Shown: in pieces, positions 1 to 44,605 of the stretch
Layout of the letters: every line of letters begins with the position of its first letter
How positions within the stretch are numbered: the stretch's first letter is position 1
Made by a program: the position numbers and the translations under genes
Notes under the pieces: generated by a model
What the model saw: only the letters and a program-made list of their open reading frames with translations
Database searches by the model: none
Told to the model about the DNA's origin: nothing
Virus record (IMG/VR): IMGVR_UViG_2547132255_000004
Strand: one strand, 5' to 3'
Length of the DNA: 44,605 nt
Origin: a virus
Taxonomy: Duplodnaviria; Heunggongvirae; Uroviricota; Caudoviricetes

Positions 1-1143
1 CTATGCTGTTTTGATATCTACGATAATCCAGTCTTTACCACGATCATCATTGTATCGGTCGGTCATTTTTCTGGATTTATGGCCTAACAACTTTTGCGTA
101 TCCAGACCCTGTTCCCGATATAACCGTTCTGACAGAGATCGCTGCTCATGAAATGTGGGCGCAGTTCCTTGCTCCCATTTTATGCCACATTTTTCCCTAG
201 CCTTTTTAAAAGCCGTTGTCAGAGTATTCGCAGAAACCTGGTCTCCTCTGTTTGCTTGAGAGGTTGTGTGACGGTAATGGACCAGATATTTACTAACAAC
301 AGCATCCCTGCACTGAGATATAACTTCACGAAGGGTAATATTCAGAGCATCGCATTTCAGGTTAAGCGGAATAGCAAGTTTTGAACCGGTTTTTTCCTGA
401 GTAATGTGCAACATGTCGTCCCAGATATCAGAGAATTTCAAATTGCAGATATCGCCTAAACGTTGTCCAGTGACAAGAGCAAGTAGCATCCCGCATTTTA
501 AATAGGGCTGCCGTCTGCTTACGCTGTCAAATATTGCCTGCCATTCGGGCAGTGATAATCTTTGGCGGTTTACTCGATTTCGCGGTTGTTTTGTTGCCTG
601 CGCTGGGTTAAATCCTGGCGGAACATGTCCTGCGTGTTGTGCTTCTTTGAAGACGTCGATTAACACCATTCTCACGACTTGCGCCATCCTGTTATGACCT
701 TCAGCCTTTACAGCATCAATTATTTCGGCAATATCAAGTGCGGTAATATCCTTGAGGTGTTGCATTCCACAATGCTCACGGAAAAGACGAATGGGTTTGC
801 CTTTTTGCCGATAGGAGTTGGGTCTTAGTTCATTATGTTGCAGCCTGTCCTCCTGGATAGAAATATATTTATCAAGCCATTCTGTCACCGTAATGTCTGA
901 GCGCCTGCCTTTCATTCTTTCCAGACGCTCATTGACGCTTAATATTTGTCGGGTACGTTGTTCAGCAATAATGGTATTTGCTTCAGTAGCAACTTGTTTT
1001 GCTTCATTCTCATCAGTTCCTAAGCTATGAAAACGACCGGATAGTGGATGTTTGTATTGCCAATATACCTTTCCGGTTCGCTTATCTAATTTGCAATATA
1101 AATTGGGTATAGAGATTTTGTGAGATCGGGGTCTAGCAGCCAT
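1..1143 (-). CDS. int: Tyrosine site-specific integrase (lambda Int-like), complete
   Basis: 380-aa ORF whose C-terminal region (...FHELRSLSERLY...LLGHKSRKMTDRYNDDRG...) resembles lambda Int from memory; overlapping excisionase-like ORF upstream on the same strand; stop codon at window bases 1-3. Confidence 0.9.
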   Translation of the reverse strand: MAARPRSHKISIPNLYCKLDKRTGKVYWQYKHPLSGRFHSLGTDENEAKQVATEANTIIAEQRTRQILSVNERLERMKGRRSDITVTEWLDKYISIQEDRLQHNELRPNSYRQKGKPIRLFREHCGMQHLKDITALDIAEIIDAVKAEGHNRMAQVVRMVLIDVFKEAQHAGHVPPGFNPAQATKQPRNRVNRQRLSLPEWQAIFDSVSRRQPYLKCGMLLALVTGQRLGDICNLKFSDIWDDMLHITQEKTGSKLAIPLNLKCDALNITLREVISQCRDAVVSKYLVHYRHTTSQANRGDQVSANTLTTAFKKAREKCGIKWEQGTAPTFHEQRSLSERLYREQGLDTQKLLGHKSRKMTDRYNDDRGKDWIIVDIKTA

Positions 1144-1369
1144 CAGCGATTATCCGTTGGAGTTTTGGGTTTGCGTTTATTGGGAGTTGCGGTTCTGCAA
1201 GCGTTCCTACAAAACGGGAATTTCGGTCAATCATCCAGTAGCGACCAACTTTTATAGCGGGTGGGGCCATCATTTTCCCTTGCGCGTATTTTTTCAGAAC
1301 TCGCTCACTTGGTGCTAAGTCCCCAAATTCTTCTTTAGCCCAGTCCTGTAAAGTGATTAGTCGAGACAT
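1133..1369 (-). CDS. xis: Excisionase (Xis-like)
   Basis: 78-aa ORF overlapping int start; N-terminus (LITLQDW...PPAIKVGRYW) resembles the lambda Xis winged-helix region; position immediately upstream of int. Confidence 0.75.
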   Translation of the reverse strand: MSRLITLQDWAKEEFGDLAPSERVLKKYAQGKMMAPPAIKVGRYWMIDRNSRFVGTLAEPQLPINANPKLQRIIADGC

Positions 1370-1508
1370 TTGTCCTCCTCTTAGCTACTGAGGGAGTTTG
1401 TGACCGATATATCTGACATGATATTAAGCTCATGGCAGGTACATCTCTTGACTGGTCATAGAGATAAATTTAATGCTGAGAAATGCAGTATTGAATTTAT
1501 CAATTTTT

Positions 1509-1748
1509 CTATTTCCTGCGTATGGCACGTAACTTCTTAATGTGTTCTGCTGTATCGATCTCTTCGGCTATCCGATCTGCATCAGCTTTATTCACAGGTT
1601 CAAAGTCATGATTAAAGCGGAACATGCTGGCGATACATGTTCTGCCTTTTTGGATGTAGTGAACTTTGTTGTGGGTAGAACGCAGGATTTTGCAGGGAGT
1701 GCCGTGGTGGTCGACGTACCAGGTGTTAGGAAAAATGATTCTGAACAT
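1509..1748 (-). CDS. Hypothetical protein (79 aa)
   Basis: ORF in the xis-exo accessory region, same orientation as the neighbouring early-left genes; no recognisable motif. Confidence 0.45.
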   Translation of the reverse strand: MFRIIFPNTWYVDHHGTPCKILRSTHNKVHYIQKGRTCIASMFRFNHDFEPVNKADADRIAEEIDTAEHIKKLRAIRRK

Positions 1749-1795
1749 TTTTACACCTCAGTTGGACGATGTTGAAATTTGCTGCTTTGAGGCCA

Positions 1796-2014
1796 TTACA
1801 ATCCCCATTGTTTGTTCTTAAGTTCGATCTCCTCCTGGCAACTTGCACAAGTCCGACAACCCTGAACGGCCAGGCGTCTTCGCTCATCTATGGGATCGCC
1901 ACACTCACAACAATGAGTGGCAGATATAGCCTGGTGGTTCAGGCGGCGCATTTTTATTGCTGTGTTGCGCTGTAATTCTTCAATTTCTGATGCTGAATCA
2001 ATGATGTCTGCCAT
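1796..2014 (-). CDS. TraR/DksA-family C4-type zinc-finger protein
   Basis: 72-aa ORF with CxxC...(17 aa)...CxxC spacing (CCECGDPIDERRRLAVQGCRTCASC) typical of TraR/DksA-like zinc fingers found in prophages. Confidence 0.7.
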   Translation of the reverse strand: MADIIDSASEIEELQRNTAIKMRRLNHQAISATHCCECGDPIDERRRLAVQGCRTCASCQEEIELKNKQWGL

Positions 2015-2112
2015 CTTCCATTAATCCCTGAATTGTTGGTTAATACGCTTGAGGGTGAATGCGAATAATAGAAAAGGAGCCTGTAGCTCCCTGATGATTT
2101 TGCTTTTCATGT

Positions 2113-2331
2113 TCACCGTTCCTTAAAAACGCCGTTTAACATGCCGATCGCTAGGCTTAAATGAGTCGGTGTGAATCCCATCAGCGTTACCGTTTCGCGG
2201 TGCTTCTTCAGTACGCTACGGCAAATGTCATCGACGTTTTTATCCGGAAACTGCTGTCTGGCTTTTTTGATTTCACAATTAGCCTGACGGGCAATGCTGC
2301 GAAGGGCGTTATTATGTTCTATTGTCATATT
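2113..2331 (-). CDS. Hypothetical protein (about 72 aa, internal ATG of a 117-aa ORF)
   Basis: ORF 2113..2466; the internal Met (MTIEHNN...) gives a gene that starts just after the stop of the upstream 250-aa gene; no recognisable motif. Confidence 0.4.
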   Translation of the reverse strand, partial: NMTIEHNNALRSIARQANCEIKKARQQFPDKNVDDICRSVLKKHRETVTLMGFTPTHLSLAIGMLNGVFKER

Positions 2332-2335
2332 GGCC

Positions 2336-3088
2336 TCACACTTCGAATGCCAACTGAGGGGTAAAGACGTCCCGTTCAGCGTTGTAATTAAGTGAACTGG
2401 CACTGTTGAATGATTCAATGCGTTCCACAAGAACTTGCGTACGGGTTTCTTTACTTGCGGGAGCATATGGCGAACCTACCCAGGATTTGTCGATGCCTAT
2501 ATTTCTTGCGACGTTCGTGCTGTCTGCAGACGAAAGCGGTACATGAGTAAAAATGTCTTTATTTAACATCCGTAACCCATGAATCTTGGTGATTGGGTAG
2601 CCGTACTGATCTACAACATGACGTATAAGATCGCGTAGTTTAGCCCGACACGCTCTCGGTCGTTTTGCATCGTATTCCCCCATCGAGCCGATGCAGACGC
2701 GGGGAAACTCATGGCACAGACGAATAAATCGCTCATCTGGTTCGTTCATGTGCCACACCGGAGCACCAATAAATTTACCGTGAGGCCATGCCGCAATCAG
2801 GGCGTCATTCTCTTCACTGGTTCCGCCGATAACATCCGGGATAACCGCGAATGAGAAACGAGGGTGATTACCCCAGCGTTCAACAAATCTGTAATATTCA
2901 TTCCAGTCTACGGCCTTGTTTTTTGTCCAGAATGTGAATGCACCATTATCAAGAGCAAATGATTGGGTGACTTCGGAAGCCAGATCAATCTGAGCTGGAT
3001 TAGCAAAACTGATGAATGCGTGTCTGCCTTTCCAGGCTTTCAACGCACAGGTATCGGGAGTTATTGGACCACCGTGAAAATGAATCAT
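2336..3088 (-). CDS. Hypothetical protein (250 aa)
   Basis: Long ORF in the operon with exo; translationally coupled to the small ORF upstream; function not recognisable by eye. Confidence 0.6.
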   Translation of the reverse strand: MIHFHGGPITPDTCALKAWKGRHAFISFANPAQIDLASEVTQSFALDNGAFTFWTKNKAVDWNEYYRFVERWGNHPRFSFAVIPDVIGGTSEENDALIAAWPHGKFIGAPVWHMNEPDERFIRLCHEFPRVCIGSMGEYDAKRPRACRAKLRDLIRHVVDQYGYPITKIHGLRMLNKDIFTHVPLSSADSTNVARNIGIDKSWVGSPYAPASKETRTQVLVERIESFNSASSLNYNAERDVFTPQLAFEV

Positions 3089-3243
3089 ACACTCTCCCGT
3101 TTATTATTTATCTCCTCAGCCAGTCGCTGGGCTTTCAGCGGATTTCGGATAACAGAAGGCCCGGGAAATACCCAGCCTCGCTTTGTAACGGAGTAGACGA
3201 AAGTGATCGCACCTACCCGGATATTATCGTGAGGATGCTTCAT
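3085..3243 (-). CDS. Small hypothetical protein (about 52 aa) immediately upstream of exo
   Basis: Manual translation ([26 protein letters not shown]...); stop overlaps the start of the 250-aa gene and start overlaps the exo stop; below the ORF-track size cutoff; coordinates approximate. Confidence 0.4.
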
Positions 3244-3916
3244 CGCCATTGCTCCCCAAATACAAAACCAATTTCAGCCAGTGCCTCGTCCATTTTTTCG
3301 ATGAACTCCGGCACCATCTCGTCAAAACTCGCCATGTACTTTTCATCCCGCTCAACCACGACATAATGCAGTCCTTCACGCTTCATACGCGGGTCATAGT
3401 TGGCAAAGTACCAGGCATCTTTTCGCGTCACCCACATGCTGTACTGCACCTGGGCCATGTAAGCTGACTTTATGGCCTCGAAACCACCGAGCCGGAACTT
3501 CATGAAATCCCGGGAGGTAAACGGGCATTTCAGTTCAAGGCCGTTGCCGTCACTGCATAAACCATCTGGAGAGCAGGCGGTACGCATACTTTCGTCGCGA
3601 TAGATGATCGGTGATTCAGTAACATTCACGCCGGAAGTGAACTCAAACAGGGCTCTGGCGTCGTTCTCGTACTGTTTTCCCCAGGCCAGCGCTTTAGCGT
3701 TAACTTCCGGAGCCACACCGGTGCAAACCTCAGCAAGCAGGGTGTGGAAGTAGGACATTTTCATGTCAGGCCACTTTTTTCCGGAGCGGGGTTTTGCTAT
3801 TACGTTATGAACTTCTGAAGCTGTGATGACGCCGAGCCGTAATTTGTGCCACGCATCATCCCCCTGTTCGACAGCTCTCACGTCGATCCCGGTACGCTGC
3901 AGGATAATGTCCGGTG

Positions 3917-3920
<4 letters not shown>
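3240..3920 (-). CDS. exo: Lambda exonuclease (Red alpha)
   Basis: 226-aa protein recognised as near-identical to lambda Exo ([40 protein letters not shown]...GFVFGEQWR). Confidence 0.95.
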
Positions 3921-6661
<2,741 letters not shown>

Positions 6662-6666
6662 CCGTT

Positions 6667-6963
6667 TTATACCTCTGAATCAATATCAACATGGTGGTGA
6701 GCAATGGTTTCAACCATGTACCGGATGTGTTCTGCCATGCGCTCCTGAAACTCAACATCGTCATCAAACGCACGGGTAATGGCTTTTTTGCTGGCCCCGT
6801 GGCGTTGCAAATGATCGATGCATAGCGATTCAAACAGGTGCTGGGGCAGGCCTTTTTCCATGTCGTCTGCCAGTTCTGCCTCTTTCTCTTCACGGGCGAT
6901 CTGCTGGTAGTGACGCGCCCAGCTCTGAGCCTCAAGACGATCCTGAATGTAATAAGCGTTCAT
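6667..6963 (-). CDS. gam: Gam (host RecBCD inhibitor), 98-aa form
   Basis: [60 protein letters not shown]...HVDIDSEV recognised as near-identical to lambda Gam. Confidence 0.95.
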
Positions 6964-7038
6964 GGCTGAACTCCTGAAAATGGCTGTGAAACTATTGCCC
7001 GGGAAATGCCAGGCTGATTAGGAAAACAGGAAAGGGGG

Positions 7039-7245
7039 TTAGTGATTCAGGCCGTTGCCGCGTCCGTCGAGAAAAATTTCCACGAGCAAGTCACGGGTAT
7101 AAGTGCGCTCGATGCCGCGATGAAGATAAAGCCGTCCGCGTAGATTAGCTGATGCAGTCCAGGTACCATCTTTGTGTTTGACCAGCATTCCTGGCATGAC
7201 CGCACCGCGATTAACGGTCTGCGTTCCGTAATGTTGATGAACCAT
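7039..7245 (-). CDS. Small early-left protein (68 aa) in the kil/cIII position; identity uncertain
   Basis: Internal ATG (MVHQHYGTQTVNRGAVMPGMLVKHKDGTW...) preceded by a good RBS (GGCAGGAG, 6 nt spacer) inside the 136-aa ORF 7039..7449; sits immediately downstream of the pL-side region and upstream of gam. Confidence 0.45.
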   Translation of the reverse strand: MVHQHYGTQTVNRGAVMPGMLVKHKDGTWTASANLRGRLYLHRGIERTYTRDLLVEIFLDGRGNGLNH

Positions 7246-7494
7246 AAAAACTCCTGCCCGTAAGCTGGGCTGCTGAACATATAGAGACTTCTGCGCGTAT
7301 TCAGGCGGTGGATGGCCGCCGGTTGTCATAACTAAGCCGCCTCGTTGAAGCGACTGAGGTATGAAGTGTTGAGTTGATTTCAGCTGGTCACACCGACGTT
7401 CACGCGTCCGCTTCACCCCTCGCACTCCCCGGAGCCTGCTGAAATTCAAGCTGCGGATCTAAGCGGTCATCGCAACGGTGAATCAGGTGATTGC

Positions 7495-7566
7495 CGTATC
7501 GTTGTGTTGTTGCGACATGGTGATAATAGCTATTGCTATTGATGATATCAATACTTATTGCTATTG
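7495..7566 (-). promoter_or_regulatory. Putative OL/pL-like operator-promoter region
   Basis: Repeated TTGCTATTG motifs flanking a near-palindrome ATTGATGATATCAAT; the same motif recurs in the cI-cro intergenic region; lies just downstream of the terminator that ends the cI operon, as pL does in lambda. Confidence 0.35.
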
Positions 7567-8658
7567 CTAGATGTGTTTTGATATTAAATGTTTGATAGCA
7601 AAAAGAATTAATTTTGTGACTTGCATCGCATAGCGATAACTGAAGCGGGGTTGTGGTGGTTTTTTGAACGGTGTGTGTGATGAGGGGAGGCAAAAGAAAA
7701 CCCGGCACGGTGGCCGGGTAGCATCACTATTCGATTTTTTAACCATGTAGTTACGTCGTGATGTTCCTAATCTTTCATTGTGAATCTCAGAAACGCTTAC
7801 TACGAGCGATATTCGTTCACCAACTTTATATTTACTTTGAATTTCTCCTAACATATCAATCGGATAAGAAGCCTTTATTTTTCCAAGCTCGCTTGCAATC
7901 TCCAATTTCCCGTACATGGATAAAATAGCAAGTTCGCCTGATATATGCTCATCCGGTAGCTGAATGACCTTCGTTAAAGCTAAGCGAGCATTCAGTTTTT
8001 TTATATCTTCTGAAGAAATCGACACTTGTCTGGTACCATCACTTAAAGGTCCAATCCAAGTAAGATCAAAGTTAAGACTATATTTTTCGCACTCATTTAT
8101 GATGTTTTTTAGGTTAGCTGTTGATTGCGAACCAATTTCGGCAATTTTAGCTGTGAATGTTTCTTCATCAATGGATGAGAGTAGTGCAAAAATCTCCTTA
8201 ACAGCATGACTGGATACTGTTTCGATGAGCTCGCAAGAACCAGTAGAAAAAGTAACACCTAACTTCGTCGAACCTGGACGCAAGTCTGCCAATCTCATGT
8301 CTAATGATTTTTTAACATCAATCGGCACACGACTAGAATCTTTCCCAGATCCAAATCGGTAAACTGCTTTCTGTACAAGGGATGCGAGATTACCTGAAAT
8401 TACAGATAGAATATCTAACGGAATAGACCCGAAATCGACCAAAACACCTTTTAATCTCAACTCCATGAAATCACGTAAAGGATGTTGGTTATCGATTGCA
8501 CGTTGTCTCTCTCGGAGATCGCTCAGATGGGAGTCAAGTGATCTAAATATAATGTCATCAGCAAATGATCTCCCCTTATTTTGAGCAAGCAGATCCACAT
8601 CGCGTTGAATGAACGCAATTCGCTCCTTGAGGGAGTTGAATGTTTTTTCTTCGCTCAT
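7567..8658 (-). CDS. Hypothetical 363-aa protein, second gene of the cI-downstream operon; C-terminal about 55 codons are probably read-through
   Basis: Start overlaps the stop of the upstream 157-aa gene (ATGA coupling); coiled-coil-like, charged sequence; the 3' end of the ORF runs through a terminator hairpin and the operator-like repeats with low-complexity translation. Confidence 0.6.
   Translation of the reverse strand: MSEEKTFNSLKERIAFIQRDVDLLAQNKGRSFADDIIFRSLDSHLSDLRERQRAIDNQHPLRDFMELRLKGVLVDFGSIPLDILSVISGNLASLVQKAVYRFGSGKDSSRVPIDVKKSLDMRLADLRPGSTKLGVTFSTGSCELIETVSSHAVKEIFALLSSIDEETFTAKIAEIGSQSTANLKNIINECEKYSLNFDLTWIGPLSDGTRQVSISSEDIKKLNARLALTKVIQLPDEHISGELAILSMYGKLEIASELGKIKASYPIDMLGEIQSKYKVGERISLVVSVSEIHNERLGTSRRNYMVKKSNSDATRPPCRVFFCLPSSHTPFKKPPQPRFSYRYAMQVTKLILFAIKHLISKHI
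7691..7718 (-). terminator. Rho-independent terminator (minus strand) at the end of the cI-downstream operon
   Basis: Stem CCCGGC/GCCGGG with 6-nt loop, followed on the minus strand by TTTTCTTTTG. Confidence 0.5.
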
Positions 8659-9128
8659 AACATTACCCTCACGAGGCCTTTAGGATTCTCCTTCCGATCA
8701 AAACCAAACCACCCTCTCCAGTAACTTCGCCTTTCACTATAATCGATTTCTGGATGATTTTCAGGCAGCAAAAGAACGTCAATGCTGTAGTTTTCTTTAA
8801 TAAAATCTCTATTTAACAATGAGCTAACCAATGGCATCAGCGTGTTTGGCAAAGAGTTTAGGGCCAAATAATCGACGACCACGAGTATATCTATGTCATC
8901 AGGTTCAGGTTTCTCTGTAGTGAATGAACCATCGATCCACACTTCAGAGAAACATAGACACTGCTGATTAACAAGTTTAAATTGCTCAATAAGCTGTATA
9001 AAATTACAGTATAGCATACTTCTTCTAACGGATTTTGGGAAGGTGTCGACACAAAGAGACTTGATGCCATCACTATCCATATCATGAAATCCTGCTGTAA
9101 GAAGAGGTGGGAAGCTAGGCTTTTCCAT
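8655..9128 (-). CDS. Minimal nucleotidyltransferase-like protein (157 aa), first gene after cI
   Basis: Motif WIDGSFTTEKPEPDDIDILVVVD fits the Pol-beta-superfamily signature hG[GS]-x9-13-DhDh; gene starts about 80 bp downstream of the cI stop on the same strand. Confidence 0.6.
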   Translation of the reverse strand: MEKPSFPPLLTAGFHDMDSDGIKSLCVDTFPKSVRRSMLYCNFIQLIEQFKLVNQQCLCFSEVWIDGSFTTEKPEPDDIDILVVVDYLALNSLPNTLMPLVSSLLNRDFIKENYSIDVLLLPENHPEIDYSERRSYWRGWFGFDRKENPKGLVRVML

Positions 9129-9209
9129 CCTAAGTCCTTGTTTATGCCATATAGTGTTCTATTTAATATTCTTGAAAAGAGTGTGCCTTAAAAAGCTACA
9201 GGCTAATTA

Positions 9210-9902
9210 TTAACCATGCTTCCTGTACGTCTGCGGCATGCTCCCAATAACCTTACCGAAGATGAACACCCGGTTCATCTCGTCTTTCTCGATCGGGTCC
9301 CACGGTGAGTAGCTCTTGTTATCAGAGATAACCAGTAGCTTATCCTTCATCATTTGCAGGCGCTTTACATGGGCTGTGTCGTCGTACAGAAACGCATAGA
9401 TACCATCACCGTCGAAAGATTTAACTGTGATATCAACGAACAGCAGATCACCTGGTTCGATCGTTCCTGACATGCTGTCACCACGCACGTTAATGATGCG
9501 GATATTTTCCGCCTTCCTGCCATCGAACATGTGACGAGCATCGTCAAACGAGTACTCAACCGAGCGTAGAACTTCTACAAACTCACGGTTGATTACACCC
9601 GGCCCGGCACTGACTTCTATATCAAGAACGTCAATTTTGAAGTATTTGGAATGGCTGACAGCAGGCTTCCCTGATTGTTGACCGTCATTTCTCATCGGGC
9701 CTATGCCTGATGAGAGCCATTCTGTTCGAACACCCAATGCATTAGCTATTTCAACAATTTTTGTTGAGCCGCGCGCGTTGCCGCTTGTCAGTCTCCAGAT
9801 TGTGGGTTGAGCTACGCCAGACGCCTTTGCAAGAGCGCCTTGAGACATTCCAGATTGTTCCATCGCTAGGTTTAAGCGATCAGCAAGAGTTTCTTTTTTC
9901 AT
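9210..9902 (-). CDS. cI: CI-type prophage repressor (HTH + S24 LexA-like peptidase domain)
   Basis: N-terminal HTH (MSQGALAKASGVAQPTIWRL); C-terminal autopeptidase motifs (GDSM serine, downstream VKRL lysine); divergent from the cro-like gene; start set at the internal ATG (MKKETL) because the ORF-track start at 9938 is a TTG. Confidence 0.85.
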   Translation of the reverse strand: MKKETLADRLNLAMEQSGMSQGALAKASGVAQPTIWRLTSGNARGSTKIVEIANALGVRTEWLSSGIGPMRNDGQQSGKPAVSHSKYFKIDVLDIEVSAGPGVINREFVEVLRSVEYSFDDARHMFDGRKAENIRIINVRGDSMSGTIEPGDLLFVDITVKSFDGDGIYAFLYDDTAHVKRLQMMKDKLLVISDNKSYSPWDPIEKDEMNRVFIFGKVIGSMPQTYRKHG

Positions 9903-10006
9903 AAGTTTTAATTTATACGCTTGCGTATTGATGGTCAAAACACGTTTTGCTATTGCTTGAGTTAATACGCATTGCTATTATTCATTCATTGCAATACTAA
10001 TAGGAA
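9903..10006. promoter_or_regulatory. Putative OR operator / pR-pRM region between cI and cro
   Basis: Divergent cI/cro intergenic region containing palindrome ATACGCTTGCGTAT (about 9915-9928) and TTGCTATTG-type motifs shared with the putative OL. Confidence 0.4.
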
Positions 10007-10012
10007 TTGATA

Positions 10013-10240
10013 ATGACAAATCAAACCATTCAACTCGCAATCAGTATTACAGGTAGTCAAAAACGACTGGCAGATCTCTGCGGTGTAGCCCAACCCACAG
10101 TTTGGCGTTGGCTACACGGTGGCGGAATTGATGCCCGCTATGTAATGAAAATTGTCTCAGCCACTGGTGGAAAGATTAAACCAGCAGATATTCGTCCCGA
10201 CCTCGCACCATTGTTTAACGCGAGTAATTCTGCCGCCTAA
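10013..10240 (+). CDS. cro: Cro-like HTH regulator
   Basis: Small HTH protein (LADLCGVAQPTVWRWLHGG) divergent from cI; ATG at about 10013 has RBS AGGA 7 nt upstream (the ORF track begins at a TTG at 10007). Confidence 0.7.
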   Translation: MTNQTIQLAISITGSQKRLADLCGVAQPTVWRWLHGGGIDARYVMKIVSATGGKIKPADIRPDLAPLFNASNSAA

Positions 10241-10264
10241 ACTGCGGCGTTAACTGATAAGGCA

Positions 10265-10810
10265 ATGACTATGCAACCACTTACATACCAACAGACTAGC
10301 GGATTTAGCCCGACTGCGGTGATAAATCGTTCTCAAACAAAACAGGCGCCAGGCCACGAAAAAATCCGTGATGCCGTTCGCGCCTGGTCGGCTGCAGATA
10401 ATCAGGATGTTGTTGCCGCACTCATTGTGAATGAGTATCGGGAGCAGGGCGGCGGCACCATCGATTTCCCTGATGATGTCAGCCGTGCACGCCAGAAGCT
10501 GTTCCGCTTCCTCGATAACAAATTCGATTCTGAAAAATACCGAAATAACGTGCGTGAACTGACCCCGGCAATTCTGGCGGTACTACCGCTGGAATATCGC
10601 GGCCACCTGGTTGAGCAGGATAGCTTCATGGCTCGGCTGGCTGAAATGGAAAAGGAACTCAGTGAGGCAAAACAGGCTGTCATTCTCAACGCACCACGCC
10701 ACCAGAAACTGAAGGAGATGAGTGAAGGCATTGTGTCGATGTTTCGTGTGGACCCGGATTTGGCTGGTCCACTGATGGCGATGGTCACCACCATGCTGGG
10801 GGCAATATGA
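10265..10810 (+). CDS. Hypothetical 181-aa protein in the cII position (possible CII-like regulator)
   Basis: Position immediately downstream of cro and upstream of O; no similarity to lambda CII seen by eye; family assignment not possible without a search. Confidence 0.4.
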   Translation: MTMQPLTYQQTSGFSPTAVINRSQTKQAPGHEKIRDAVRAWSAADNQDVVAALIVNEYREQGGGTIDFPDDVSRARQKLFRFLDNKFDSEKYRNNVRELTPAILAVLPLEYRGHLVEQDSFMARLAEMEKELSEAKQAVILNAPRHQKLKEMSEGIVSMFRVDPDLAGPLMAMVTTMLGAI

Positions 10811-10896
10811 CAGGTTCGGAAATGGCGAAAGCCGGTCTGCGCGAACAGAACCGACTTTCAGGTGCAAATCGTAACGCACTCATTGCGGGAGGAATT

Positions 10897-11825
10897 ATGG
10901 CAAACACTGCTGAGATATTCAATTTTCCAGTGCCGGATGTGGCACAAAAGGAGCCGCGCGTGGCAGATCTCGATGATGGTTATACGCGCATTGCTAATGA
11001 GTTGCTGGAAGCTGTGATGCTGGCCGGATTAACACAGCACCAGCTTCTGGTCTTCCTGGCTGTCATGCGCAAAACATATGGCTTTAATAAAAAATGGATT
11101 GGGTGAGCAACGAGCAACTTTCCGAGTTAACCGGGATATTGCCGCACAAGTGTTCTGCTGCAAAAAGTGTTCTGGTAAAGCGTGGGATTTTGATTCAGAG
11201 CGGGCGGAATATAGGCATTAATAATGTGGTCAGTGAATGGTCAACATTACCCGAATCAGGTAAGAAAAATAAAGTTTACCTGAAAGAGGTAAATTTACCT
11301 GAATCAGGTAAGAAAAGTTTACCCAAATCAGGTAAAGACGTTTACCCGAATCAGGTAAACACAAAAGACAAACTAACAAAAGACAATATAAAACCTTTTT
11401 CGTCCGAGAATTCTGTCGAATCCTCTGACCAGCCAGAAAACGATCTTCCTGTGGTGAAACCGGATGCTGCAATTCAGAGCGGCAGCAAGTGGGGGACAGC
11501 AGAAGACCTGACCGCCGCAGAGTGGATGTTTGACATGGTGAAGACCATCGCGCCATCAGCCAGAAAACCGAATTTTGCAGGGTGGGCTAACGATATCCGC
11601 CTGATGCGAGAACGTGACGGACGTAACCACCGCGACATGTGTGTACTGTTCCGCTGGGCATGCCAGGACAACTTCTGGTCCGGTAACGTGCTGAGTCCGG
11701 CCAAACTCCGCGACAAGTGGACCCAGCTCGAAATCAACCGAAACAAGCAACAGGCTGGCGTGACAGCCGGCAAACCAAAACTCGACCTGACGAACACTGA
11801 CTGGATTTACGGGGTGGAGCTATGA
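10897..11825 (+). pseudogene. O: Replication initiator O (lambda O-like), split by a frameshift at an A6 run near 11089-11094
   Basis: N-terminal part (MANTAEIFNF...VADLDDGYTRIANELLEA...LAVMRKTYGFNKK) matches the lambda O N-terminus in ORF 10807..11106; the rest (SNEQLSELTGILPHKC...) continues in ORF 11094..11825 in another frame; iterons lie inside. Confidence 0.75.
11247..11360 (+). repeat. Origin-of-replication iterons (four 18-19-bp direct repeats) inside O, followed by an AT-rich stretch
   Basis: TTACCCGAATCAGGTAAG / TTACCTGAATCAGGTAAG / TTACCCAAATCAGGTAAAG / TTACCCGAATCAGGTAAAC at about 11247, 11295, 11319, 11342; each has internal dyad TTACC...GGTAA; A-rich region 11360-11405; same layout as lambda ori. 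Confidence 0.75.
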
Positions 11826-12523
11826 AAAACATCGCCGCACAGATGGTTAACTTTGACCGTGAGCAGATGCGTCGGATCGCCAACAACATGCCGGAACAGT
11901 ACGACGAAAAGCCGCAGGTACAACAGGTAGCGCAGATCATCAATGGTGTGTTCAGCCAGTTACTGGCAACTTTCCCAGCGAGCCTGGCTAACCGGGACCA
12001 GAACGAACTGAACGAAATCCGCCGCCAGTGGGTGCTGGCTTTCCGGGAAAACGGGATCACCACAATGGAACAGGTTAACGCAGGAATGCGCGTAGCCCGT
12101 CGGCAGAATCGACCATTCCTGCCATCACCCGGGCAGTTTGTTGCCTGGTGCCGGGAAGAAGCATCCGTTACCGCCGGGCTGCCAAACGCCAGCGAGCTGG
12201 TTGATATGGTTTACGAGTATTGCCGGAAGCGTGGCCTGTATCCGGACGCAGAGTCTTATCCATGGAAATCGAACGCGCACTACTGGCTGGTTACCAACCT
12301 GTACCAGAACATGCGAGCCAATGCGCTGACTGACGCGGAATTACGGCGCAAGGCTGCTGATGAACTGACCTGTATGACAGCGCGAATTAACCGTGGTGAG
12401 GCTATACCTGAACCAGTAAAACAACTTCCTGTCATGGGCGGTAGACCTCTAAATCGTGCACAGGCTCTGGCGAAGATCGCAGAAATTAAAGCTAAGTTCG
12501 GACTGAAAGGAGCCAGTGTATGA
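11822..12523 (+). CDS. P: Replication protein P (DnaB helicase loader)
   Basis: 233-aa protein recognised as near-identical to lambda P (MKNIAAQMVNFDREQMRRIANNMPEQYDEKPQVQQ...KFGLKGASV). Confidence 0.95.
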   Translation: MKNIAAQMVNFDREQMRRIANNMPEQYDEKPQVQQVAQIINGVFSQLLATFPASLANRDQNELNEIRRQWVLAFRENGITTMEQVNAGMRVARRQNRPFLPSPGQFVAWCREEASVTAGLPNASELVDMVYEYCRKRGLYPDAESYPWKSNAHYWLVTNLYQNMRANALTDAELRRKAADELTCMTARINRGEAIPEPVKQLPVMGGRPLNRAQALAKIAEIKAKFGLKGASV

Positions 12524-12813
12524 CGGGAAAAGAAGCAATTATTCATTACCTGGGAACGCATAAGAGCTTCTGTGTGCAGGACGTTGCTGCGGTAACAGGC
12601 GCAACAGTAACCAGCATCAATCAGGTAGCAGCCAAAATGGCACGGGCCAGAATTCTAGTTATTGATGGCAAGGTCTGGCGAACGGTGTATTACCGGTTCG
12701 CTACCAGGGAGGAGCGGGAAGGAAAGGTGAGCACGAACCTGATTTTCAAGGAGTGTCGCCAGAGTGCCGTGATGAAACGGGTATTGATGTTTTGGGGGAG
12801 GGTAGGGGTATGA
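12520..12813 (+). CDS. ren: Ren protein
   Basis: 97-aa protein MTGKEAIIHYLGTH...VWRTVYYRFATREEREGK... matches lambda Ren; start overlaps the P stop. Confidence 0.9.
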   Translation: MTGKEAIIHYLGTHKSFCVQDVAAVTGATVTSINQVAAKMARARILVIDGKVWRTVYYRFATREEREGKVSTNLIFKECRQSAVMKRVLMFWGRVGV

Positions 12814-13100
12814 GCGAAACGTTATGAGTGTGTGGGTATTCGTGCCATTGCGATGTGGTAGAGAGTGCTGAGGGCGTCATGGTTGTGTTGCGAAGACTAC
12901 GTTGCACTTGAGCAGGATCTTGCAGAATTTGAGCGCGAGTTCCGTGTTGCTGATGCGACTATACCCTCGATGTAGAGGAACTTAATTAGCTGATTGTAAT
13001 TCAATATGCCTACTAAGACCGGTTGGGTATGAACTAGTAAAGGCTGCAAAATCCTATAGAGTGTTAACGCAACCAAAAACGTTAAGCACGGAGAAAAAAC

Positions 13101-13853
13101 ATGGATCCTAAATTACTGTATGCCACGTTTAAACGAAATGACGCACCAGCTTGGCGCTGCCCGAACTGTATGAATGAAACACTGGAGATTGTCGCTGATA
13201 GTTTTGTAGAAACTGATTCAAGCGCAACAACTCAGTTTAGAGATGAAGTATGGTTTGATGAGGAAATGTCGGGAGGAGTATTCAGTTGCGTGCTGCGCTG
13301 TACCCGCCAAGCCTGCCAGGAGAAGGTTGCTTTGTCTGGGCAGGTTGTTGTTGTAGAATGCTTCAATGACGAAATGACGGAGCGTTGGTATGTTTCTGGT
13401 TTCCGTCCTAAGTATTTCTATCCACCACTTCCTCTATTCCTGTTTCCTGAAAAGTGCCCTGAAGATATAGCTGATCTCTTGGCGGAAGTATCAGCTCTGA
13501 TCCCCTCGCACCCAGCTTCAGCGGTGAACACCATGAGAACCATACTGGAGATGATGCTTGATAGTCTTGATGTACCAAGAGAGAAAACAGTTAAAGGCAA
13601 GATAATACGTCTTTCTACGCATGAAAGAATCACAAATTATTCAGATAAACTGGGACCAAATAAAGATGCATTCATGGCGTTAAAGTGGTTGGGGAATCAC
13701 GGCAGTCATGGAGGGATTAAAGTCACAAGGTCCTCTATTAATGATGCCTGCATTCTCATTGGTCATTTGATTGACTTCTTATTCTTAGAAAGCCCGGATG
13801 TAACTATTCATATTGAACGGATAAACAACGTGTATGCACCCAAAAAGGAGTAA
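13101..13853 (+). CDS. Hypothetical 250-aa protein with N-terminal zinc-ribbon-like cysteine cluster
   Basis: CPNC...(about 38 aa)...CVLRCTRQAC cysteine pattern; RBS GGAG upstream; C-terminal region contains LKWLGNHGSHGG; sits in the cargo position between ren and ninB. Confidence 0.6.
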   Translation: MDPKLLYATFKRNDAPAWRCPNCMNETLEIVADSFVETDSSATTQFRDEVWFDEEMSGGVFSCVLRCTRQACQEKVALSGQVVVVECFNDEMTERWYVSGFRPKYFYPPLPLFLFPEKCPEDIADLLAEVSALIPSHPASAVNTMRTILEMMLDSLDVPREKTVKGKIIRLSTHERITNYSDKLGPNKDAFMALKWLGNHGSHGGIKVTRSSINDACILIGHLIDFLFLESPDVTIHIERINNVYAPKKE

Positions 13854-14108
13854 AACGTAACGCCATGTCGAAGCGGAATATTGCCGCTAAAACACAAGAA
13901 GAGCGCGAGAAGGTTAACGTTGACCTTGCTGTCTCCTGAGTGGCCTACAAAGAGCGCCTTAATATACCGGTTATTGCCGAAGCGGTGATGCGTGAGCAGC
14001 CTGAGCATTTGCGGGGCTATTTTTTGGGGCGGCCACGACATTACCGCGAGCAGACATCGCTCTGCCCAAGGCATCCGCCCCTCGACATCTTAAGCAGGAA
14101 GGTGAAAA

Positions 14109-14591
14109 ATGATAAGTGCAGAAGGACTGCAGCGGTTACTTAATTTATCGGAGCCTCCATCTGATGAACTGATTGATGTTTATCTTCAATTCAGCATGAT
14201 TTTTCCTAGGGTCGAGCAAAGTTTTTTTGGTGGCTTTGCTAAGGGGGAAGACAGTTTAAATTATGCTCGAACGTTACTTGACGCCGGGATAAAGGTGCCC
14301 AACGAACTTTTTCACGATTTTAAGCAGAGATACATTTTGAACGGGGATGCGCAGGAAAGACTTGACGCCCTCTGTTTCGGTCGAGAGAGAGATAAGCGGG
14401 GAATAGTTAATGGGCTTCAAAATGACGCAGCAACAGATCTAAACACCATGTCTACAGTATTAAAGATAGTTATAAGGATAAGAAATAACCTTTTCCACGG
14501 GAATAAAGACGCTTATCTTTTTGTTGATTCTCAAGAGCAAGCGCAACTATTGAGATGGTGCGTGAGATTTCTCCAAGGATTATTAAATTAA
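14109..14591 (+). CDS. Hypothetical 160-aa protein with C-terminal Rx4H (HEPN-like) motif
   Basis: [14 protein letters not shown] near the C-terminus fits the HEPN R-x4-6-H signature; second gene of the ren-ninB cargo. Confidence 0.55.
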
Positions 14592-14780
14592 TCTGCCTTT
14601 GATTTTCACTAATCAACTCGCCATAATCATGTCATCGGAGCCTGAACAACTCCGGTGACTTCTGCGCTAAACGGGGACGTTTATGCGCACATACAATCCA
14701 AACTCTCTTCTCCCTTCACAGATGCAGAAATGCACCTGCGATTTTTTGCATCCAGCGTCTGACCTCTGTGGAGGTGAAGC

Positions 14781-15236
14781 GTGAACCTACCACAAGATGG
14801 CATCAAACTGCATCGCGGTAACTTCACCGCTATCGGTCAGCAGATCCAGCCTTATCTGGAGGACGGCAAATGCTTTCGCATGGTGCTTAAACCGTGGCGC
14901 GAGAGACGCAGTCTTTCCCAGAATGCACTTAGCCACATGTGGTACAGCGAAATCAGTGAATACCTCATAAGCAGGGGGAAATCGTTCGCTACTGCAGCAT
15001 GGGTAAAAGATGCTCTCAAACACACATACCTCGGTTATGAAACCAAAGACCTGGTTGATGTCGTAACCGGTGAAATCACCACTATTCAGTCGTTACGCCA
15101 TACCTCCGATCTTGATACCGGAGAGATGTATGTCTTCCTGTGTAAGGTTGAAGCCTGGGCGATGAATATTGGCTGCCACCTGACTATTCCGCCGAGCTGC
15201 GAGTTCCAGCTGCTGCGCGACAAGCAGGAGGCGTAA
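14781..15236 (+). CDS. ninB: NinB-family recombination protein
   Basis: 151-aa protein with RSLSQN...W motif resembling lambda NinB (orf146); GTG start with RBS GGAGG. Confidence 0.75.
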
Positions 15237-15407
15237 TGGCTACACCGCTTATTCGTGTCATGAACGGGCACATTTACAGAGTACCAAATCGTCGTAAGCG
15301 TAAACCTGAGCTGAAGCCTTCCGAAATACCAACACTGCTCGGATATACCGCCAGCCTGGTTGATAAAAAATGGTTGCGACTGGCAGCAAGGAGGAATCAT
15401 GGCTGAT
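15237..15407 (+). CDS. ninE: NinE-like small protein (about 56 aa)
   Basis: Manual translation [28 protein letters not shown]...[16 protein letters not shown] resembles lambda NinE (KWLRxxARK tail); below the ORF-track size cutoff; coordinates approximate. Confidence 0.55.
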
Positions 15408-15689
15408 TTGAGAAAAGCAGCGCGTGGTCGGGAATGCCAGGTAAGAATCCCTGGCGTATGTAATGGCAACCCTGAAACGTCTGTACTGGCACATATCCGG
15501 CTGACTGGATTGTGCGGCACCGGTACCAAACCGCCAGACCTGATTGCCACCATTGCATGTTCTGCCTGCCACGACGAAATCGACCGCCGCACACATTTTG
15601 TCGATGCTGCATATGCAAAAGAATGCGCGCTGGAAGGTATGGCGAGAACACAGGTTATCTGGCTGAAAGAGGGGGTTATTAAGGCGTGA
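15399..15689 (+). CDS. ybcO: YbcO-like cysteine-rich putative nuclease (about 96 aa)
   Basis: ORF 15360..15689; probable start at the internal Met ([23 protein letters not shown]...) overlapping the ninE end; conserved cysteines; position between ninE and rusA as in DLP12. Confidence 0.6.
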
Positions 15690-16048
15690 ATACCTACAGC
15701 ATCACATTACCCTGGCCTCCGAGCAATAATCGCTATTACCGCCATAATCGCGGGCGCACGCACGTCAGCGCAGAGGGGCAGGCATACCGCGATAACGTCG
15801 CCCGAATCATTAAAAACGCAATGCTGGATATCGGCCTGGCTATGCCTGTGAAAATCCGCATTGAGTGCCACATGCCGGATCGCCGTCGCCGTGACCTGGA
15901 TAATCTGCAAAAAGCCGCTTTTGACGCACTCACTAAAGCAGGTTTCTGGCTGGATGATGCTCAGGTCGTTGATTACCGCGTTGTGAAGATGCCTGTTACC
16001 AAAGGTGGGAGGCTGGAACTGACCATCACCGAAATGGGGAATGAATGA
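15686..16048 (+). CDS. rusA: Holliday junction resolvase RusA
   Basis: 120-aa protein [37 protein letters not shown]...[13 protein letters not shown]... recognised as RusA. Confidence 0.92.
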
Positions 16049-16185
16049 TGTTTGAGTTTTATATGGCAGAACTTCTTCGCCGCCGCTGGGTGCGCCTGCG
16101 CTTATATCGTTTTCCTGGTTCTGTTTTGACCGATTACCGAATACTGAAGAATTACGCCAAAACCCTGACAGGAGCAGGAGTATGA
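16045..16185 (+). CDS. ylcG: Small protein (about 46 aa), YlcG-like by position
   Basis: Manual [49 protein letters not shown] with ATGA overlap of the rusA stop; below the size cutoff; coordinates approximate. Confidence 0.4.
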
Positions 16186-16255
16186 AGTCAGAGATAACAA
16201 TCAACTAATACTGTTTTGTTGATTTTTGCTTGTAATTGGCGTTCTGGTCTGATTT

Positions 16256-16654
16256 TTGTGGAGTAAGTTGATGCGTGATATTCAGATGGTTCTTGAGCGT
16301 TGGGGAGCGTGGGCGGCTAATAATCATGAAGATGTGACCTGGTCGTCCGTTGCCGCCGGTTTTAAGGGATTAATTCCTTCAAAAGTAAAATCTCGCCCGC
16401 AATGTTGTGACGATGACGCGATGATCATTTGCGGGTGCATGGCCCGTCTGAAAAAGAACAACAGCGATTTACACGATTTATTAGTAGATTATTATGTATG
16501 TGGTATGACATTCATGTCACTGGCAAGTAAGCATTGCTGCTCGGATGGTTATATCGGGAAAAGGTTACAGAAGGCTGAGGGCATAATTGAAGGGATGTTA
16601 ATGGCATTAGATATCCGGTTAGATATGGATATCGTTGCTAATAATTCTAATTGA
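16256..16654 (+). CDS. Q: Late-gene antiterminator Q (phage 82/DLP12 QuuD-type)
   Basis: Protein ...[24 protein letters not shown]...[17 protein letters not shown]... resembles the 82-type Q family; the ORF-track start is a TTG, the probable real start is the ATG at about 16271. Confidence 0.85.
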
Positions 16655-16686
16655 TATGCAATTGTTTACTAAAAGTTATTAAAAAT

Positions 16687-16704
16687 GGGGCGTGGAAACG
16701 CCCC
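16687..16704 (-). terminator. Hairpin with downstream U-run on the minus strand (possible terminator for the nmpC transcript)
   Basis: GGGGCG-tggaaa-CGCCCC; on the minus strand it is followed by ATTTTT. Confidence 0.35.
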
Positions 16705-16791
16705 CAAAATAAAGGGTAATATATAACAGAAGGTTTATATAGTAAGAAGCAAGGTAGTGCTTCTAAAGGAAGTGGCTTGAGGGCTCCACTT

Positions 16792-16831
16792 ATATGTTGC
16801 GGAGGCAAAGCCTCCCGCAACATATCTTTTT
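16792..16831 (+). terminator. Rho-independent terminator on the plus strand, about 140-180 nt downstream of Q (candidate tR'-like late terminator)
   Basis: Long near-perfect stem ATATGTTGCGGAGGC-aaa-GCCTCCCGCAACATAT followed by CTTTTT. Confidence 0.55.
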
Positions 16832-16842
16832 CGTAAGTCAGA

Positions 16843-17925
16843 TTAGAACTGATAAACCAGACCTACAGCGACGATGTCGTCGGTATCAATACCAGCTGTT
16901 TTGGTAAACTTACTATCGTCAATTAAGTTGATTTTGTAATCAACAAAAGTGGACATGTTTTTATTAAAGTAGTAAGTAGCACCGACATCGACATACTTGA
17001 CTAAGTCTCGGTCACCATGAACACCAAGGTCTTTACCTTTTGACTGAAGGTAAGCAACAGATGGTCGCAGACCGAAGTCAAACTGATATTGTGCTACTGC
17101 TTCAAAGTTTTGTGCTTTGTTTGCAATATGGTTATTACCAAAAACGGTCATATTCTGAGTTTCAGAATATGTGGTAGCCAGATAGATATTGTTCGCATCA
17201 TATTTCAGGCCTGCAGCCCATACTTCCGCATTTTTGCCGGAGGCATTGAATTTGCTCTTACCATAGGCGACCTGACCGTCAGTGCGATCTGATTTAGCAT
17301 AGGTTGCACCCACGCCGAATCCTTCATACTCATAAGTAGTGGAGAAACCGAAACCATCACCATTGGCTTCAGTTACGTCAGTGCGGTCATTTTTACCCTG
17401 ATACTGAGCAGCAAAGTTCAGGCCATCGACCAGACCAAAGAAGTCGTTGTTACGATAAGTTGCAACACCAGTAGTGCGACCAGTCATGAACACATCTGTT
17501 TGGGTCCAGGTATCACCACCGAATTCTGGCAGGACGTCAGTCCACGCACCGATGTCGTATGCTACACCGTAGTTACGGCCGTAATCGATTGAGCCGTAAT
17601 CACCAAATTTCAGGCCTGCAAATGCAAGACGGGTTTTGTCTTTGGAAGAACCTTGAGATTCAGCACGGTTGCCTTTGAATTCATATTCCCACTGACCGAA
17701 ACCAGTCAGTTGATCGTTGATTTGGGTTTCACCTTTGAAGCCAAGACGGGCATAAGTAGTATCACCATCATCTGCATCATTAGAGGAGAAGTAGTGCTTG
17801 GCATTAACTTTCCCGTATAGATCCAGCTTGTTACTGTCTTTATTATAAATTTCAGCTGCCTGAGCAGACATCGCCATCAGTACTGATGCAGCTACAGCAG
17901 AAATTGCCACTGTTAATTTTTTCAT
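16843..17925 (-). CDS. nmpC: Outer-membrane general porin, OmpC/OmpF family (NmpC/Lc-type prophage porin)
   Basis: 360-aa protein with signal peptide ([23 protein letters not shown]), porin motifs and C-terminal ...VAVGLVYQF; located between Q and the holin as nmpC is in DLP12. Confidence 0.92.
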
Positions 17926-18352
17926 TGTACGCCCTTTTTTTTGAACTATTATTAAAAAATGATGTCACTGCGCGATAAATATTCATCTAATCAATGCGAT
18001 TATTTCAAGATTTAAGTTTTAGTTTCTCATTTAATTTGTGAAGTAGATCTCTATTTTTATCTGAACCTTTTCTATCTAATCCTATTCATGGCTCTTGTTT
18101 GAACGAAAATAAATCTATTAGCTAATTTATATTAATGGCACTTATTTATAAGCGCTCTATAATTCTTTAGCTTAATTTAAACAAACTAAAAATAACATCG
18201 GAAATTATTCATTGGTTATTTGTTGAAGTTTTCTTATGTATTTGTGGTGGTGTTTTGAACACTCGGTGGCATTCTCACAAATATCATTTAGTAGTTTACG
18301 TACGTAAAAAATTGGTTATGCTGTTAAGAGTGGTTACTTCGTCACACAGCTT

Positions 18353-18386
18353 AAACCCGCCGTCGAGCGGGTTTTTCCATTTTTTG
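18353..18386 (+). terminator. Hairpin plus T-run on the plus strand about 130 nt upstream of the holin gene
   Basis: AAACCCGC-cgtcga-GCGGGTTT followed by TTCCATTTTTTG. Confidence 0.4.
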
Positions 18387-18514
18387 AGTCTCGATATTAG
18401 CTGATAACCCAATACCTGAGTTATTCACTGACTCCGAATCTGTTACGTTTCTGCCTTTATTGCGATACGTAGTATCCCCTTAATTTACACCCGCTTTGTC
18501 TGCGAGGTGGGGTT

Positions 18515-18730
18515 ATGAAATCCATGGATAAGTTAACAACGGGTGTCGCCTATGGTACCTCAGCAGGTAGTGCCGGGTACTGGTTTTTACAGTTGCTCGA
18601 TAAAGTCACGCCCTCACAGTGGGCGGCAATAGGTGTGCTGGGTAGCCTGGTATTTGGCCTGCTGACGTACCTGACAAACCTTTATTTCAAGATTAAAGAA
18701 GATAAGCGTAAGGCTGCACGGGGAGAGTAA
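18515..18730 (+). CDS. S: Holin, phage 21 S21 / EssD-type (class II)
   Basis: 71-aa protein [26 protein letters not shown]...[33 protein letters not shown] matches S21-family holins. Confidence 0.9.
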
Positions 18731-18734
18731 TTCA

Positions 18735-19049
18735 ATGACTCAAAACTATGAACTGATTGTGAAAGGGATCCGCAATTTTGAGAATAAAGTTACGGTAACT
18801 TTAGCGTTACGGGACAAAAAACGCTTTGACGGTGAAATTTTTGACCTGGACATCTCGCTGGACCGTGTTGAAGGTGCCGCGCTGGAGTTTTATGAGGCTG
18901 CAGCCAGAAGGAGCATCAGACAGGTCTTCCTGGATGTTGCTGCCGGGTTATGTGAAGGGGACGAGCTGTTGCCAGAAACGCGCCCCTGTTCAGAGGCGCG
19001 GTATACCATAAAAATTAACAGTTCAGATAACTCGATTACTGGTTGTTAG
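18735..19049 (+). CDS. Hypothetical 104-aa protein between holin and endolysin (YdfR-like by position and size)
   Basis: ORF starting 5 nt after the holin stop; the Qin prophage carries a similar-sized gene (ydfR) between holin and lysozyme; assignment is by position only. Confidence 0.45.
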   Translation: MTQNYELIVKGIRNFENKVTVTLALRDKKRFDGEIFDLDISLDRVEGAALEFYEAAARRSIRQVFLDVAAGLCEGDELLPETRPCSEARYTIKINSSDNSITGC

Positions 19050-19418
19050 CCTTTTGTTTCAGTTGGTTTTCCAATATCTTTCATTGGTAGCAGCATTTCC
19101 AGATTGCTTTTGATATATGGATTATTTACATGTTCATTTAATTGATGAATGATTCCATTTTTTCATTCTGGTCCAATACGGAAAATATTACTGTAATCAT
19201 ATATTTAAGAGCTTCAATTTCTTTTGCTGTTGATGCAGGAGATGAGCAGTCAGCTGTAATATTGATAAAAACTTCTTTTTGCATATCAAATCCTCAGATG
19301 GGGTAGCTCAGCCAGCATCCCCCATAATCCTTAACCAGAGCGCCAGTGTCCTACCACTGACGGGCTGAATGCTTAACATATCCAGGGTTCAGAAACCGAT
19401 AAATCCTGATAAATATCC

Positions 19419-19952
19419 ATGAACGTAAAAATCAGATACGGCCTGTCGGCTGCTGTTCTGGCGCTGATTGCCGCAGGCGCGTCTGCTCCTCAGATACTTG
19501 ACCAGTTTCTGGACGAAAAAGAGGGTAACCACACAAAGGCATACCGCGATGGTTCCGGCATATGGACCATTTGCCGGGGTGCCACGGTGGTGGATGGTAA
19601 ACCTGTTATTCCGGGCATGAAACTGTCGAAGGAAAAATGCGCCCAGGTTAACGCCATTGAGCGGGATAAGGCGCTGGCATGGGTGGAGCGTAATATAAAA
19701 GTTCCACTGACCGAGCCACAAAAAGCAGGTATCGCGTCATTTTGCCCCTATAACATTGGCCCCGGTAAGTGTTTCCCGTCGACGTTTTATAAGCGGCTTA
19801 ATGCCGGTGATCGTAAAGGTGCCTGTGAGTCGATTCGCTGGTGGATTAAGGACGGTGGGCGTGATTGCCGCACACGTTCAAATAACTGCTACGGACAGGT
19901 TATTCGTCGTGACCAGGAAAGCGCATTAGCCTGTTGGGGGATAGATCAGTGA
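19419..19952 (+). CDS. R: Endolysin, lysozyme family (RrrD-type, with N-terminal signal-arrest-release-like hydrophobic segment)
   Basis: 177-aa protein; N-terminal hydrophobic stretch ([16 protein letters not shown]) then E...D...T catalytic triad context ([22 protein letters not shown]); matches DLP12 RrrD from memory. Confidence 0.9.
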
Positions 19953-20410
19953 GAAGAGTTGCCGCGATTATCTCCGCTCTGGTTATCTGCATCATCGTCT
20001 GCCTGTCTTGGGCTGTTAATCATTACCGCGATAACGCGATTACCTACAAAGCCCAGCGCGACAAAAATGCCAGAGAACTGACGCTGGCGAACGCGGCAAT
20101 TACTGACATACAGATGCGTCAGCGTGATGTTGCTGCGCTCGATGCAAAATACACGAAGGAGTTAGCTGATGCGAAAGCTGAAAATGATGCTCTGCGTGAT
20201 GATGTTGCCGCTGGTCGTCGTCGGTTGCACATCAAAGCAGTCTGTCAGTCAGTGCGTGAAGCCACCACCGCCTCCGGCGTGGATAATGCAGCCTCCCCCC
20301 GACTGGCAGACACCGCTGAACGGGATTATTTCACCCTCAGAGAGAGGCTGATCACTATGCAAAAACAACTGGAAGGAACCCAGAAGTATATTAATGAGCA
20401 GTGCAGATAG
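19934..20410 (+). CDS. Rz: Spanin inner-membrane subunit Rz
   Basis: Protein ...[49 protein letters not shown]...YINEQCR recognised as near-identical to lambda Rz. Confidence 0.92.
20169..20351 (+). CDS. Rz1: Spanin outer-membrane lipoprotein subunit Rz1, embedded in Rz in the +1 frame
   Basis: 60-aa ORF with lipoprotein signal (MLPLVVVGC) and proline-rich mature part ([18 protein letters not shown]), as for lambda Rz1. Confidence 0.85.
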
Positions 20411-20441
20411 AGCTGCCCATATCGATGGGCAACTCATGCAA

Positions 20442-20735
20442 TTATTGTGAGCAATACACACGCGCTTCCAGCGGAGTATAAATGCCTAAAGTAATAAAAC
20501 CGAGCAATCCATTTACGAATGTTTGCTGGGTTTCTGTTTTAACAACATTTTCTGCACCACCACAAATTTTTGCTGCATCGACAGTTTTCTTCTGCCCAAT
20601 TCCCGAAACGAAGAAATGATGGGTGATGGTTTCCTTTGGTGTTACTGCTGTAGGTTTGTTTCCAACAGTAAACGTCTGTTGAGCACATCCTGTAATAAGC
20701 ATTGCCAGAGCGGCAGAAAACAACATTTTTTTCAT
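20442..20735 (-). CDS. bor: Bor lipoprotein (serum-resistance outer-membrane lipoprotein)
   Basis: MKKMLFSAALAMLITGCAQQTFTVGNKPTAVTPKETITHHFFVSGIGQKKTVDAAKICGGAENVVKTETQQTFVNGLLGFITLGIYTPLEARVYCSQ recognised as lambda Bor; opposite strand to the lysis genes. Confidence 0.9.
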   Translation of the reverse strand: MKKMLFSAALAMLITGCAQQTFTVGNKPTAVTPKETITHHFFVSGIGQKKTVDAAKICGGAENVVKTETQQTFVNGLLGFITLGIYTPLEARVYCSQ

Positions 20736-21215
20736 CTTATTATCCTGCATTGTTAAAAACGGCAGAATCCTATGTGACAACAATTAAACGATAGTTAAAT
20801 GGATTGATGAAAATTAAAACTACACAGGTGGGCTCAGACTATTGGAGGAAGTTGGGGACACTCAGAATCCTGTGGAATGAAATAAACCGGTCTATCCGTC
20901 CATTACCCTTTTAGCTGCGCTGTATCGTCGCCGTATTCCCGCATTAACCATGACCGTAGCCCGACGGGGAATTCCTTCTGCGTGAGTGTGCGGGAATAAT
21001 TAAAAACGATGCACACCGGGTTTTTACCGCGTTAATGATTCGCGGGTTTATCCCGGTGCGATGGTGGAAGAAACAGGAAGCTGTATTACAGAAAGTGCTA
21101 CTACTGTATCCCGATGCGATGTATGTAATGTGAGTCAGATAATGGCACAGGATGTGGTGATGTGGCAGTCTGGAACACAGGATATATTGTCAGAATAAGA
21201 CCCGTAGGAATAAAA

Positions 21216-21542
21216 ATGAAAAGACGCCTTTTACTACTTTTTCTGTTATCTGTCCTGGCAGTGGGATGCTCGCAGCAAAAAGCTGATGAGCCCCGGCAAT
21301 TAGTGACGGTGTATCCACGATATCCGGAATATGCTGCAGCAAATTATATCAAGGGGCTGGTTGAGGTTAAGTTCGATATTGGTGCTGATGGGACTGTGAC
21401 ACGGATCGTTTTTCTCCGCTCAGAGCCTCATAATTTGTTTCGTGATGAAGTGGTGAAGGCCATGGCGAAATGGCGATTTGAAAAGAATCGCCCCTGTCAG
21501 GGAGTGAAGAGACAATTTATCTTTACGCCGTCACGTCCTTGA
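21216..21542 (+). CDS. Lipoprotein with TonB C-terminal-like domain
   Basis: Lipobox LLSVLAVGC after a basic N-terminus (MKRRLLLLF); mature part YPRYPEYAAANYIKGLVEVKFDIGADGTVTRIVFLRSEPHNLFRDEVVKAMAKWRFEK follows the TonB C-terminal domain pattern (YP..A......G.V.V.F.V..DG.V.......S.......F..EV..AM..WR.EP). Confidence 0.65.
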   Translation: MKRRLLLLFLLSVLAVGCSQQKADEPRQLVTVYPRYPEYAAANYIKGLVEVKFDIGADGTVTRIVFLRSEPHNLFRDEVVKAMAKWRFEKNRPCQGVKRQFIFTPSRP

Positions 21543-21664
21543 TGCTTCCAGATAGAGAGGGGCTGGAAGCAGGAGAAAAATGAAAGAGCCAGCGGTTATA
21601 TTTTTGTCATGGCTGACGAGGAATGATGGAAGAAGGCGTTGTATGCCACACAACGCCTCACTGT

Positions 21665-22018
21665 TCATTTCTTCTTTTTCTCTGGTGGAACCCGATGAAT
21701 AAGAGTTGCACTGGTTTCCGATGAGATGGCGATATACTCGGGCAAAGTATGCTGGCAGTTTTCCAACTGGTCAAAAATACCTGCTCTCGTCTGTTGCAAT
21801 GCCTGCAGCATGCGGCGGCAATGCGCCTTGCTTTTACTAACCATCTTTCCTTCCTCTATCAGTCGCTGCGTGAACTCATCATGGAATACCAGGTAAATGC
21901 GGATGTTATCGGTTTTGGCTACGCAGCATAGTACAAAACGGGCAGGTGCATCCCGGGACGGGGGAGGCGTCACATGTCCCTGTGATGGTTGTTCCGGGTA
22001 ATGTACTGTGTGGGGCAT
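21665..22018 (-). CDS. Hypothetical ORF (117 aa) adjacent to cos; true extent uncertain
   Basis: ORF-track ORF; overlaps the next ORF in another frame; the two may be parts of one frameshifted gene. Confidence 0.3.
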   Translation of the reverse strand: MPHTVHYPEQPSQGHVTPPPSRDAPARFVLCCVAKTDNIRIYLVFHDEFTQRLIEEGKMVSKSKAHCRRMLQALQQTRAGIFDQLENCQHTLPEYIAISSETSATLIHRVPPEKKKK

Positions 22019-22157
22019 AAAAATGTCCGATAATTTTACTTTCTACCGCAGTTAGTTGATTCGTTGGTCCTGGTAGCACATTGGGCGAGGATTTAAATGC
22101 CAGGCAACTGAAGGATGATGTCGCAAGGGAGATAGCGAGAATATTTCTGATTTTCAT
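21906..22157 (-). CDS. Hypothetical secreted protein (about 84 aa, signal peptide MKIRNILAISLATSSFSCLA)
   Basis: Internal Met of ORF 21906..22226 gives a signal-peptide-like N-terminus; overlaps ORF 21665..22018. Confidence 0.3.
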   Translation of the reverse strand: MKIRNILAISLATSSFSCLAFKSSPNVLPGPTNQLTAVESKIIGHFYAPHSTLPGTTITGTCDASPVPGCTCPFCTMLRSQNR

Positions 22158-22299
22158 TTGATGATGCCTCTGTGTGAAATGACGGTAAACGACGCACTTG
22201 TGCCGGCACATAATAGCAAGCACCATAATAGATCAGATTCGATTCTTGCTGTAAGTGATAATTATTCTCGTTTTCGGGTCCTTTCCGTCGATCCAACAG

Positions 22300-22494
22300 G
22301 TTACGGGGCGGCGACCTCGCGGGTTTTCGCTATTTATGAAAATTTTCCGGTTTAAGGCGTTTCCGTTCTTCTTCGCCGTAACCTAATGTTTTTATTTAAA
22401 ACACCCCCTGAAAAGAAAGGAAACGACAGGTGCTGAAAACGGGCTTTTTAGCCTCTGTCGTTTCCTTTCTCTGTTTTTGTCCGTGGAATGAACA
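22300..22494 (+). other. cos site: cosN cohesive-end sequence GGGCGGCGACCT (about 22306-22317) followed by the cosB region upstream of nu1
   Basis: Sequence ...ACAGGTTACG GGGCGGCGACCT CGCGGGTTTTCGCTATTTATGAAAATTTTCCGGTTTAAGG... matches the junction of lambda right and left ends as recalled. Confidence 0.8.
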
Positions 22495-23014
22495 ATGGAA
22501 GTCAACAAAAAGCAGCTGGCTGACATTTTCGGTGCGAGTATCCGTACCATTCAGAACTGGCAGGAGCAGGGAATGCCCGTTCTGCGAGGTGGTGGGAAGG
22601 GTAATGAGGTGCTTTATGACTCTGCCGCCGTCATAAAATGGTATGCCGAAAGGGATGCTGAAATTGAGAACGAAAAGCTGCGCCGGGAGGTTGAAGAACT
22701 GCGGCAGGCCAGCGAGGCAGATCTCCAGCCAGGGACTATTGAGTACGAACGCCATCGACTTACGCGTGCGCAGGCCGACGCACAGGAACTGAAGAATGCC
22801 AGAGACTCCGCTGAAGTGGTGGAAACCGCATTCTGTACTTTCGTGTTGTCGCGGATCGCAGGTGAAATTGCCAGTATTCTCGACGGGATCCCCCTGTCGG
22901 TGCAGCGGCGTTTTCCGGAACTGGAAAACCGACATGTTGATTTCCTGAAACGGGATATCATCAAAGCCATGAACAAAGCAGCCGCGCTGGATGAACTGAT
23001 ACCGGGGTTGCTGA

Positions 23015-23040
<26 letters not shown>
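22495..23040 (+). CDS. nu1: Terminase small subunit Nu1
   Basis: 181-aa protein MEVNKKQLADIFGASIRTIQNWQEQGMPVLRGGGKGNEVLYD... recognised as lambda Nu1. Confidence 0.95.
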
Positions 23041-26721
<3,681 letters not shown>

Positions 26722-26741
<20 letters not shown>

Positions 26742-28053
26742 TCTCCCGCATATTGCCAGCATGGCCTTTAATGAGCCGCTGATGCTTGAACCCGCCTATG
26801 CGCGGGTTTTCTTTTGTGCGCTTGCAGGCCAGCTTGGGATCAGCCGCCTGACGGATGCGGTGTCCGGCGACAGCCTGACTGCCCAGGAGGCACTCGCGAC
26901 GCTGGCATTATCCGGTGATGATGACGGACCACGACAGGCCCGGAGTTATCAGGTCATGAACGGCATCGCCGTGCTGCCGGTGTCCGGCACGCTGGTCAGC
27001 CGGACGCGGGCGCTGCAGCCGTACTCGGGGATGACCGGTTACAACGGCATTATCGCCCGTCTGCAACAGGCTGCCAGCGACCCGATGGTGGACGGCATTC
27101 TGCTCGATATGGACACGCCAGGCGGAATGGTGGCGGGGGCATTTGACTGCGCTGACATCATCGCCCGTGTGCGTGACATAAAACCGGTATGGGCGCTGGC
27201 CAACGACATGAACTGCAGTGCAGGTCAGCTGCTTGCCAGTGCCGCCTCCCGGCGTCTGGTCACGCAGACCGCCCGGACAGGCTCCATCGGCGTCATGATG
27301 GCTCACAGTAATTACGGTGCTGTCCTGGAGAAACAGGGTGTGGAAATCACGCTGATTTACAGCGGCAGCCATAAGGTGGATGGCAATCCCTACAGCCATC
27401 TTCCGGATGACGTCCGGGAGACACTGCAGTCCCGGATGGACGCAACCCGCCAGATGTTTGCGCAGAAGGTGTCGGCATATACCGGCCTGTCTGTGCAGGC
27501 TGTGCTGGATACCGAGGCTGCAGTGTACAGCGGTCAGGAGGCCATTGATGCCGGACTGGCTGATGAACTTGTTAACAGCAGCGATGCGATCACCGTCATG
27601 CGTGATGCACTGGATGCACGTAAATCCCGTCTCTCAGGAGGGCGAATGACCAAAGAGACTCAATCAACAACTGTTTCAGCCACTGCTTCGCAGGCTGACA
27701 TCACCACCGTGGAGCCTGCGAAGGAGGGCGAAAACGCCAGCGCGGCGCAGCCGGATGTGAACGCACAGATCACCGCAGCGGTTGCGGCAGAAAACAGCCG
27801 CATTATGGGGATCCTCAACTGTGAGGAGGCTCACGGACGCGAAGAACAGGCGCGCGTTCTGGCAGAAACCCCCGGAATGACCGTGGAAACGGCCCGCCGC
27901 ATTCTGGCCGCAGCACCACAGAGTGCACAGGCGCGCAGTGACACTGCGCTGGATCGTCTGATGCAGGGTGCACCGGCACCGCTGGCTGCAGGTAACCTGG
28001 CATCTGATACCAATAAAGAATTACTTAATACACCTGAAGCTTTACCGGTATAA
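26722..28053 (+). CDS. C: Head protease/scaffold C (with internal in-frame Nu3 scaffold region)
   Basis: GTG start (VTAELRNLPHIASMAFNEPLMLEPAYARVFF...) overlapping the B end; matches lambda gpC; the ORF-track ORF 26575..28053 includes upstream read-in. Confidence 0.9.
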
Positions 28054-28062
28054 GAGGCAGTT

Positions 28063-28395
28063 ATGGCGACAAAAGAAGAGTTTAACCATTACCAGCCGCT
28101 GGGTAACAGTGATCCGGCTCATACAGCAATTGCGCCTGGCGGATTGAGTGCGAAAACGCCTGCAATGACCCCACTGATGCTGGATGGCACTACCCGTAAG
28201 CTGGTTGTGTGGGATGGCACCACCGACGGTGCAGCCGTTGGCATTCTTGCGGTTGCTGCTGACCAGACCAGCACCACACTGACGTTCTACAAGTCCGGCT
28301 CGTTCCGTTATGAGGATGTGCTCTGGCCGGAGGCTGCCAGCGACGAGACGAAAAAACGGACCGCGTTTGCCGGAACGGCAATCAGCATCGTTTAA
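28063..28395 (+). CDS. D: Head decoration protein D
   Basis: 110-aa protein ...[30 protein letters not shown]...[39 protein letters not shown] matches lambda gpD. Confidence 0.95.
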
Positions 28396-28415
28396 TCTTC
28401 CCCTTCATCAACAAA

Positions 28416-28437
28416 GGCCGCCTGTGCGGCTTTTTTT
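28416..28437 (+). terminator. GC-rich hairpin followed by T7 run between D and E (attenuator/terminator-like)
   Basis: GGCCGC-ctgt-GCGGC then TTTTTTT. Confidence 0.4.
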
Positions 28438-28450
28438 ATGGAAATAATTT

Positions 28451-29476
28451 ATGTCTGTATATACAACTGCAGAATTACTGGCATCGACCCAGCATCACTT
28501 TAAGTTCGATCCGCTGTTTCTGCGCCTGTTTTTCCGTGAAACCTATCCTTTCACCACGGAAAAAGTCTATCTCTCACAAATTCCGGGACTGGTAAACATG
28601 GCGCTGTACGTTTCGCCGATTGTTTCCGGTGAGGTTATCCGATCCCGTGGCGGCTCCACCTCTGAATTTACGCCGGGTTATGTCAAACCCAAGCATGAGG
28701 TGAATCCGCAGATGACCCTGCGTCGCCTGCCGGATGAAGATCCGCAGAACCTGGCTGACCCGGCTTACCGTCGTCGCCGTATTATTCGGCAGAATATGCT
28801 GGATGAAAATCTGGCGATTGCCCAGGTCGAAGAGATGCAGGCAGTTTCTGCCGTGCTTAAGGGCAAATATACCATGACCGGTGAAGCCTTCGATCCGGTT
28901 GAGGTGGATATGGGCCGCAGTGAGGCGAATAACATCACGCAGTCCGGCGGCACGGAGTGGAGCAAGCGTGACAAGTCCACGTATGACCCGACCGACGATA
29001 TCGAAGCCTACGCGCTGAACGCCAGCGGTGTGGTGAATATCATCGTGTTTGATCCGAAAGGCTGGGCGCTGTTCCGTTCCTTCAAAGCCGTCAAGGAGAA
29101 GCTGGATACCCGTCGCGGCTCTCATTCCGAGCTGGAGACAGCGGTAAAAGACCTGGGCAAAGCGGTGTCTTATAAGGGAATGTATGGCGATGTGGCCATC
29201 GTCGTGTATTCCGGACAGTACGTGGAAAACGGCGTCAAAAAGAACTTCCTGCCGGACAACACGATGGTGCTGGGGAACACTCAGGCACGCGGTCTGCGCA
29301 CCTATGGTTGCATTCAGGATGCGGACGCACAGCGCGAAGGCATTAACGCCTCTGCCCGTTACCCGAAAAACTGGGTGACCACCGGCGACCCGGCGCGTGA
29401 GTTCACCATGATTCAGTCAGCACCGCTGATGCTGCTGGCTGACCCTGATGAGTTCGTGTCTGTACAACTGGCGTAA
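28451..29476 (+). CDS. E: Major capsid protein E
   Basis: 341-aa protein MSVYTTAELLASTQHHFKFDPLFLRLFFRETYPFTTEKVYLSQIPGLVNMALYVSPIVSGEVI... matches lambda gpE. Confidence 0.95.
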   Translation: MSVYTTAELLASTQHHFKFDPLFLRLFFRETYPFTTEKVYLSQIPGLVNMALYVSPIVSGEVIRSRGGSTSEFTPGYVKPKHEVNPQMTLRRLPDEDPQNLADPAYRRRRIIRQNMLDENLAIAQVEEMQAVSAVLKGKYTMTGEAFDPVEVDMGRSEANNITQSGGTEWSKRDKSTYDPTDDIEAYALNASGVVNIIVFDPKGWALFRSFKAVKEKLDTRRGSHSELETAVKDLGKAVSYKGMYGDVAIVVYSGQYVENGVKKNFLPDNTMVLGNTQARGLRTYGCIQDADAQREGINASARYPKNWVTTGDPAREFTMIQSAPLMLLADPDEFVSVQLA

Positions 29477-29517
29477 TCATGGCCCTTCGGGGCCATTGTT
29501 TCTCTGTGGAGGAGTCC

Positions 29518-29913
29518 ATGACGAAAGATGAACTGATTGCCCGTCTCCGCTCGCTGGGTGAACAACTGAACCGTGATATCAGCCTGACGGGGACGAAAGA
29601 AGAACTGGCGCTCCGTGTGGCAGAACTGGAAGAAGAGCTTGATGACACGGGCGACACTGCCGGTCAGGATATCCCTCTCAGCCCGGAAAATGTGCTGACC
29701 GGACATGAAAATGAGGTTGTATCAGCGCAGCCGGATACCGTGACTGATACGGCTGATCTGGTCACGGTTGTGGCACTGGTGACGCTGCATACTGATGCAC
29801 TTCACGCCACGCGGGATGAGGCTGTGGCATTTGTGCTGCCGGGAACGGCGTTCCGTGTCTCTGCCGGTGTGGCAGCTGAAATGACAGAGCGCGGCCTGGC
29901 CAGAATACAATAA
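29518..29913 (+). CDS. FI: Head assembly protein FI
   Basis: Internal Met MTKDELIARLRSLGEQLNRD... of ORF 29479..29913 matches the lambda gpFI start. Confidence 0.85.
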   Translation: MTKDELIARLRSLGEQLNRDISLTGTKEELALRVAELEEELDDTGDTAGQDIPLSPENVLTGHENEVVSAQPDTVTDTADLVTVVALVTLHTDALHATRDEAVAFVLPGTAFRVSAGVAAEMTERGLARIQ

Positions 29914-29924
29914 CGGGAGGCGCT

Positions 29925-30278
29925 GTGGCTGATTTCGATAACCTGTTCGATGCTGCCATTGCCTGCGCCGATGAAACGATACGCGGGTACATGGGAACGT
30001 CAGCCACCATGACATCCGGTGAGCAGTCCGGTGCTGTGATACGTGGTGTTTTTGATGACCCTGAAAATATCAGCTATGCCGGACAGGGCGTGCGCGTTGA
30101 AGGCTCCAGCCCGTCCCTGTTTGTCCGGACTGATGATGTGCGGCAGCTGCGGCGCGGCGACACGCTGACCATCGGTGAGGAAAACTTCTGGATAGACCGG
30201 ATTTCGCCGGATGATGGCGGAAGCTGTCATCTCTGGCTTGGGCGGGGCGTACCGCCTGCCGTTAACCGTCGCCGCTGA
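29925..30278 (+). CDS. FII: Head-tail connector protein FII
   Basis: 117-aa protein MADFDNLFDAAIACADETIRGYMGTSATMTSGEQSGAVIRGVFDDPENISYAGQGVRVEGSSPSLFVRTDD... matches lambda gpFII. Confidence 0.9.
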   Translation: MADFDNLFDAAIACADETIRGYMGTSATMTSGEQSGAVIRGVFDDPENISYAGQGVRVEGSSPSLFVRTDDVRQLRRGDTLTIGEENFWIDRISPDDGGSCHLWLGRGVPPAVNRRR

Positions 30279-30289
30279 AAGGGGGATGT

Positions 30290-30868
30290 ATGGCCATAAA
30301 AGGTCTTGAGCAGGCCGTTGAAAACCTCAGCCGTATCAGCAGAACGGCGGTGCCCGGTGCCGCCGCAATGGCCATTAACCGCGTTGCTTCATCCGCGATA
30401 TCGCAGTCGGTGGCACAGGTTGCCCGTGAGACAAAGGTACGCCGGAAACTGGTAAAGGAAAGGGCCAGGCTGAAAAGGGCCACAGTCAAAAATCCGCAGG
30501 CCAGAATCAAAGTTAACCGGGGGGATTTGCCCGTAATCAGGCTGGGTAACGCGCGGGTTGTCCTGTCCCGACGCAGGCGTCGTAAAAAGGGGCAGCGTTC
30601 ATCCCTGAAAGGTGGCGGCAGCGTGCTTGTGGTGGGAAACCGTCGTATTCCCGGCGCGTTTATTCAGCAACTGAAAAATGGCCGCTGGCATGTCATGCAG
30701 CGTGTGGCCGGGAAAAACCGTTACCCCATTGATGTGGTGAAAATTCCGATGGCGGTGCCGCTGACCACGGCGTTTAAACAGAATATTGAGCGGATACGGC
30801 GTGAGCGTCTTCCGAAAGAGCTGGGCTATGCGCTGCAGCATCAACTGAGGATGGTAATAATGCGATGA
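30290..30868 (+). CDS. Z: Tail completion protein Z
   Basis: 192-aa protein in the lambda position; lambda-like sequence. Confidence 0.9.
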   Translation: MAIKGLEQAVENLSRISRTAVPGAAAMAINRVASSAISQSVAQVARETKVRRKLVKERARLKRATVKNPQARIKVNRGDLPVIRLGNARVVLSRRRRRKKGQRSSLKGGGSVLVVGNRRIPGAFIQQLKNGRWHVMQRVAGKNRYPIDVVKIPMAVPLTTAFKQNIERIRRERLPKELGYALQHQLRMVIMR

Positions 30869-31260
30869 AACATACTGAACTCCGTGCAGCCGTACTGGAT
30901 GCACTGGAAAAATATGACACCGGGGCGACGCTTTTTGATGGTCGCCCCGCTGTTTTTGATGAGGCGGATTTTCCGGCAATTGCCGTTTATCTCACCGGCG
31001 CTGAATACACGGGCGAAGAGCTGGACAGCGATACCTGGCAGGCGGAGCTGCATATTGAAGTTTTCCTGCCTGCTCAGGTGCCGGATTCAGCGCTGGATTC
31101 GTGGATGGAGTCCCGGATTTATCCGGTGATGAGCGATATCCCGGCACTGTCAGATTTGATCACCAGTATGGTGGCCAGTGGCTATGACTACCGACGCGAC
31201 GATGATGCGGGCCTGTGGAGTTCAGCCGATCTGACTTATGTCATTACCTATGAAATGTGA
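30865..31260 (+). CDS. U: Tail terminator protein U
   Basis: 131-aa protein [52 protein letters not shown]... matches lambda gpU. Confidence 0.9.
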
Positions 31261-31267
31261 GGACGAT

Positions 31268-32008
31268 ATGCCTGTACCAAATCCTACAATGCCGGTGAAA
31301 GGTGCCGGGACCACACTGTGGGTTTATAAGGGGAACGGTGACCCTTATGCGAACCCGCTTTCAGACGTGGACTGGTCGCGTCTGGCAAAAGTTAAAGACC
31401 TGACGCCCGGCGAACTGACCGCTGAGTCCTATGACGACAGCTATCTCGATGATGAAGATGCGGACTGGACTGCGACCGGGCAGGGGCAGAAATCAGCCGG
31501 AGATACCAGCTTCACGCTGGCGTGGATGCCCGGAGAACAGGGGCAGCAGGCGCTGCTGGCGTGGTTTAATGAAGGGGATACCCGTGCCTATAAAATCCGC
31601 TTCCCGAACGGCACGGTCGATGTGTTCCGCGGCTGGGTCAGCAGTATCGGTAAGGCGGTGACGGCGAAGGAAGTGATCACCCGCACGGTGAAAGTCACCA
31701 ACGTGGGACGTCCGTCGATGGCAGAAGATCGCAGCACGGTGACGGCGACAACCGGCATGACGGTGACACCCGCCAGTGCTTCCGTAGTGAAAGGGCAGAG
31801 CACTACGCTGACCGTGGCATTCCAGCCGGAGGGCGCAACCGACAAGAGCTTCCGTGCGGTGTCTGCGGATAAAACAAAAGCCACCGTGTCGGTCAGCGGT
31901 ATGACCATCACCGTGAACGGCGTTGCTGCAGGCAAGGTCAACATTCCGGTTGTATCCGGTAATGGTGAGTTTGCTGCGGTTGCAGAAATCACCGTCACCG
32001 CCAGTTAA
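31268..32008 (+). CDS. V: Major tail protein V (with C-terminal Ig-like domain)
   Basis: Internal Met [31 protein letters not shown]... of ORF 31238..32008 matches the lambda gpV start. Confidence 0.9.
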
Positions 32009-32023
32009 TCCGGAGAGTCAGCG

Positions 32024-32446
32024 ATGTTCCTGAAAACCGAATCATTTGAATATAACGGCGTGACCGTCACGCTTTCTGAACTGTCAGCCCTGCAGCGTAT
32101 TGAGCATCTTGCCCTGATGAAACGGCAGGCAGAACCGGCGGGATCCGACAGCAACCGGCAGGTTACTGTGGAAGACGTCATCAGAACCGGCGCGTTTCTG
32201 GTGGCGATGTCCCTGTGGCATAACCATCCGAAGAAGACGCAGATGCCGTCCATGAATGAAGCCGTTAAACAGATTGAGCAGGAAGTGCTTACCACCTGGC
32301 CCACAGAGGCAATTTCTCATGCTGAAAACGTGGTGTACCGGCTGTCCGGTATGTATGAGTTTGTGGTGAATAATGCCCCCGAACAGGCAGAGGACGCCGG
32401 GCCTGCAGAGCCTGTTTCTGCGGGAAAGTGTTCGACGGTGAGCTGA
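32024..32446 (+). CDS. G: Tail assembly chaperone G
   Basis: 140-aa protein MFLKTESFEYNGVTVTLSELSALQRIEHLALMKRQAEPAG... matches lambda gpG; slippery site GGGAAAG near its 3' end. Confidence 0.9.
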   Translation: MFLKTESFEYNGVTVTLSELSALQRIEHLALMKRQAEPAGSDSNRQVTVEDVIRTGAFLVAMSLWHNHPKKTQMPSMNEAVKQIEQEVLTTWPTEAISHAENVVYRLSGMYEFVVNNAPEQAEDAGPAEPVSAGKCSTVS

Positions 32447-32862
32447 GTTTTGCCCTGAAACTGGCGCGTGAGATGGGGCGACCCGACTGGCGTGCCATGC
32501 TTGCCGGGATGTCATCCACGGAGTATGCCGACTGGCACCGCTTTTACAGTACCCATTATTTTCATGATGTTCTGCTGGATATGCACTTTTCCGGGCTGAC
32601 GTACACCGTGCTCAGCCTGTTTTTCAGCGATCCGGATATGCATCCGCTGGATTTCAGTCTGCTGAACCGGCGCGAGGCTGACGAAGAGCCTGAAGATGAT
32701 GTGCTGATGCAGAAAGCGGCAGGGCTTGCCGGAGGTGTCCGCTTTGGCCCGGACGGGAATGAAGTTATCCCCGCTTCCCCGGATGTGGCGGACATGACGG
32801 AGGATGACGTAATGCTGATGACAGTATCAGAAGGGATCGCAGGAGGAGTCCGGTATGGCTGA
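32428..32862 (+). CDS. T: T region of the G-T tail assembly chaperone, expressed by programmed -1 frameshift from G
   Basis: ORF in the -1 frame relative to G, beginning at the slippery heptamer GGGAAAG (about 32422-32428); conserved lambda G/G-T arrangement. Confidence 0.8.
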   Translation: MFDGELSFALKLAREMGRPDWRAMLAGMSSTEYADWHRFYSTHYFHDVLLDMHFSGLTYTVLSLFFSDPDMHPLDFSLLNRREADEEPEDDVLMQKAAGLAGGVRFGPDGNEVIPASPDVADMTEDDVMLMTVSEGIAGGVRYG

Positions 32863-35416
32863 ACCGGTAGGCGATCTGGTCGTTGATTTGAGTCTGGATG
32901 CGGCCAGATTTGACGAGCAGATGGCCAGAGTCAGGCGTCATTTTTCCGGTACGGAAAGTGATGCGAAAAAAACAGCGGCAGTCGTTGAACAGTCGCTGAG
33001 CCGACAGGCGCTGGCTGCACAGAAAGCGGGGATTTCCGTCGGGCAGTATAAAGCCGCCATGCGTATGCTGCCTGCACAGTTCACCGACGTGGCCACGCAG
33101 CTTGCAGGCGGGCAAAGTCCGTGGCTGATCCTGCTGCAACAGGGGGGGCAGGTGAAGGACTCCTTCGGCGGGATGATCCCCATGTTCAGGGGGCTTGCCG
33201 GTGCGATCACCCTGCCGATGGTGGGGGCCACCTCGCTGGCGGTGGCGACCGGTGCGCTGGCGTATGCCTGGTATCAGGGCAACTCAACCCTGTCCGATTT
33301 CAACAAAACGCTGGTCCTTTCCGGCAATCAGGCGGGTCTGACGGCAGATCGTATGCTGGTCCTGTCCAGAGCCGGGCAGGCGGCTGGGCTGACGTTTAAC
33401 CAGACCAGCGAGTCACTCAGCGCACTGGTTAAGGCGGGGGTAAGCGGTGAGGCTCAGATTGCGTCCATCAGCCAGAGTGTGGCGCGTTTCTCCTCTGCAT
33501 CCGGCGTGGAGGTGGACAAGGTCGCTGAAGCCTTCGGGAAGCTGACCACAGACCCGACGTCGGGGCTGACGGCGATGGCACGCCAGTTCCATAACGTGAC
33601 GGCGGAGCAGATTGCGTATGTTGCTCAGTTGCAGCGTTCCGGCGATGAAGCCGGGGCATTGCAGGCGGCGAACGAGGCCGCAACGAAAGGGTTTGATGAC
33701 CAGACCCGCCGCCTGAAAGAGAACATGGGCACGCTGGAGACCTGGGCAGACAGGACTGCGCGGGCATTCAAATCCATGTGGGATGCGGTGCTGGATATTG
33801 GTCGTCCTGATACCGCGCAGGAGATGCTGATTAAGGCAGAGGCTGCGTTTAAGAAAGCAGACGACATCTGGAATCTGCGCAAGGATGATTATTTTGTTAA
33901 CGATGAAGCGCGGGCGCGTTACTGGGATGATCGTGAAAAGGCCCGTCTTGCGCTTGAAGCCGCCCGAAAGAAGGCTGAACAGCAGAGTCAACAGGACAAA
34001 AATGCGCAGCAGCAGAGCGATACCGAAGCGTCACGGCTGAAATATACCGAAGAGGCGCAGAAGGCTTACGAACGGCTGCAGACGCCGCTGGAGAAATATG
34101 CCGCCCGTCAGGAAGAACTGAATAAGGCCCTGAAAGACGGAAAAATCCTGCAGGCAGATTACAACACGCTGATGGCGGCAGCGAAAAAGGACTATGAAAC
34201 GACACTGAAAAAGCCGAAGCAGTCCGGCGTGAAGGTGTCTGCGGGCGATCGTCAGGAAGACAGTGCTCATGCTGCCCTGCTGACGCTTCAGGCTGAACTC
34301 CGGACGCTGGAGAAGCATGCCGGAGCAAATGAGAAAATCAGCCAGCAGCGCCGGGATTTGTGGAAGGCGGAGAGTCAGTTCGCGGTACTGGAGGAGGCGG
34401 CGCAACGTCGCCAGCTGTCTGCACAGGAGAAATCCCTGCTGGCGCATAAAGATGAGACGCTGGAGTACAAACGCCAGCTGGCTGCACTTGGCGACAAGGT
34501 TACGTATCAGGAGCGCCTGAACGCGCTGGCGCAGCAGGCGGATAAATTCGCACAGCAGCAACGGGCAAAACGGGCCGCCATTGATGCGAAAAGCCGGGGG
34601 CTGACTGACCGGCAGGCAGAACGGGAAGCCACGGAACAGCGCCTGAAGGAACAGTATGGCGATAATCCGCTGGCGCTGAATAACGTCATGTCAGAGCAGA
34701 AAAAGACCTGGGCGGCTGAAGACCAGCTTCGCGGGAACTGGATGGCAGGCCTGAAGTCCGGCTGGAGTGAGTGGGAAGAGAGCGCCACGGACAGTATGTC
34801 GCAGGTAAAAAGTGCAGCCACGCAGACCTTTGATGGTATTGCACAGAATATGGCGGCGATGCTGACCGGCAGTGAGCAGAACTGGCGCAGCTTCACCCGT
34901 TCCGTGCTGTCCATGATGACAGAAATTCTGCTTAAGCAGGCAATGGTGGGGATTGTCGGGAGTATCGGCAGCGCCATTGGCGGGGCTGTTGGTGGCGGCG
35001 CATCCGCGTCAGGCGGTACAGCCATTCAGGCCGCTGCGGCGAAATTCCATTTTGCAACCGGAGGATTTACGGGAACCGGCGGCAAATATGAGCCAGCGGG
35101 GATTGTTCACCGTGGTGAGTTTGTCTTCACGAAGGAGGCAACCAGCCGGATTGGCGTGGGGAATCTTTACCGGCTGATGCGCGGCTATGCCACCGGCGGT
35201 TATGTCGGTACACCGGGCAGCATGGCAGACAGCCGGTCGCAGGCGTCCGGGACGTTTGAGCAGAATAACCATGTGGTGATTAACAACGACGGCACGAACG
35301 GGCAGATAGGTCCGGCTGCTCTGAAGGCGGTGTATGACATGGCCCGCAAGGGTGCCCGTGATGAAATTCAGACACAGATGCGTGATGGTGGCCTGTTCTC
35401 CGGAGGTGGACGATGA
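32855..35416 (+). CDS. H: Tail tape measure protein H
   Basis: 853-aa protein, same length and lambda-like sequence as lambda gpH. Confidence 0.95.
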   Translation: MAEPVGDLVVDLSLDAARFDEQMARVRRHFSGTESDAKKTAAVVEQSLSRQALAAQKAGISVGQYKAAMRMLPAQFTDVATQLAGGQSPWLILLQQGGQVKDSFGGMIPMFRGLAGAITLPMVGATSLAVATGALAYAWYQGNSTLSDFNKTLVLSGNQAGLTADRMLVLSRAGQAAGLTFNQTSESLSALVKAGVSGEAQIASISQSVARFSSASGVEVDKVAEAFGKLTTDPTSGLTAMARQFHNVTAEQIAYVAQLQRSGDEAGALQAANEAATKGFDDQTRRLKENMGTLETWADRTARAFKSMWDAVLDIGRPDTAQEMLIKAEAAFKKADDIWNLRKDDYFVNDEARARYWDDREKARLALEAARKKAEQQSQQDKNAQQQSDTEASRLKYTEEAQKAYERLQTPLEKYAARQEELNKALKDGKILQADYNTLMAAAKKDYETTLKKPKQSGVKVSAGDRQEDSAHAALLTLQAELRTLEKHAGANEKISQQRRDLWKAESQFAVLEEAAQRRQLSAQEKSLLAHKDETLEYKRQLAALGDKVTYQERLNALAQQADKFAQQQRAKRAAIDAKSRGLTDRQAEREATEQRLKEQYGDNPLALNNVMSEQKKTWAAEDQLRGNWMAGLKSGWSEWEESATDSMSQVKSAATQTFDGIAQNMAAMLTGSEQNWRSFTRSVLSMMTEILLKQAMVGIVGSIGSAIGGAVGGGASASGGTAIQAAAAKFHFATGGFTGTGGKYEPAGIVHRGEFVFTKEATSRIGVGNLYRLMRGYATGGYVGTPGSMADSRSQASGTFEQNNHVVINNDGTNGQIGPAALKAVYDMARKGARDEIQTQMRDGGLFSGGGR

Positions 35417-35742
35417 AGACCTTCCGCTGGAAAGTGAAACCCGGTATGGATGTGGCTTCGGTCCCTTCTGTAAGAAAGGTGCGCTTTGGTGATGGCTATT
35501 CTCAGCGAGCGCCTGCCGGGCTGAATGCCAACCTGAAAACGTACAGCGTGACGCTTTCTGTCCCCCGTGAGGAGGCCACGGTACTGGAGTCGTTTCTGGA
35601 AGAGCACGGGGGCTGGAAATCCTTTCTGTGGACGCCGCCTTATGAGTGGCGGCAGATAAAGGTGACCTGCGCAAAATGGTCGTCGCGGGTCAGTATGCTG
35701 CGTGTTGAGTTCAGCGCAGAGTTTGAACAGGTGGTGAACTGA
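35413..35742 (+). CDS. M: Tail tip protein M
   Basis: 109-aa protein MKTFRWKVKPGMDVASVPSVRKVRFGDGYSQRAPAGLNANLKTYSVTLSVPREEATVLESFLEEHGGWKSFLWTPPYEW... matches lambda gpM. Confidence 0.9.
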   Translation: MKTFRWKVKPGMDVASVPSVRKVRFGDGYSQRAPAGLNANLKTYSVTLSVPREEATVLESFLEEHGGWKSFLWTPPYEWRQIKVTCAKWSSRVSMLRVEFSAEFEQVVN

Positions 35743-36440
35743 TGCAGGATATCCGGCAGGAAACACTGAATGAATGCACCCGTGCGGAGCAGTCGGCCAG
35801 CGTGGTGCTCTGGGAAATCGACCTGACAGAGGTCGGTGGAGAACGTTATTTTTTCTGTAATGAGCAGAACGAAAAAGGTGAGCCGGTCACCTGGCAGGGG
35901 CGACAGTATCAGCCGTATCCCATTCAGGGGAGCGGTTTTGAACTGAATGGCAAAGGCACCAGTACGCGCCCCACGCTGACGGTTTCTAACCTGTACGGTA
36001 TGGTCACCGGGATGGCGGAAGATCTGCAGAGTCTGGTCGGCGGAACGGTGGTCCGGCGTAAGGTTTACGCCCGTTTTCTGGATGCGGTGAACTTCGTCAA
36101 CGGAAACAGTTATGCCGATCCGGAGCAGGAGGTGATCAGCCGCTGGCGCATTGAGCAGTGCAGCGAACTGAGCGCGGTGAGTGCCTCCTTTGTACTGTCC
36201 ACGCCGACGGAAACGGATGGCGCTGTTTTTCCGGGACGTATCATGCTGGCCAACACCTGCACCTGGACCTATCGCGGTGACGAGTGCGGTTATAGCGGTC
36301 CGGCTGTCGCGGATGAATATGACCAGCCAACGTCCGATATCACGAAGGATAAATGCAGCAAATGCCTGAGCGGTTGTAAGTTCCGCAATAACGTCGGCAA
36401 CTTTGGCGGCTTCCTTTCCATTAACAAACTTTCGCAGTAA
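35742..36440 (+). CDS. L: Tail tip protein L
   Basis: 232-aa protein in the lambda position; lambda-like sequence with C-terminal cysteine cluster. Confidence 0.9.
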   Translation: MQDIRQETLNECTRAEQSASVVLWEIDLTEVGGERYFFCNEQNEKGEPVTWQGRQYQPYPIQGSGFELNGKGTSTRPTLTVSNLYGMVTGMAEDLQSLVGGTVVRRKVYARFLDAVNFVNGNSYADPEQEVISRWRIEQCSELSAVSASFVLSTPTETDGAVFPGRIMLANTCTWTYRGDECGYSGPAVADEYDQPTSDITKDKCSKCLSGCKFRNNVGNFGGFLSINKLSQ

Positions 36441-36444
36441 TCCC

Positions 36445-37188
36445 ATGACACAGACAGAATCAGCGATTCTGGCGCACGCCCGGCGATGTGCGCCAGCGGA
36501 GTCGTGTGGCTTCGTGGTGAGAACGCCGAAGGGGGAAAGATATTTTCCCTGCGTGAATATCTCCGGTGAGCCGGAGGCGTATTTCCGGATGTCGCCGGAG
36601 GACTGGCTGCGGGCAGAAATGCAGGGTGAGATTGTGGCGCTGGTCCACAGCCACCCCGGTGGTCTGCCCTGGCTGAGTGAGGCTGACAGGCGGCTGCAGG
36701 TGCAGAGCGATTTGCCGTGGTGGCTGGTCTGCCGGGGTGAGATTCATAAATTCCGCTGTGTGCCGCATCTTACCGGGCGGCGCTTTGAGCACGGGGTGAC
36801 GGACTGTTACACGCTGTTCCGGGATGCTTATCATCTGGCGGGGATTGAGATGCCGGATTTTCATCGCGGGGATGACTGGTGGCGTCACGGTCAGAATCTC
36901 TATCTGGATAATCTGGAGGCCACAGGGCTGTATCAGGTGCCGTTGTCATCAGCACAACCGGGCGATGTGCTGCTGTGCTGTTTTGGTTCATCGGTGCCGA
37001 ATCATGCCGCCATTTACTGTGGTGATGGCGAGCTGCTGCACCATATTCCTGAACAACTGAGCAAACGAGAGAGGTATACCGACAAATGGCAGCGACGCAC
37101 ACACTCCCTCTGGCGTCACCGGGCATGGCGCGCATCTGCCTTTACGGGGATTTACAACGATTTGGCCGCCGCATCGACCTTCGTGTGA
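36445..37188 (+). CDS. K: Tail tip assembly protein K (NlpC/P60 + JAB-like)
   Basis: Internal Met MTQTESAILAHARRCAPAESCGFVV... of ORF 36403..37188 matches the lambda gpK start. Confidence 0.85.
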   Translation: MTQTESAILAHARRCAPAESCGFVVRTPKGERYFPCVNISGEPEAYFRMSPEDWLRAEMQGEIVALVHSHPGGLPWLSEADRRLQVQSDLPWWLVCRGEIHKFRCVPHLTGRRFEHGVTDCYTLFRDAYHLAGIEMPDFHRGDDWWRHGQNLYLDNLEATGLYQVPLSSAQPGDVLLCCFGSSVPNHAAIYCGDGELLHHIPEQLSKRERYTDKWQRRTHSLWRHRAWRASAFTGIYNDLAAASTFV

Positions 37189-37757
37189 AAACGGGGGCTG
37201 AAGCCATCCGGGCGCTGGCCACACAGCTCCCGGCGTTTCGTCAGAAACTGAGCGACGGCTGGTATCAGGTACGGATTGCCGGGCGGGACGTCAGCACGTC
37301 CGGATTGACGGCGCAGTTACATGAGGTTCTGCCTGACGGCGCTGTGATTCATATTGTTCCCAGAGTCGCCGGGGCCAAGTCAGGGGGCGTATTCCAGATT
37401 GTTCTGGGGGCTACCGCCATTGCCGGATCATTCTTTACTGCCGGAGCCACCCTTGCAGCATGGGGGGCAGCCATTGGGGCCGGTGGTATGACCGGTATCC
37501 TGTTTTCTCTCGGTGCCAGTATGGTACTTGGTGGTGTGGCGCAGATGCTGGCACCGAAAGCTAGAACTCCCCGTACACAGACAACGGATAACGGTAAGCA
37601 GAACACCTATTTCTCCTCACTGGATAACATGGTTGCCCAGGGCAATGTTCTGCCTGTTCTGTACGGTGAAATGCGCGTGGGGTCGCGGGTGGCTTCTCAG
37701 GAGATCAGCACGGCAGACGAGGGGGACGGTGGTCAGGTTGTGGTGATTGGTCGTTGA
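37086..37757 (+). CDS. I: Tail tip assembly protein I
   Basis: 223-aa protein MAATHTLPLASPGMARICLYGDLQRFGRRIDLRVKTGAEAIRALATQ... matches lambda gpI. Confidence 0.9.
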   Translation: MAATHTLPLASPGMARICLYGDLQRFGRRIDLRVKTGAEAIRALATQLPAFRQKLSDGWYQVRIAGRDVSTSGLTAQLHEVLPDGAVIHIVPRVAGAKSGGVFQIVLGATAIAGSFFTAGATLAAWGAAIGAGGMTGILFSLGASMVLGGVAQMLAPKARTPRTQTTDNGKQNTYFSSLDNMVAQGNVLPVLYGEMRVGSRVASQEISTADEGDGGQVVVIGR

Positions 37758-37817
37758 TGAAAAACGTTTTATGTGAAACCGCCTCAGGGCGGTTTTGTCG
37801 TTTCTGGAGCGTGAGGA

Positions 37818-40800
37818 ATGGGTAAAGGCAGCAGTAAGGGGCATACCCCGCGCGAAGCGAAGGACAACCTGAAATCATCCCAGATGCTGAGCGTGATAGA
37901 CGCCATCAGTGAAGGGCCGATTGAAGGTCCGGTGGACGGATTAAAAAGTGTGCTGCTGAACAGTACGCCAGTGCTGGACAGTGAGGGGAATACCAATATC
38001 TCCGGTGTCACGGTGGTTTTCCGGGCAGGTGAGCAGGAGCAGACACCGCCGGAGGGATTTGAATCCTCCGGCTCCGAGACGGTGCTGGGTACGGAAGTGA
38101 AGTACGACACGCCGATTACCCGGACCATCACGTCTGCAAACATCGACCGTCTGCGCTTTACCTTCGGTGTGCAGGCACTGGTGGAAACCACCTCAAAGGG
38201 GGACCGGAATCCGTCGGAAGTCCGCCTGCTGGTTCAGATACAGCGTAACGGTGGCTGGGTGACGGAAAAAGACATCACCATTAAAGGCAAAACCACCTCA
38301 CAGTATCTGGCCTCGGTGGTGGTGGGTAACCTGCCGCCGCGCCCGTTCAATATCCGGATGCGCAGGATGACGCCGGACAGCACCACAGACCAGCTGCAGA
38401 ACAAAACGCTCTGGTCGTCATACACCGAAATCATCGATGTGAAACAGTGCTACCCGAACACGGCACTGGTCGGCGTACAGGTGGATTCGGAGCAGTTCGG
38501 CAGCCAGCAGGTGAGCCGTAATTATCATCTGCGCGGGCGTATTCTGCAGGTGCCGTCGAACTATAACCCGCAGACGCGGCAATACAGCGGTATCTGGGAC
38601 GGAACGTTTAAGCCAGCATACAGCAATAACATGGCCTGGTGTCTGTGGGATATGCTGACCCATCCACGCTACGGCATGGGGAAACGTCTTGGTGCGGCGG
38701 ATGTGGACAAATGGGCGCTGTATGTCATCGGCCAGTACTGCGACCAGTCAGTGCCGGACGGCTTTGGCGGCACGGAGCCGCGCATCACCTGTAATGCGTA
38801 CCTGACCACACAGCGCAAGGCGTGGGATGTGCTCAGTGATTTCTGCTCGGCGATGCGCTGTATGCCGGTATGGAACGGGCAGACGCTGACGTTCGTGCAG
38901 GACCGACCGTCGGATAAGGTGTGGACCTATAACCGCAGTAATGTGGTGATGCCGGATGATGGCGCGCCGTTCCGCTACAGTTTCAGCGCCCTGAAAGACC
39001 GCCATAATGCCGTTGAGGTGAACTGGATTGACCCGAACAACGGCTGGGAGACGGCGACAGAGCTTGTGGAGGATACGCAGGCCATTGCCCGTTACGGTCG
39101 TAACGTCACGAAGATGGATGCTTTTGGCTGTACCAGCCGGGGGCAGGCACACCGCGCCGGGCTGTGGCTGATTAAAACAGAACTGCTGGAAACGCAGACC
39201 GTGGACTTCTGCGTGGGCGCAGAAGGGCTTCGCCATGTGCCGGGCGATGTCATTGAAATCTGTGATGATGACTATGCCGGTATCAGCATCGGCGGGCGCG
39301 TGCTGGCGGTAAACAGCCAGACCCGGACGCTGACGCTCGACCGTGAAATCACGCTGCCATCCTCCGGTACCACGCTGATAAGCCTGGTTGACGGAAGTGG
39401 CAATCCGATCAGCGTGGAGGTTCAGTCCGTCACCGACGGCGTGAAGGTGAAAGTGAGCCGTGTTCCTGACGGTGTTGCTGAATACAGCGTGTGGGGGCTG
39501 AAGCTGCCGACGCTGCGCCAGCGCCTGTTCCGCTGCGTGAGTATCCGTGAGAACGACGACGGCACGTATGCCATCACCGCCGTGCAGCATGTACCGGAAA
39601 AAGAGGCCATCGTGGATAACGGGGCGTACTTTGACGGCGACCAGAGCGGCACGGTGAATGGTGTCACGCCGCCAGCGGTGCAGCACCTGACCGCCGAAGT
39701 CACCGCAGACAGCGGGGAATATCAGGTGCTGGCGCGCTGGGACACGCCGAAGGTGGTGAAGGGCGTGAGCTTCCTGCTCCGTCTGACCGTAACAGCGGAT
39801 GACGGCAGTGAGCGGCTGGTCAGCACGGCCCGGACGACGGAAACCACATACCGCTTCAGGCAACTGGCGCTGGGGAACTACAGGCTGACAGTCCGGGCGG
39901 TAAATGCGTGGGGGCAGCAGGGCGATCCGGCGTCGGTATCGTTCCGGATTGCCGCACCGGCAGCACCGTCGAGGATTGAGCTGACGCCGGGCTATTTTCA
40001 GATAACCGCCACGCCGCATCTTGCCGTTTATGACCCGACGGTACAGTTTGAGTTCTGGTTCTCGGAAAAGCGGATTACCGATATCAGGCAGGTTGAAACC
40101 ACAGCCCGCTATCTTGGTACGGCGCTGTACTGGATAGCCGCCAGTATCAATATCAAACCGGGCCATGATTATTACTTTTATATCCGCAGTGTGAACACCG
40201 TTGGCAAATCGGCATTCGTGGAGGCCGTCGGTCGGGCGAGCGATGATGCGGAAGGTTACCTGGATTTTTTCAAAGGCAAGATAACCGAATCCCATCTCGG
40301 CAAGGAGCTGCTGGAAAAAGTCGAGCTGACGGAGGATAACGCCAGCAGACTGGAGGAGTTTTCGAAAGAGTGGAAGGACGCCAACGATAAGTGGAATGCC
40401 ATGTGGGGCGTCAAAATTGAGCAGACCAAAGACGGCAAACATTATGTCGCGGGTATTGGCCTCAGCATGGAGGACACGGAGGAAGGCAAACTGAGTCAGT
40501 TTCTGGTTGCCGCTAACCGTATCGCATTTATTGACCCGGCAAACGGGAATGAAACGCCGATGTTTGTGGCGCAGGGCAATCAGATATTCATGAACGACGT
40601 GTTCCTGAAGCGCCTGACGGCCCCCACCATTACCAGTGGTGGCAGTCCTCCGGTATTTTCCCTGACATCAGACGGAAAGCTGACCGCTAAAAATGCGGAT
40701 ATCAGTGGCAGTGTGAATGCGAACGCCGGGACGCTCAACAATGTCACGGTAAATGAAAACTGTACGATTAAGGGCATGCTGGAGGCGACTCAGGTCAGAG

Positions 40801-41231
40801 GTGACTTCGTTAAAGCTGTATCCAAATCATTTCCGAAACAGGCTGGTACGTGGGGTAACACGGAAACACCAAACGGGACGGTTACAGTCACCATCAGCGA
40901 TGATCATAACTTTGACCGTCAAATCATTATTCCGCCCATTATCTTTAACGGAATAGCGTATAGCGATCCGGGAAGTGGTAATAACCCGGGAGGTACAAGA
41001 TACACGGGTTATGGTTTTGAAGTTCGCAAAAACGGTGTATTAATCGCATCCAGAGAAACTAAAGGGGCCATTCCCGGTAGCTACAGTGCGGTTATTGATA
41101 TGCCGAGTGGCAGGGGAAGCGTCACTCTGGAGTTTAAGGTTTTCCATAAAGGCAATCAGTGGGCAGGTAATATCACCGACTGTACGGTGATTGTGACCAA
41201 AAAAGCCGCTTCCGGCATCAGTATTCGTTGA
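37818..41231 (+). CDS. J: Central tail fibre / host-specificity protein J; C-terminal receptor-binding region differs from lambda
   Basis: 1137-aa protein; N-terminal roughly 1000 residues are lambda J-like, but the last roughly 130-150 residues (...[54 protein letters not shown]...[14 protein letters not shown]) do not match the lambda LamB-binding C-terminus as I recall it. Confidence 0.9.
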
Positions 41232-41252
41232 AATTGTTATAACCCATATAAG

Positions 41253-41277
41253 GGCACCAGAAATGGTGCCTTTTTTA
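41253..41277 (+). terminator. Rho-independent terminator downstream of J
   Basis: GGCACC-agaaat-GGTGCC followed by TTTTTTATT. Confidence 0.6.
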
Positions 41278-41300
41278 TTGCAGAAAAGCGAGAGGTAATT

Positions 41301-41900
41301 ATGCGTAAACTTTATGCCGCCATTTTGTCCGCAGCCATTTGTCTGGCCGTATCCGGTGCGCCTGCATGGGCATCTGAACATCAGTCCACGCTGAGCGCGG
41401 GGTATCTTCATGCCTCGACGAACGTTCCCGGCAGCGATGATCTTAACGGGATTAACGTGAAATACCGTTATGAGTTTACGGACACACTGGGGCTGGTGAC
41501 GTCATTCAGCTATGCAGGAGACAAGAATCGCCAGCTTACCCGTTACAGCGATACCCGCTGGCATGAAGATTCCGTGCGTAACCGCTGGTTCAGCGTGATG
41601 GTGGGGCCGTCTGTGCGCGTGAATGAATGGTTCAGCGCGTATGCGATGGCGGGTATGGCTTACAGCCGTGTGTCGACTTTCTCCGGGGATTATCTCCGCG
41701 TAACTGACAACAAGGGGAAAACGCACGACGTGCTGACCGGAAGTGATGACGGTCGCCACAGCAACACGTCTCTGGCGTGGGGAGCTGGCGTGCAGTTTAA
41801 CCCGACCGAATCCGTGGCCATTGATATTGCTTATGAAGGCTCCGGCAGTGGCGACTGGCGCACTGACGGTTTCATCGTGGGTGTCGGTTATAAGTTCTGA
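41301..41900 (+). CDS. lom: Lom-like outer membrane protein (Ail/Lom/PagC family)
   Basis: 199-aa protein with signal peptide and C-terminal ...[15 protein letters not shown] beta-barrel end typical of the family; lambda lom position after J. Confidence 0.85.
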
Positions 41901-41926
41901 TTAGCCAGGTAACACAGTGTTATGAC

Positions 41927-41953
41927 AGCCCGCCGGTTCAGGCGGGCTTTTTT
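41927..41953 (+). terminator. Rho-independent terminator downstream of lom
   Basis: AGCCCGCC-ggttca-GGCGGGCT followed by TTTTT. Confidence 0.6.
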
Positions 41954-41958
41954 GTGGG

Positions 41959-44024
41959 GTGAATATGGCAGTAAAGATTTCAGGTGTACTGAAAGACGGC
42001 ACAGGAAAACCGGTACAGAACTGCACAATCCAGCTGAAAGCAAAACGTAACAGCACCACAGTTGTGGTGAACACGGTGGCCTCAGAAAATCCGGATGAAG
42101 CCGGACGTTACAGCATGGATGTTGAGTATGGCCAGTACAGCGTCGCCCTGCTGGTTGAAGGTTTTCCGCCTTCACATGCCGGGACCATCACCGTGTATGA
42201 GGATTCTAAGCCGGGGACATTGAATGATTTTCTGGGCGCTGCAACAGAAGATGATGTTTGTCCGGAGGCACTGTATCGTTTTGAAAAGATGGTGGAAGAG
42301 GCGGCACGCAACGCTGAAGCCGCCTCTCAGAGCGCAGCGGCAGCAAAGAAATCAGAAACAGCAGCGGCATCGTCCAGGAACGCGGCGAAAACATCAGAGA
42401 CGAATGCAGGTAACAGCGCGAAAGCGGCAGCTTCTTCAAAAACAGCCGCACAAAACGCAGCAACAGCGGCAGAACGTTCAGAGACAAATGCCCGTGCGTC
42501 AGAAGAAGCCTCCGCAGACAGTGAAGAGGCTTCCCGCCGTAATGCAGAGTCAGCCGCTGAAAATGCCGGAGTCGCCACCACAAAAGCGCGGGAGGCCGCA
42601 GCAGACGCAACAAAGGCCGGGCAGAAAAAGGATGAGGCTCTGTCGGCAGCGACACGAGCTGAAAAGGCGGCAGACCGCGCAGAAGCCGCAGCGGAAGTGA
42701 CTGCAGAGCCCTGTGCGAATATAGTGCCGCCGCTGCCTGATGTGTGGATACCGTTTAACGATTCACTGGATATGATTGCGGGTTTTTCTCCGGGCTATAA
42801 AAAAATAGCTATTGGTGACGATGTGGTTCAGGTCGCCAGTGATAAACAGGTTAATTTCAGTCGCGCATCAACGGCAACATATATCAACAAATCTGGCGAA
42901 CTGAAAACGGCGGAAATTAATGAGCCGCGATTTGAGTGTGATGGCCTGCTTATTGAGGGACAAAGAACGAACTACATGCTCAATTCGGAAAGTCCAGCCA
43001 GCTGGGGGAAGTCATCAAACATGGATGTGCCCGAAACCGGGACGGATAGTTTTGGTTTTACTTATGGAAAGTTTGTCTGCAACGATTCTCTGGTTGGGCA
43101 AACTTCGGCTATTAATATGGCATCAATTGCTGCAACAAAGTCAGTTGATGTCTCAGGCGATAACAAGTACGTGACAACCTCATGCCGTTTTAAAACAGAA
43201 CGACAGGTAAGGTTACGTATACGGTTTGATAAGTATGATGGTAGTGCAACAACTTTTCTTGGCGATGCGTACATTGATACGCAAACGCTTGAAATTAGTA
43301 TGACAGGTGGTGCTGCCGGCAGAATTACGGCACGAGTCAGGAAGGATAAGACCACGGGCTGGATTTTTGCAGAGGCAACGATTCAGGCAATTGATGGTGA
43401 GTTAAAAATAGGCTCTCAGATACAGTATTCTCCTGGGCAGGGTGGGGCAACAGTATCTGGTGACTATATTTATCTTGCCACCCCACAAGTAGAGAATGGG
43501 CCGTGTGTATCATCATTTATTATTTCAGGAGGCAGCGCAACGACAAGAGCCAGTGATTTGGTTAGTATCCCCACCAGAAATAATCTTTATAAGTTACCAT
43601 TTACTTTTTACTTGAGATTCATAAAAACTGGGATATTGCACCAAACGCCGCACCCCGCGTGTGGGATATAGCAGCAGCCAATACCGGGCAATCAGCAATT
43701 GCAGCAATCAACAGAGGTAGTGGTAAGTTATATATGAGTCTGTCAAACCCTTCAGGCTCGTATGTTAATAGCGCAGCGACAGATGTATTTGCAGAGAAAA
43801 CCACATTTGGATGTATTGCAAAAGCTGATGGTCACTTTCATGTGGTGACAAATGGTAAAGCGGTTAATGAAGTTTATTGTGAATATAATGGCGTGACCGC
43901 TGATAAAAATATCCGATTTGGAGGGCAGACGAATACTGGAGAACGACATCTGTTTGGCCATATTCGCAATTTCCGCATATGGCATAAAGAATTAAATGAC
44001 AGGCAATTAAAAGAGGTCGTATGA
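41959..44024 (+). pseudogene. stf: Side tail fibre gene stf, split into 570-aa and 121-aa ORFs by a frameshift at an A5 run (about 43623-43627)
   Basis: N-terminus MAVKISGVLKDGTGKPVQNCTIQLKAKRNSTTVVVNTV... plus Ala/Ser-rich repeat region matches the lambda Stf N-terminal part; protein-like translation continues in the +1 frame (NWDIAPNAAPRVWDIAAANTG...NFRIWHKELNDRQLKEVV) right after the A-run. Confidence 0.65.
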
Positions 44025-44299
44025 AAGATTTAACTTTGAAGTTTCATGACAAACTGCAGTTTAAGGCCTTCCTGTCATCTCTTGGCTGGGCGGAAGATGA
44101 AGACCTCCAGAATAAACTGTTAGTTGATGAAATTGGTTTCACCTACACAGAAACAGGGGTAACAGAAGAGGGAGAACCTGTCTGTATCCGGAATGATGGT
44201 TATTTTGTCAACATTCGCATTCTTGATGACTTGTTTGATGTTTCTGTATTCTCTGATTATGTCGTGGAGCTGGAAACACCGCTTCGGGAATGGAGCTGA
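44021..44299 (+). CDS. Hypothetical 92-aa acidic protein downstream of stf
   Basis: ORF overlapping the stf end; in the position where lambda has tfa but not Tfa-like by eye. Confidence 0.4.
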   Translation: MKDLTLKFHDKLQFKAFLSSLGWAEDEDLQNKLLVDEIGFTYTETGVTEEGEPVCIRNDGYFVNIRILDDLFDVSVFSDYVVELETPLREWS

Positions 44300-44311
44300 A
44301 AGGAGGAAATA

Positions 44312-44605
44312 ATGGATATAAGCCCCTTACTTCATGCACTTTGTGCTGTGGCTGCGCAGATACTGGTTGGTCTTTTTACCGGAAACTGGGCTTACGGAGC
44401 GATAGCCGGTTGTACGTTCTTCATTGCGCGTGAACATACCCAGGCAGAATATCGCTGGATTGAAATGTTCGGGCATGGCAAGCGAATGAATATGCCGTGG
44501 TGGGGCGGTTTTGATCCGCGAGCTTGGGATGTGGCAAGCCTGATGGATTTTGCTGTGCCGGTGGTGGCGTGTCTGCTGGTCTGGCTGTTGGTTAATCGTG
44601 GGTGA
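44312..44605 (+). CDS. Hypothetical small membrane protein (97 aa, two predicted TM segments)
   Basis: Hydrophobic N-terminal (LLHALCAVAAQILVGLF) and C-terminal (LMDFAVPVVACLLVWLLV) segments; RBS AGGAGG upstream; stop at the window end. Confidence 0.45.
   Translation: MDISPLLHALCAVAAQILVGLFTGNWAYGAIAGCTFFIAREHTQAEYRWIEMFGHGKRMNMPWWGGFDPRAWDVASLMDFAVPVVACLLVWLLVNRG

Follow-up and report, generated by a model that had tools for sequence, protein, structure and literature searches.

Directly downstream of a cI-type repressor gene, in the 44,605-nucleotide stretch of caudoviricete DNA analysed here (hereafter the window), a lambda-like prophage of Escherichia coli, lies a pair of overlapping genes, A and B, that encode a minimal Pol-beta-type nucleotidyltransferase and a partner with a predicted OB fold. 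The pair belongs to PDC-M63, a computational candidate defence family that is already known and is not a new discovery. We regard it as plausible, if not quite probable, that the pair, as a member of that family, forms an accessory ('moron') operon expressed in the lysogen and acts as an exclusion module of the toxin-antitoxin or abortive-infection type, built around a nucleotidyltransferase. The features of the region are:

9939..9980, no strand assigned: OR operator repeats AACACGTTTTGCTATT and AATACGCATTGCTATT with 25-bp spacing (repeat search, sequence)
9910..9938, minus strand: pRM-like promoter, TTGACC-17-TAAATT (consensus scan)
9210..9902, minus strand: cI-type repressor with HTH and S24 autopeptidase domains (Pfam, annotation of NGF1 and PhiR30_1)
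8655..9128, minus strand: gene A, 157-aa minimal Pol-beta-fold nucleotidyltransferase, DUF6932 / PDC-M63A / phrog_9194 (profile, motif, fold)
7727..8658, minus strand: gene B in its native extent, 310 aa, PDC-M63B / phrog_6603 (alignment with NGF1 and PhiR30_1)
7735..7740, minus strand: A6 homopolymer, A7 in relatives (alignment with NGF1 and PhiR30_1, translation comparison)
7567..7726, minus strand: frameshift read-through tail of ~53 extra codons and a stop, non-native, spanning the terminator
7700..7719, minus strand: intrinsic terminator hairpin, 7 bp with 6 GC, then TTTTCTTTT (terminator scan)
7523..7566, minus strand: OL operators (7525-7541 and 7550-7566) and pL (repeat search, promoter scan)

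The minus strand thus reads cI, gene A, gene B, intrinsic terminator and OL/pL. Open reading frames, scans and repeats bear out the first-pass annotation, which had placed a two-gene operon 3' of cI, in the rexA-rexB slot and ahead of a terminator and OL/pL, and the ATGA overlap that it reported is present, 4 bases shared by the frames 8655..9128 (157 aa) and 7567..8658 (363 aa). The cI product matches the Pfam families Peptidase_S24 (1.5e-18) and HTH_3 (1.5e-6). Its mechanical reading frame (9210..9938) opens at a TTG at 9938, and the ATG at 9902 yields a 230-aa protein, as annotated in Escherichia coli NGF1, where the counterpart is a 693-nt XRE-family regulator; in phage PhiR30_1 the counterpart is called cI. 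The PhiR phage records possibly stem from Brenes & Laub 2025 (Cell Host Microbe).

Two OR repeats (9939-9954 and 9964-9979) lie between cI and cro, and the repeat search found two 17-nt repeats at OL that share the motif AATAnnnATTGCTATTG and the 25-bp spacing with the OR pair. The promoter scan places pL at 7551..7523 (TTGATA-17-TATTAT), and the OL/pL assignment is real. The pRM-like promoter is the likely source of a cI-A-B transcript; its start would fall at about the cI ATG, which would leave the cI mRNA, like that of lambda cI, with no leader. The terminator at 7700..7719 is the counterpart of lambda tImm and closes the cI-A-B unit. No minus-strand terminator was predicted between cI and A by the terminator scan, which makes co-transcription of the pair with cI plausible; this much of the earlier claim of co-expression with the repressor stands, and expression in the lysogen is presumable from the RexAB-like slot. 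The Rfam scan returned no RNA family across the whole window. An internal promoter for B, comparable to lambda pLIT, was considered and rejected: the two 9-of-12 consensus matches inside A are no evidence for one, because promoter-like sites are no commoner here than in shuffled sequence.

The first-pass annotation had not recognised the pair as a named system, but it is already catalogued, as PDC-M63 in PADLOC, as DUF6932 in Pfam for A, and as phrog_9194 (A) and phrog_6603 (B) in PHROG. The PADLOC scan suggested at that stage matches A to the PDC-M63A model PDLC04744 (7.4e-43; residues 1-156 align with positions 1-148 of a 152-position profile) and B to six PDC-M63B models, the best at 1.2e-41. 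Both proteins match their models end to end, the two genes are adjacent and overlapping on the same strand, and the sole difference between the window pair and the PADLOC family is a one-base frameshift near the close of the B gene.

That frameshift accounts for the 363-aa length first given for the partner. An A7 run in E. coli NGF1 and phage PhiR30_1 is an A6 run in the window, and the deletion of one A shifts the B frame two codons before its native stop. The A7 versions end ...MVKKIE*, at a stop that corresponds to window positions 7727-7729 and leaves 8 nt to the terminator stem. Native B has 310 aa, the length seen in all relatives. In the window, the last two residues are exchanged for a 55-residue read-through that crosses the terminator and ends one base short of the OL operators. 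The best E. coli matches, 25 of 25, are listed at 1802-1805 bases, whereas the query has 1801, as would be expected if none of them shares the deletion. Its origin is a sequencing error in the homopolymer or else a mutation private to this copy. Because B carries this C-terminal frameshift, the window copy of the pair may be impaired.

Gene A encodes a minimal Pol-beta-type nucleotidyltransferase, a high-confidence assignment on the strength of its profile match, its invariant motif and its predicted fold, and the nucleotidyltransferase with a GS...DxD signature that had been read from the letters is thereby confirmed. The protein carries the hG[GS]-x9-13-DxD motif and a third carboxylate, with predicted catalytic residues G67-S68, D78, D80 and D117. 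Across 36 diverse homologues, down to 36% identity, G67, S68, D78 and D80 are invariant and D117 is at least 90% conserved. These residues are intact in the window, and A is predicted to be catalytically competent. The model (pLDDT 96) has the Pol-beta nucleotidyltransferase core, and its best structural neighbours are minimal nucleotidyltransferases, including the MNT antitoxins 8xeh_E, 7ae2_B and 5yep_A, and HI0073. Neither A nor B has a significant sequence relative in the PDB.

The partner, B, was originally described as lacking a nameable motif, and this holds: we found no Pfam or NCBIfam family for it, and profile searches gave no recognisable toxin or enzyme domain or catalytic motif. 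Its predicted architecture begins with a helical hairpin, continues through a conserved central region that includes Gly129-Ser130, and ends in an OB fold (~229-310), a barrel of five beta-strands with a helix between strands 3 and 4. The model draws on 30 close homologues; residues 60-150 are poor in it, with pLDDT ~45-55 in the central region. In the fold search the OB domain resembles SSB, RPA and the anticodon-binding domains of AsnRS and LysRS, and it most likely binds single-stranded nucleic acid, a reading that follows from the fold class, and an OB fold alone is no proof of binding. The 136-sequence alignment shows the central region to be more conserved than the OB domain; Gly129-Ser130 is invariant, Ser130 being kept in 136 of 136 sequences. 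A HEPN reading of B, hinted at earlier by a weak Rx4H match, was rejected. The residues of FRSLDSH vary among close homologues (R39 to N or D, H44 to Y), and among the 136 family members HEPN profiles gave stray single-member matches and no consistent one. Both proteins are predicted to be soluble, with no hydrophobic segment in either (maximum 19-residue Kyte-Doolittle values of 1.26 for A and 1.54 for B).

The two genes are bound to each other wherever they occur. Of 80 genome loci spread over many phyla, 79 have a homologue of B directly 3' of A, and the contig of the remaining locus stops right after A. The same order, A upstream of B, is found at all 55 assessable viral loci and at all six diverse loci chosen by B. 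Across many bacterial phyla the overlap is usually 4 bases, and no fusion of A and B occurs among 274 B clusters. Such strict pairing across loci suggests that the partnership is obligate. Among 79 loci selected because A is intact, 9 carry a fragmented B, and A is never missing beside an intact B; the asymmetry fits B as the harmful partner, although the sampling is biased in that the sets were selected by different criteria.

Neighbours vary, and there is no third conserved gene beside the pair. It is present in ~2% of complete E. coli genomes. At 43-46 of 53 prophage loci it comes after cI, and the accompanying cI alleles are of several unrelated types; in enterobacterial prophages the repressors ahead of the pair belong to several immunity types. 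The survey of the cI-downstream slot that had been proposed for related prophages reveals variable cargo in near-identical phage backbones: sister prophages carry a HipA-kinase with DUF3037, a lipoprotein or other hypothetical proteins there. Homology to the IS100-bearing sister prophages ends at the terminator, at window position 7719 (query 1620). The GC content is 37-42% in the pair versus 51-54% in its flanks, and the distribution is patchy and horizontally mobile. Beyond Enterobacterales, RM, SIR2, PD-T7-4, HEC-01 and AbiEi genes are scattered among the neighbours, along with integrases and IS elements, and many loci have ordinary metabolic neighbours, such as the GH2 glycosidases beside Flavobacterium copies.

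How does the pair compare with known systems? Like RexAB of lambda, it is a two-gene unit on the cI strand between cI and the immunity terminator and OL. RexB is a polytopic membrane protein, and an analogy between it and this pair was dropped given that neither A nor B has a hydrophobic segment. Nor did the PADLOC and PHROG scans match either protein to a Rex family, and the parallel with RexAB is positional only. A closer likeness is to the type VII toxin-antitoxin system HepT-MntA, in which the nucleotidyltransferase gene mntA comes first and overlaps hepT by ATGA; here too a minimal MNT-type nucleotidyltransferase lies upstream of, and overlaps, its partner. The likeness is at the level of fold only. 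B is not a HEPN protein, its recognisable domain being the OB fold, and A is longer, at 157 aa, than the matched MNT chains (~100-140 aa), carries additional elements at both termini and has a Pfam family to itself. AbiE and MenAT are likewise two-gene modules with abortive-infection or toxin-antitoxin logic around a nucleotidyltransferase of the Pol-beta superfamily. However, A is far smaller than their DUF1814 toxins, the gene order is reversed (nucleotidyltransferase first), B has no AbiEi-type HTH, and neither protein matched AbiEii or AbiEi in PADLOC or Pfam at E<=1.

We model the preferred reading, the lysogen-expressed exclusion module, on MntA-HepT. A, encoded first and translationally coupled to B, would nucleotidylylate its partner, with Ser130 in the Gly-Ser loop as the candidate acceptor, and the modified B would be silent in the lysogen. 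A foreign phage that infects the cell would disturb the A/B balance; B, its OB domain now on ssDNA or RNA, would stop replication or translation. The gene identities, the fold and intact active site of A, the OB fold of B, the strict pairing and the immunity slot come directly from the analysis, whereas we infer that the pair serves in defence, which partner regulates which, where the nucleotide is attached and what is attacked. In favour of this reading are the PDC-M63 and DUF6932 matches, the MNT-like fold and invariant motif of A, the gene order, the pairing, the OB fold and Ser130 of B, the DefensePredictor score of B, a genomic context that looks defence-like (repressor slot, exchangeable cargo, low GC, scattered defence genes) and the more frequent fragmentation of B. 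Against it weigh a negative deletion test in E. coli NILS69, the poorly modelled central region of B and its lack of a recognisable toxin or enzyme domain, and modification of B by A is purely a proposal.

The roles could instead be reversed, with A as the effector and B as a targeting or sensing subunit that presents an RNA or ssDNA 3' end for nucleotide addition, an arrangement that we think unlikely. The tRNA acceptor stem, phage ssDNA or a primer would be the target, translation or replication would be blocked, and the pair would be likened to the MenT/AbiEii toxins or to non-canonical poly(A) polymerases with a separate RNA-binding partner. The full catalytic set in a 157-aa protein that has no substrate-binding domain of its own is consistent with such a design, as are the OB fold as the only recognisable domain of B and the strict 1:1 pairing, which fits a holoenzyme. 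Set against this, A has no profile similarity to AbiEii/MenT (DUF1814) proteins in PADLOC or Pfam, the folds nearest to it are those of protein-modifying MNTs and small-molecule ANTs, the nucleotidyltransferase-first order is that of antitoxin-type MNTs, and conservation in B peaks in the central region and not in the OB domain.

So, is the pair an exclusion system, as the first-pass annotation proposed? Two independent predictors, PADLOC and DefensePredictor, agree that it is a defence candidate. The identical 310-aa B is listed by DefensePredictor as a "predicted novel defense gene" with a log-odds score of 5.89, above its cut-off of 4. The pair is not among the cloned and validated units in the DefensePredictor tables; high-scoring units there have a 45% validation rate, and about half fail. 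The only functional test that we found is negative: in E. coli NILS69, loss of PDC-M63AB by deletion made no difference to any of 10 virulent phages. We found no experimental validation of PDC-M63 in the literature. That the pair is a real anti-phage system of undescribed mechanism, either a new, non-HEPN class of OB effector controlled by nucleotidylylation or the tagging of 3' ends on phage ssDNA or RNA, that functionally replaces RexAB in the repressor operon, is something we consider somewhat doubtful.

It is also conceivable, and in our judgement rather improbable, that the pair has no anti-phage role and is a selfish addiction module that stabilises its carrier element, or an accessory of nucleic-acid metabolism that benefits the lysogen in another way. 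The NILS69 result and the failure rate of high-scoring DefensePredictor units would fit such a role, as would the metabolic neighbours at many loci outside Enterobacterales and the toleration of the frameshift in the window copy. Yet a classic exclusion slot is occupied across several immunity types, the distribution is that of a mobile, low-GC element, two predictors concur, and the negative result is a single test of 10 virulent dsDNA phages in one host, a limit stated by its authors. Very unlikely is CBASS- or Pycsar-type signalling, with A as an infection-triggered synthase of a nucleotide second messenger and B as its receptor-effector: the synthase-then-effector gene order would suit it, but A is about half the size of a CD-NTase, lacks the helical lobe and matches no CBASS/CD-NTase model in PADLOC, B has no SAVED, STING, TIR, patatin or other known effector domain and no membrane segment, and the SAVED/CARF-like sensor glimpsed in B with a shallow profile (SAVED chain 9r8s, E 0.81, not significant) was rejected when the match was lost with the deeper, 136-sequence profile.

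RexAB was the first prophage exclusion system to be described, and it occupies the repressor-proximal slot of lambdoid prophages. Our findings show that slot to be a site of swap-in cargo, filled by this pair, by a HipA-kinase with DUF3037, or by a lipoprotein or other genes. The pair is comparatively tractable because it consists of two small, predicted soluble proteins with a mutable active site, strict pairing and an invariant serine, and it is a good experimental target. Should defence assays keep failing, it would serve as a warning on candidates predicted from context alone. If validated, it would account for a gene pair carried by ~2% of complete E. coli genomes and would extend nucleotidyltransferase-based immunity or toxin-antitoxin systems by a new class of effector. 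If the preferred reading of a nucleotidylylated OB effector is true, the pair would open a new branch within the type VII toxin-antitoxin systems.

The candidate pair lies in the immunity operon of a lambdoid prophage that makes up the whole window, from integrase through tail fibres. A near-identical copy of this prophage is integrated beside icd in E. coli NGF1, and phage PhiR30_1, of which Brenes & Laub 2025 is reportedly a possible source, has the same A-B pair. The features of the operon are:

9210..9938, minus strand: cI-type repressor ORF with HTH_3 and Peptidase_S24 domains, likely start ATG 9902
81 nt between cI and A, minus strand: spacer carrying an AAGGA ribosome-binding site
8655..9128, minus strand: gene A, 157 aa
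start 8658, minus strand: gene B, ATG overlapping the TGA of A (ATGA), preceded by GAGGG
7719..7700, minus strand: predicted terminator-like hairpin and T tract
7551..7523: pL promoter TTGATA-17-TATTAT, overlapping the 7525-7541 and 7550-7566 repeats
7525-7541 and 7550-7566: two 17-nt repeats (OL), motif AATAnnnATTGCTATTG, 25-bp spacing
9939-9954 and 9964-9979: two repeats (OR) in the cI-cro intergenic region, same motif and same 25-bp spacing

Since the motif and spacing are common to both repeat pairs, the repeats and promoter at 7523-7566 are identified as OL/pL, and the repeats at 9939-9979 as OR. No minus-strand terminator was predicted in the cI-A interval. The order cI, A, B, terminator and OL/pL exactly matches cI, rexA, rexB, tImm and OL/pL of lambda, bearing out the rexA-rexB position proposed in the first-pass annotation. 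The ATGA overlap that it described was also found and is consistent with translational coupling. A pRM-like promoter (TTGACC-17-TAAATT, 9902-9938) is predicted to start transcription close to the A of the ATG of cI (9902), which suggests that the cI mRNA is leaderless, as in lambda; the 242-aa TTG-initiated cI ORF that the ORF finder gave is likely to be overlong.

Protein A is an intact minimal nucleotidyltransferase, as its motif had first indicated. The assignment is supported by profile matches (Pfam DUF6932, 4e-26; PADLOC PDC-M63A, 7e-43; phrog_9194, 2e-69) and by 36 homologues, down to 36% identity, in which G67, S68, D78 and D80 are invariant and form the hG[GS]...DxD signature. Among the same homologues a third carboxylate, D117, is nearly invariant and a C-terminal motif, RSYWRGWFGFDR-x-E-x-PKG, is conserved. 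Its AlphaFold model has very high confidence (pLDDT 96.2). Residues 133-151 (8676-8732), with the family motif RSYWRGWFGFDRxExPKG, align with ribosome modulation factor 2jrm (RSYWLGGWRDARDEKQSG; E=0.34). This likeness may be due to chance; if real, it would hint that A contacts rRNA or RNA.

Protein B is the soluble partner of A and is predicted to contain an OB fold; a membrane-spanning segment was found in neither protein. B matches six PADLOC PDC-M63B models (best 1e-41) and phrog_6603 (2e-175). Searches of Pfam and NCBIfam gave no family for it, and none of the PDB sequences proved to be a relative. The family is small, with only 274 clusters at 50% identity in an exhaustive profile search, nearly all of 300-330 aa and none with a domain fusion. 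The model (mean pLDDT 70; poor at residues 60-150) starts with a helical hairpin at the N terminus and ends in a five-stranded barrel at the C terminus, with a central region and a helical/beta segment in between. Conservation across 136 diverse members peaks in this badly modelled central part, with motifs E-x-ELRLxG-x5-G-xx-PL and LRLAG-xxx-GS; Ser130 is invariant (136/136), and Gly129 and Trp201 are nearly so (135/136 each).

The initial observation was essentially right, with two corrections to B. The weak Rx4H match FRSLDSH is not conserved, and B has no HEPN motif. The predicted 363-aa length is not native, as every homologue has about 310 aa and the window differs by one base: it has A6 at 7735-7740, whereas NGF1 and PhiR30_1 align with A7. 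In the A7 version B ends ...NYMVKKIE* at the equivalent of 7727-7729, 8 nt short of the terminator stem. In the A6 version a 55-residue tail replaces the last two residues and is translated through the terminator to a stop at 7567, adjoining OL. The best 25 E. coli matches listed all span 1802-1805 bases against a 1801-base query, consistent with none of them having the deletion. Given this and the A7 of relatives, the frameshift would be a private mutation or else an error in sequencing the homopolymer. The lesion appears marginal because the last OB strand finishes at residue 309 in the predicted model.

The pairing of A and B is obligate. Scanning one genome per species with A patterns returned 80 loci in Proteobacteria, Bacteroidota, Nitrospirota, Acidobacteriota, Planctomycetota, Verrucomicrobiota, Patescibacteria, Firmicutes and other phyla. 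Two HMM iterations placed a homologue of B directly downstream in 79 of the 80, and in the remaining locus the contig ends immediately past A. Approached from B, A was upstream in all 55 assessable viral contigs (chosen by B) and in six of six diverse representatives checked singly, in one of which the gene caller had missed it. A 4-base overlap is the commonest junction, and no third conserved gene was found among the neighbours.

In viral loci with a same-strand upstream ORF, this ORF carries HTH_3 in 46 of 53 and Peptidase_S24 in 43 of 53. Pairwise identity of upstream ORFs falls to 16-25%, so the cI repressors that the pair follows belong to several immunity types. Sister prophages whose recombination and kil regions are almost the same as here lose homology with the window precisely at the terminator (7719), and within near-identical phage backbones hold different genes in the slot downstream of cI:

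E. coli SCEC020001 (locus L140), 6154-7727: HipA-family kinase and DUF3037 protein
PhiR26_1 (locus L141), 2776-3156: 127-aa putative lipoprotein
PhiR68_2 (locus L142), 3769-5224: pair of hypothetical proteins, 341 aa and 149 aa

The slot is therefore a cargo hotspot. GC content is 37-42% in the pair versus 51-54% in its flanks. Beyond Enterobacterales the pair has mixed neighbours, with many ordinary metabolic genes, some mobile-element genes and some defence genes (type I, II, IIG and IV restriction, SIR2, PD-T7-4, PD-Lambda-2_B, HEC-01, AbiEi, PDC-S02). On unrelated metagenomic contigs (L149, 875-2940; L146, 1092-4023; L145, 238-2735), A-B adjoins a divergent Cro/YdaS-type HTH gene, an AlpA-type regulator or an integrase; the link to immunity regions of mobile elements therefore reaches beyond Enterobacterales.

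Elsewhere in the prophage, an IS21-family (IS100-like) element at 4464-6265 (istB 4464-5246, istA 5243-6265) interrupts the bet recombinase gene, whose N-terminal fragment lies at 6332-6661, so the Red recombination module is broken. Sister prophages, that of SCEC020001 among them, share this insertion, and RefSeq marks bet/recT there as partial. A 136-codon minus-strand frame (7039-7449) corresponds in its 3' half to a 68-aa Kil-like cell-division inhibitor annotated in relatives, and its upstream half (RLRGVRGVKRTRERR) is rich in arginine. Neither NGF1 nor PhiR30_1 has a lambda-N-like gene annotated between pL and kil. A 250-aa ORF of the nin region (13101-13853, plus strand), which follows a ren-like gene and corresponds in NGF1 to a protein with a DUF4145 domain, is possibly a further cargo gene of accessory or defence type. 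Opposite in direction to the late genes and immediately after the gene for the Q antiterminator, a 360-aa ORF (16843-17925, minus strand) occupies the position of an OmpC-type porin gene in NGF1; we take it to be a porin of lysogenic conversion, comparable to Lc of phage PA-2.

Although not recognised as a named defence system at first, the pair is already catalogued as PADLOC candidate PDC-M63, PDC-M being a label for multi-gene "phage defence candidates". The proposal of an exclusion system is thus reasonable, but not new: the locus belongs to a candidate family that is catalogued and has yet to be validated. The one test recorded for it was negative: deletion of PDC-M63AB in E. coli NILS69 gave no phenotype with 10 virulent phages, a panel its authors themselves call narrow. 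DefensePredictor (Science 2026) lists the 310-aa WP_001616716.1, identical to B, as a "Predicted novel defense gene" (log-odds 5.89 versus a cut-off of 4). The pair is absent from its tables of cloned or validated units; its overall validation rate was 45%.

How the pair might act can be proposed only tentatively, and the preferred model, based on MntA-HepT, is in its specifics possible rather than probable. A, the small nucleotidyltransferase encoded first, would nucleotidylylate B, perhaps at Ser130, and so hold it inactive; on infection, B would be set free and could bind ssDNA or RNA. Fragmented B beside intact A in 9 of 79 loci, with intact B never seen without A, weakly favours this scheme, and is only suggestive as the two sets were selected differently. 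The main rival, that B recruits RNA or ssDNA to a tailing enzyme centred on A, much as in MenT/AbiEii, is a doubtful but plausible alternative. A role outside defence, for example as an addiction module or in nucleic-acid metabolism, seems rather improbable. CBASS-like signalling is unlikely because A is only half as large as a CD-NTase and the match of B to SAVED is not significant. A-B is a clean experimental target: it has two genes, the active site is obvious, one serine is invariant and the genomic address is a classic one.

Follow-up and report, generated by a model that had tools for sequence, protein, structure and literature searches.

The window, that is, the entire stretch of 44,605 nucleotides analyzed here (IMG/VR record IMGVR_UViG_2547132255_000004), contains a lambdoid prophage that adjoins icd and is also present in Escherichia coli NGF1, NC101 and related strains of the B2 group. 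Position 1 of the window is the exact end of the integrase gene, and the window as a whole resembles the output of a prophage predictor; in NGF1, sitABCD and a partial copy of icd come after the far end of the prophage. The positions that in phage lambda are taken by cro and cII (10007-10810) are occupied here by a gene for a YdaS-like HTH protein (10007..10240) and a gene for a protein containing a YdaT_toxin domain (10265..10810; PF06254), the latter annotated as cII in phage records. Accessory genes flank the immunity region at 7567-9128 (minus strand) and 13101-13853; between kil and cI, there is a DUF6932 gene (8655..9128) along with a gene for a 310-aa hypothetical protein, and a DUF4145 gene follows ren. 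These accessory genes might be putative defence or moron genes.

On the plus strand lies the gene for the replication initiator O, which in the window is split into two open reading frames (ORFs), 10807..11106 and 11094..11825, that occupy different frames and share 13 nt. The break coincides with a run of six adenines on the plus strand at 11089..11094, where the surrounding sequence is GGCTTTAATAAAAAATGGATTGGGTGA and the longer stretch reads ...TATGGCTTTAATAAAAAATGGATTGGGTGA... The 5' ORF encodes 99 aa, ends in ...RKTYGFNKKWIG* and accounts for the first half of the origin-binding domain, Phage_rep_O; the 3' ORF encodes 243 aa, begins with MDWVSNEQLSEL... and comprises the second half of this domain, the linker that contains the replication origin, and the C-terminal part of the protein. 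Both ORFs match the Pfam family PF04492 (Phage_rep_O), the first one at profile positions 1-46 and the second one at positions 47-95 of 95, so that the break divides the N-terminal domain near its midpoint. Thus, the original prediction, made from the letters alone, that O is frameshifted at the A6 run is borne out with respect to both the two frames and the position of the switch. In related genomes, the start annotated by PGAP is the equivalent of 10807, although the start that corresponds to that of lambda O is probably the ATG at 10897, which follows a GGAGG sequence at 10888-10892.

Apart from the continuity of the reading frame in the window, all examined features place this gene in the lambda O family, and it is an ordinary lambda-type replication initiator with nothing new about the gene itself. 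The repaired O protein, as encoded in NGF1, matches PF04492 at profile positions 1-95 with an E-value of 2.6e-35. Over all 1,019 bases, the split gene is 98% identical at the nucleotide level to the O genes of the Escherichia phages Perceval, 4A7, Lambda_4C10, 1W and 3W, which likewise encode a Phage_rep_O protein, the A run being one base shorter only in the window; in phage Perceval, the site of the run reads AAAAAAC, with Leu replacing Met, and the frame is continuous as well. The O genes of phages 434, SfI and VT1-Sakai share 93-96% identity with the 3' half of the gene, the value for gpO of phage 434 being 93% over query positions 543-1019. In lambda, the N-terminal domain of O binds iterons located inside its own coding sequence, and the C-terminal part recruits the complex of the helicase loader P with DnaB. 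Judging by this similarity, the O protein encoded here is expected to bind iterons via the N-terminal domain and to recruit P-DnaB via the C-terminal part. The replication origin is found within the gene, at 11247..11363, in the form of the palindromic iteron TTACCYGAATCAGGTAA repeated five times, compared to four copies in lambda, and an A-rich repeat (11361-11390) comes after the iterons; the record of phage 434 also annotates the ori iterons that are bound by gpO. The gene for P (11822..12523, plus strand) encodes a protein matching PF06992 (Phage_lambda_P), and its start overlaps the stop codon of O (ATGA).

To place the split gene among its closest relatives, the O region was searched against 5,426 finished E. 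coli genomes, none of which contains an exact match to the window. The best matches, in NGF1, NC101 and their relatives, are 99.9% identical and all span 1,020 bases, compared to 1,019 in the window. In NGF1, the only difference in the O region is A7 in place of A6, and the gene encodes a continuous 339-aa protein that reads ...GFNKKMDWVSNEQLSEL..., precisely the outcome that the original prediction had anticipated for one extra A. Among the 2,404 finished genomes that contain the 81-bp segment around the run, none has the A6 form. An exact-protein search gives a similar picture: the intact 339-aa O protein, the 686-aa Stf protein and a 79-aa protein encoded elsewhere in the prophage are each found on at least 1,000 contigs, whereas the 99-aa O fragment is found on two.

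The relationship with NGF1 extends to the whole prophage. Setting aside the 1,954-bp insertion sequence IS100, which is absent from bet in NGF1, the window and NGF1 are 99.97% identical over about 42.6 kb and share the gene order from int to stf. The complete tally of differences consists of six substitutions and five indels, and each of the five indels is a contraction by one base in the window that occurs in an A/T run. The frequency of these contractions rises steeply with the length of the run in the NGF1 region: four of the 11 runs of seven are affected, but only one of the 32 runs of six and none of the 120 runs of five. Four of the five contractions disrupt ORFs that are intact in NGF1. 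With regard to one of the substitutions, position 20300 is C in the window and T in NGF1, where the T creates a TGA codon; the gene for an Rz-like endopeptidase is intact in the window and is annotated in NGF1 as a pseudogene interrupted by an internal stop.

Besides the A run in O, four other runs are one base longer in NGF1. A T6 run at 7735..7740, which is T7 in NGF1, converts the 310-aa protein into a 363-aa product; this product, which requires T6, is represented by a UniParc entry only, with no match in the current NCBI assembly. An A6 run at 13094..13099, situated in the spacer that separates the ribosome-binding site of the DUF4145 gene from its ATG, is A7 in NGF1. A T6 run at 19158..19163 is T7 in NGF1, where it is part of the gene for the 79-aa protein that is broken in the window; the T6 form is found in one of 95 finished genomes. 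Finally, a T5 run at 43605..43609 splits the side tail fiber gene stf into ORFs of 568 and 121 aa, whereas NGF1 has T6 and a continuous ORF of 686 aa. None of 576 finished genomes has the T5 form; the 568-aa product matched no record in the exact-protein look-up, and the 121-aa product matched only Logan and ENA contigs of other samples. At the nucleotide level, the T5 form likewise recurs in a number of short contigs that Logan and ENA hold for other samples. The original prediction invoked the stf frameshift as consistent with a genuine inactivating mutation in O; this support falls away, given that the stf split is itself a T6 to T5 contraction unseen among those 576 finished genomes.

The IS100 insertion made it possible to trace the window to a particular strain. 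This element, a member of the IS21 family, is inserted in bet at 4398..6351 on the minus strand, carries istA (5243..6265) and istB (4464..5246), both on the minus strand, and is flanked by a 5-bp duplication, ATGAT. Records of the two Bet fragments created by the insertion exist solely for E. coli 9.1649 and the Logan assembly of the read set SRR066815; in the public assembly of E. coli 9.1649 (GCA_000194475.2), they are KKA61012.1 and KKA60994.1 from contig AEZY02000018.1. The insertion is thus a strain marker common to AEZY02 and SRR066815. A search with the junction of IS100 with bet gave full-length matches in ten finished genomes only, at 98% identity, with the element inserted into bet at an identical position; these genomes do not represent the same strain, and the element resides there in a different lambdoid prophage, located at ybhC, in which O is intact. 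This coincidence of insertion points in two prophages suggests either an insertion hot spot or spread of the interrupted bet by recombination between prophages.

Direct comparison of AEZY02000018.1 with positions 1-16658 of the window, a span that includes both IS100 junctions and the icd-adjacent position and ends ahead of the runs at 19158 and 43605, revealed no mismatches and exactly three gaps of one base each, at 7735-7740, 11089-11094 and 13094-13099. In each case, the AEZY02 run is one base longer, and this assembly accordingly has A7 at the second and third runs and T7 at the first, and encodes the continuous 339-aa O protein and the 310-aa protein. For the late region, the 117-aa head-tail protein is too common to place the AEZY02 runs by exact-protein match. 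The Logan contigs of SRR066815 match the window exactly over 1-4427, 6322-16682 and 17896-29284, with the sole exception of T7 at 7735; they agree with the window in having A6 both in O and at 13094, and T6 at 19158. Thus, three assemblies of one strain differ from each other in homopolymer length alone, and at 7735 the window is contradicted by both of the others. No paper that would give the sequencing platform of SRR066815 was found for the SRA run or for the accession numbers; one paper that names strain 9.1649 deals only with the leuX island.

Taken together, these observations lead us to conclude, with considerable though not complete confidence, that the frameshift in O is a one-base homopolymer sequencing error and most likely does not correspond to any real feature. 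The principal reason is that the run is A7, and O is intact, in a different public assembly of this strain; in addition, the indels relative to NGF1 are limited to A/T runs, always shorten the run and become far more frequent in longer runs, both other assemblies disagree with the window at 7735, and AEZY02, if wrong, would need three independent over-calls, each restoring the ancestral length. Under this scenario, the A7 run in O would have been under-called by one base, producing an apparent frameshift, and the window would represent an earlier or alternative assembly of 9.1649 built from data prone to shortening long A/T runs. We infer that this is a superseded version of the E. coli 9.1649 assembly, and the existence of the 363-aa product in UniParc combined with its absence from the current NCBI assembly fits a superseded annotated version. 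The pattern of the differences, confined to A/T runs, one-way, dependent on length and inconsistent between assemblies, is likewise characteristic of errors of the 454 and Ion Torrent type, and by this likeness of pattern the chemistry behind the window appears to have been flow-based and 454-like. The original prediction left the choice between an inactivating mutation and a homopolymer error open; the A7 run in AEZY02 and the restriction of all indels to A/T contractions tip the balance toward the error and away from the mutation.

The main competing explanation is that the A7 to A6 change is a genuine -1 slippage event, carried by the 9.1649 prophage or by a fraction of the sequenced culture, in which case O would be cut inside its origin-binding domain and the prophage would be unable to initiate its own replication. 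A run of seven adenines could plausibly act as a slippage hot spot, selection on prophage genes is presumably weak in a lysogen, and the Logan assembly of SRR066815, which comes from the same strain and has the same IS100 junction, also shows A6. The weight of this agreement depends on the reads: if they are Illumina reads independent of the window assembly, the sequenced culture would truly carry A6, but if they are flow-based and are the source of the window, a shared bias is to be expected. The same contraction also occurs in two unrelated read sets (SRR21091466 and ERR10497961), in each of which it is the sole difference from the finished genomes of the respective lineage (99.9% identity with one gap); these cases and the stf T5 contigs could reflect either recurrent slippage or the same kind of error. 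The prophage, furthermore, already carries a real insertion in bet, which the original prediction cited as consistent with the inactivation of O; the insertion is indeed confirmed by both AEZY02 and Logan but is uninformative about O. Weighing against a genuine mutation, besides the intact gene in AEZY02, the over-calls that it would have to contain and the disagreement at 7735, are the complete lack of the A6 form among the finished genomes with this segment and the proportion of five one-way contractions to six substitutions, which is far off the normal mutation spectrum. We therefore consider a real A6 in strain 9.1649 unlikely. A broader version of this idea, to which we assign a still lower probability, is that the A7 run is a recurrent slippage hot spot that would shut down replication of the prophage in some lysogens, with the A6 forms in 9.1649 and in the two unrelated read sets all being real and marking either early, repeated prophage decay or a reversible on/off switch.

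It is also conceivable that A6 is real but full-length O is still made by recoding, through slippage of the ribosome by -1 on AAA AAA or through transcriptional slippage that adds an A, such that the split would be regulatory. Slippage can occur at lysine codons rich in A and at runs of A, and this general tendency is what speaks for such a mechanism, in which the downstream frame would be reached by a -1 shift at AAA-AAA-T. However, the zero-frame codons are AAT AAA AAA TGG, with a T preceding the run, and there is no canonical X XXY YYZ heptamer in this frame. A run of six adenines is, moreover, short for efficient transcriptional slippage, and the split is not conserved, the A6 form being missing from all 2,404 finished genomes with this segment and the listed phage O genes being continuous over 1,020 bases. 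Recoding accordingly seems extremely improbable. Programmed frameshifting in O was rejected on the ground that the split arrangement is not conserved among relatives, and a functional two-piece O was rejected because the break falls midway in a single Pfam domain.

If, as we believe, the A run was under-called, the true O would be continuous, with 339 aa from the ATG at 10807 or 309 aa from the ATG at 10897, and the replication module of the prophage would be intact. The distinction matters for the interpretation of this element because the frameshift, if taken as real, would brand the prophage as replication-defective and, together with the stf split, as decaying. More generally, the window contains about five homopolymer under-calls, and no weight should be given to frameshifts that it shows in A/T runs of at least six bases. 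The sole lesion of the prophage that has been confirmed is the IS100 insertion in bet, a gene dispensable for the replication and growth of lambda; hence the prophage of E. coli 9.1649 may be largely intact and inducible.

Follow-up and report, generated by a model that had tools for sequence, protein, structure and literature searches.

The analysed stretch of DNA, referred to here as the window (44,605 nucleotides; IMG/VR record IMGVR_UViG_2547132255_000004), is an E. coli lambdoid prophage, which carries approximately 1.8 kb of extra DNA between ren and ninB when compared with lambda (Table 1). In lambda, no more than 73 bp separate ren from ninB, so the original prediction of a roughly 2-kb insertion at this point was borne out. 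The ren gene of the window is 92–94% identical at the DNA level to that of lambda and of phage PhiR30_1 up to position 12786, where the homology to both phages ends, to restart at 14598; homologies of the individual segments break at 12786, 13091–13847, 13872 and 14598. The interval falls into two units, 12787–13871 and 13872–14597. Both ORFs named as cargo in the prediction, encoding proteins of 250 and 160 amino acids (ORF250 and ORF160), are present, together with the motifs that had been pointed out in them, i.e., CPNC, CVLRCTRQAC and LKWLGNHGSHGG in ORF250 and RIRNNLFHG in ORF160. The product of the right anchor gene matches the Pfam NinB family with E 1.4e-4, just under the curated cut-off, and is named 'DNA base-flipping protein YbcN' in RefSeq.

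Table 1. Features of the ren–ninB interval and its anchors, in positions of the window.
Feature	Position	Strand	Description or basis
ren, left anchor	12520..12813	+	97-aa ORF
Orphan non-coding leader of the DUF4145 gene	12787..13100	+	
ORF250	13101..13853	+	250 aa; N-domain (zinc binding predicted) and C-terminal DUF4145/HEPN domain
ORF250 cysteine cluster C20, C23, C63, C67, C72	13158..13316	+	invariance in 15 homologues
ORF250 HEPN active-site position K195-x3-N199-x3-H203	13683..13709	+	invariance in 15 homologues
DNA polymerase III theta (HolE / P1 Hot-like) pseudogene	13865..14112	+	RefSeq and alignment to intact copies
ORF160	14109..14591	+	160 aa, all-alpha; no amino-acid difference from WP_000622059.1
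ORF160 motif R125-N-N-L-F-H130	14481..14498	+	E36 (14214–14216) and K133 also conserved
Start of phage-82-type ybcN module (promoter-like site and orf33)	14598..14784	+	outside cargo
ninB/ybcN-type gene, right anchor	14781..15236	+	151-aa ORF

The stretches that flank the two genes had been taken for decayed coding sequence, which proved right for the middle spacer and wrong for the outer ones. The middle spacer is labelled 'DNA polymerase III subunit theta; frameshifted; internal stop' in RefSeq, and its alignment with intact copies from Salmonella, Klebsiella and Enterobacter revealed a GGA/GGC codon changed to TGA at 13937–13939 and a 1-base deletion near 14053/14054. An intact theta homologue matches PF06440 with E 1.4e-30, and the core of intact prophage copies shares 54% identity with E. 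coli HolE, which relates the spacer to HolE and P1 Hot. Unlike these, the copy in the window is a pseudogene that shows no apparent functional link with ORF250 or ORF160; its stop codon overlaps the start of ORF160 (ATGA at 14109–14112). The leader at 12787–13100 contains no detectable coding remnant, and the 59-aa antisense ORF at 12897–13076 has no Pfam match. A blastn search of 50,697 phage records gave no match to the leader, which is confined to about 50 E. coli genomes, all of which also contain the DUF4145 gene; the Serratia copy of the ORF250 gene is devoid of it, homology there beginning at 13091. The stretch at 14598–14780 is a conserved promoter-like region with the intact small orf33 (14683–14784). 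Over 14598..14784 the window is 95% identical to the phage 82 record X92588, in which orf33, a repeat for regulator binding and putative −35 and −10 signals are marked. The corresponding hexamers (−35 at 14599–14604, −10 at 14622–14627) were also recovered by the promoter scan. Promoter and terminator counts in the interval did not rise above those of shuffled sequence, the site at 14599–14627 being the sole meaningful one. Searches for structured RNAs gave sub-threshold Rfam noise only, and repeats flanking the cargo were short chance ones.

ORF250 is composed of a beta-rich N-terminal domain, spanning amino acids 1 to about 110 in the structure model, and a C-terminal DUF4145/HEPN domain (amino acids ~120–230) with the four-helix HEPN fold. 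The Pfam search that had been suggested for this protein returned a significant match to DUF4145 of the HEPN clan (PF13643, clan CL0291; amino acids 132–216, E 8e-12 and 45.5 bits, the cut-off being 23.1), and all 15 ORF250 homologues are annotated with PF13643. Residues C20, C23, C63, C67, C72, K195, N199 and H203 are invariant in these homologues, down to 33% identity, so that the motifs go beyond chance. In the model the cysteines border beta-strands of the N-domain, and zinc binding by the cluster is predicted. The K195…H203 motif is located at the C-terminal end of helix 181–203, ahead of the last long helix. The histidine is invariant and well placed, but the arginine position of the Arg…His pair is occupied by lysine in 15 of 15 homologues. 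According to Anantharaman et al. (2013; PMC3710099), only about 80% of DUF4145 proteins conserve the R…H motif. RAZR and other HEPN RNases cannot do without this arginine, and the invariant K195 may mean that ORF250 is catalytically weak or inactive. Sequence searches of the PDB with ORF250 matched no chain.

The architecture of ORF250 resembles that of RAZR (ring-activated zinc-finger RNase; Zhang et al., Nature 2026, PMC13017515), which is the PD-T7-4 system discovered by Vassallo et al. (2022). RAZR combines an N-terminal zinc finger with a DUF4145 HEPN domain, requires R146 and H154, cleaves ssRNA and acts through abortive infection (PMC13017515). Both proteins are encoded by single genes in E. 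coli accessory DNA, both join an N-terminal Cys-rich domain (with zinc predicted in ORF250) to a C-terminal DUF4145-type HEPN domain, and in both the basic residue is separated from the histidine by seven positions (R146…H154 and K195…H203). They differ in that arginine in RAZR stands against the invariant lysine in ORF250, and an N-domain of about 65 amino acids against one of about 110 that is beta-rich. The zinc domain of RAZR is its most variable region and sets specificity (PMC13017515), which fits a family with diverging N-domains. At the sequence level, the PADLOC PD-T7-4 model did not match ORF250 at E values up to 10 and matched one of the 15 homologues with E 0.026, and the RAZR entries 9Y9C and 9Y6U were not retrieved by ORF250 sequence or fold searches. 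Another single E. coli protein joining an HEPN domain and zinc-finger domains (zinc being predicted for ORF250) is DS-38 (WP_001313577.1, 366 aa), reported with DefensePredictor and validated against phages. However, DS-38 has an N-terminal HEPN domain with RNRVVH and a C-terminal multi-Cys region, and an identity of ORF250 with DS-38 was rejected on its length and reverse domain order.

The ORF250 gene occurs in three unrelated neighbourhoods, i.e., the nin region of a lambdoid prophage, a prophage of the P2 type and an island in Serratia, with no conserved partner, and thus behaves as a stand-alone single gene. In the P2-like Serratia prophage a homologue 70% identical to ORF250 lies alone, on the strand opposite to the late genes and beside Septu PtuA/PtuB, and a second homologue, in a Serratia chromosomal island, adjoins a RiboL-PSP-HEPN gene. 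In every copy of the E. coli cassette ORF250 is at least 99% identical.

ORF160 belongs to phrog_27260 (E 1e-91), of which the function is given as unknown. The search with Pfam, NCBIfam and PADLOC gave no match; with regard to the HEPN assignment originally offered for this protein, the domain databases yielded a few weak matches of its relatives to HEPN families. Two of 81 relatives match HEPN_RiboL-PSP (best E 1e-4), and single ones match DUF3644, DUF4209 or SWT1_3rd, also weakly. The family is large, comprising at least 968 clusters at 90% identity, all annotated as 'hypothetical' and covered by no Pfam model. ORF160 is intact and, with dN/dS of 0.09–0.20, under purifying selection.

As judged from its sequence, ORF160 carries the R-x4-6-H signature with a polar residue following the arginine. 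E36, R74, R123, R125, N127, H130 and K133 are invariant in the 81 relatives, at 19–40% identity, and among 149 distant family representatives 141 retain R-[NHDQ]-x3-H, which puts this motif, too, beyond chance. AlphaFold2 (AF2) predicted eight helices, the best model reaching a pLDDT of 78.7 and the other four 37–44. In the best model, which is of moderate confidence, the motif ends the penultimate helix (amino acids 110–130), ahead of a loop and the last helix (141–159), while E36 falls within helix 19–40. By definition (PMC3710099), the HEPN motif is found where helix 3 ends or the loop towards helix 4 begins, and both the position of the ORF160 motif and its upstream acidic residue agree with this definition.

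It can be argued that ORF160 is not a HEPN protein at all and that R-x4-H arose convergently in an unrelated helical fold with other function. Neither profile nor fold comparisons matched ORF160 significantly to a HEPN family, and only one of the five AF2 models reaches good confidence. Alignment of its family with the DUF4145 family by hhalign was not significant (probability 0.2%), nor were the alignments with a single RiboL-PSP-HEPN protein and with the HEPN domain of DS-38. Nevertheless, the family retains the full HEPN signature invariantly (arginine, polar asparagine and histidine where the penultimate helix ends, and a glutamate upstream), and the weak profile matches of its relatives fall in HEPN families. 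The independent HHblits search reported with DefensePredictor also gave 59.5% probability to the RiboL-PSP-HEPN protein PD-T4-2_B. We regard convergence as less likely than not, and HEPN-type chemistry as the best functional lead for the cargo. Among known HEPN toxins and effectors (HepT of HEPN-MNT, RiboL-PSP-HEPN proteins such as PD-T4-2_B, Csm6 and AbiD/F; PMC3710099), ORF250 and ORF160 stand apart in having no MNT, CARF or other classical partner, the former also in lacking the arginine and the latter in that Pfam has no model of its family and neither profiles nor folds gave a significant match.

The two genes had been proposed to constitute a single candidate defence or toxin module. In a TA-like or Abi-like module of this kind, the 160-aa protein would be the HEPN toxin and the 250-aa zinc-ribbon protein its regulator or sensor. 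They are indeed adjacent, co-oriented and inherited together in about 47–50 E. coli genomes. Their co-occurrence is, however, restricted to one recent cassette, ORF250 being nearly invariant throughout it. The loci of ORF160 relatives comprised prophages of Klebsiella, Salmonella and Enterobacter, 35 remote IMG/VR loci and 5 chromosomal loci. Outside the E. coli cassette, an ORF250-like gene was found in 0 of 47 ORF160-family loci, none of which contains a DUF4145 neighbour, and an ORF160-like gene in 0 of 6 loci of ORF250 homologues, the Serratia relatives never having a 160-aa neighbour. ORF160 occurs with other upstream cargo and ORF250 alone in P2-like prophages; moreover, the two genes are not coupled but set apart by a 255-bp pseudogene, and ORF250 has a HEPN domain of its own. 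The two-gene reading is thus largely refuted by distribution and was rejected on these grounds, a joint module being most improbable.

What accompanies ORF160 elsewhere was also surveyed. In E. coli A3024 an allele with no amino-acid difference from that of the window lies behind PRTase-CE and NADAR genes. More distant relatives are located at the 3′ end of operons in non-phage mobile islands, where their partners are AAA_21/SMC with T5orf172, or an ORC/Cdc6-like gene, with PIN/MazE and integrases nearby. By tblastn, ORF160 had no match in 50,697 isolated-phage records.

A pairing of ORF160 with theta has to be weighed as well. Theta and ORF160 could form a functional unit, e.g., an epsilon-binding theta-like antitoxin or sensor for a HEPN-like RNase, of which the E. 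coli copies would be decaying remnants. Theta adjoins ORF160 in all seven close loci, from Klebsiella, Salmonella and Enterobacter, each with the 4-bp ATGA overlap, and in 13 of 35 remote loci (23–34% identity), sometimes in reversed order. This linkage is not reciprocal, since an ORF160 relative was found in 0 of the 80 best prophage theta loci. In 59 of these 80 loci ninB lies 201–834 bp downstream of theta, and the first gene 3′ of theta (75 loci) belongs to about 22 unrelated families, including the PADLOC candidate PDC-S67, many of them ATGA-coupled. Taken together, the missing reciprocity and the variety of occupants explain the adjacency of theta and ORF160 by a shared hotspot. An essential antitoxin is hard to reconcile with ORF160 remaining intact (dN/dS ~0.16–0.2) in E. 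coli lineages that share the premature theta stop, and a role of theta as antitoxin was set aside as unlikely on this account. Distant members of the ORF160 family have entirely different partners, and a literature search on a theta–HEPN link or on theta in prophages retrieved nothing relevant. The functional pair is therefore judged quite unlikely.

ORF160 is thus situated in a hypervariable slot between theta and ninB, and the earlier view of the cargo as horizontally acquired DNA is supported, the prophage slots of both genes being variable. Like the prophage defence hotspots of P2/P4 and the lambdoid moron sites, the ren–ninB interval has conserved flanks (ren or P; theta and ninB) around interchangeable cargo. 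The cargo seen between such flanks includes DUF4145, PRTase with NADAR, acyltransferase with lipoprotein, NACHT, methyltransferase and PDC-S67 genes. PRTase with NADAR is the domain pair of the validated DS-32. To our knowledge, and with nothing relevant found in a literature search on theta in prophages, the theta–ninB junction, with its frequent ATGA coupling, is not among the hotspots described so far.

On balance, the ren–ninB interval is probably best explained as two independently inherited single-gene accessory units with a theta remnant between them. Unit 1 consists of the orphan leader and the stand-alone ORF250 gene. By analogy with RAZR, ORF250 may persist in the lysogen as an idle oligomer, its N-domain would recognise an assembled protein of an infecting phage, and the HEPN domains would then be positioned for RNA cleavage, so that translation stops and the infection is aborted. 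RNase activity, the trigger and a defence phenotype are thus predicted for ORF250 from this likeness. Unit 2 is the remnant of a theta-plus-cargo arrangement that many enterobacterial lambdoid prophages share. Theta is dead in it, and ORF160 is one among many genes that can fill the slot. ORF160 is presumably a small HEPN-like RNase that needs no metal and would serve, as a single gene, in defence or as a toxin effector. For the cargo genes, a function in defence or abortive infection is the most plausible one, and each of them most likely encodes a putative stand-alone abortive-infection RNase. In Table S10 of DefensePredictor (Science 2026) WP_000622059.1 is listed as 'Predicted novel defense gene' with a mean log-odds of 12.9.

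Defence requires expression in the lysogen. An alternative to the favoured reading is that one or both proteins serve the lytic cycle of the phage or counter-defence, e.g., in RNA processing, in host shut-off from pR, or as a catalytically dead nucleic-acid-binding HEPN protein. The nin region of lambda is transcribed from pR in lytic growth. ORF250 and ORF160 are both nin-region genes and run in the direction of the early-right operon. No promoter in the leader passed the consensus scan, and the scan found no convincing own promoter for either gene, which counts against defence. The lysine at the catalytic arginine position of ORF250, the PHROGs label 'DNA binding protein' for phrog_1305, and the tiny size of most alternative post-theta occupants (73–90 aa), which is typical of anti-defence proteins, would also suit a lytic or counter-defence role. 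The ORF250 family, however, is also present outside phage early operons, in the P2-like prophage next to Septu and in the chromosomal island. Likewise, the ORF160 family resides in non-phage mobile islands, is absent from the phage records searched, and was scored as defensive by DefensePredictor. A role in the lytic cycle or in counter-defence is accordingly considered unlikely, and abortive infection by independent single genes is retained as the working explanation.

If ORF250 indeed defends, the principle of RAZR, i.e., a zinc-finger HEPN RNase activated by assembly on a phage structure, would reach a second, sequence-distinct lineage with another sensor domain. The lineage constitutes a natural Arg-to-Lys active-site variant, which can help to dissect both the recognition by the zinc domain and the role of the arginine. 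ORF160 offers an easily assayed representative of a large family of 'hypothetical proteins', ranked as defensive by a published machine-learning model, and the theta–ninB slot provides a genomic address at which more uncharacterised prophage cargo genes may be found. As for annotation, the tempting interpretation of the interval as a two-gene module is corrected. A farther-reaching picture can be put forward only tentatively. Jointly, ORF160 would found a widespread family (at least ~1,000 clusters at 90% identity) of stand-alone HEPN-like antiphage RNases. The theta–ninB junction would be a new hotspot, often with theta-coupled cargo, that stores dozens of single-gene immunity and counter-immunity proteins, and ORF250 would be a Lys-variant cousin of RAZR with a large N-domain sensing a different assembled phage structure.

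Neither gene is indispensable, as indicated by disrupted copies of both. In the NC101 lineage a nonsense mutation truncates ORF160, and of 52 E. coli genomes that carry the ORF250 gene, 4 cover less than 80% of it; among the partial copies listed, three keep only its 3′ part.

The window corresponds to a lambdoid prophage of E. coli and shares 99.9% identity with a prophage found in strain NC101 and its relatives. The extra DNA that the original prediction placed between ren and ninB is real, since the two genes are separated by only 73 bp in lambda, and the window is homologous to lambda and PhiR30_1 only up to 12786 and again from 14598; both ORFs and their anchors lie where they had been placed according to the ORF list (see table). 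Pairwise sequence comparisons divide the insert into three segments; it is a mosaic rather than a single cassette. The leader has no match among 50,697 phage records, and in E. coli it is found only where ORF250 (the 250-aa gene) is also present. From 14598 onwards lies a conserved phage-82-type module (putative promoter, orf33 and orf151/ybcN). In PhiR30_1 the ren-ninB slot holds an acyltransferase and a lipoprotein.

Features of the ren-ninB interval (theta, DNA polymerase III theta gene)
Feature	Position	Description	Source
ren	12520-12813	left anchor	ORF list
Segment 1	12787-13100	orphan leader	
Segment 2	13091-13847	ORF250 alone; common to a Serratia prophage, 72% DNA identity	pairwise comparison
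ORF250	13101-13853	250 aa; CPNC, CVLRCTRQAC, LKWLGNHGSHGG	ORF list
Segment 3	13872-14597	theta gene and ORF160; single block common to Klebsiella, Salmonella and Enterobacter prophages	pairwise comparison
theta lesion 1	13937-13939	premature TGA	alignment to intact copies
theta lesion 2	near 14053	1-base deletion	alignment to intact copies
ORF160	14109-14591	160 aa; RIRNNLFHG	ORF list
ninB/ybcN-type gene	14781-15236	right anchor	ORF list

The Pfam search and structure prediction that had been proposed for the 250-aa protein gave a match to DUF4145 (E 8e-12), a family of the HEPN clan (PMC3710099), and an AF2 model (pLDDT 86.7) with a β-rich N-domain (aa 1 to ~110) followed by a helical C-domain. 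Across 15 homologues, down to 33% identity, C20, C23, C63, C67, C72, N143, R146, E150, K195, N199 and H203 are invariant. In fold and conserved residues ORF250 is thus a zinc-domain/HEPN protein, with zinc binding itself predicted. It is rare in E. coli, occurring in 52 of 5,426 complete genomes, always at ≥99% identity. Outside this species a 70% identical homologue occurs by itself in a P2-like prophage of Serratia, flanked by baseplate and tail-completion genes and adjoining Septu PtuA/PtuB. The Septu system next to the homologue in locus L011 (6004-7813; PtuA, E 2e-148; PtuB, E 2e-93), a P2-like prophage of Serratia marcescens, is complete and lies between the P2-type genes for tail completion (gpS) and spike (gpV), which is a moron site of P2-like prophages. 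Another homologue, on a Serratia island, has a RiboL-PSP-HEPN gene beside it. These surroundings speak for ORF250 as a stand-alone gene with an accessory or defence role. In some recent RefSeq records the protein (WP_000371307.1) is termed 'DUF8608 domain-containing protein' instead of DUF4145, a name that possibly reflects a newer domain model covering part of ORF250, perhaps the N-domain. The A-run in the RBS spacer directly upstream of the ORF250 start (13087-13093) is polymorphic in length, with six As in the window against seven in NC101; the remaining near-identical E. coli matches likewise exceed the window by one base in this stretch, which could alter ORF250 translation efficiency.

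The closest characterised architecture is that of RAZR/PD-T7-4, the ring-activated zinc-finger RNase, in which an N-terminal Cys4 zinc finger that sets specificity precedes a C-terminal DUF4145 HEPN domain with essential R146 and H154; RAZR, as a ring of 24 subunits, surrounds the rings formed by phage portal or Gp77; it is an ssRNA-cleaving protein that acts through abortive infection (PMC13017515). ORF250 shares the domain order and the spacing between basic residue and His, but it has an invariant Lys in place of the RAZR Arg and a bigger N-domain. The PADLOC PD-T7-4 model does not recognize it, and no match was found among PDB sequences. Another validated HEPN and zinc-finger protein, DS-38 of DefensePredictor, was rejected as the identity of ORF250, since it is 366 aa long and its domain order is reversed. 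ORF250 represents a novel form of a protein type that was characterised only recently. By analogy with RAZR we infer zinc binding, trigger, activity and phenotype: ORF250 would act as a sensor-effector, in which recognition of an assembled phage protein by the zinc-binding N-domain would bring the HEPN domains into the arrangement of active RNase sites and so lead to abortive infection. The Lys in place of Arg makes this proposal genuinely uncertain.

ORF160 (the 160-aa gene) had no match in Pfam, NCBIfam or PADLOC, and its sole match, phrog_27260, is annotated as of unknown function. Close homologues are few and enterobacterial; an exhaustive profile search gave 174 representatives at the 50% identity level, and a second search yielded at least 968 clusters at 90% identity, which are all 'hypothetical' and lack Pfam domains. 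E36, R74, R123, R125, N127, H130 and K133 are invariant over 81 relatives, and R-[NHDQ]-x3-H is kept in 141 of 149 family representatives. In the AF2 model the R-x4-H motif lies at the end of the penultimate helix, which is its position in HEPN domains, where a conserved acidic residue is also found upstream (PMC3710099). Support other than the motif is weak: the alignment of the family with DUF4145 by hhalign was not significant, and a few members match weakly to HEPN_RiboL-PSP, DUF3644, DUF4209 and SWT1_3rd, which are all HEPN families (PMC3710099). The window protein does not differ by a single amino acid from WP_000622059.1, listed independently in DefensePredictor Table S10 as 'Predicted novel defense gene' (mean log-odds 12.9), for which HHblits found PD-T4-2_B RiboL-PSP-HEPN with 59.5% probability across 29% of its length. 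ORF160 is a member of a large uncharacterised family already flagged computationally. It is under purifying selection, with dN/dS values of 0.09-0.16 when genera are compared and 0.16-0.20 among E. coli copies. A G-to-T change at 14385 (GAG to TAG) leaves only 92 aa of it in NC101 and derived strains; the window allele is intact. Distant relatives occupy operon ends within mobile islands, and their neighbours vary (AAA_21/SMC with TauD and T5orf172; an ORC/Cdc6-like gene with two unknown genes; ImmA/IrrE-type peptidases, a PIN/MazE pair, transposases and integrases nearby), as a portable effector domain would do. From motif, selection and context only, ORF160 may be an HEPN-like RNase, dimeric and independent of metal, that serves as a one-gene effector for defence or toxicity. 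A promoter scan of this region revealed no convincing promoter of their own from which ORF250 or ORF160 would be expressed in the lysogen.

The two ORFs had been read as one module, with the HEPN motif assigned to ORF160. Outside the E. coli cassette, an ORF250-like gene is present at none of 47 ORF160 loci, and an ORF160-like gene at none of six loci of ORF250 homologues. In E. coli A3024 (locus L019) an ORF160 allele that matches the window's at every amino acid follows PRTase-CE and NADAR genes (583-2216), the domain pair of the validated DefensePredictor system DS-32, which replace ren, ORF250 and most of theta; only the last ~20 theta codons remain, together with the ORF160 RBS. ORF250 and ORF160 are independent of each other. 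The HEPN/defence theme of the original prediction was right, but its protein assignment and modular reading were not.

The flanks had also been considered decayed coding sequence, which holds for the ORF250-ORF160 spacer only: RefSeq annotates it as a frameshifted 'DNA polymerase III subunit theta' pseudogene, and the intact Salmonella homologue matches PF06440 (E 1.4e-30). The E. coli copies that were compared (IAI1 and PK8566) share the premature stop. One may ask if theta is a partner of ORF160, since their reading frames overlap by ATGA in 7/7 close non-E. coli loci and a theta gene adjoins 13 of 35 remote relatives. The persistence of intact ORF160 past theta inactivation in E. coli argues against theta as its required antitoxin. 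Where theta is conserved at 65-69%, the ORF160-like neighbour shares only 23-28% identity. Theta homologues are very common in prophages, with at least 555 loci in IMG/VR, and none of the best 80 of these (L073-L152) has an ORF160 relative. In 59 of these 80, ninB lies 201-834 bp downstream of theta. The first downstream gene, callable in 75, belongs to one of ~22 unrelated families, of which many are coupled by ATGA and almost none is annotated; the occupants are mostly 73-216 aa long and one is PADLOC candidate PDC-S67 (E 1e-41). A different, 211-aa occupant (L078, 1746-2381) carries an R-x4-H motif (IRNKYAH) and weakly matches a Csm6 HEPN region in PADLOC (E 0.003), so HEPN-like cargo has entered the slot more than once. 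All this fits theta and ninB flanking a hypervariable cargo slot (14109-14780 in the window), with theta and ORF160 as hotspot neighbours rather than partners; the hotspot appears to be undescribed so far.

In Enterobacter mori (locus L009, 4756-7776) theta is cut to 62 aa by an early stop and a 633-aa NACHT protein follows ORF160, a further case of defence-type cargo building up in this interval. Elsewhere in the window, two genes in the rexAB position (7567-8658 and 8655-9128, both minus strand), beside a cI-like repressor (9210-9938, minus strand), match the PADLOC candidate defence system PDC-M63 (PDC-M63B, E 1e-41; PDC-M63A/DUF6932, E 7e-43); they are probably the first candidate module of the original prediction. 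Just past the Q antiterminator, on the opposite strand, lies an OmpC-like porin gene (16843-17925, minus strand; ompC in the NC101 annotation), a classical lambdoid moron.

Follow-up and report, generated by a model that had tools for sequence, protein, structure and literature searches.

A prophage lipoprotein of Escherichia coli consists of a TonB C-terminal domain and may act as a decoy in TonB-dependent import

The gene described here belongs to a lambda-like prophage of Escherichia coli (viral record IMGVR_UViG_2547132255_000004), and the window that we analyzed is the whole stretch of 44,605 nucleotides. The gene runs on the + strand from an ATG at 21216 to a stop codon at 21540 to 21542 (21216 to 21542 in all) and encodes an exported lipoprotein of 108 amino acids whose only domain is TonB's C-terminal domain (TonB_C). 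A Shine-Dalgarno-like AGGA can be read on the same strand at 21206 to 21209, 6 nucleotides 5' of the ATG, and the phage 21 record has a ribosome-binding site annotated at the equivalent relative position. The lipoprotein signal peptide MKRRLLLLFLLSVLAVG and the predicted lipidated cysteine at residue 18 (21216 to 21269) were assigned with the PROSITE pattern PS51257. Next comes a short tether, SQQKADE (21270 to 21290), with low pLDDT at the N terminus of the structural model; it precedes the TonB homology and would connect the lipid anchor to the folded domain. The TonB C-terminal domain spans residues 26 to 103 (21291 to 21524), as delimited by profile and phmmer searches, the model, and superposition. 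The protein ends in a tail of five residues, TPSRP (21525 to 21539), where TonB ends in the nine residues KINGTTEIQ. Our alignments showed that a KxNG-type tail is missing in the whole family of short TonB_C proteins.

This gene is not a new sighting, as RefSeq, phage 21, and the LF82 prophage Perceval already annotate it. The identical protein of E. coli 536 is listed in RefSeq as a “TonB family protein” (WP_000830178.1), the identical gene of phage 21 as a “TonB C-terminal domain protein” (CPT_21_73), and some records (LR597643, OV696612) use the labels “partial tonB-like protein” or “TonB fragment.” Literature searches returned no functional study of the prophage TonB_C lipoprotein.

The gene lies about 800 bp downstream of the prophage's own spanin genes, Rz (19934 to 20410, + strand; Pfam Phage_lysis, E = 8e-54) and the embedded Rz1 (20169 to 20351, + strand; lipobox VVVGC), both present in the open reading frame list. 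Between them is the lipoprotein moron bor/iss (20442 to 20783, − strand; PHROG 260 and Pfam Lambda_Bor), annotated as iss in E. coli 536, which is the immediate upstream neighbor on the opposite strand. The downstream limit of this accessory-gene slot is the terminase small subunit gene Nu1 (22495 to 23040, + strand; Pfam Phage_Nu1, E = 9e-101). Two short + strand reading frames accompany the TonB_C gene, one of 45 codons and putative coding status (21061 to 21198; 73 of 80 viral loci) and one of 40 codons (21580 to 21702; 72 of 80). The former had no Pfam or PHROG match and is a “hypothetical protein” in phage 21. A porin gene, another envelope accessory gene, is also found in the neighborhood (16843 to 17925). 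Scans of the + strand found no sigma-70 consensus promoter or terminator next to the gene, with total counts equal to the shuffled expectation. A Fur-box-like GATAATG upstream agreed by eye at only about 10 of 19 positions and was not counted. The window contains no TolA-like gene, and the PADLOC defense-system models gave 0 families at an E of ≤1.

The original prediction, made from the sequence, was that a lipobox is followed by a mature protein resembling the TonB C-terminal domain. Profile searches bore this out. Pfam TonB_C (PF03544) matched residues 33 to 99 with an E of 7.3e-13 and 49.2 bits, well above the curated cut-off of 24.6, while TIGR01352 (tonB_Cterm) gave 47.4 bits (cut-off, 27.1). 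A phmmer search against the PDB aligned residues 24 to 103 with the E. coli TonB C-terminal domain (1u07; E = 1.4e-14). Identity to residues 150 to 230 of E. coli TonB is 33/81 (40.7%), and the computed alignment is in accord with the one given in the original prediction. Residues Y163, F180, G186, F202, W213, and F230 of TonB are all retained, and Y215 is changed to F (F88). Counted on the prophage protein, Y36, P37, F53, F75, and W86 are identical to their TonB equivalents, and the YP motif and the aromatic cluster (Y36, F53, F75, W86, and F88) lie within the domain. We conclude that the resemblance to TonB_C cannot be chance. The segment around Q160 of TonB is altered (R158T, N159V, Q160Y, Q162R, and R166Y). 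Genetics has tied this region of TonB to TonB-box recognition. Due to these changes, TonB-box binding by the prophage protein cannot be assumed.

Homology to TonB begins only at about residue 150 to 153, and the prophage protein has no N-terminal transmembrane anchor and no proline-rich spacer, as had been noticed at the outset. In line with its 108 residues, the TonB equivalog models NF008080 to NF008084 scored it at 44.8 to 69.2 bits against cut-offs of 265 to 448, with alignments limited to the C-terminal 70 to 85 residues, so it is not a member of these families. AgmX/PglI was a further, weak NCBIfam match. Compared with E. coli TonB (C-terminal domain of residues ~150 to 239; 1U07, 1XX3, 2GSK, and 2GRX), the protein is thus homologous and shares the alpha/beta fold, but it has a lipoprotein signal in place of the transmembrane anchor, the spacer, and the coupling to ExbB-ExbD. 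Lacking an anchor or spacer that links it to ExbB-ExbD, it cannot deliver energy.

An AlphaFold2 model built from a 32-sequence alignment had a mean pLDDT of 89.3 and a pTM of 0.77; an earlier run on 11 near-identical sequences (pLDDT of 55) was used for the order of secondary structure only. The proposed superposition on the TonB domain succeeded, with 1u07_A among the best PDB matches (TMq of 0.90; rmsd of 1.4 Å). The model also fit TonB bound to BtuB (2gsk_B; TMt of 0.94 and 1.1 Å) and TonB bound to FhuA (2grx_C; 0.9 Å). All of the top 11 PDB matches were TonB-type C-terminal domains, either from TonB or from the TonB homologue FusB, and the rmsd across the top matches was 0.9 to 1.6 Å with one exception at 3.2 Å. 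Foldseek matches to the TolA-type fold were weak only. In the model, strand beta-3 (VKRQFIF) is the counterpart of the TonB strand that pairs with TonB boxes; these add as an extra strand to the domain's three-stranded sheet (PMC11658791, PMC9249621, and PMC2533080). The model had no match at an E of ≤0.001 in a viral structure library, where the folds of Llp and Cor are reported to be common.

The N terminus, MKRRLLLLFLLSVLAVGC followed by SQQ, fits the PS51257 lipobox rule with Cys18 as the lipidated residue. Position +2 of the mature protein is Ser, so there is no Asp retention signal. The +2 sorting rule for lipoproteins is well established. With Ser rather than Asp at this position, we infer that the protein is sorted to the outer membrane, and its predicted location is the inner leaflet. 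The lipobox and an S, T, or A at +2 are retained throughout the prophage clade, and the other clades of the TonB_C-only family have ordinary signal peptides. Thus, the family is always exported.

Phage 21, a classical laboratory phage, and Perceval carry the identical gene, and among the 80 viral contigs retained, 71 have it unchanged. Among complete E. coli genomes, 1225 of 5426 carry it, including the extraintestinal pathogenic strain (ExPEC) 536 and the adherent-invasive strain (AIEC) LF82, and homologues with 31 to 47% identity and like architecture occur in other genera. Against a 72%-identical allele of Stx phages, dN/dS was 0.12 to 0.13 at a dS of ~1.4; judging from these substitutions, this is a working gene under purifying selection. 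Its slot between Rz(/bor) and the terminase small subunit gene (terS) was constant in 80 of 80 viral contigs, and the flanking modules varied in identity across the same contigs (lysozyme, 33 to 95%; Rz, 68 to 97%; terS, 37 to 100%; and the terminase large subunit gene terL, 65 to 100%). A relative occupies the equivalent slot in prophages of Klebsiella, Rahnella, and Salmonella. The gene is therefore a mosaic cassette that moves independently of its flanking modules, as morons do. In RNA sequencing of the LF82 lysogen, the identical gene of Perceval (LF82_160) was transcribed 8-fold over the prophage background, compared to 11-fold for cI (PMC9928086).

Outside the prophage clade, relatives were found in contexts that concern bacteriocins. 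In four species of Serratia, as well as on conjugative plasmids, a colicin-E1-type immunity gene is directly preceded by a gene for an exported TonB_C-only protein in the same orientation, and this pair converges on a gene for a pore-forming colicin, the N terminus of which contains a TonB-box-like GDSMTV. The module is retained even though its colicins share only 70 to 74% identity. An alignment scan for the Serratia type gave 53 loci; we discarded most of them as true full-length tonB genes from Yersinia, Photorhabdus, and Xenorhabdus. In three species of Klebsiella, the gene immediately after a TonB_C-only gene encodes a lipoprotein of 130 amino acids that amounts to the TolA C-terminal domain. 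At one Klebsiella plasmid locus, the neighbors of the gene are an Exc2-family lipoprotein gene, an immunity gene for cloacin, and a truncated cloacin gene. This Exc2/cloacin block is complete in only 13 plasmids, and the small cloacin plasmids do not carry the gene, so the link of the Klebsiella plasmid gene to a cloacin remnant is weak. Two further Klebsiella plasmid contexts were uninformative, as were those of some other relatives. The colicin and TolA contexts come from clades other than that of the prophage gene, within a TonB_C-only family that, by a rough tree, may have arisen more than once.

Taken together, we propose that this prophage accessory gene (moron) encodes a decoy, i.e., a TonB_C domain freed from the TonB anchor that would block TonB-dependent entry in a dominant-negative manner. 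We give this reading a probability of roughly 50%. In this reading, the tether of ~8 to 10 residues would hold the whole TonB C-terminal domain on the periplasmic side of TonB-dependent transporters. There it would occupy the TonB boxes of the transporters (FhuA, FepA, Cir, BtuB, and others), those of incoming group B colicins, or both; pairing with the C-terminal domain in TonB itself would be a less likely route. TonB-dependent translocation would be lowered, and the lysogen would become less sensitive to T1- or phi80-like phages, colicins, and microcins.

In our analysis, the decoy mechanism appears better supported than it would be by resemblance alone because periplasmic TonB fragments are reported to inhibit TonB-dependent iron import, the gene is transcribed in the lysogen, selection is purifying, and relatives sit in the contexts described above. 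As recounted in PMC9841981, overexpression of the TonB domain in the periplasm inhibits import of iron by TonB-dependent transporters (Howard 2001), and a TonB-box pentapeptide lowers colicin killing and phi80 infection (Tuckman and Osburne 1992). The engineered fragments resemble the prophage protein in being an anchor-less C-terminal region of TonB in the periplasm (Howard, Herrmann, Stratilo, and Braun 2001, J Bacteriol 183:5885). They differ in being soluble, overexpressed, and derived from TonB itself, while the prophage protein is natural, diverged, and predicted to be lipid anchored. Howard et al. reportedly found in 2001 that such fragments also inhibit phi80 infection and killing by colicin M. 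An analogous case from the Tol-Pal system is TolA domain III, which group A colicins and g3p of filamentous phages target in the periplasm and which is likewise the C-terminal domain of an energy transducer, has a distantly similar fold, and belongs to a different system. Levengood-Freyermuth et al. are said to have reported in 1993 that periplasmic TolA-III gives colicin tolerance.

Several observations speak against the decoy mechanism. The published inhibition required overexpression, and the measured transcription of the identical gene is modest. TonB-dependent transporters far outnumber TonB. A decoy aimed at their TonB boxes would therefore need to be abundant. A general block of TonB would also cost the host its siderophore and B12 uptake. 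The changed Q160 region, the negative PADLOC and + strand promoter scans, the uninformative contexts of some relatives, and the weak cloacin link likewise count against the mechanism, as does the provenance of the colicin and TolA contexts in other clades. On the supporting side, phage 21, Perceval, and the E. coli 536 prophage also encode SitABCD, an inner-membrane importer that should not need TonB and could offset the cost.

As to what would be blocked, the tail tip protein J of this prophage shares 96% identity with phage 434 J at its C terminus. The receptor of phage 434 is OmpC. Since the tail tip matches that of phage 434, a block, if there is one, would concern other phages and colicins, and we consider colicins and microcins at least as likely to be the targets as phages. 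Phage 21, with an identical TonB_C gene, has a J C terminus only 54% identical to that of this prophage. Exclusion via the phage's own receptor was rejected, as the J tips differ among carrier phages.

This bears on the analogy to Cor and Llp drawn in the original prediction. Cor (phi80, N15, and HK022) and Llp (T5) are small lipoproteins of the outer membrane inner leaflet that act from the periplasm on TonB-dependent transporters (bioRxiv 10.64898/2026.03.26.714494). The prophage protein is likewise a small phage-encoded lipoprotein with the same predicted location, and the likeness would be one of function. The analogy does not extend further. Fold and sequence are unrelated, the prophage protein matching only TonB_C and PHROG 1267. 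Cor and Llp act specifically on FhuA, which serves as receptor for their own phages; the proposed target of the prophage protein is instead the TonB box that the transporters share. Unlike the Cor and Llp phages, the carriers of the TonB_C gene have no common receptor-binding tip.

We weighed four other explanations. In the first, TonB-dependent transport is damped for a physiological benefit, with siderophore, heme, and B12 uptake throttled and SitABCD supplied instead; possible gains are less oxidative damage driven by iron or a lower uptake of toxic ligands from the host, in the gut or inside macrophages. The iron/manganese ABC importer operon sitABCD is also found in phage 21, in Perceval, and in the prophage of E. 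coli 536, i.e., in the same prophage type, and in LF82 the TonB_C gene and sitABCD are both accessory genes expressed in the lysogen. The nearby porin and bor/iss genes have envelope or virulence functions, which would suit such a role. However, this co-occurrence may merely mirror the common ancestry of three related phages, and no sit operon was seen in the stretches read of the Klebsiella, Rahnella, and Salmonella carrier prophages. The relatives linked to colicins or paired with TolA suggest a role in conflict and not in metal homeostasis. We regard the physiological explanation as unlikely.

Equally doubtful is the option that the TonB_C fold serves to bind another target, such as peptidoglycan or a different outer membrane protein, and that the lipoprotein functions in the envelope or in virulence, adding to envelope stability or serum resistance as Bor/Iss does. 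The gene clusters with envelope accessory genes (porin and bor), which fits this, as do the residues of the Q160 region, which are unlike those of TonB, and TonB_C-like domains are known in proteins with other roles, e.g., AgmX/PglI. The 40.7% identity to the E. coli TonB domain and the kept aromatic cluster argue instead for a TonB-type surface, and the contexts of the relatives concern colicin import. The comparison with bor/iss itself, as lambdoid morons of the lysis-cos region, holds for the genomic slot, the envelope lipoprotein, and expression from the prophage, but Bor/Iss is an unrelated family that has been linked to serum resistance and is encoded on the strand opposite the TonB_C gene.

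A late lytic role, either as a spanin-type accessory or as a blocker of irreversible adsorption of progeny to debris, seems very improbable to us. Llp is known to prevent T5 progeny from adsorbing irreversibly to debris. The protein matched PHROG 1267 (E = 5e-43), a family labeled “Rz-like spanin,” and the gene directly follows the lysis genes in the orientation of the late operon, from which one would expect the protein to be made late as well. Yet the prophage has a complete Rz/Rz1 pair of its own, so the TonB_C lipoprotein is not needed as a spanin, and its domain is a globular TonB domain rather than a short proline-rich o-spanin; on these two grounds, the spanin reading was rejected. As a blocker of adsorption, it would be expected to track a TonB-dependent receptor of its own phage, and it does not (434-type J, 96%; phage 21 J, 54%). 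Transcription in the lysogen and the relatives outside prophages also argue against a late role. A functionless remnant of a captured tonB, as the partial and fragment labels of LR597643 and OV696612 would have it, is scarcely credible and was rejected given a dN/dS of 0.13 (0.12 to 0.13 over saturated synonymous divergence), the intact frame, ribosome-binding site, and added lipoprotein signal, and the presence of the gene across viral contigs, 1225 complete genomes, and, as homologues, other genera.

If the decoy mechanism is correct, prophages would have a broad-spectrum means of exclusion that works via a motif common to all TonB-dependent transporters, not via one receptor. The E. coli strains that carry the gene, about a quarter of complete genomes, could be altered in their susceptibility to therapy phages that depend on TonB. 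The same could hold for their response to colicins and microcins when they compete in the gut, for their sensitivity to siderophore-conjugated antibiotics taken up via TonB-dependent transporters, and for their iron acquisition during infection.

A wider and more tentative idea, which we hold to be possible but somewhat on the improbable side, is that exported, anchor-less copies of TonB_C, and in Klebsiella also of the TolA C-terminal domain, form a widespread and unrecognized class of import decoys in Enterobacterales that act against phages and bacteriocins. Prophages, colicin plasmids, and chromosomal islands would be the carriers, and the entry route through TonB (or Tol) would be shut. 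The colicin-linked and TolA-paired relatives would then widen bacteriocin immunity from the neutralizing of toxins to the blocking of their import, and the Serratia TonB_C protein would add immunity at the level of import to that given by the classical immunity protein.

The open reading frame at 21216-21542 (+ strand) has 108 codons and an AGGA six bases upstream. Its product starts with MKRRLLLLFLLSVLAVGC|SQQ, in keeping with the PROSITE lipobox rule; cysteine 18 is the lipidated residue, and a serine follows at +2. Residues 33-99 matched Pfam TonB_C (E=7.3e-13; 49.2 bits, cut-off 24.6), the TIGR01352 profile matched as well, and a phmmer search of PDB sequences found the E. coli TonB C-terminal domain (E=1.4e-14). 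These searches bear out the original prediction of a lipobox followed by a TonB C-terminal domain. An ungapped alignment paired residues 23-103 of the protein with TonB 150-230, 33 of the 81 residues being identical, and showed that the originally proposed alignment was accurate.

A shallow alignment gave a poor AlphaFold model (pLDDT 55), and using 32 diverse relatives improved it to a pLDDT of 89.3 and a pTM of 0.77. The eleven top PDB matches of this model were all TonB-type C-terminal domains. It superposed on 1u07_A at 1.4 Å (TMq 0.90), on BtuB-bound 2gsk_B at 1.1 Å (TMt 0.94), and on FhuA-bound 2grx_C at 0.9 Å, so the proposed fold also held up in structure prediction and superposition. 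TonB residues Y163, F180, G186, F202, W213, and F230 are kept, as is the beta-3 strand, while Y215 is replaced by F.

The TonB equivalog models gave only 45 to 69 bits against cut-offs of 265 to 448, and TonB's N-terminal anchor and proline-rich spacer are both absent from the 108 residues, in agreement with the original prediction. Judged by these scores and this architecture, the protein is not a TonB. The product of 21216-21539 also matched phage protein family PHROG 1267 (E=5e-43), which is labeled “Rz-like spanin.” We rejected a spanin identity, as PHROG 1267 comprises TonB_C lipoproteins and a separate Rz with an embedded Rz1 (19934-20410) is present in the prophage. Given this separate pair, the label is best read as an annotation error arising from position and lipobox, and one that will spread.

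An exhaustive HMMER search returned 2795 proteins at E<=0.001, mostly ordinary TonB proteins. Among the best matches were many proteins of 107 to 152 residues that aligned from their first residue. All of these short proteins have an export signal (a lipobox in the clade of the window protein; in the Serratia and Erwinia clades, an ordinary signal peptide), and they are without the KxNG-type C-terminal tail seen in true TonBs. In a rough neighbor-joining tree, the window protein clustered with short exported proteins, apart from the enterobacterial full-length TonBs, and the Serratia, Klebsiella oxytoca, and Proteus short proteins formed another clade. A further lipoprotein, P0139, clustered instead among the true TonBs, pointing to more than one origin. 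In the Serratia and K. oxytoca clade, the C-terminus is extended by a conserved tail whose last residues are G(V/I)PFR (proteins P0085, P0120, P0185, P0187, and P0188 and the Klebsiella ORFs of loci L021, L029, and L042). Among other members, a looser [LV]P[SY]R ending is found, and the last residues of the window protein are PSRP.

Of 5426 complete E. coli genomes, 1225 contain the same DNA (at least 95% identity), where it is annotated as “TonB family protein.” Phage 21 encodes an identical protein (CPT_21_73, “TonB C-terminal domain protein”), as do Perceval of E. coli LF82 (“TonB fragment”), ev017, and ECOR prophages. With these annotations already in place, the existence of the gene is not new; the TonB_C lipoprotein itself is confirmed. 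A 72%-identical allele is found in Stx1a phages and JLK-2012, and a Klebsiella phage has a relative at 41.5%. We found no functional study of the protein in the literature, including the phage 21 genome announcement. PADLOC gave no match, and the viral structure library held no counterpart of its TonB fold at E<=0.001.

Comparison of the window allele with that of the Stx phages showed saturation at synonymous sites (dS ~1.4), with a dN of 0.18 and a dN/dS of 0.12 to 0.13. The slot is constant in 80 viral contigs, running from Rz (with or without bor) through the TonB_C gene to the small terminase. The flanking modules in these contigs vary, at 33 to 95% identity for lysozyme, 68 to 97% for Rz, 37 to 100% for terS, and 65 to 100% for terL. 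In a Klebsiella phage, a Rahnella prophage, and a Salmonella prophage, relatives at 32 to 47% identity occupy the same slot, behind lysis cassettes that differ considerably. In an uninduced LF82 culture, transcription of the identical gene was 8-fold over the prophage background, and that of the cI repressor was 11-fold (PMC9928086). Taken together, the TonB_C gene behaves as a lysogen-expressed accessory gene (moron).

The closest sequenced phage to this lambda-like prophage is Perceval, matching 65% of the window's first 25 kb at 98% identity. The gene order is Q antiterminator, porin, holin, lysozyme, Rz/Rz1, bor/iss (20442-20783, −), TonB_C gene, Nu1 (22495-23040), and terminase A. Two tiny plus-strand ORFs of 45 and 40 codons (21061-21198 and 21580-21702) travel with the TonB_C gene. 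They are present in 73 and 72, respectively, of the 80 viral loci kept, always at 95 to 100% identity and always with the window-type allele; neither had a family match. Two minus-strand ORFs lie between the TonB_C gene and cos (21906-22226 and 21665-22018). One has an internal signal-peptide-like start (MKIRNILAISLATSSFSCLA), and the last 59 residues of the other match PHROG 4843 (unknown function); the strain 536 RefSeq annotation has a 60-residue plus-strand ORF there instead. A consensus scan found no promoter or terminator belonging to the TonB_C gene. The best sigma-70-like site of the region (21343-21370, −; TTAACC, 16 nt, TG-TATAAT; 10/12) is inside the gene on the opposite strand, directed towards bor, and may be due to chance, since the site count in the region was not above that of shuffles.

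We believe that the most likely function is that of a dominant-negative decoy, to which we give a probability of about one half, and whose location, binding, and phenotype we infer as follows. By the established +2 rule, a serine at that position predicts outer membrane sorting of a lipoprotein, and the window protein would thus be carried there. A tether of ~8 to 10 residues would keep the domain at the periplasmic side of transporters, where it could occupy the TonB boxes of transporters or incoming colicins; less probably, it would pair with TonB itself. The lysogen would then be less sensitive to TonB-dependent phages, colicins, and microcins. Published structures show the TonB box, from a transporter or a colicin, added as a strand to the three-stranded sheet of the domain, next to the region around TonB residue 160 (PMC11658791, PMC9249621, PMC2533080). 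According to PMC9841981, an overexpressed periplasmic TonB domain inhibits iron import (citing Howard 2001), and a TonB-box pentapeptide lowers colicin killing and phi80 infection (citing Tuckman & Osburne 1992). This binding mode and published inhibition, together with the kept TonB residues and beta-3 strand and the predicted sorting and tether, favor the decoy.

Against the decoy, the residues of the Q160 region differ from those of TonB (R158T, N159V, Q160Y, Q162R, and R166Y), transporters are more numerous than TonB, and a general TonB block would cost the host iron and B12 uptake. The laboratory precedent for inhibition also needed overexpression (PMC9841981). The iron/manganese ABC importer genes sitABCD are present in phage 21 (L153:7468-10001), the E. 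coli 536 prophage (L154:2662-6111), and Perceval, just past the right end of the window; in all three they directly follow the two small ORFs that end it (44021-44299 and 44312-44605). SitABCD, a metal importer that should not need TonB, thus shares a prophage with a putative TonB inhibitor. It may offset the cost of a TonB block or merely reflect shared ancestry. The decoy reading is plausible, and it gains strength from the selection analysis, the conserved slot, the published transcription, and the genomic surroundings of relatives.

In Serratia, a TonB_C-only gene and a colicin-E1-type immunity gene ~70 bp downstream of it point the same way, towards a convergent gene for a pore-forming colicin. 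This module is found on chromosomes and plasmids (loci L009:8001-10510, L010:7001-9447, L015, L016, and L148), in S. ureilytica, S. grimesii, S. bockelmannii, annotated conjugative Serratia plasmids, and a Serratia sp. BIGb0234 contig with plasmid-type genes. It is kept even though the colicins are only 70 to 74% identical and the TonB_C proteins 79 to 82%. The colicin N-terminus includes the stretch PDDGDSMTVTG, which resembles DTMVV, the TonB box of colicins B and D; its GDSMTV looks like a TonB box. At L012:7001-7372 and L013:1840-5300 (Serratia-type TonB_C protein P0085), the TonB_C gene stands alone at the chromosomal site that in other strains holds the colicin module; at one of these loci its neighbor is a SIR2_2-domain gene, as might be expected of a variable conflict island.

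A TonB_C-only gene in K. oxytoca, K. grimontii, and K. michiganensis has, 57 bp downstream, a gene for a 130-residue protein that consists of a TolA C-terminal domain (Pfam TolA, E=7e-14) and has a lipoprotein-like N-terminus. This gene pair (L029:5911-6783; also L021 and L042) is inserted between der and the protealysin/xseA region and thus sets two anchor-less energy-transducer C-domains side by side. Other contexts, the Serratia island beside the SIR2 gene among them, were uninformative or weakly informative: an Erwinia relative sits at a chromosomal site without phage genes, and Proteus and Acinetobacter-plasmid relatives adjoin kinase, phosphatase, and TerY-type genes. On Klebsiella plasmids, one relative neighbors an Exc2 lipoprotein together with a cloacin remnant, a rare block and a weak context.

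The C-terminal 250 residues of the window tail-tip protein J are 100% identical to those of Perceval and 96% identical to those of phage 434, whose receptor is OmpC. Phage 21 has the identical TonB_C gene, yet its J tip is only 54% identical to that of the window, so the gene is not tied to its carrier's own receptor. The superinfection-exclusion lipoproteins Cor and Llp, in contrast, are FhuA specific, have their own common fold, and guard the cell from phages using the receptor of the encoding phage (bioRxiv 10.64898/2026.03.26.714494). The TonB_C protein is best classed as a candidate among prophage lipoproteins that close outer membrane entry routes, of relevance to phage, colicin, and iron-transport specialists. 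Separately, the prophage supplies an OmpC/NmpC-type porin between Q and the lysis genes (16843-17925, −; Pfam Porin_1, E=2e-151) along with a J gene (37818-41231, +) whose product has a 434-like tip. Such a phage-borne porin might modify the phage's own receptor or take its place.

Follow-up and report, generated by a model that had tools for sequence, protein, structure and literature searches.

The tips of the tail protein J (gpJ) of lambdoid phages have been described in several systems. In lambda, the "specificity region" of J (residues 960-1132) recombines as a module of its own (Maddamsetti et al. 2018, PMC6646904). The same work reported indel and specificity hot spots at residues 1012, 1048-49, 1077-78 and 1107, of which 1012 and 1107 were critical in the switch to OmpF, and showed that single changes in the variable segments of lambda can alter receptor use (PMC6646904). 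The lambda tip binds LamB, and the open state of lambda gpJ was reported to clash with the loops of OmpC (PMC11101478). The receptor of phage 434 is outer membrane protein Ib, i.e., OmpC, according to Hantke 1978 as that work is cited in PMC7414163, and a lambda phage equipped with the tail-fibre gene of 434 binds OmpC in place of LamB (PMC3509688, PMC11101478). Finally, A8 is a natural prophage tip that was grafted on lambda J by Eligo Bioscience, thereby retargeting it to OmpC, and A8 and 1A2 gpJ differ in the OmpC variants that they can use (PMC11338833).

Here, we analyzed the J gene of a 44,605-nucleotide viral sequence (IMG/VR record IMGVR_UViG_2547132255_000004), the whole of which is called the window below. 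An initial annotation had proposed that the J protein is lambda-like over most of its length, that its C terminus diverges completely from that of lambda, and that this reflects a swap of the receptor-binding domain and hence a receptor other than LamB.

Layout of J and limits of the non-lambda block

The J protein is identical to RefSeq WP_000515311.1, the J of prophages Perceval (strain LF82) and NC-SV (strain NC101). Its Pfam domains follow the lambda order (FNIII-A_GpJ, Phage-tail_3, Ig_J, Ig_J_second, Phage_Tail_Tip and Ig_GpJ_C), and the gene is followed by a hairpin, lom and the side-tail-fibre gene. The features are the following (positions in the window).

37818..41231, + strand: gene J, tail-tip attachment and host-specificity protein, intact open reading frame of 1137 aa
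37818..40697, + strand: lambda-like J body (residues 1-960) with hub domains, two FNIII/Ig domains, helical shaft and central straight fibre; 97.7% amino acid identity to lambda J
40698..40768, + strand: conserved junction (residues 961-984); 83% amino acid identity to lambda
40770..41228, + strand: receptor-binding domain of the h434 type (residues 985-1137), an Ig-like beta-sandwich whose loops vary; 95.4% identity to phage 434 and 37.3% to lambda
40769..41823, + strand: whole non-lambda block of 1,055 bp from the two-breakpoint scan, spanning the tip of J, the spacer between J and lom, and the first ~174 codons of lom
41250..41273, + strand: terminator-like hairpin followed by a T run, directly 3' of the J stop codon
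41301..41900, + strand: lom, Ail/Lom outer membrane beta-barrel of 199 aa (PF06316, E=1e-119), 434-type allele lying mostly within the non-lambda block

The records of phages 434 and mEp460 have an annotated terminator at the position equivalent to the hairpin. The Lom protein shares 45% amino acid identity with lambda Lom, and the lom gene is ~100% identical to 434 lom at the nucleotide level.

Compared to lambda J (NC_001416) by BLASTP, the full-length protein showed 89% identity, which was very unevenly spread. As the initial annotation had stated, most of the protein is lambda-like, with 97.7% identity over residues 1-960, followed by 83% over residues 961-984 and 37.3% over residues 985-1137. 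The same drop was seen in the nucleotide sequence, where identity to lambda per 90-nt window was 92-100% until about position 40780 and 39-61% from there on. When the nucleotide alignment with lambda was scanned for two breakpoints by likelihood, the left one came to lie at 40769 (support 40764-40782) and the right one at 41823 (support 41820-41826), inside lom. Mismatch to lambda was 51% within this block versus 6.5% outside of it, a gain of 170 log-likelihood units over a single rate. The final block in common with lambda is GAAAACTGTACGAT, the last base of which is 40768. The start proposed initially (40750) was therefore about 20 nt off and essentially right, as was the proposed size of 130 to 150 residues, the actual figure being 153. 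The non-lambda block does not stop at the J stop codon (41231), where the stretch given initially ended; it extends across the spacer and into lom, as far as 41823.

Origin and identity of the tip allele

Divergence from lambda at synonymous sites (dS, Nei-Gojobori) was 0.13 for codons 1-800, 0.11 for codons 801-960 and 0.21 for codons 961-984, and reached a saturated value of 2.26 for codons 985-1137. In addition, GC content at third codon positions dropped from 70.3% in the J body to 46.8% in the tip, compared to 62.4% in that of lambda. Furthermore, phages Ayreon and ev243 carry the same tip (100% and 95.4% identity over residues 985-1137, respectively) behind another shaft module, whose identity over residues 801-960 is just 62.5% and which has 28 additional residues. 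Given the jump in dS at the breakpoint and the presence of the same tip on the other shaft of Ayreon, we consider the tip a recombined module and not the product of local fast evolution, as the initial annotation had proposed. The results point to an old, separately evolved allele that was acquired by recombination.

Diversifying selection is known to act on receptor-binding tips (PMC6646904), which would speak for in-place divergence from a lambda-type ancestor under rapid positive selection, with no swap at all. Nevertheless, such a history would have to account for a ~17-fold synonymous jump at a sharp boundary, a divergent block that goes beyond J, crossing the non-coding spacer into part of lom, a shift in base composition within the tip, and an identical tip behind the different shaft module of Ayreon. 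Moreover, dN/dS between tip types is just ~0.26, and within the h434 type it is 0.08-0.17, indicating that selection on the h434-type tip is purifying overall. We thus rejected in-place divergence, which we regard as extremely improbable.

The junction segment (residues 961-984) hardly varies among 25 tip sequences, which represent at least eight types. It is also retained in the engineered gpJ chimeras 1A2 (supplement) and A8 (PDB alignment), whose sequences differ 3' of it. The segment is common to all tip types, and the recombination junctions are located at its 3' end. All of this is in line with the specificity region of Maddamsetti et al. 2018, in that the history of the tip differs from that of the rest of J and indels fall at the four reported hot spots. 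There is no difference in kind between the two, although the block exchanged here also includes lom. We considered an obligatory linkage of tip and lom and rejected it, as phage Tritos has the tip without lom.

Among described phages, the block matches that of phage 434. J as a whole was 96.3% identical to 434 J (OL657226, UMO75286.1) in nucleotides and 98% in amino acids, with equal length, and within the tip (residues 985-1137) 146 of the 153 residues were identical, with no indels. The non-lambda block was 83-100% identical to 434 per 30-nt window, and both the window and phage 434 share their junctions with lambda, departing from it at ~40769 and rejoining it at ~41823. Clustering of tips by single linkage at 75% identity likewise grouped the tip with the h434-type proteins. 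The seven differences from the 434 tip (S1004A, Q1008K, A1009V, N1019D, S1049D, R1099G and W1115R) lie mostly within variable segments. Position 1115, which aligns 3 residues away from lambda D1107, shows three states (W, R and G) in eight h434-type alleles.

The record of the laboratory hybrid "Lambda h434 imm21" (OM418627) relates this allele to the classical marker. Its J has no mismatch to lambda over nucleotides 1-2100 and from there until the stop 0-2 mismatches per 300 nt to 434. Since J of OM418627 is identical to 434 after nucleotide ~2100, the classical h434 marker lies within a 434-derived stretch that begins in the last third of J. This record alone cannot assign the host range to the tip, because the hybrid also carries lom, stf and tfa of 434. 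Taken with the alignments above, the J tip is the C-terminal receptor-binding domain of gpJ in its classical h434 allelic form. Aligning J with lambdoid relatives, as the initial annotation had suggested, hence gave both the breakpoint (40769) and the type of the donor (classical h434). Phage 434 and the locus studied here are alike in tip length, in the left junction relative to lambda and in the 434-type lom downstream. They differ in the seven tip residues, and the receptor was tested in 434, whereas for this allele we infer it.

Closer still are Perceval and NC-SV. The J nucleotides are identical to those of NC101 and one synonymous base apart from those of Perceval (OV696612) and LF82. 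The J protein is the same in all of them, and what sets this copy apart lies outside J, namely, an IS100 in bet and a run of T5 instead of T6 in stf.

Fold and probable receptor of the tip

The initial description of the C terminus as completely diverged was overstated. It is indeed of a non-lambda type; nevertheless, it still aligns with lambda from end to end. Residues 1001-1136 matched the Ig_GpJ_C family (PF12421) over profile positions 1-134 of 135, with 90.9 bits versus a cut-off of 26.2 (E=9.4e-26). Since PF09327 covers residues 845-972, this domain stands at the extreme C terminus of the 1137 residues, after the tail-tip fibre domain. In sequence searches of the PDB, A8 gpJ was the best match of the tip (E=7.5e-43) and lambda gpJ was found with E ~1e-33. 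An AlphaFold2 model of residues 961-1137, of the kind that the initial annotation had proposed as a check, was all-beta with a mean pLDDT of 80; it is a monomer built from 23 aligned sequences, from which the receptor-facing loops are not readable. Its top Foldseek matches in the PDB were the solved gpJ tips 9wcb, 8xck, 8xcj and 9wca (E 2-4e-15, TM 0.67-0.68), the next match having E=1e-4. Of these, 9wcb is A8 gpJ713 in the open state with OmpC, and 8xck and 8xcj are the lambda gpJ tip, closed and LamB-bound. The tip thus belongs to the gpJ family of Ig-like beta-sandwich folds.

Across the 25 sequences of at least eight tip types, 22 scaffold positions were invariant, among them C982, G995-D996, F1005-P1006, D1028-D1029, R1034-Q1035 and P1096. 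Variation and indels were concentrated in residues 1007-1019, 1044-1063, 1078-1088 and 1107-1120 of the J studied here. We related these variable segments to receptor binding by way of the indel hot spots of PMC6646904, as the text of PMC11101478 gives no residue numbers for the lambda loops L1-L4. Relative to lambda, indels were found at lambda residues 1011/1012 (+2), 1043-1049 (+6), 1078 (+1), 1099 (+2) and 1109-1114 (-6). The four main ones coincide with the hot spots of PMC6646904, and all five are at or beside positions that govern the choice of receptor in lambda (PMC6646904).

When compared to the lambda gpJ-LamB system (PDB 8XCJ, 8XCK; PMC11101478), the tip is therefore alike in Pfam family, Ig-like fold, position at the end of a trimeric fibre and conserved scaffold residues. 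A LamB-binding tip of the lambda type would be recognized by close identity and by the loop lengths of lambda; here, the identity was 37.3%, and there were five loop indels. The A8 and 1A2 chimeras (PMC11338833; PDB 9WCA, 9WCB) are similar in another way, as they carry natural E. coli prophage tips that depart from lambda after the same linker; they are, however, separate sequence types with different loop lengths. Indeed, tip residues 985-1137 were ~45% identical to the A8-type cluster and ~44% to 1A2-like tips (about 50-51% over a 177-residue alignment). We hence rejected an assignment to the A8 or 1A2 type, the tip being below the 75% identity criterion and in a separate cluster.

Because the tip is 95% identical to the 434 allele, it can be assigned to OmpC: the tip of this allele probably binds OmpC rather than LamB. 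The receptor other than LamB that had been predicted initially is in this way supported by homology, namely, by the 95.4% identity to the OmpC-type tip of phage 434. Altogether, we consider it very likely that J residues 985-1137 are an h434 allele recombined onto a lambda-like body, forming the domain at the end of the fibre, with OmpC as the most probable porin. This assignment names the porin and not particular OmpC variants, between which gpJ variants can discriminate (PMC11338833).

Homologous recombination at the conserved linker DISG...NENCTI joined the h434 allele to the lambda-like body. For the action of the tip, the following sequence of events can be proposed by analogy with the lambda gpJ-LamB and A8 gpJ-OmpC complexes. 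Three Ig-like copies of the tip would cap the trimeric central fibre, and their distal loops would enter the extracellular mouth of a trimeric porin, most probably OmpC. Binding would spread the three tip domains apart, and this change would travel up the fibre. As in the lambda model (PMC11101478), the central fibre would then twist and the helical shaft flip, so that the tail tip would open and DNA ejection would be triggered. From the conserved scaffold, we infer that the signal would be transduced as in lambda.

The seven residues that differ from 434 leave room for a different reading of the receptor, in which this h434-family tip would use another or an additional porin (OmpF, LamB or an Lc/NmpC-type porin) or just some OmpC variants. 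Most of these 7 changes among 153 residues are in variable segments, the three-state position 1115 aligns 3 residues from lambda D1107, a residue critical in the OmpF switch (PMC6646904), and A8 and 1A2 do discriminate between OmpC alleles (PMC11338833). Still, there are no indels relative to 434, the within-type dN/dS of 0.08-0.17 is purifying, K-12 supports growth of phages with an identical tip, as it does of 434 (PMC9928086; Ayreon record), and the nearest solved relative, A8, also binds OmpC. This reading is thus unlikely, and OmpC is the preferred assignment. A literature search for receptor data on PhiR29/49 and mEp460, which carry the same tip, gave nothing usable.

Perceval, which has the identical J protein, forms plaques on E. 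coli K-12 DH10B (PMC9928086), and the recorded host of Ayreon, with its identical tip, is E. coli K12. From the growth of these two phages on K-12, the J allele is functional. One could nevertheless view the tip as a functionless relic in a decaying prophage, as this copy has the IS100 in bet and the frameshift in stf. Both bet and the side fibres are, however, dispensable. For bet, this is the case in the lytic growth of lambda. As to the side fibres, lambda PaPa is devoid of them owing to a frameshift in stf (PMC12617516). J itself is an intact open reading frame encoding the same protein as the plaque-forming Perceval (PMC9928086), and we therefore rejected the relic, which is very improbable.

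Distribution and prophage context

The tip allele is widely distributed. A megablast search with its DNA (window positions 40770-41231) gave matches in 2111 of the 5426 complete E. coli genomes, with at least 99% identity in 722 records. By tblastn, 74 phage records had a tip at least 90% identical, including 434, mEp460, 2B8, Evi, Tritos and many Stx1a/Stx2c phages, and 169 more phage records had tips of other types, with less than 60% identity. The feature is thus real and ordinary, and it is already known both in kind and in its exact form. The allele, the modular exchange and the abundance are all documented, and nothing new follows from them beyond their value for annotation. This value lies in the assignment of a probable receptor, OmpC and not LamB, to a family of prophages that includes Perceval (LF82) and NC-SV (NC101), LF82 and NC101 being studied strains of adherent-invasive E. 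coli.

The window is an NC-SV-type prophage at icd, 100% and 99.97% identical to NC101 in the sequences flanking the IS100, a 1,953-bp element inserted in bet of this copy. In stf, there is a one-base frameshift relative to Perceval and LF82 (T5 instead of T6). Compared to LF82, the right 30 kb of the window were 99.5% identical, and the left arm was mosaic.

NC-SV is reported to repress lamB via the small RNA svsR (PMC12803456). If OmpC is the receptor, LamB is not needed by the prophage, so that repression of lamB would not block phages of its own kind. If the receptor of NC-SV is OmpC, repression of lamB would thus spare its own kind and exclude competitors.

The window also contains an Lc/NmpC-type porin gene (16843-17925) that is 90.7% identical to Lc of phage PA-2. 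We presume a link of this prophage porin to PA-2 (Lc/OmpC). A literature search on PA-2 and Lc-OmpC gave nothing usable, and an Rfam scan of the whole window for an annotated small RNA near the prophage porin gave no match. One can imagine that the loop residues differing from 434 (e.g., W1115, Q1008/A1009 and S1049) retune the tip and that, together with the Lc-like porin, they make up a receptor-swap self-exclusion system, a scheme that we regard as quite unlikely. The targets of such retuning might be certain OmpC variants, found in E. coli strains that are adherent-invasive or of phylogroup B2, or else prophage Lc/NmpC-type porins, and entry might occur via OmpC, which the prophage would then replace or repress. 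We rejected the idea that the Lc-like porin and the h434 tip always occur together, as 2G7b, 4A7, D2, Turner and PhiR63_2 pair the porin with other tip types.

Extent and composition of the non-lambda block

The lambda-divergent stretch extends past the end of J to cover positions 41232-41823 as well, that is, the J-lom spacer and approximately 174 of the 199 lom codons. The window Lom is 45% identical to its lambda counterpart, and the lom gene of phage 434 is ~100% identical to that of the window at the nucleotide level. Phage Tritos has the same type of J tip as the window but lacks lom. Within the tip itself (40770-41231), third-position GC was 46.8%, compared to 70.3% elsewhere in J and 62.4% for the tip of lambda J. 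Because of this drop in third-position GC, we suggest that the tip was donated by a lineage with a different base composition.

Both ev243 and Ayreon harbor a second mosaic module inside J (residues ~801-990), in which the helical shaft/central fibre is 62.5% identical to that of the window and 28 residues longer; this differing shaft module is followed by an h434-type tip as in the window. In the classical laboratory hybrid Lambda h434 imm21 (OM418627), the crossover lies inside J at nt ~2100, the sequence being identical to lambda on the 5' side and to 434 on the 3' side, on through lom, stf and tfa.

An NC-SV-type prophage

The window is an NC-SV-type lambdoid prophage with icd as its integration site. 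On the two sides of IS100, its identity to the E. coli NC101 sequence amounts to 100% and 99.97%. Perceval of E. coli LF82 shows 99.5% identity to the right 30 kb of the window; the left arm of the window is mosaic. For NC-SV, a small RNA, svsR, has been reported to lie at the 3' end of cI and to repress lamB (PMC12803456). The recombination gene bet of the window is interrupted by an insertion sequence, and IS100 was found at this bet site neither in NC101 nor in the remaining close matches:

4399-6351, IS100 (IS21 family), 1,953 bp
5243-6265, minus strand, istA, within IS100
4464-5246, minus strand, istB, within IS100

The prophage porin gene

A porin gene has the Q-like antiterminator on one side and the lysis genes on the other:

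16843-17925, minus strand, porin gene
16613-16842, region downstream of the porin gene, ~230 nt

Its product is 90.7% identical in amino acids to Lc of phage PA-2, and the PA-2 sequence J02580 matches the window with 88.6% nucleotide identity over 2 kb, including the porin promoter and downstream hairpins. The receptor of PA-2 is OmpC, and Lc lysogens lose OmpC. The region downstream of Lc encodes the sRNA IpeX; an Rfam scan of the whole window, including the region by the porin gene, gave 0 matches. If these properties of PA-2, Lc and IpeX hold, the prophage porin would fit with a J protein that binds OmpC. The Lc-like porin gene is not confined to the h434 tip and was also found alongside other J tip types.

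Frameshift in stf

The side-tail-fibre gene stf is frameshifted at positions 43605-43609, where the window has a run of five T residues and Perceval and LF82 have six:

41959-43671, stf open reading frame
43659-44024, open reading frame 3' of the stf frame

The run of five could be a homopolymer sequencing error. Insertion of one T restored a 688-aa Stf. A stf frameshift is likewise present in laboratory lambda, which the window resembles in this respect.

Follow-up and report, generated by a model that had tools for sequence, protein, structure and literature searches.

A side tail fibre gene of a Perceval/phage 21-like lambdoid prophage, probably split by a homopolymer under-call

The window analyzed here, a 44,605-nucleotide stretch of viral DNA (IMGVR_UViG_2547132255_000004), is a lambdoid prophage that extends from an integrase gene (1-1143, minus strand) through to the end of a gene for a 97-aa protein. 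The exact stop codon of this last gene is also the end of the window, as is the case in many IMG/VR provirus calls. The order J (37818-41231), lom (41301-41900) and then a tail fibre gene (from 41959) is the same in Perceval, phage 21 and lambda, and the position of the fibre gene directly after J and lom is that of a lambda-type side tail fibre. As written in the window, the fibre gene is interrupted, and the locus contains the following features:

41927 to 41954, plus strand: terminator-like GC-rich hairpin followed by a T-run (agcccgcc-ggttc-aggcgggc-tttttt), after lom and just upstream of the fibre gene
41959 to 44024, plus strand: full extent of the side tail fibre gene, of Perceval/phage 21 type, interrupted as written; its T6 version encodes 688 aa
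41959 to 43671, plus strand: 5' ORF of 570 aa, frame 1; native up to residue 550, then 20 out-of-frame residues (YLRFIKTGILHQTPHPACGI)
42724 to 44594, plus strand: candidate mobile cassette comprising the 92-aa and 97-aa genes together with the C-terminal module of the fibre (residues about 256-688); a P2-like prophage has it at 88% DNA identity
43605 to 43609, plus strand: T5 run, the actual frameshift site; T6 in all intact relatives
43623 to 43627, plus strand: A5 run, the site proposed by the earlier note and not the lesion; A5 in all relatives too
43659 to 44024, plus strand: 3' ORF of 121 aa, frame 0; end of the predicted distal ConA/LamG-like domain, ending ...NFRIWHKELNDRQLKEVV
44021 to 44299, plus strand: gene for a 92-aa acidic protein, overlapping the fibre stop codon (ATGA); phrog_1361, of unknown function; not Tfa
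44312 to 44605, plus strand: gene for a 97-aa protein, putatively a membrane protein with 2 TM segments according to the phage 21 annotation; phrog_1443

The two ORFs overlap by 13 nt, the native frame of the 121-aa ORF being open already from about 43590, and the fibre product as written loses 138 native residues. The true start of the fibre is likely the ATG at 41965, with GTGGGG before it; a start at this ATG yields 686 aa, which is the phage 21 annotation and also the call in most database copies. Phage 21 has an annotated terminator at the place homologous to the hairpin (L002 2968-2995). An earlier note on this DNA had described a 570-aa ORF with a lambda Stf-like N-terminus and an Ala/Ser-rich shaft, as well as a protein-like tip in a second frame. 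Both descriptions are borne out: the coordinates of the 570-aa ORF are confirmed, lambda orf-401 is 75% identical to it over 158 aa, and the C-terminal sequence quoted for the tip is correctly that of the 121-aa ORF.

Comparison with known phages pinpointed the interruption to a single base. The fibre DNA of Perceval (PERCE_22, CAH1234820) is identical to that of the window apart from one T. In a three-way alignment, Perceval and the window are identical (2342/2342) but for a single column, where the window lacks one T of a T6 run, while phage 21 (CPT_21_22, UMO75437) has T6 and differs from the window by 35 substitutions. Both phages annotate the region as one gene ('tail fiber protein' and 'side tail fiber'). 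Unlike the window, both of them and the copies in E. coli LF82, NC101, NGF-1 and Nissle 1917 have T6 and encode an intact fibre of 686/688 aa. A megablast search retrieved 14 phage records that cover at least 80% of the query, none of which (0/14) has T5, and the eight best listed whole-query records, from seven phages, span 2343 bases as against 2342 in the window.

The earlier note had placed the frameshift at the A5 run and proposed that one extra A would fuse the ORFs into a fibre of roughly 690 aa. The run is indeed present, 14 nt downstream of the T5 run, and an A inserted there does give a 688-aa ORF, as the note expected; any +1 insertion between 43590 and 43670, however, joins the two frames, and restoring one T also gives 688 aa, as in Perceval and phage 21. 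The intact relatives all have A5 as well, and the only indel that separates the window from Perceval and phage 21 is in the T-run at 43605-43609, so that these alignments rule out the A5 run as the lesion and leave practically no chance that an extra A restores the native gene. Since the lesion is in the T-run and not in the A-run, the naive repair by adding an A creates a protein with four wrong residues. These residues (Y551, R553, F554 and I555) are found at their positions in no homologue, as opposed to the motif L-x-E-(I/V)-H conserved in close homologues. On the evidence of sequence comparison, the two ORFs are thus halves of one side tail fibre gene, with a single-base frameshift between them. 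That they are normally separate, or that programmed ribosomal frameshifting or transcriptional slippage at one of the two runs joins them, might be suggested by their 13-nt overlap and by the T5 run, which judging from its sequence could permit occasional -1 slippage of tRNA-Phe. Yet the zero frame has no X XXY YYZ heptamer, the two-ORF arrangement and the slippery site are not conserved among homologues, the break interrupts a beta strand that is conserved in the predicted distal domain, and the ORF is single and continuous in Perceval, phage 21, NC101, 47 of 50 IMG/VR loci and all 57 aligned homologues. Because all homologues are fused, we reject the separate-gene and programmed-frameshift readings as next to impossible.

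A split is not the usual form of this gene. All 57 homologues that we aligned, down to 25% identity, run without interruption across the junction, which sits in a conserved motif (P-F-T-x-L-x-E-V-x-x-N-W...P-N-x-A-P-R), and the proposal of the earlier note that a single gene had been split is thereby upheld. At the 50 IMG/VR loci with this C-terminus, 47 have a frame open over 596 codons or more, and a shortened upstream frame or another lesion is found in the remaining 3; the 92-aa gene overlaps the stop codon of the fibre ORF in 50/50. The intact 686-aa protein occurs on at least 1000 contigs in a collection of 15 billion proteins, in which the exact 570/568-aa product is absent. Among 1.84 billion cluster representatives we found 2513 related clusters, many of which align, at 25-70% identity, with the complete 440-aa C-terminal module as one uninterrupted match.

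The domain content of the intact fibre combines a lambda-type base with a lectin-like tip. The prophage tail fibre N-terminal domain PF08400 covers residues 3-133 (E 6.3e-68, 227 bits against a cutoff of 26.6) and, by analogy with lambda Stf, would anchor the fibre to the tail tip. The Ala/Ser-rich, presumably coiled-coil segment that follows resembles the lambda shaft and is predicted as one long helix (residues 101-236) in a low-confidence full-length model (22 close homologues, pLDDT 49.8). Residues 331-531 match the 'head spike fiber' family NF048003 (56.8 bits against a cutoff of 36, E 4e-15, model positions 1-181 of 182), and residues 562-683 score just below the cutoff of 27.6 for PF13385 (Laminin_G_3), with 24.6 bits for the whole protein and 26.7 bits (E 7e-6) for the 121-aa ORF. 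For the C-terminal 440 aa, an AlphaFold model based on 58 diverse homologues reached a pLDDT of 92.7 and a pTM of 0.88; it is nearly all beta strand after a short N-terminal helix, and shows the beta-sandwich jelly-roll fold of the ConA-like lectin superfamily. By this prediction, the C-terminal module of about 430 aa is two ConA/LamG-like lectin domains, in agreement with the jelly-roll-like tip that had been supposed from the sequence. A Foldseek search against the PDB ranks baseplate/fibre chains of E217 and Pa193 first. In the model, the frameshift falls in predicted strand 312-320, close to where the Laminin_G_3-matching region starts, and therefore the truncated product, if real, would lack nearly all of that domain.

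We then asked how widely the T5 allele is distributed. The fibre gene occurs in 576 of 5426 complete E. coli genomes (about 11%), among them LF82, NC101, NGF-1 and Nissle 1917, and the T5 allele in 0/576 of these: no genome reaches 99% identity to an 81-nt probe, so that all 576 differ from the window. It was equally absent from 34 IMG/VR contigs (0/34) and 40 metagenome contigs (0/40). Seventy of these 74 contigs have T6, and the other four have an in-frame T5C, all of them metagenomic (36/40 T6, 4/40 T5C); in these four (L041, L044, L055 and L069), TTTTTC replaces TTTTTT, an in-frame Leu-to-Ser change that leaves the homopolymer one T shorter. Species-representative genomes contain neither the T5 nor the T6 allele. 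Read-derived Logan contigs supplied the only T5 copies that we found, three in number, and in two of them there are additional one-base deletions: L079 has four homopolymer contractions in 3.9 kb, and L080 a second one-base deletion inside the fibre gene. The third, L086, has T5 and no other indel in 2 kb. In other Logan contigs with a separately called 121-aa ORF, the contraction is in a neighbouring T3, T4 or C4 run.

Two further observations concern how copies of this gene appear in databases. A fragment that represents a large cluster (P0163) carries a one-base deletion (GAT AAA AAT to GAA AAA ATA, at window position about 43900-43910) near the 3' end of the fibre gene, which alters the last 35 residues. 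In RefSeq, PGAP labels intact fibre copies as one or two 'incomplete' pseudogenes (NC101, L087 41613-43317; STIN_95, L090 1632-3692). The NC101 fibre ORF is open for 686 codons when translated, and these labels look like an annotation quirk that comes from domain-level evidence models.

Strains NC101 and STIN_95 carry the same prophage, integrated next to icd, and we aligned the whole window to the NC101 copy, using STIN_95 as a second reference. Six substitutions and five one-base indels separate the window from the NC101 prophage. In each of the five indels it is the window that lacks the base, always within an A/T run of at least six, and no run is expanded; relative to NC101, 4 of the 11 A/T7 runs, 1 of the 32 A/T6 runs and none of the 120 A/T5 runs are contracted, and the single A/T8 run kept its length. 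At all five sites STIN_95 agrees with NC101 in having the longer run, as does Perceval at both of the sites that it shares. The five deletions are:

7735 to 7740 (aligned 7734), no strand assigned: T7 in NC101 and STIN_95, T6 in the window; last codons of a minus-strand hypothetical gene shifted, from 310 to 363 aa
11089 to 11094 (aligned 11088), no strand assigned: A7 in NC101 and STIN_95, A6 in the window; replication gene O cut after about 99 of 339 codons
13094 to 13099 (aligned 13093), no strand assigned: A7 in relatives, A6 in the window; intergenic, between the ribosome-binding site and the start of a DUF4145 gene
19158 to 19163 (aligned 19157), no strand assigned: T7 in NC101, STIN_95 and Perceval, T6 in the window; minus-strand gene for a 79-aa hypothetical protein frameshifted
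43605 to 43609 (aligned 43604), plus strand: T6 in NC101, STIN_95, Perceval and phage 21, T5 in the window; fibre gene split

These contractions break four reading frames, among them that of gene O, which starts at 10807 (span 10807-11825) and whose A6 allele was found in none of 2404 E. coli genomes. Over the 22.6 kb of its late half, the window matches the prophage of NC101, NGF-1 and others base for base, the fibre gap excepted. Private to the window, relative to both NC101 and STIN_95, are the five deletions, one substitution (13351), and the insertion of an IS100-type element of the IS21 family in bet:

4399 to 6351: IS100-type element, flanked by a 6-bp ATGATT duplication
4464 to 5246, minus strand: istB, within the element
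5243 to 6265, minus strand: istA, within the element

Both NC101 and STIN_95 lack the IS100 in bet, and among complete RefSeq E. coli genomes none carries this prophage with the IS. In strain SCEC020001 (L093), a different, defective prophage at bio/ybhC has another IS100 within 1-2 bp of the same bet position, and that copy differs from the window's by 17 substitutions within the IS; this position may be a hot spot for IS100 insertion. The accessory genes seen in the NC101 copy of the prophage are those for an OmpC/NmpC-like porin and an iss/bor lipoprotein, a TonB fragment and, just past the point where the window ends, sitABCD (window 16843-17925, minus strand, and the window end; L087 44346-47795).

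Whether the split reflects real decay or a homopolymer error had been left open by the earlier note, and the private allele and the five A/T-run deletions now favour error. We consider it quite probable, from the pattern of changes, that the split is a homopolymer under-call made in sequencing or assembly: the T6 run would have been written as T5 at 43605-43609, causing the gene to read as two ORFs, and the cause would be technical and not a mutation in the organism. We favour an artefact because T5 is private (0/576 genomes) and is one of five A/T-run deletions, every other one-base gap in the window being the same kind of shortened A/T run. The alternative is a real slipped-strand mutation in a decaying prophage, with a genuine fibre pseudogene as in lambda PaPa, whose stf frameshift is an established real mutation. 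The stf gene of the lambda reference genome is written as two ORFs, orf-401 and orf-314, which Hendrix and Duda (1992) reportedly ascribed to a frameshift. A genuine pseudogene, although unlikely, keeps a share of the probability because homopolymer runs are also natural slippage hot spots and because the IS100 in bet is a real lesion, so that some of the decay is genuine; lesions also occur in 3/50 IMG/VR copies, a different one-base deletion is found in fragment P0163, Logan contig L086 has T5 with no other indel in 2 kb, and the single A/T8 run was left unchanged. Indel rates climb steeply with run length (PMC8510543). Mismatch-repair-defective E. coli strains, however, accumulate 30,061 substitutions as compared to 5,324 small indels (PMC8510543), and at this ratio we calculate a binomial probability of about 4e-4 for 5 indels among 6 private small changes. 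The excess of the window, in which four more private A/T-run contractions accompany the fibre gap with no expansions and a single private substitution, is therefore improbable even for a mismatch-repair mutant. All five private one-base changes are in the same direction, and the late region is otherwise base-for-base identical to NC101, with one gap in 22.6 kb. T5 was found in none of the 74 contigs, and independent high-quality sequences do not reproduce it; we consider it very improbable that the T-run acts as a genuine on/off phase switch of the fibre.

A homopolymer under-call thus being the preferred reading, the window as written leads to false 'pseudogene' calls for the side tail fibre and for gene O, and what is probably an intact Perceval-like prophage would then be scored as defective. 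If the pseudogene were real instead, particles would be without functional side fibres and would rely on the J tip alone.

The earlier note had also stated that the distal domain and the two downstream genes are not the lambda stf-tfa pair. From about residue 256 onward the fibre has no similarity to lambda orf-314 (BLASTP, best E 5.6); the 92-aa protein has no BLASTP similarity to lambda Tfa and no Caudo_TAP match in Pfam, and the 97-aa protein is likewise not Tfa-like. With no likeness to orf-314 or Tfa, that statement holds. Neither small protein belongs to a family of known function in Pfam, NCBIfam, PADLOC or PHROGs.

The tip and the two small genes appear together in another setting. A P2-like prophage (L091 4487-6358) is 88% identical in DNA to window 42724-44594: there, the same C-terminal module continues from a gpH-type N-terminus, with the junction at PPLPDVW, and behind it come both small genes and then a 74-aa remnant of a Caudo_TAP tail fibre assembly gene. 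Other N-termini found on the same module are PF03406, PF12571 and a third type. The linkage of these genes is directly visible, and one might speculate, with the functions as guesses, that the tip and the 92-aa and 97-aa genes form an uncharacterized host-range cassette that moves between lambda-like siphovirus and P2-like myovirus prophages, the 92-aa protein replacing a Tfa/Caudo_TAP-type chaperone and the 97-aa membrane protein having a linked role in exclusion or receptor masking; we hold this reading as a whole to be rather doubtful. The lectin-type tip and the two small genes linked to it, which B2-type gut E. coli commonly carry and which sipho- and myoviruses exchange, hold modest interest for phage host-range engineering, in which swapping of Stf C-termini is already practised (10.1101/2022.09.30.509847).

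Overall, the region holds one ordinary side tail fibre gene, that of a Perceval/phage 21-like lambdoid prophage, already known and annotated elsewhere; as the gene is known and its one-base defect probably technical, the finding is an ordinary one. In the Perceval/phage 21-type prophages, the gene has the same neighbours as in the window, namely J, lom, the fibre, the 92-aa gene and the 97-aa gene, followed by sitDCBA. Perceval is an active, plaque-forming phage that also carries sitABCD (PMC9928086). The fibre is discussed neither in the phage 21 paper nor in the Perceval paper.

The predicted lectin domains have counterparts in several known systems. The head spike fibre of the Rhodobacter gene transfer agent RcGTA, Rcc01080 (NF048003; PDB 6TB9 chain F3), is homologous to fibre residues about 300-545 (E 2.9e-10), the region of the proximal lectin domain, and binds Rhodobacter capsular polysaccharide (PMC10218006, PMC7296036). 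Unlike the side tail fibre, the RcGTA protein sits on capsid pentons, through a short N-terminal peptide, and not on the tail, with only residues 2-10 resolved experimentally, and it lacks a lambda-type N-terminus and a coiled coil. ConA/LamG-like lectin domains are also found in AbnA domain 4, botulinum toxin Hc-N, CBM40, pentraxins and the fibre-associated proteins of Pseudomonas phages Pa193 and E217, at only 9-16% sequence identity; the fold by itself does not give the ligand. The tail fibres of coliphages rolling, EdH4 and NBEco002 (BFVD models) contain the whole two-domain module (TM 0.87-0.91, 36-49% identity); their N-terminal attachment, like that of the P2-like gpH variant, differs from that of the window's fibre, being gpH-type (PF12571, PF03406) or other.

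Lambda Stf occupies the same position after J and lom, is 75% identical over the N-terminal 158 aa and has a similar Ala/Ser-rich shaft, but its distal orf-314 is unrelated to the distal 430 aa of the window's fibre, and the window has no Tfa homologue. The Stf of Ur-lambda promotes reversible adsorption and uses OmpC (10.1101/2022.09.30.509847). In parallel, the intact fibre described here likely mediates a reversible first contact, by binding a surface polysaccharide, a ligand that we infer by analogy; and because its domains are lectin-like and related to the capsule-binding gene transfer agent fibre, a secondary receptor other than lambda's is plausible, as the earlier note had suggested. 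The stf gene of the lambda reference is likewise written as two ORFs, yet the frameshift in lambda is a real mutation, whereas that in the window is probably technical.
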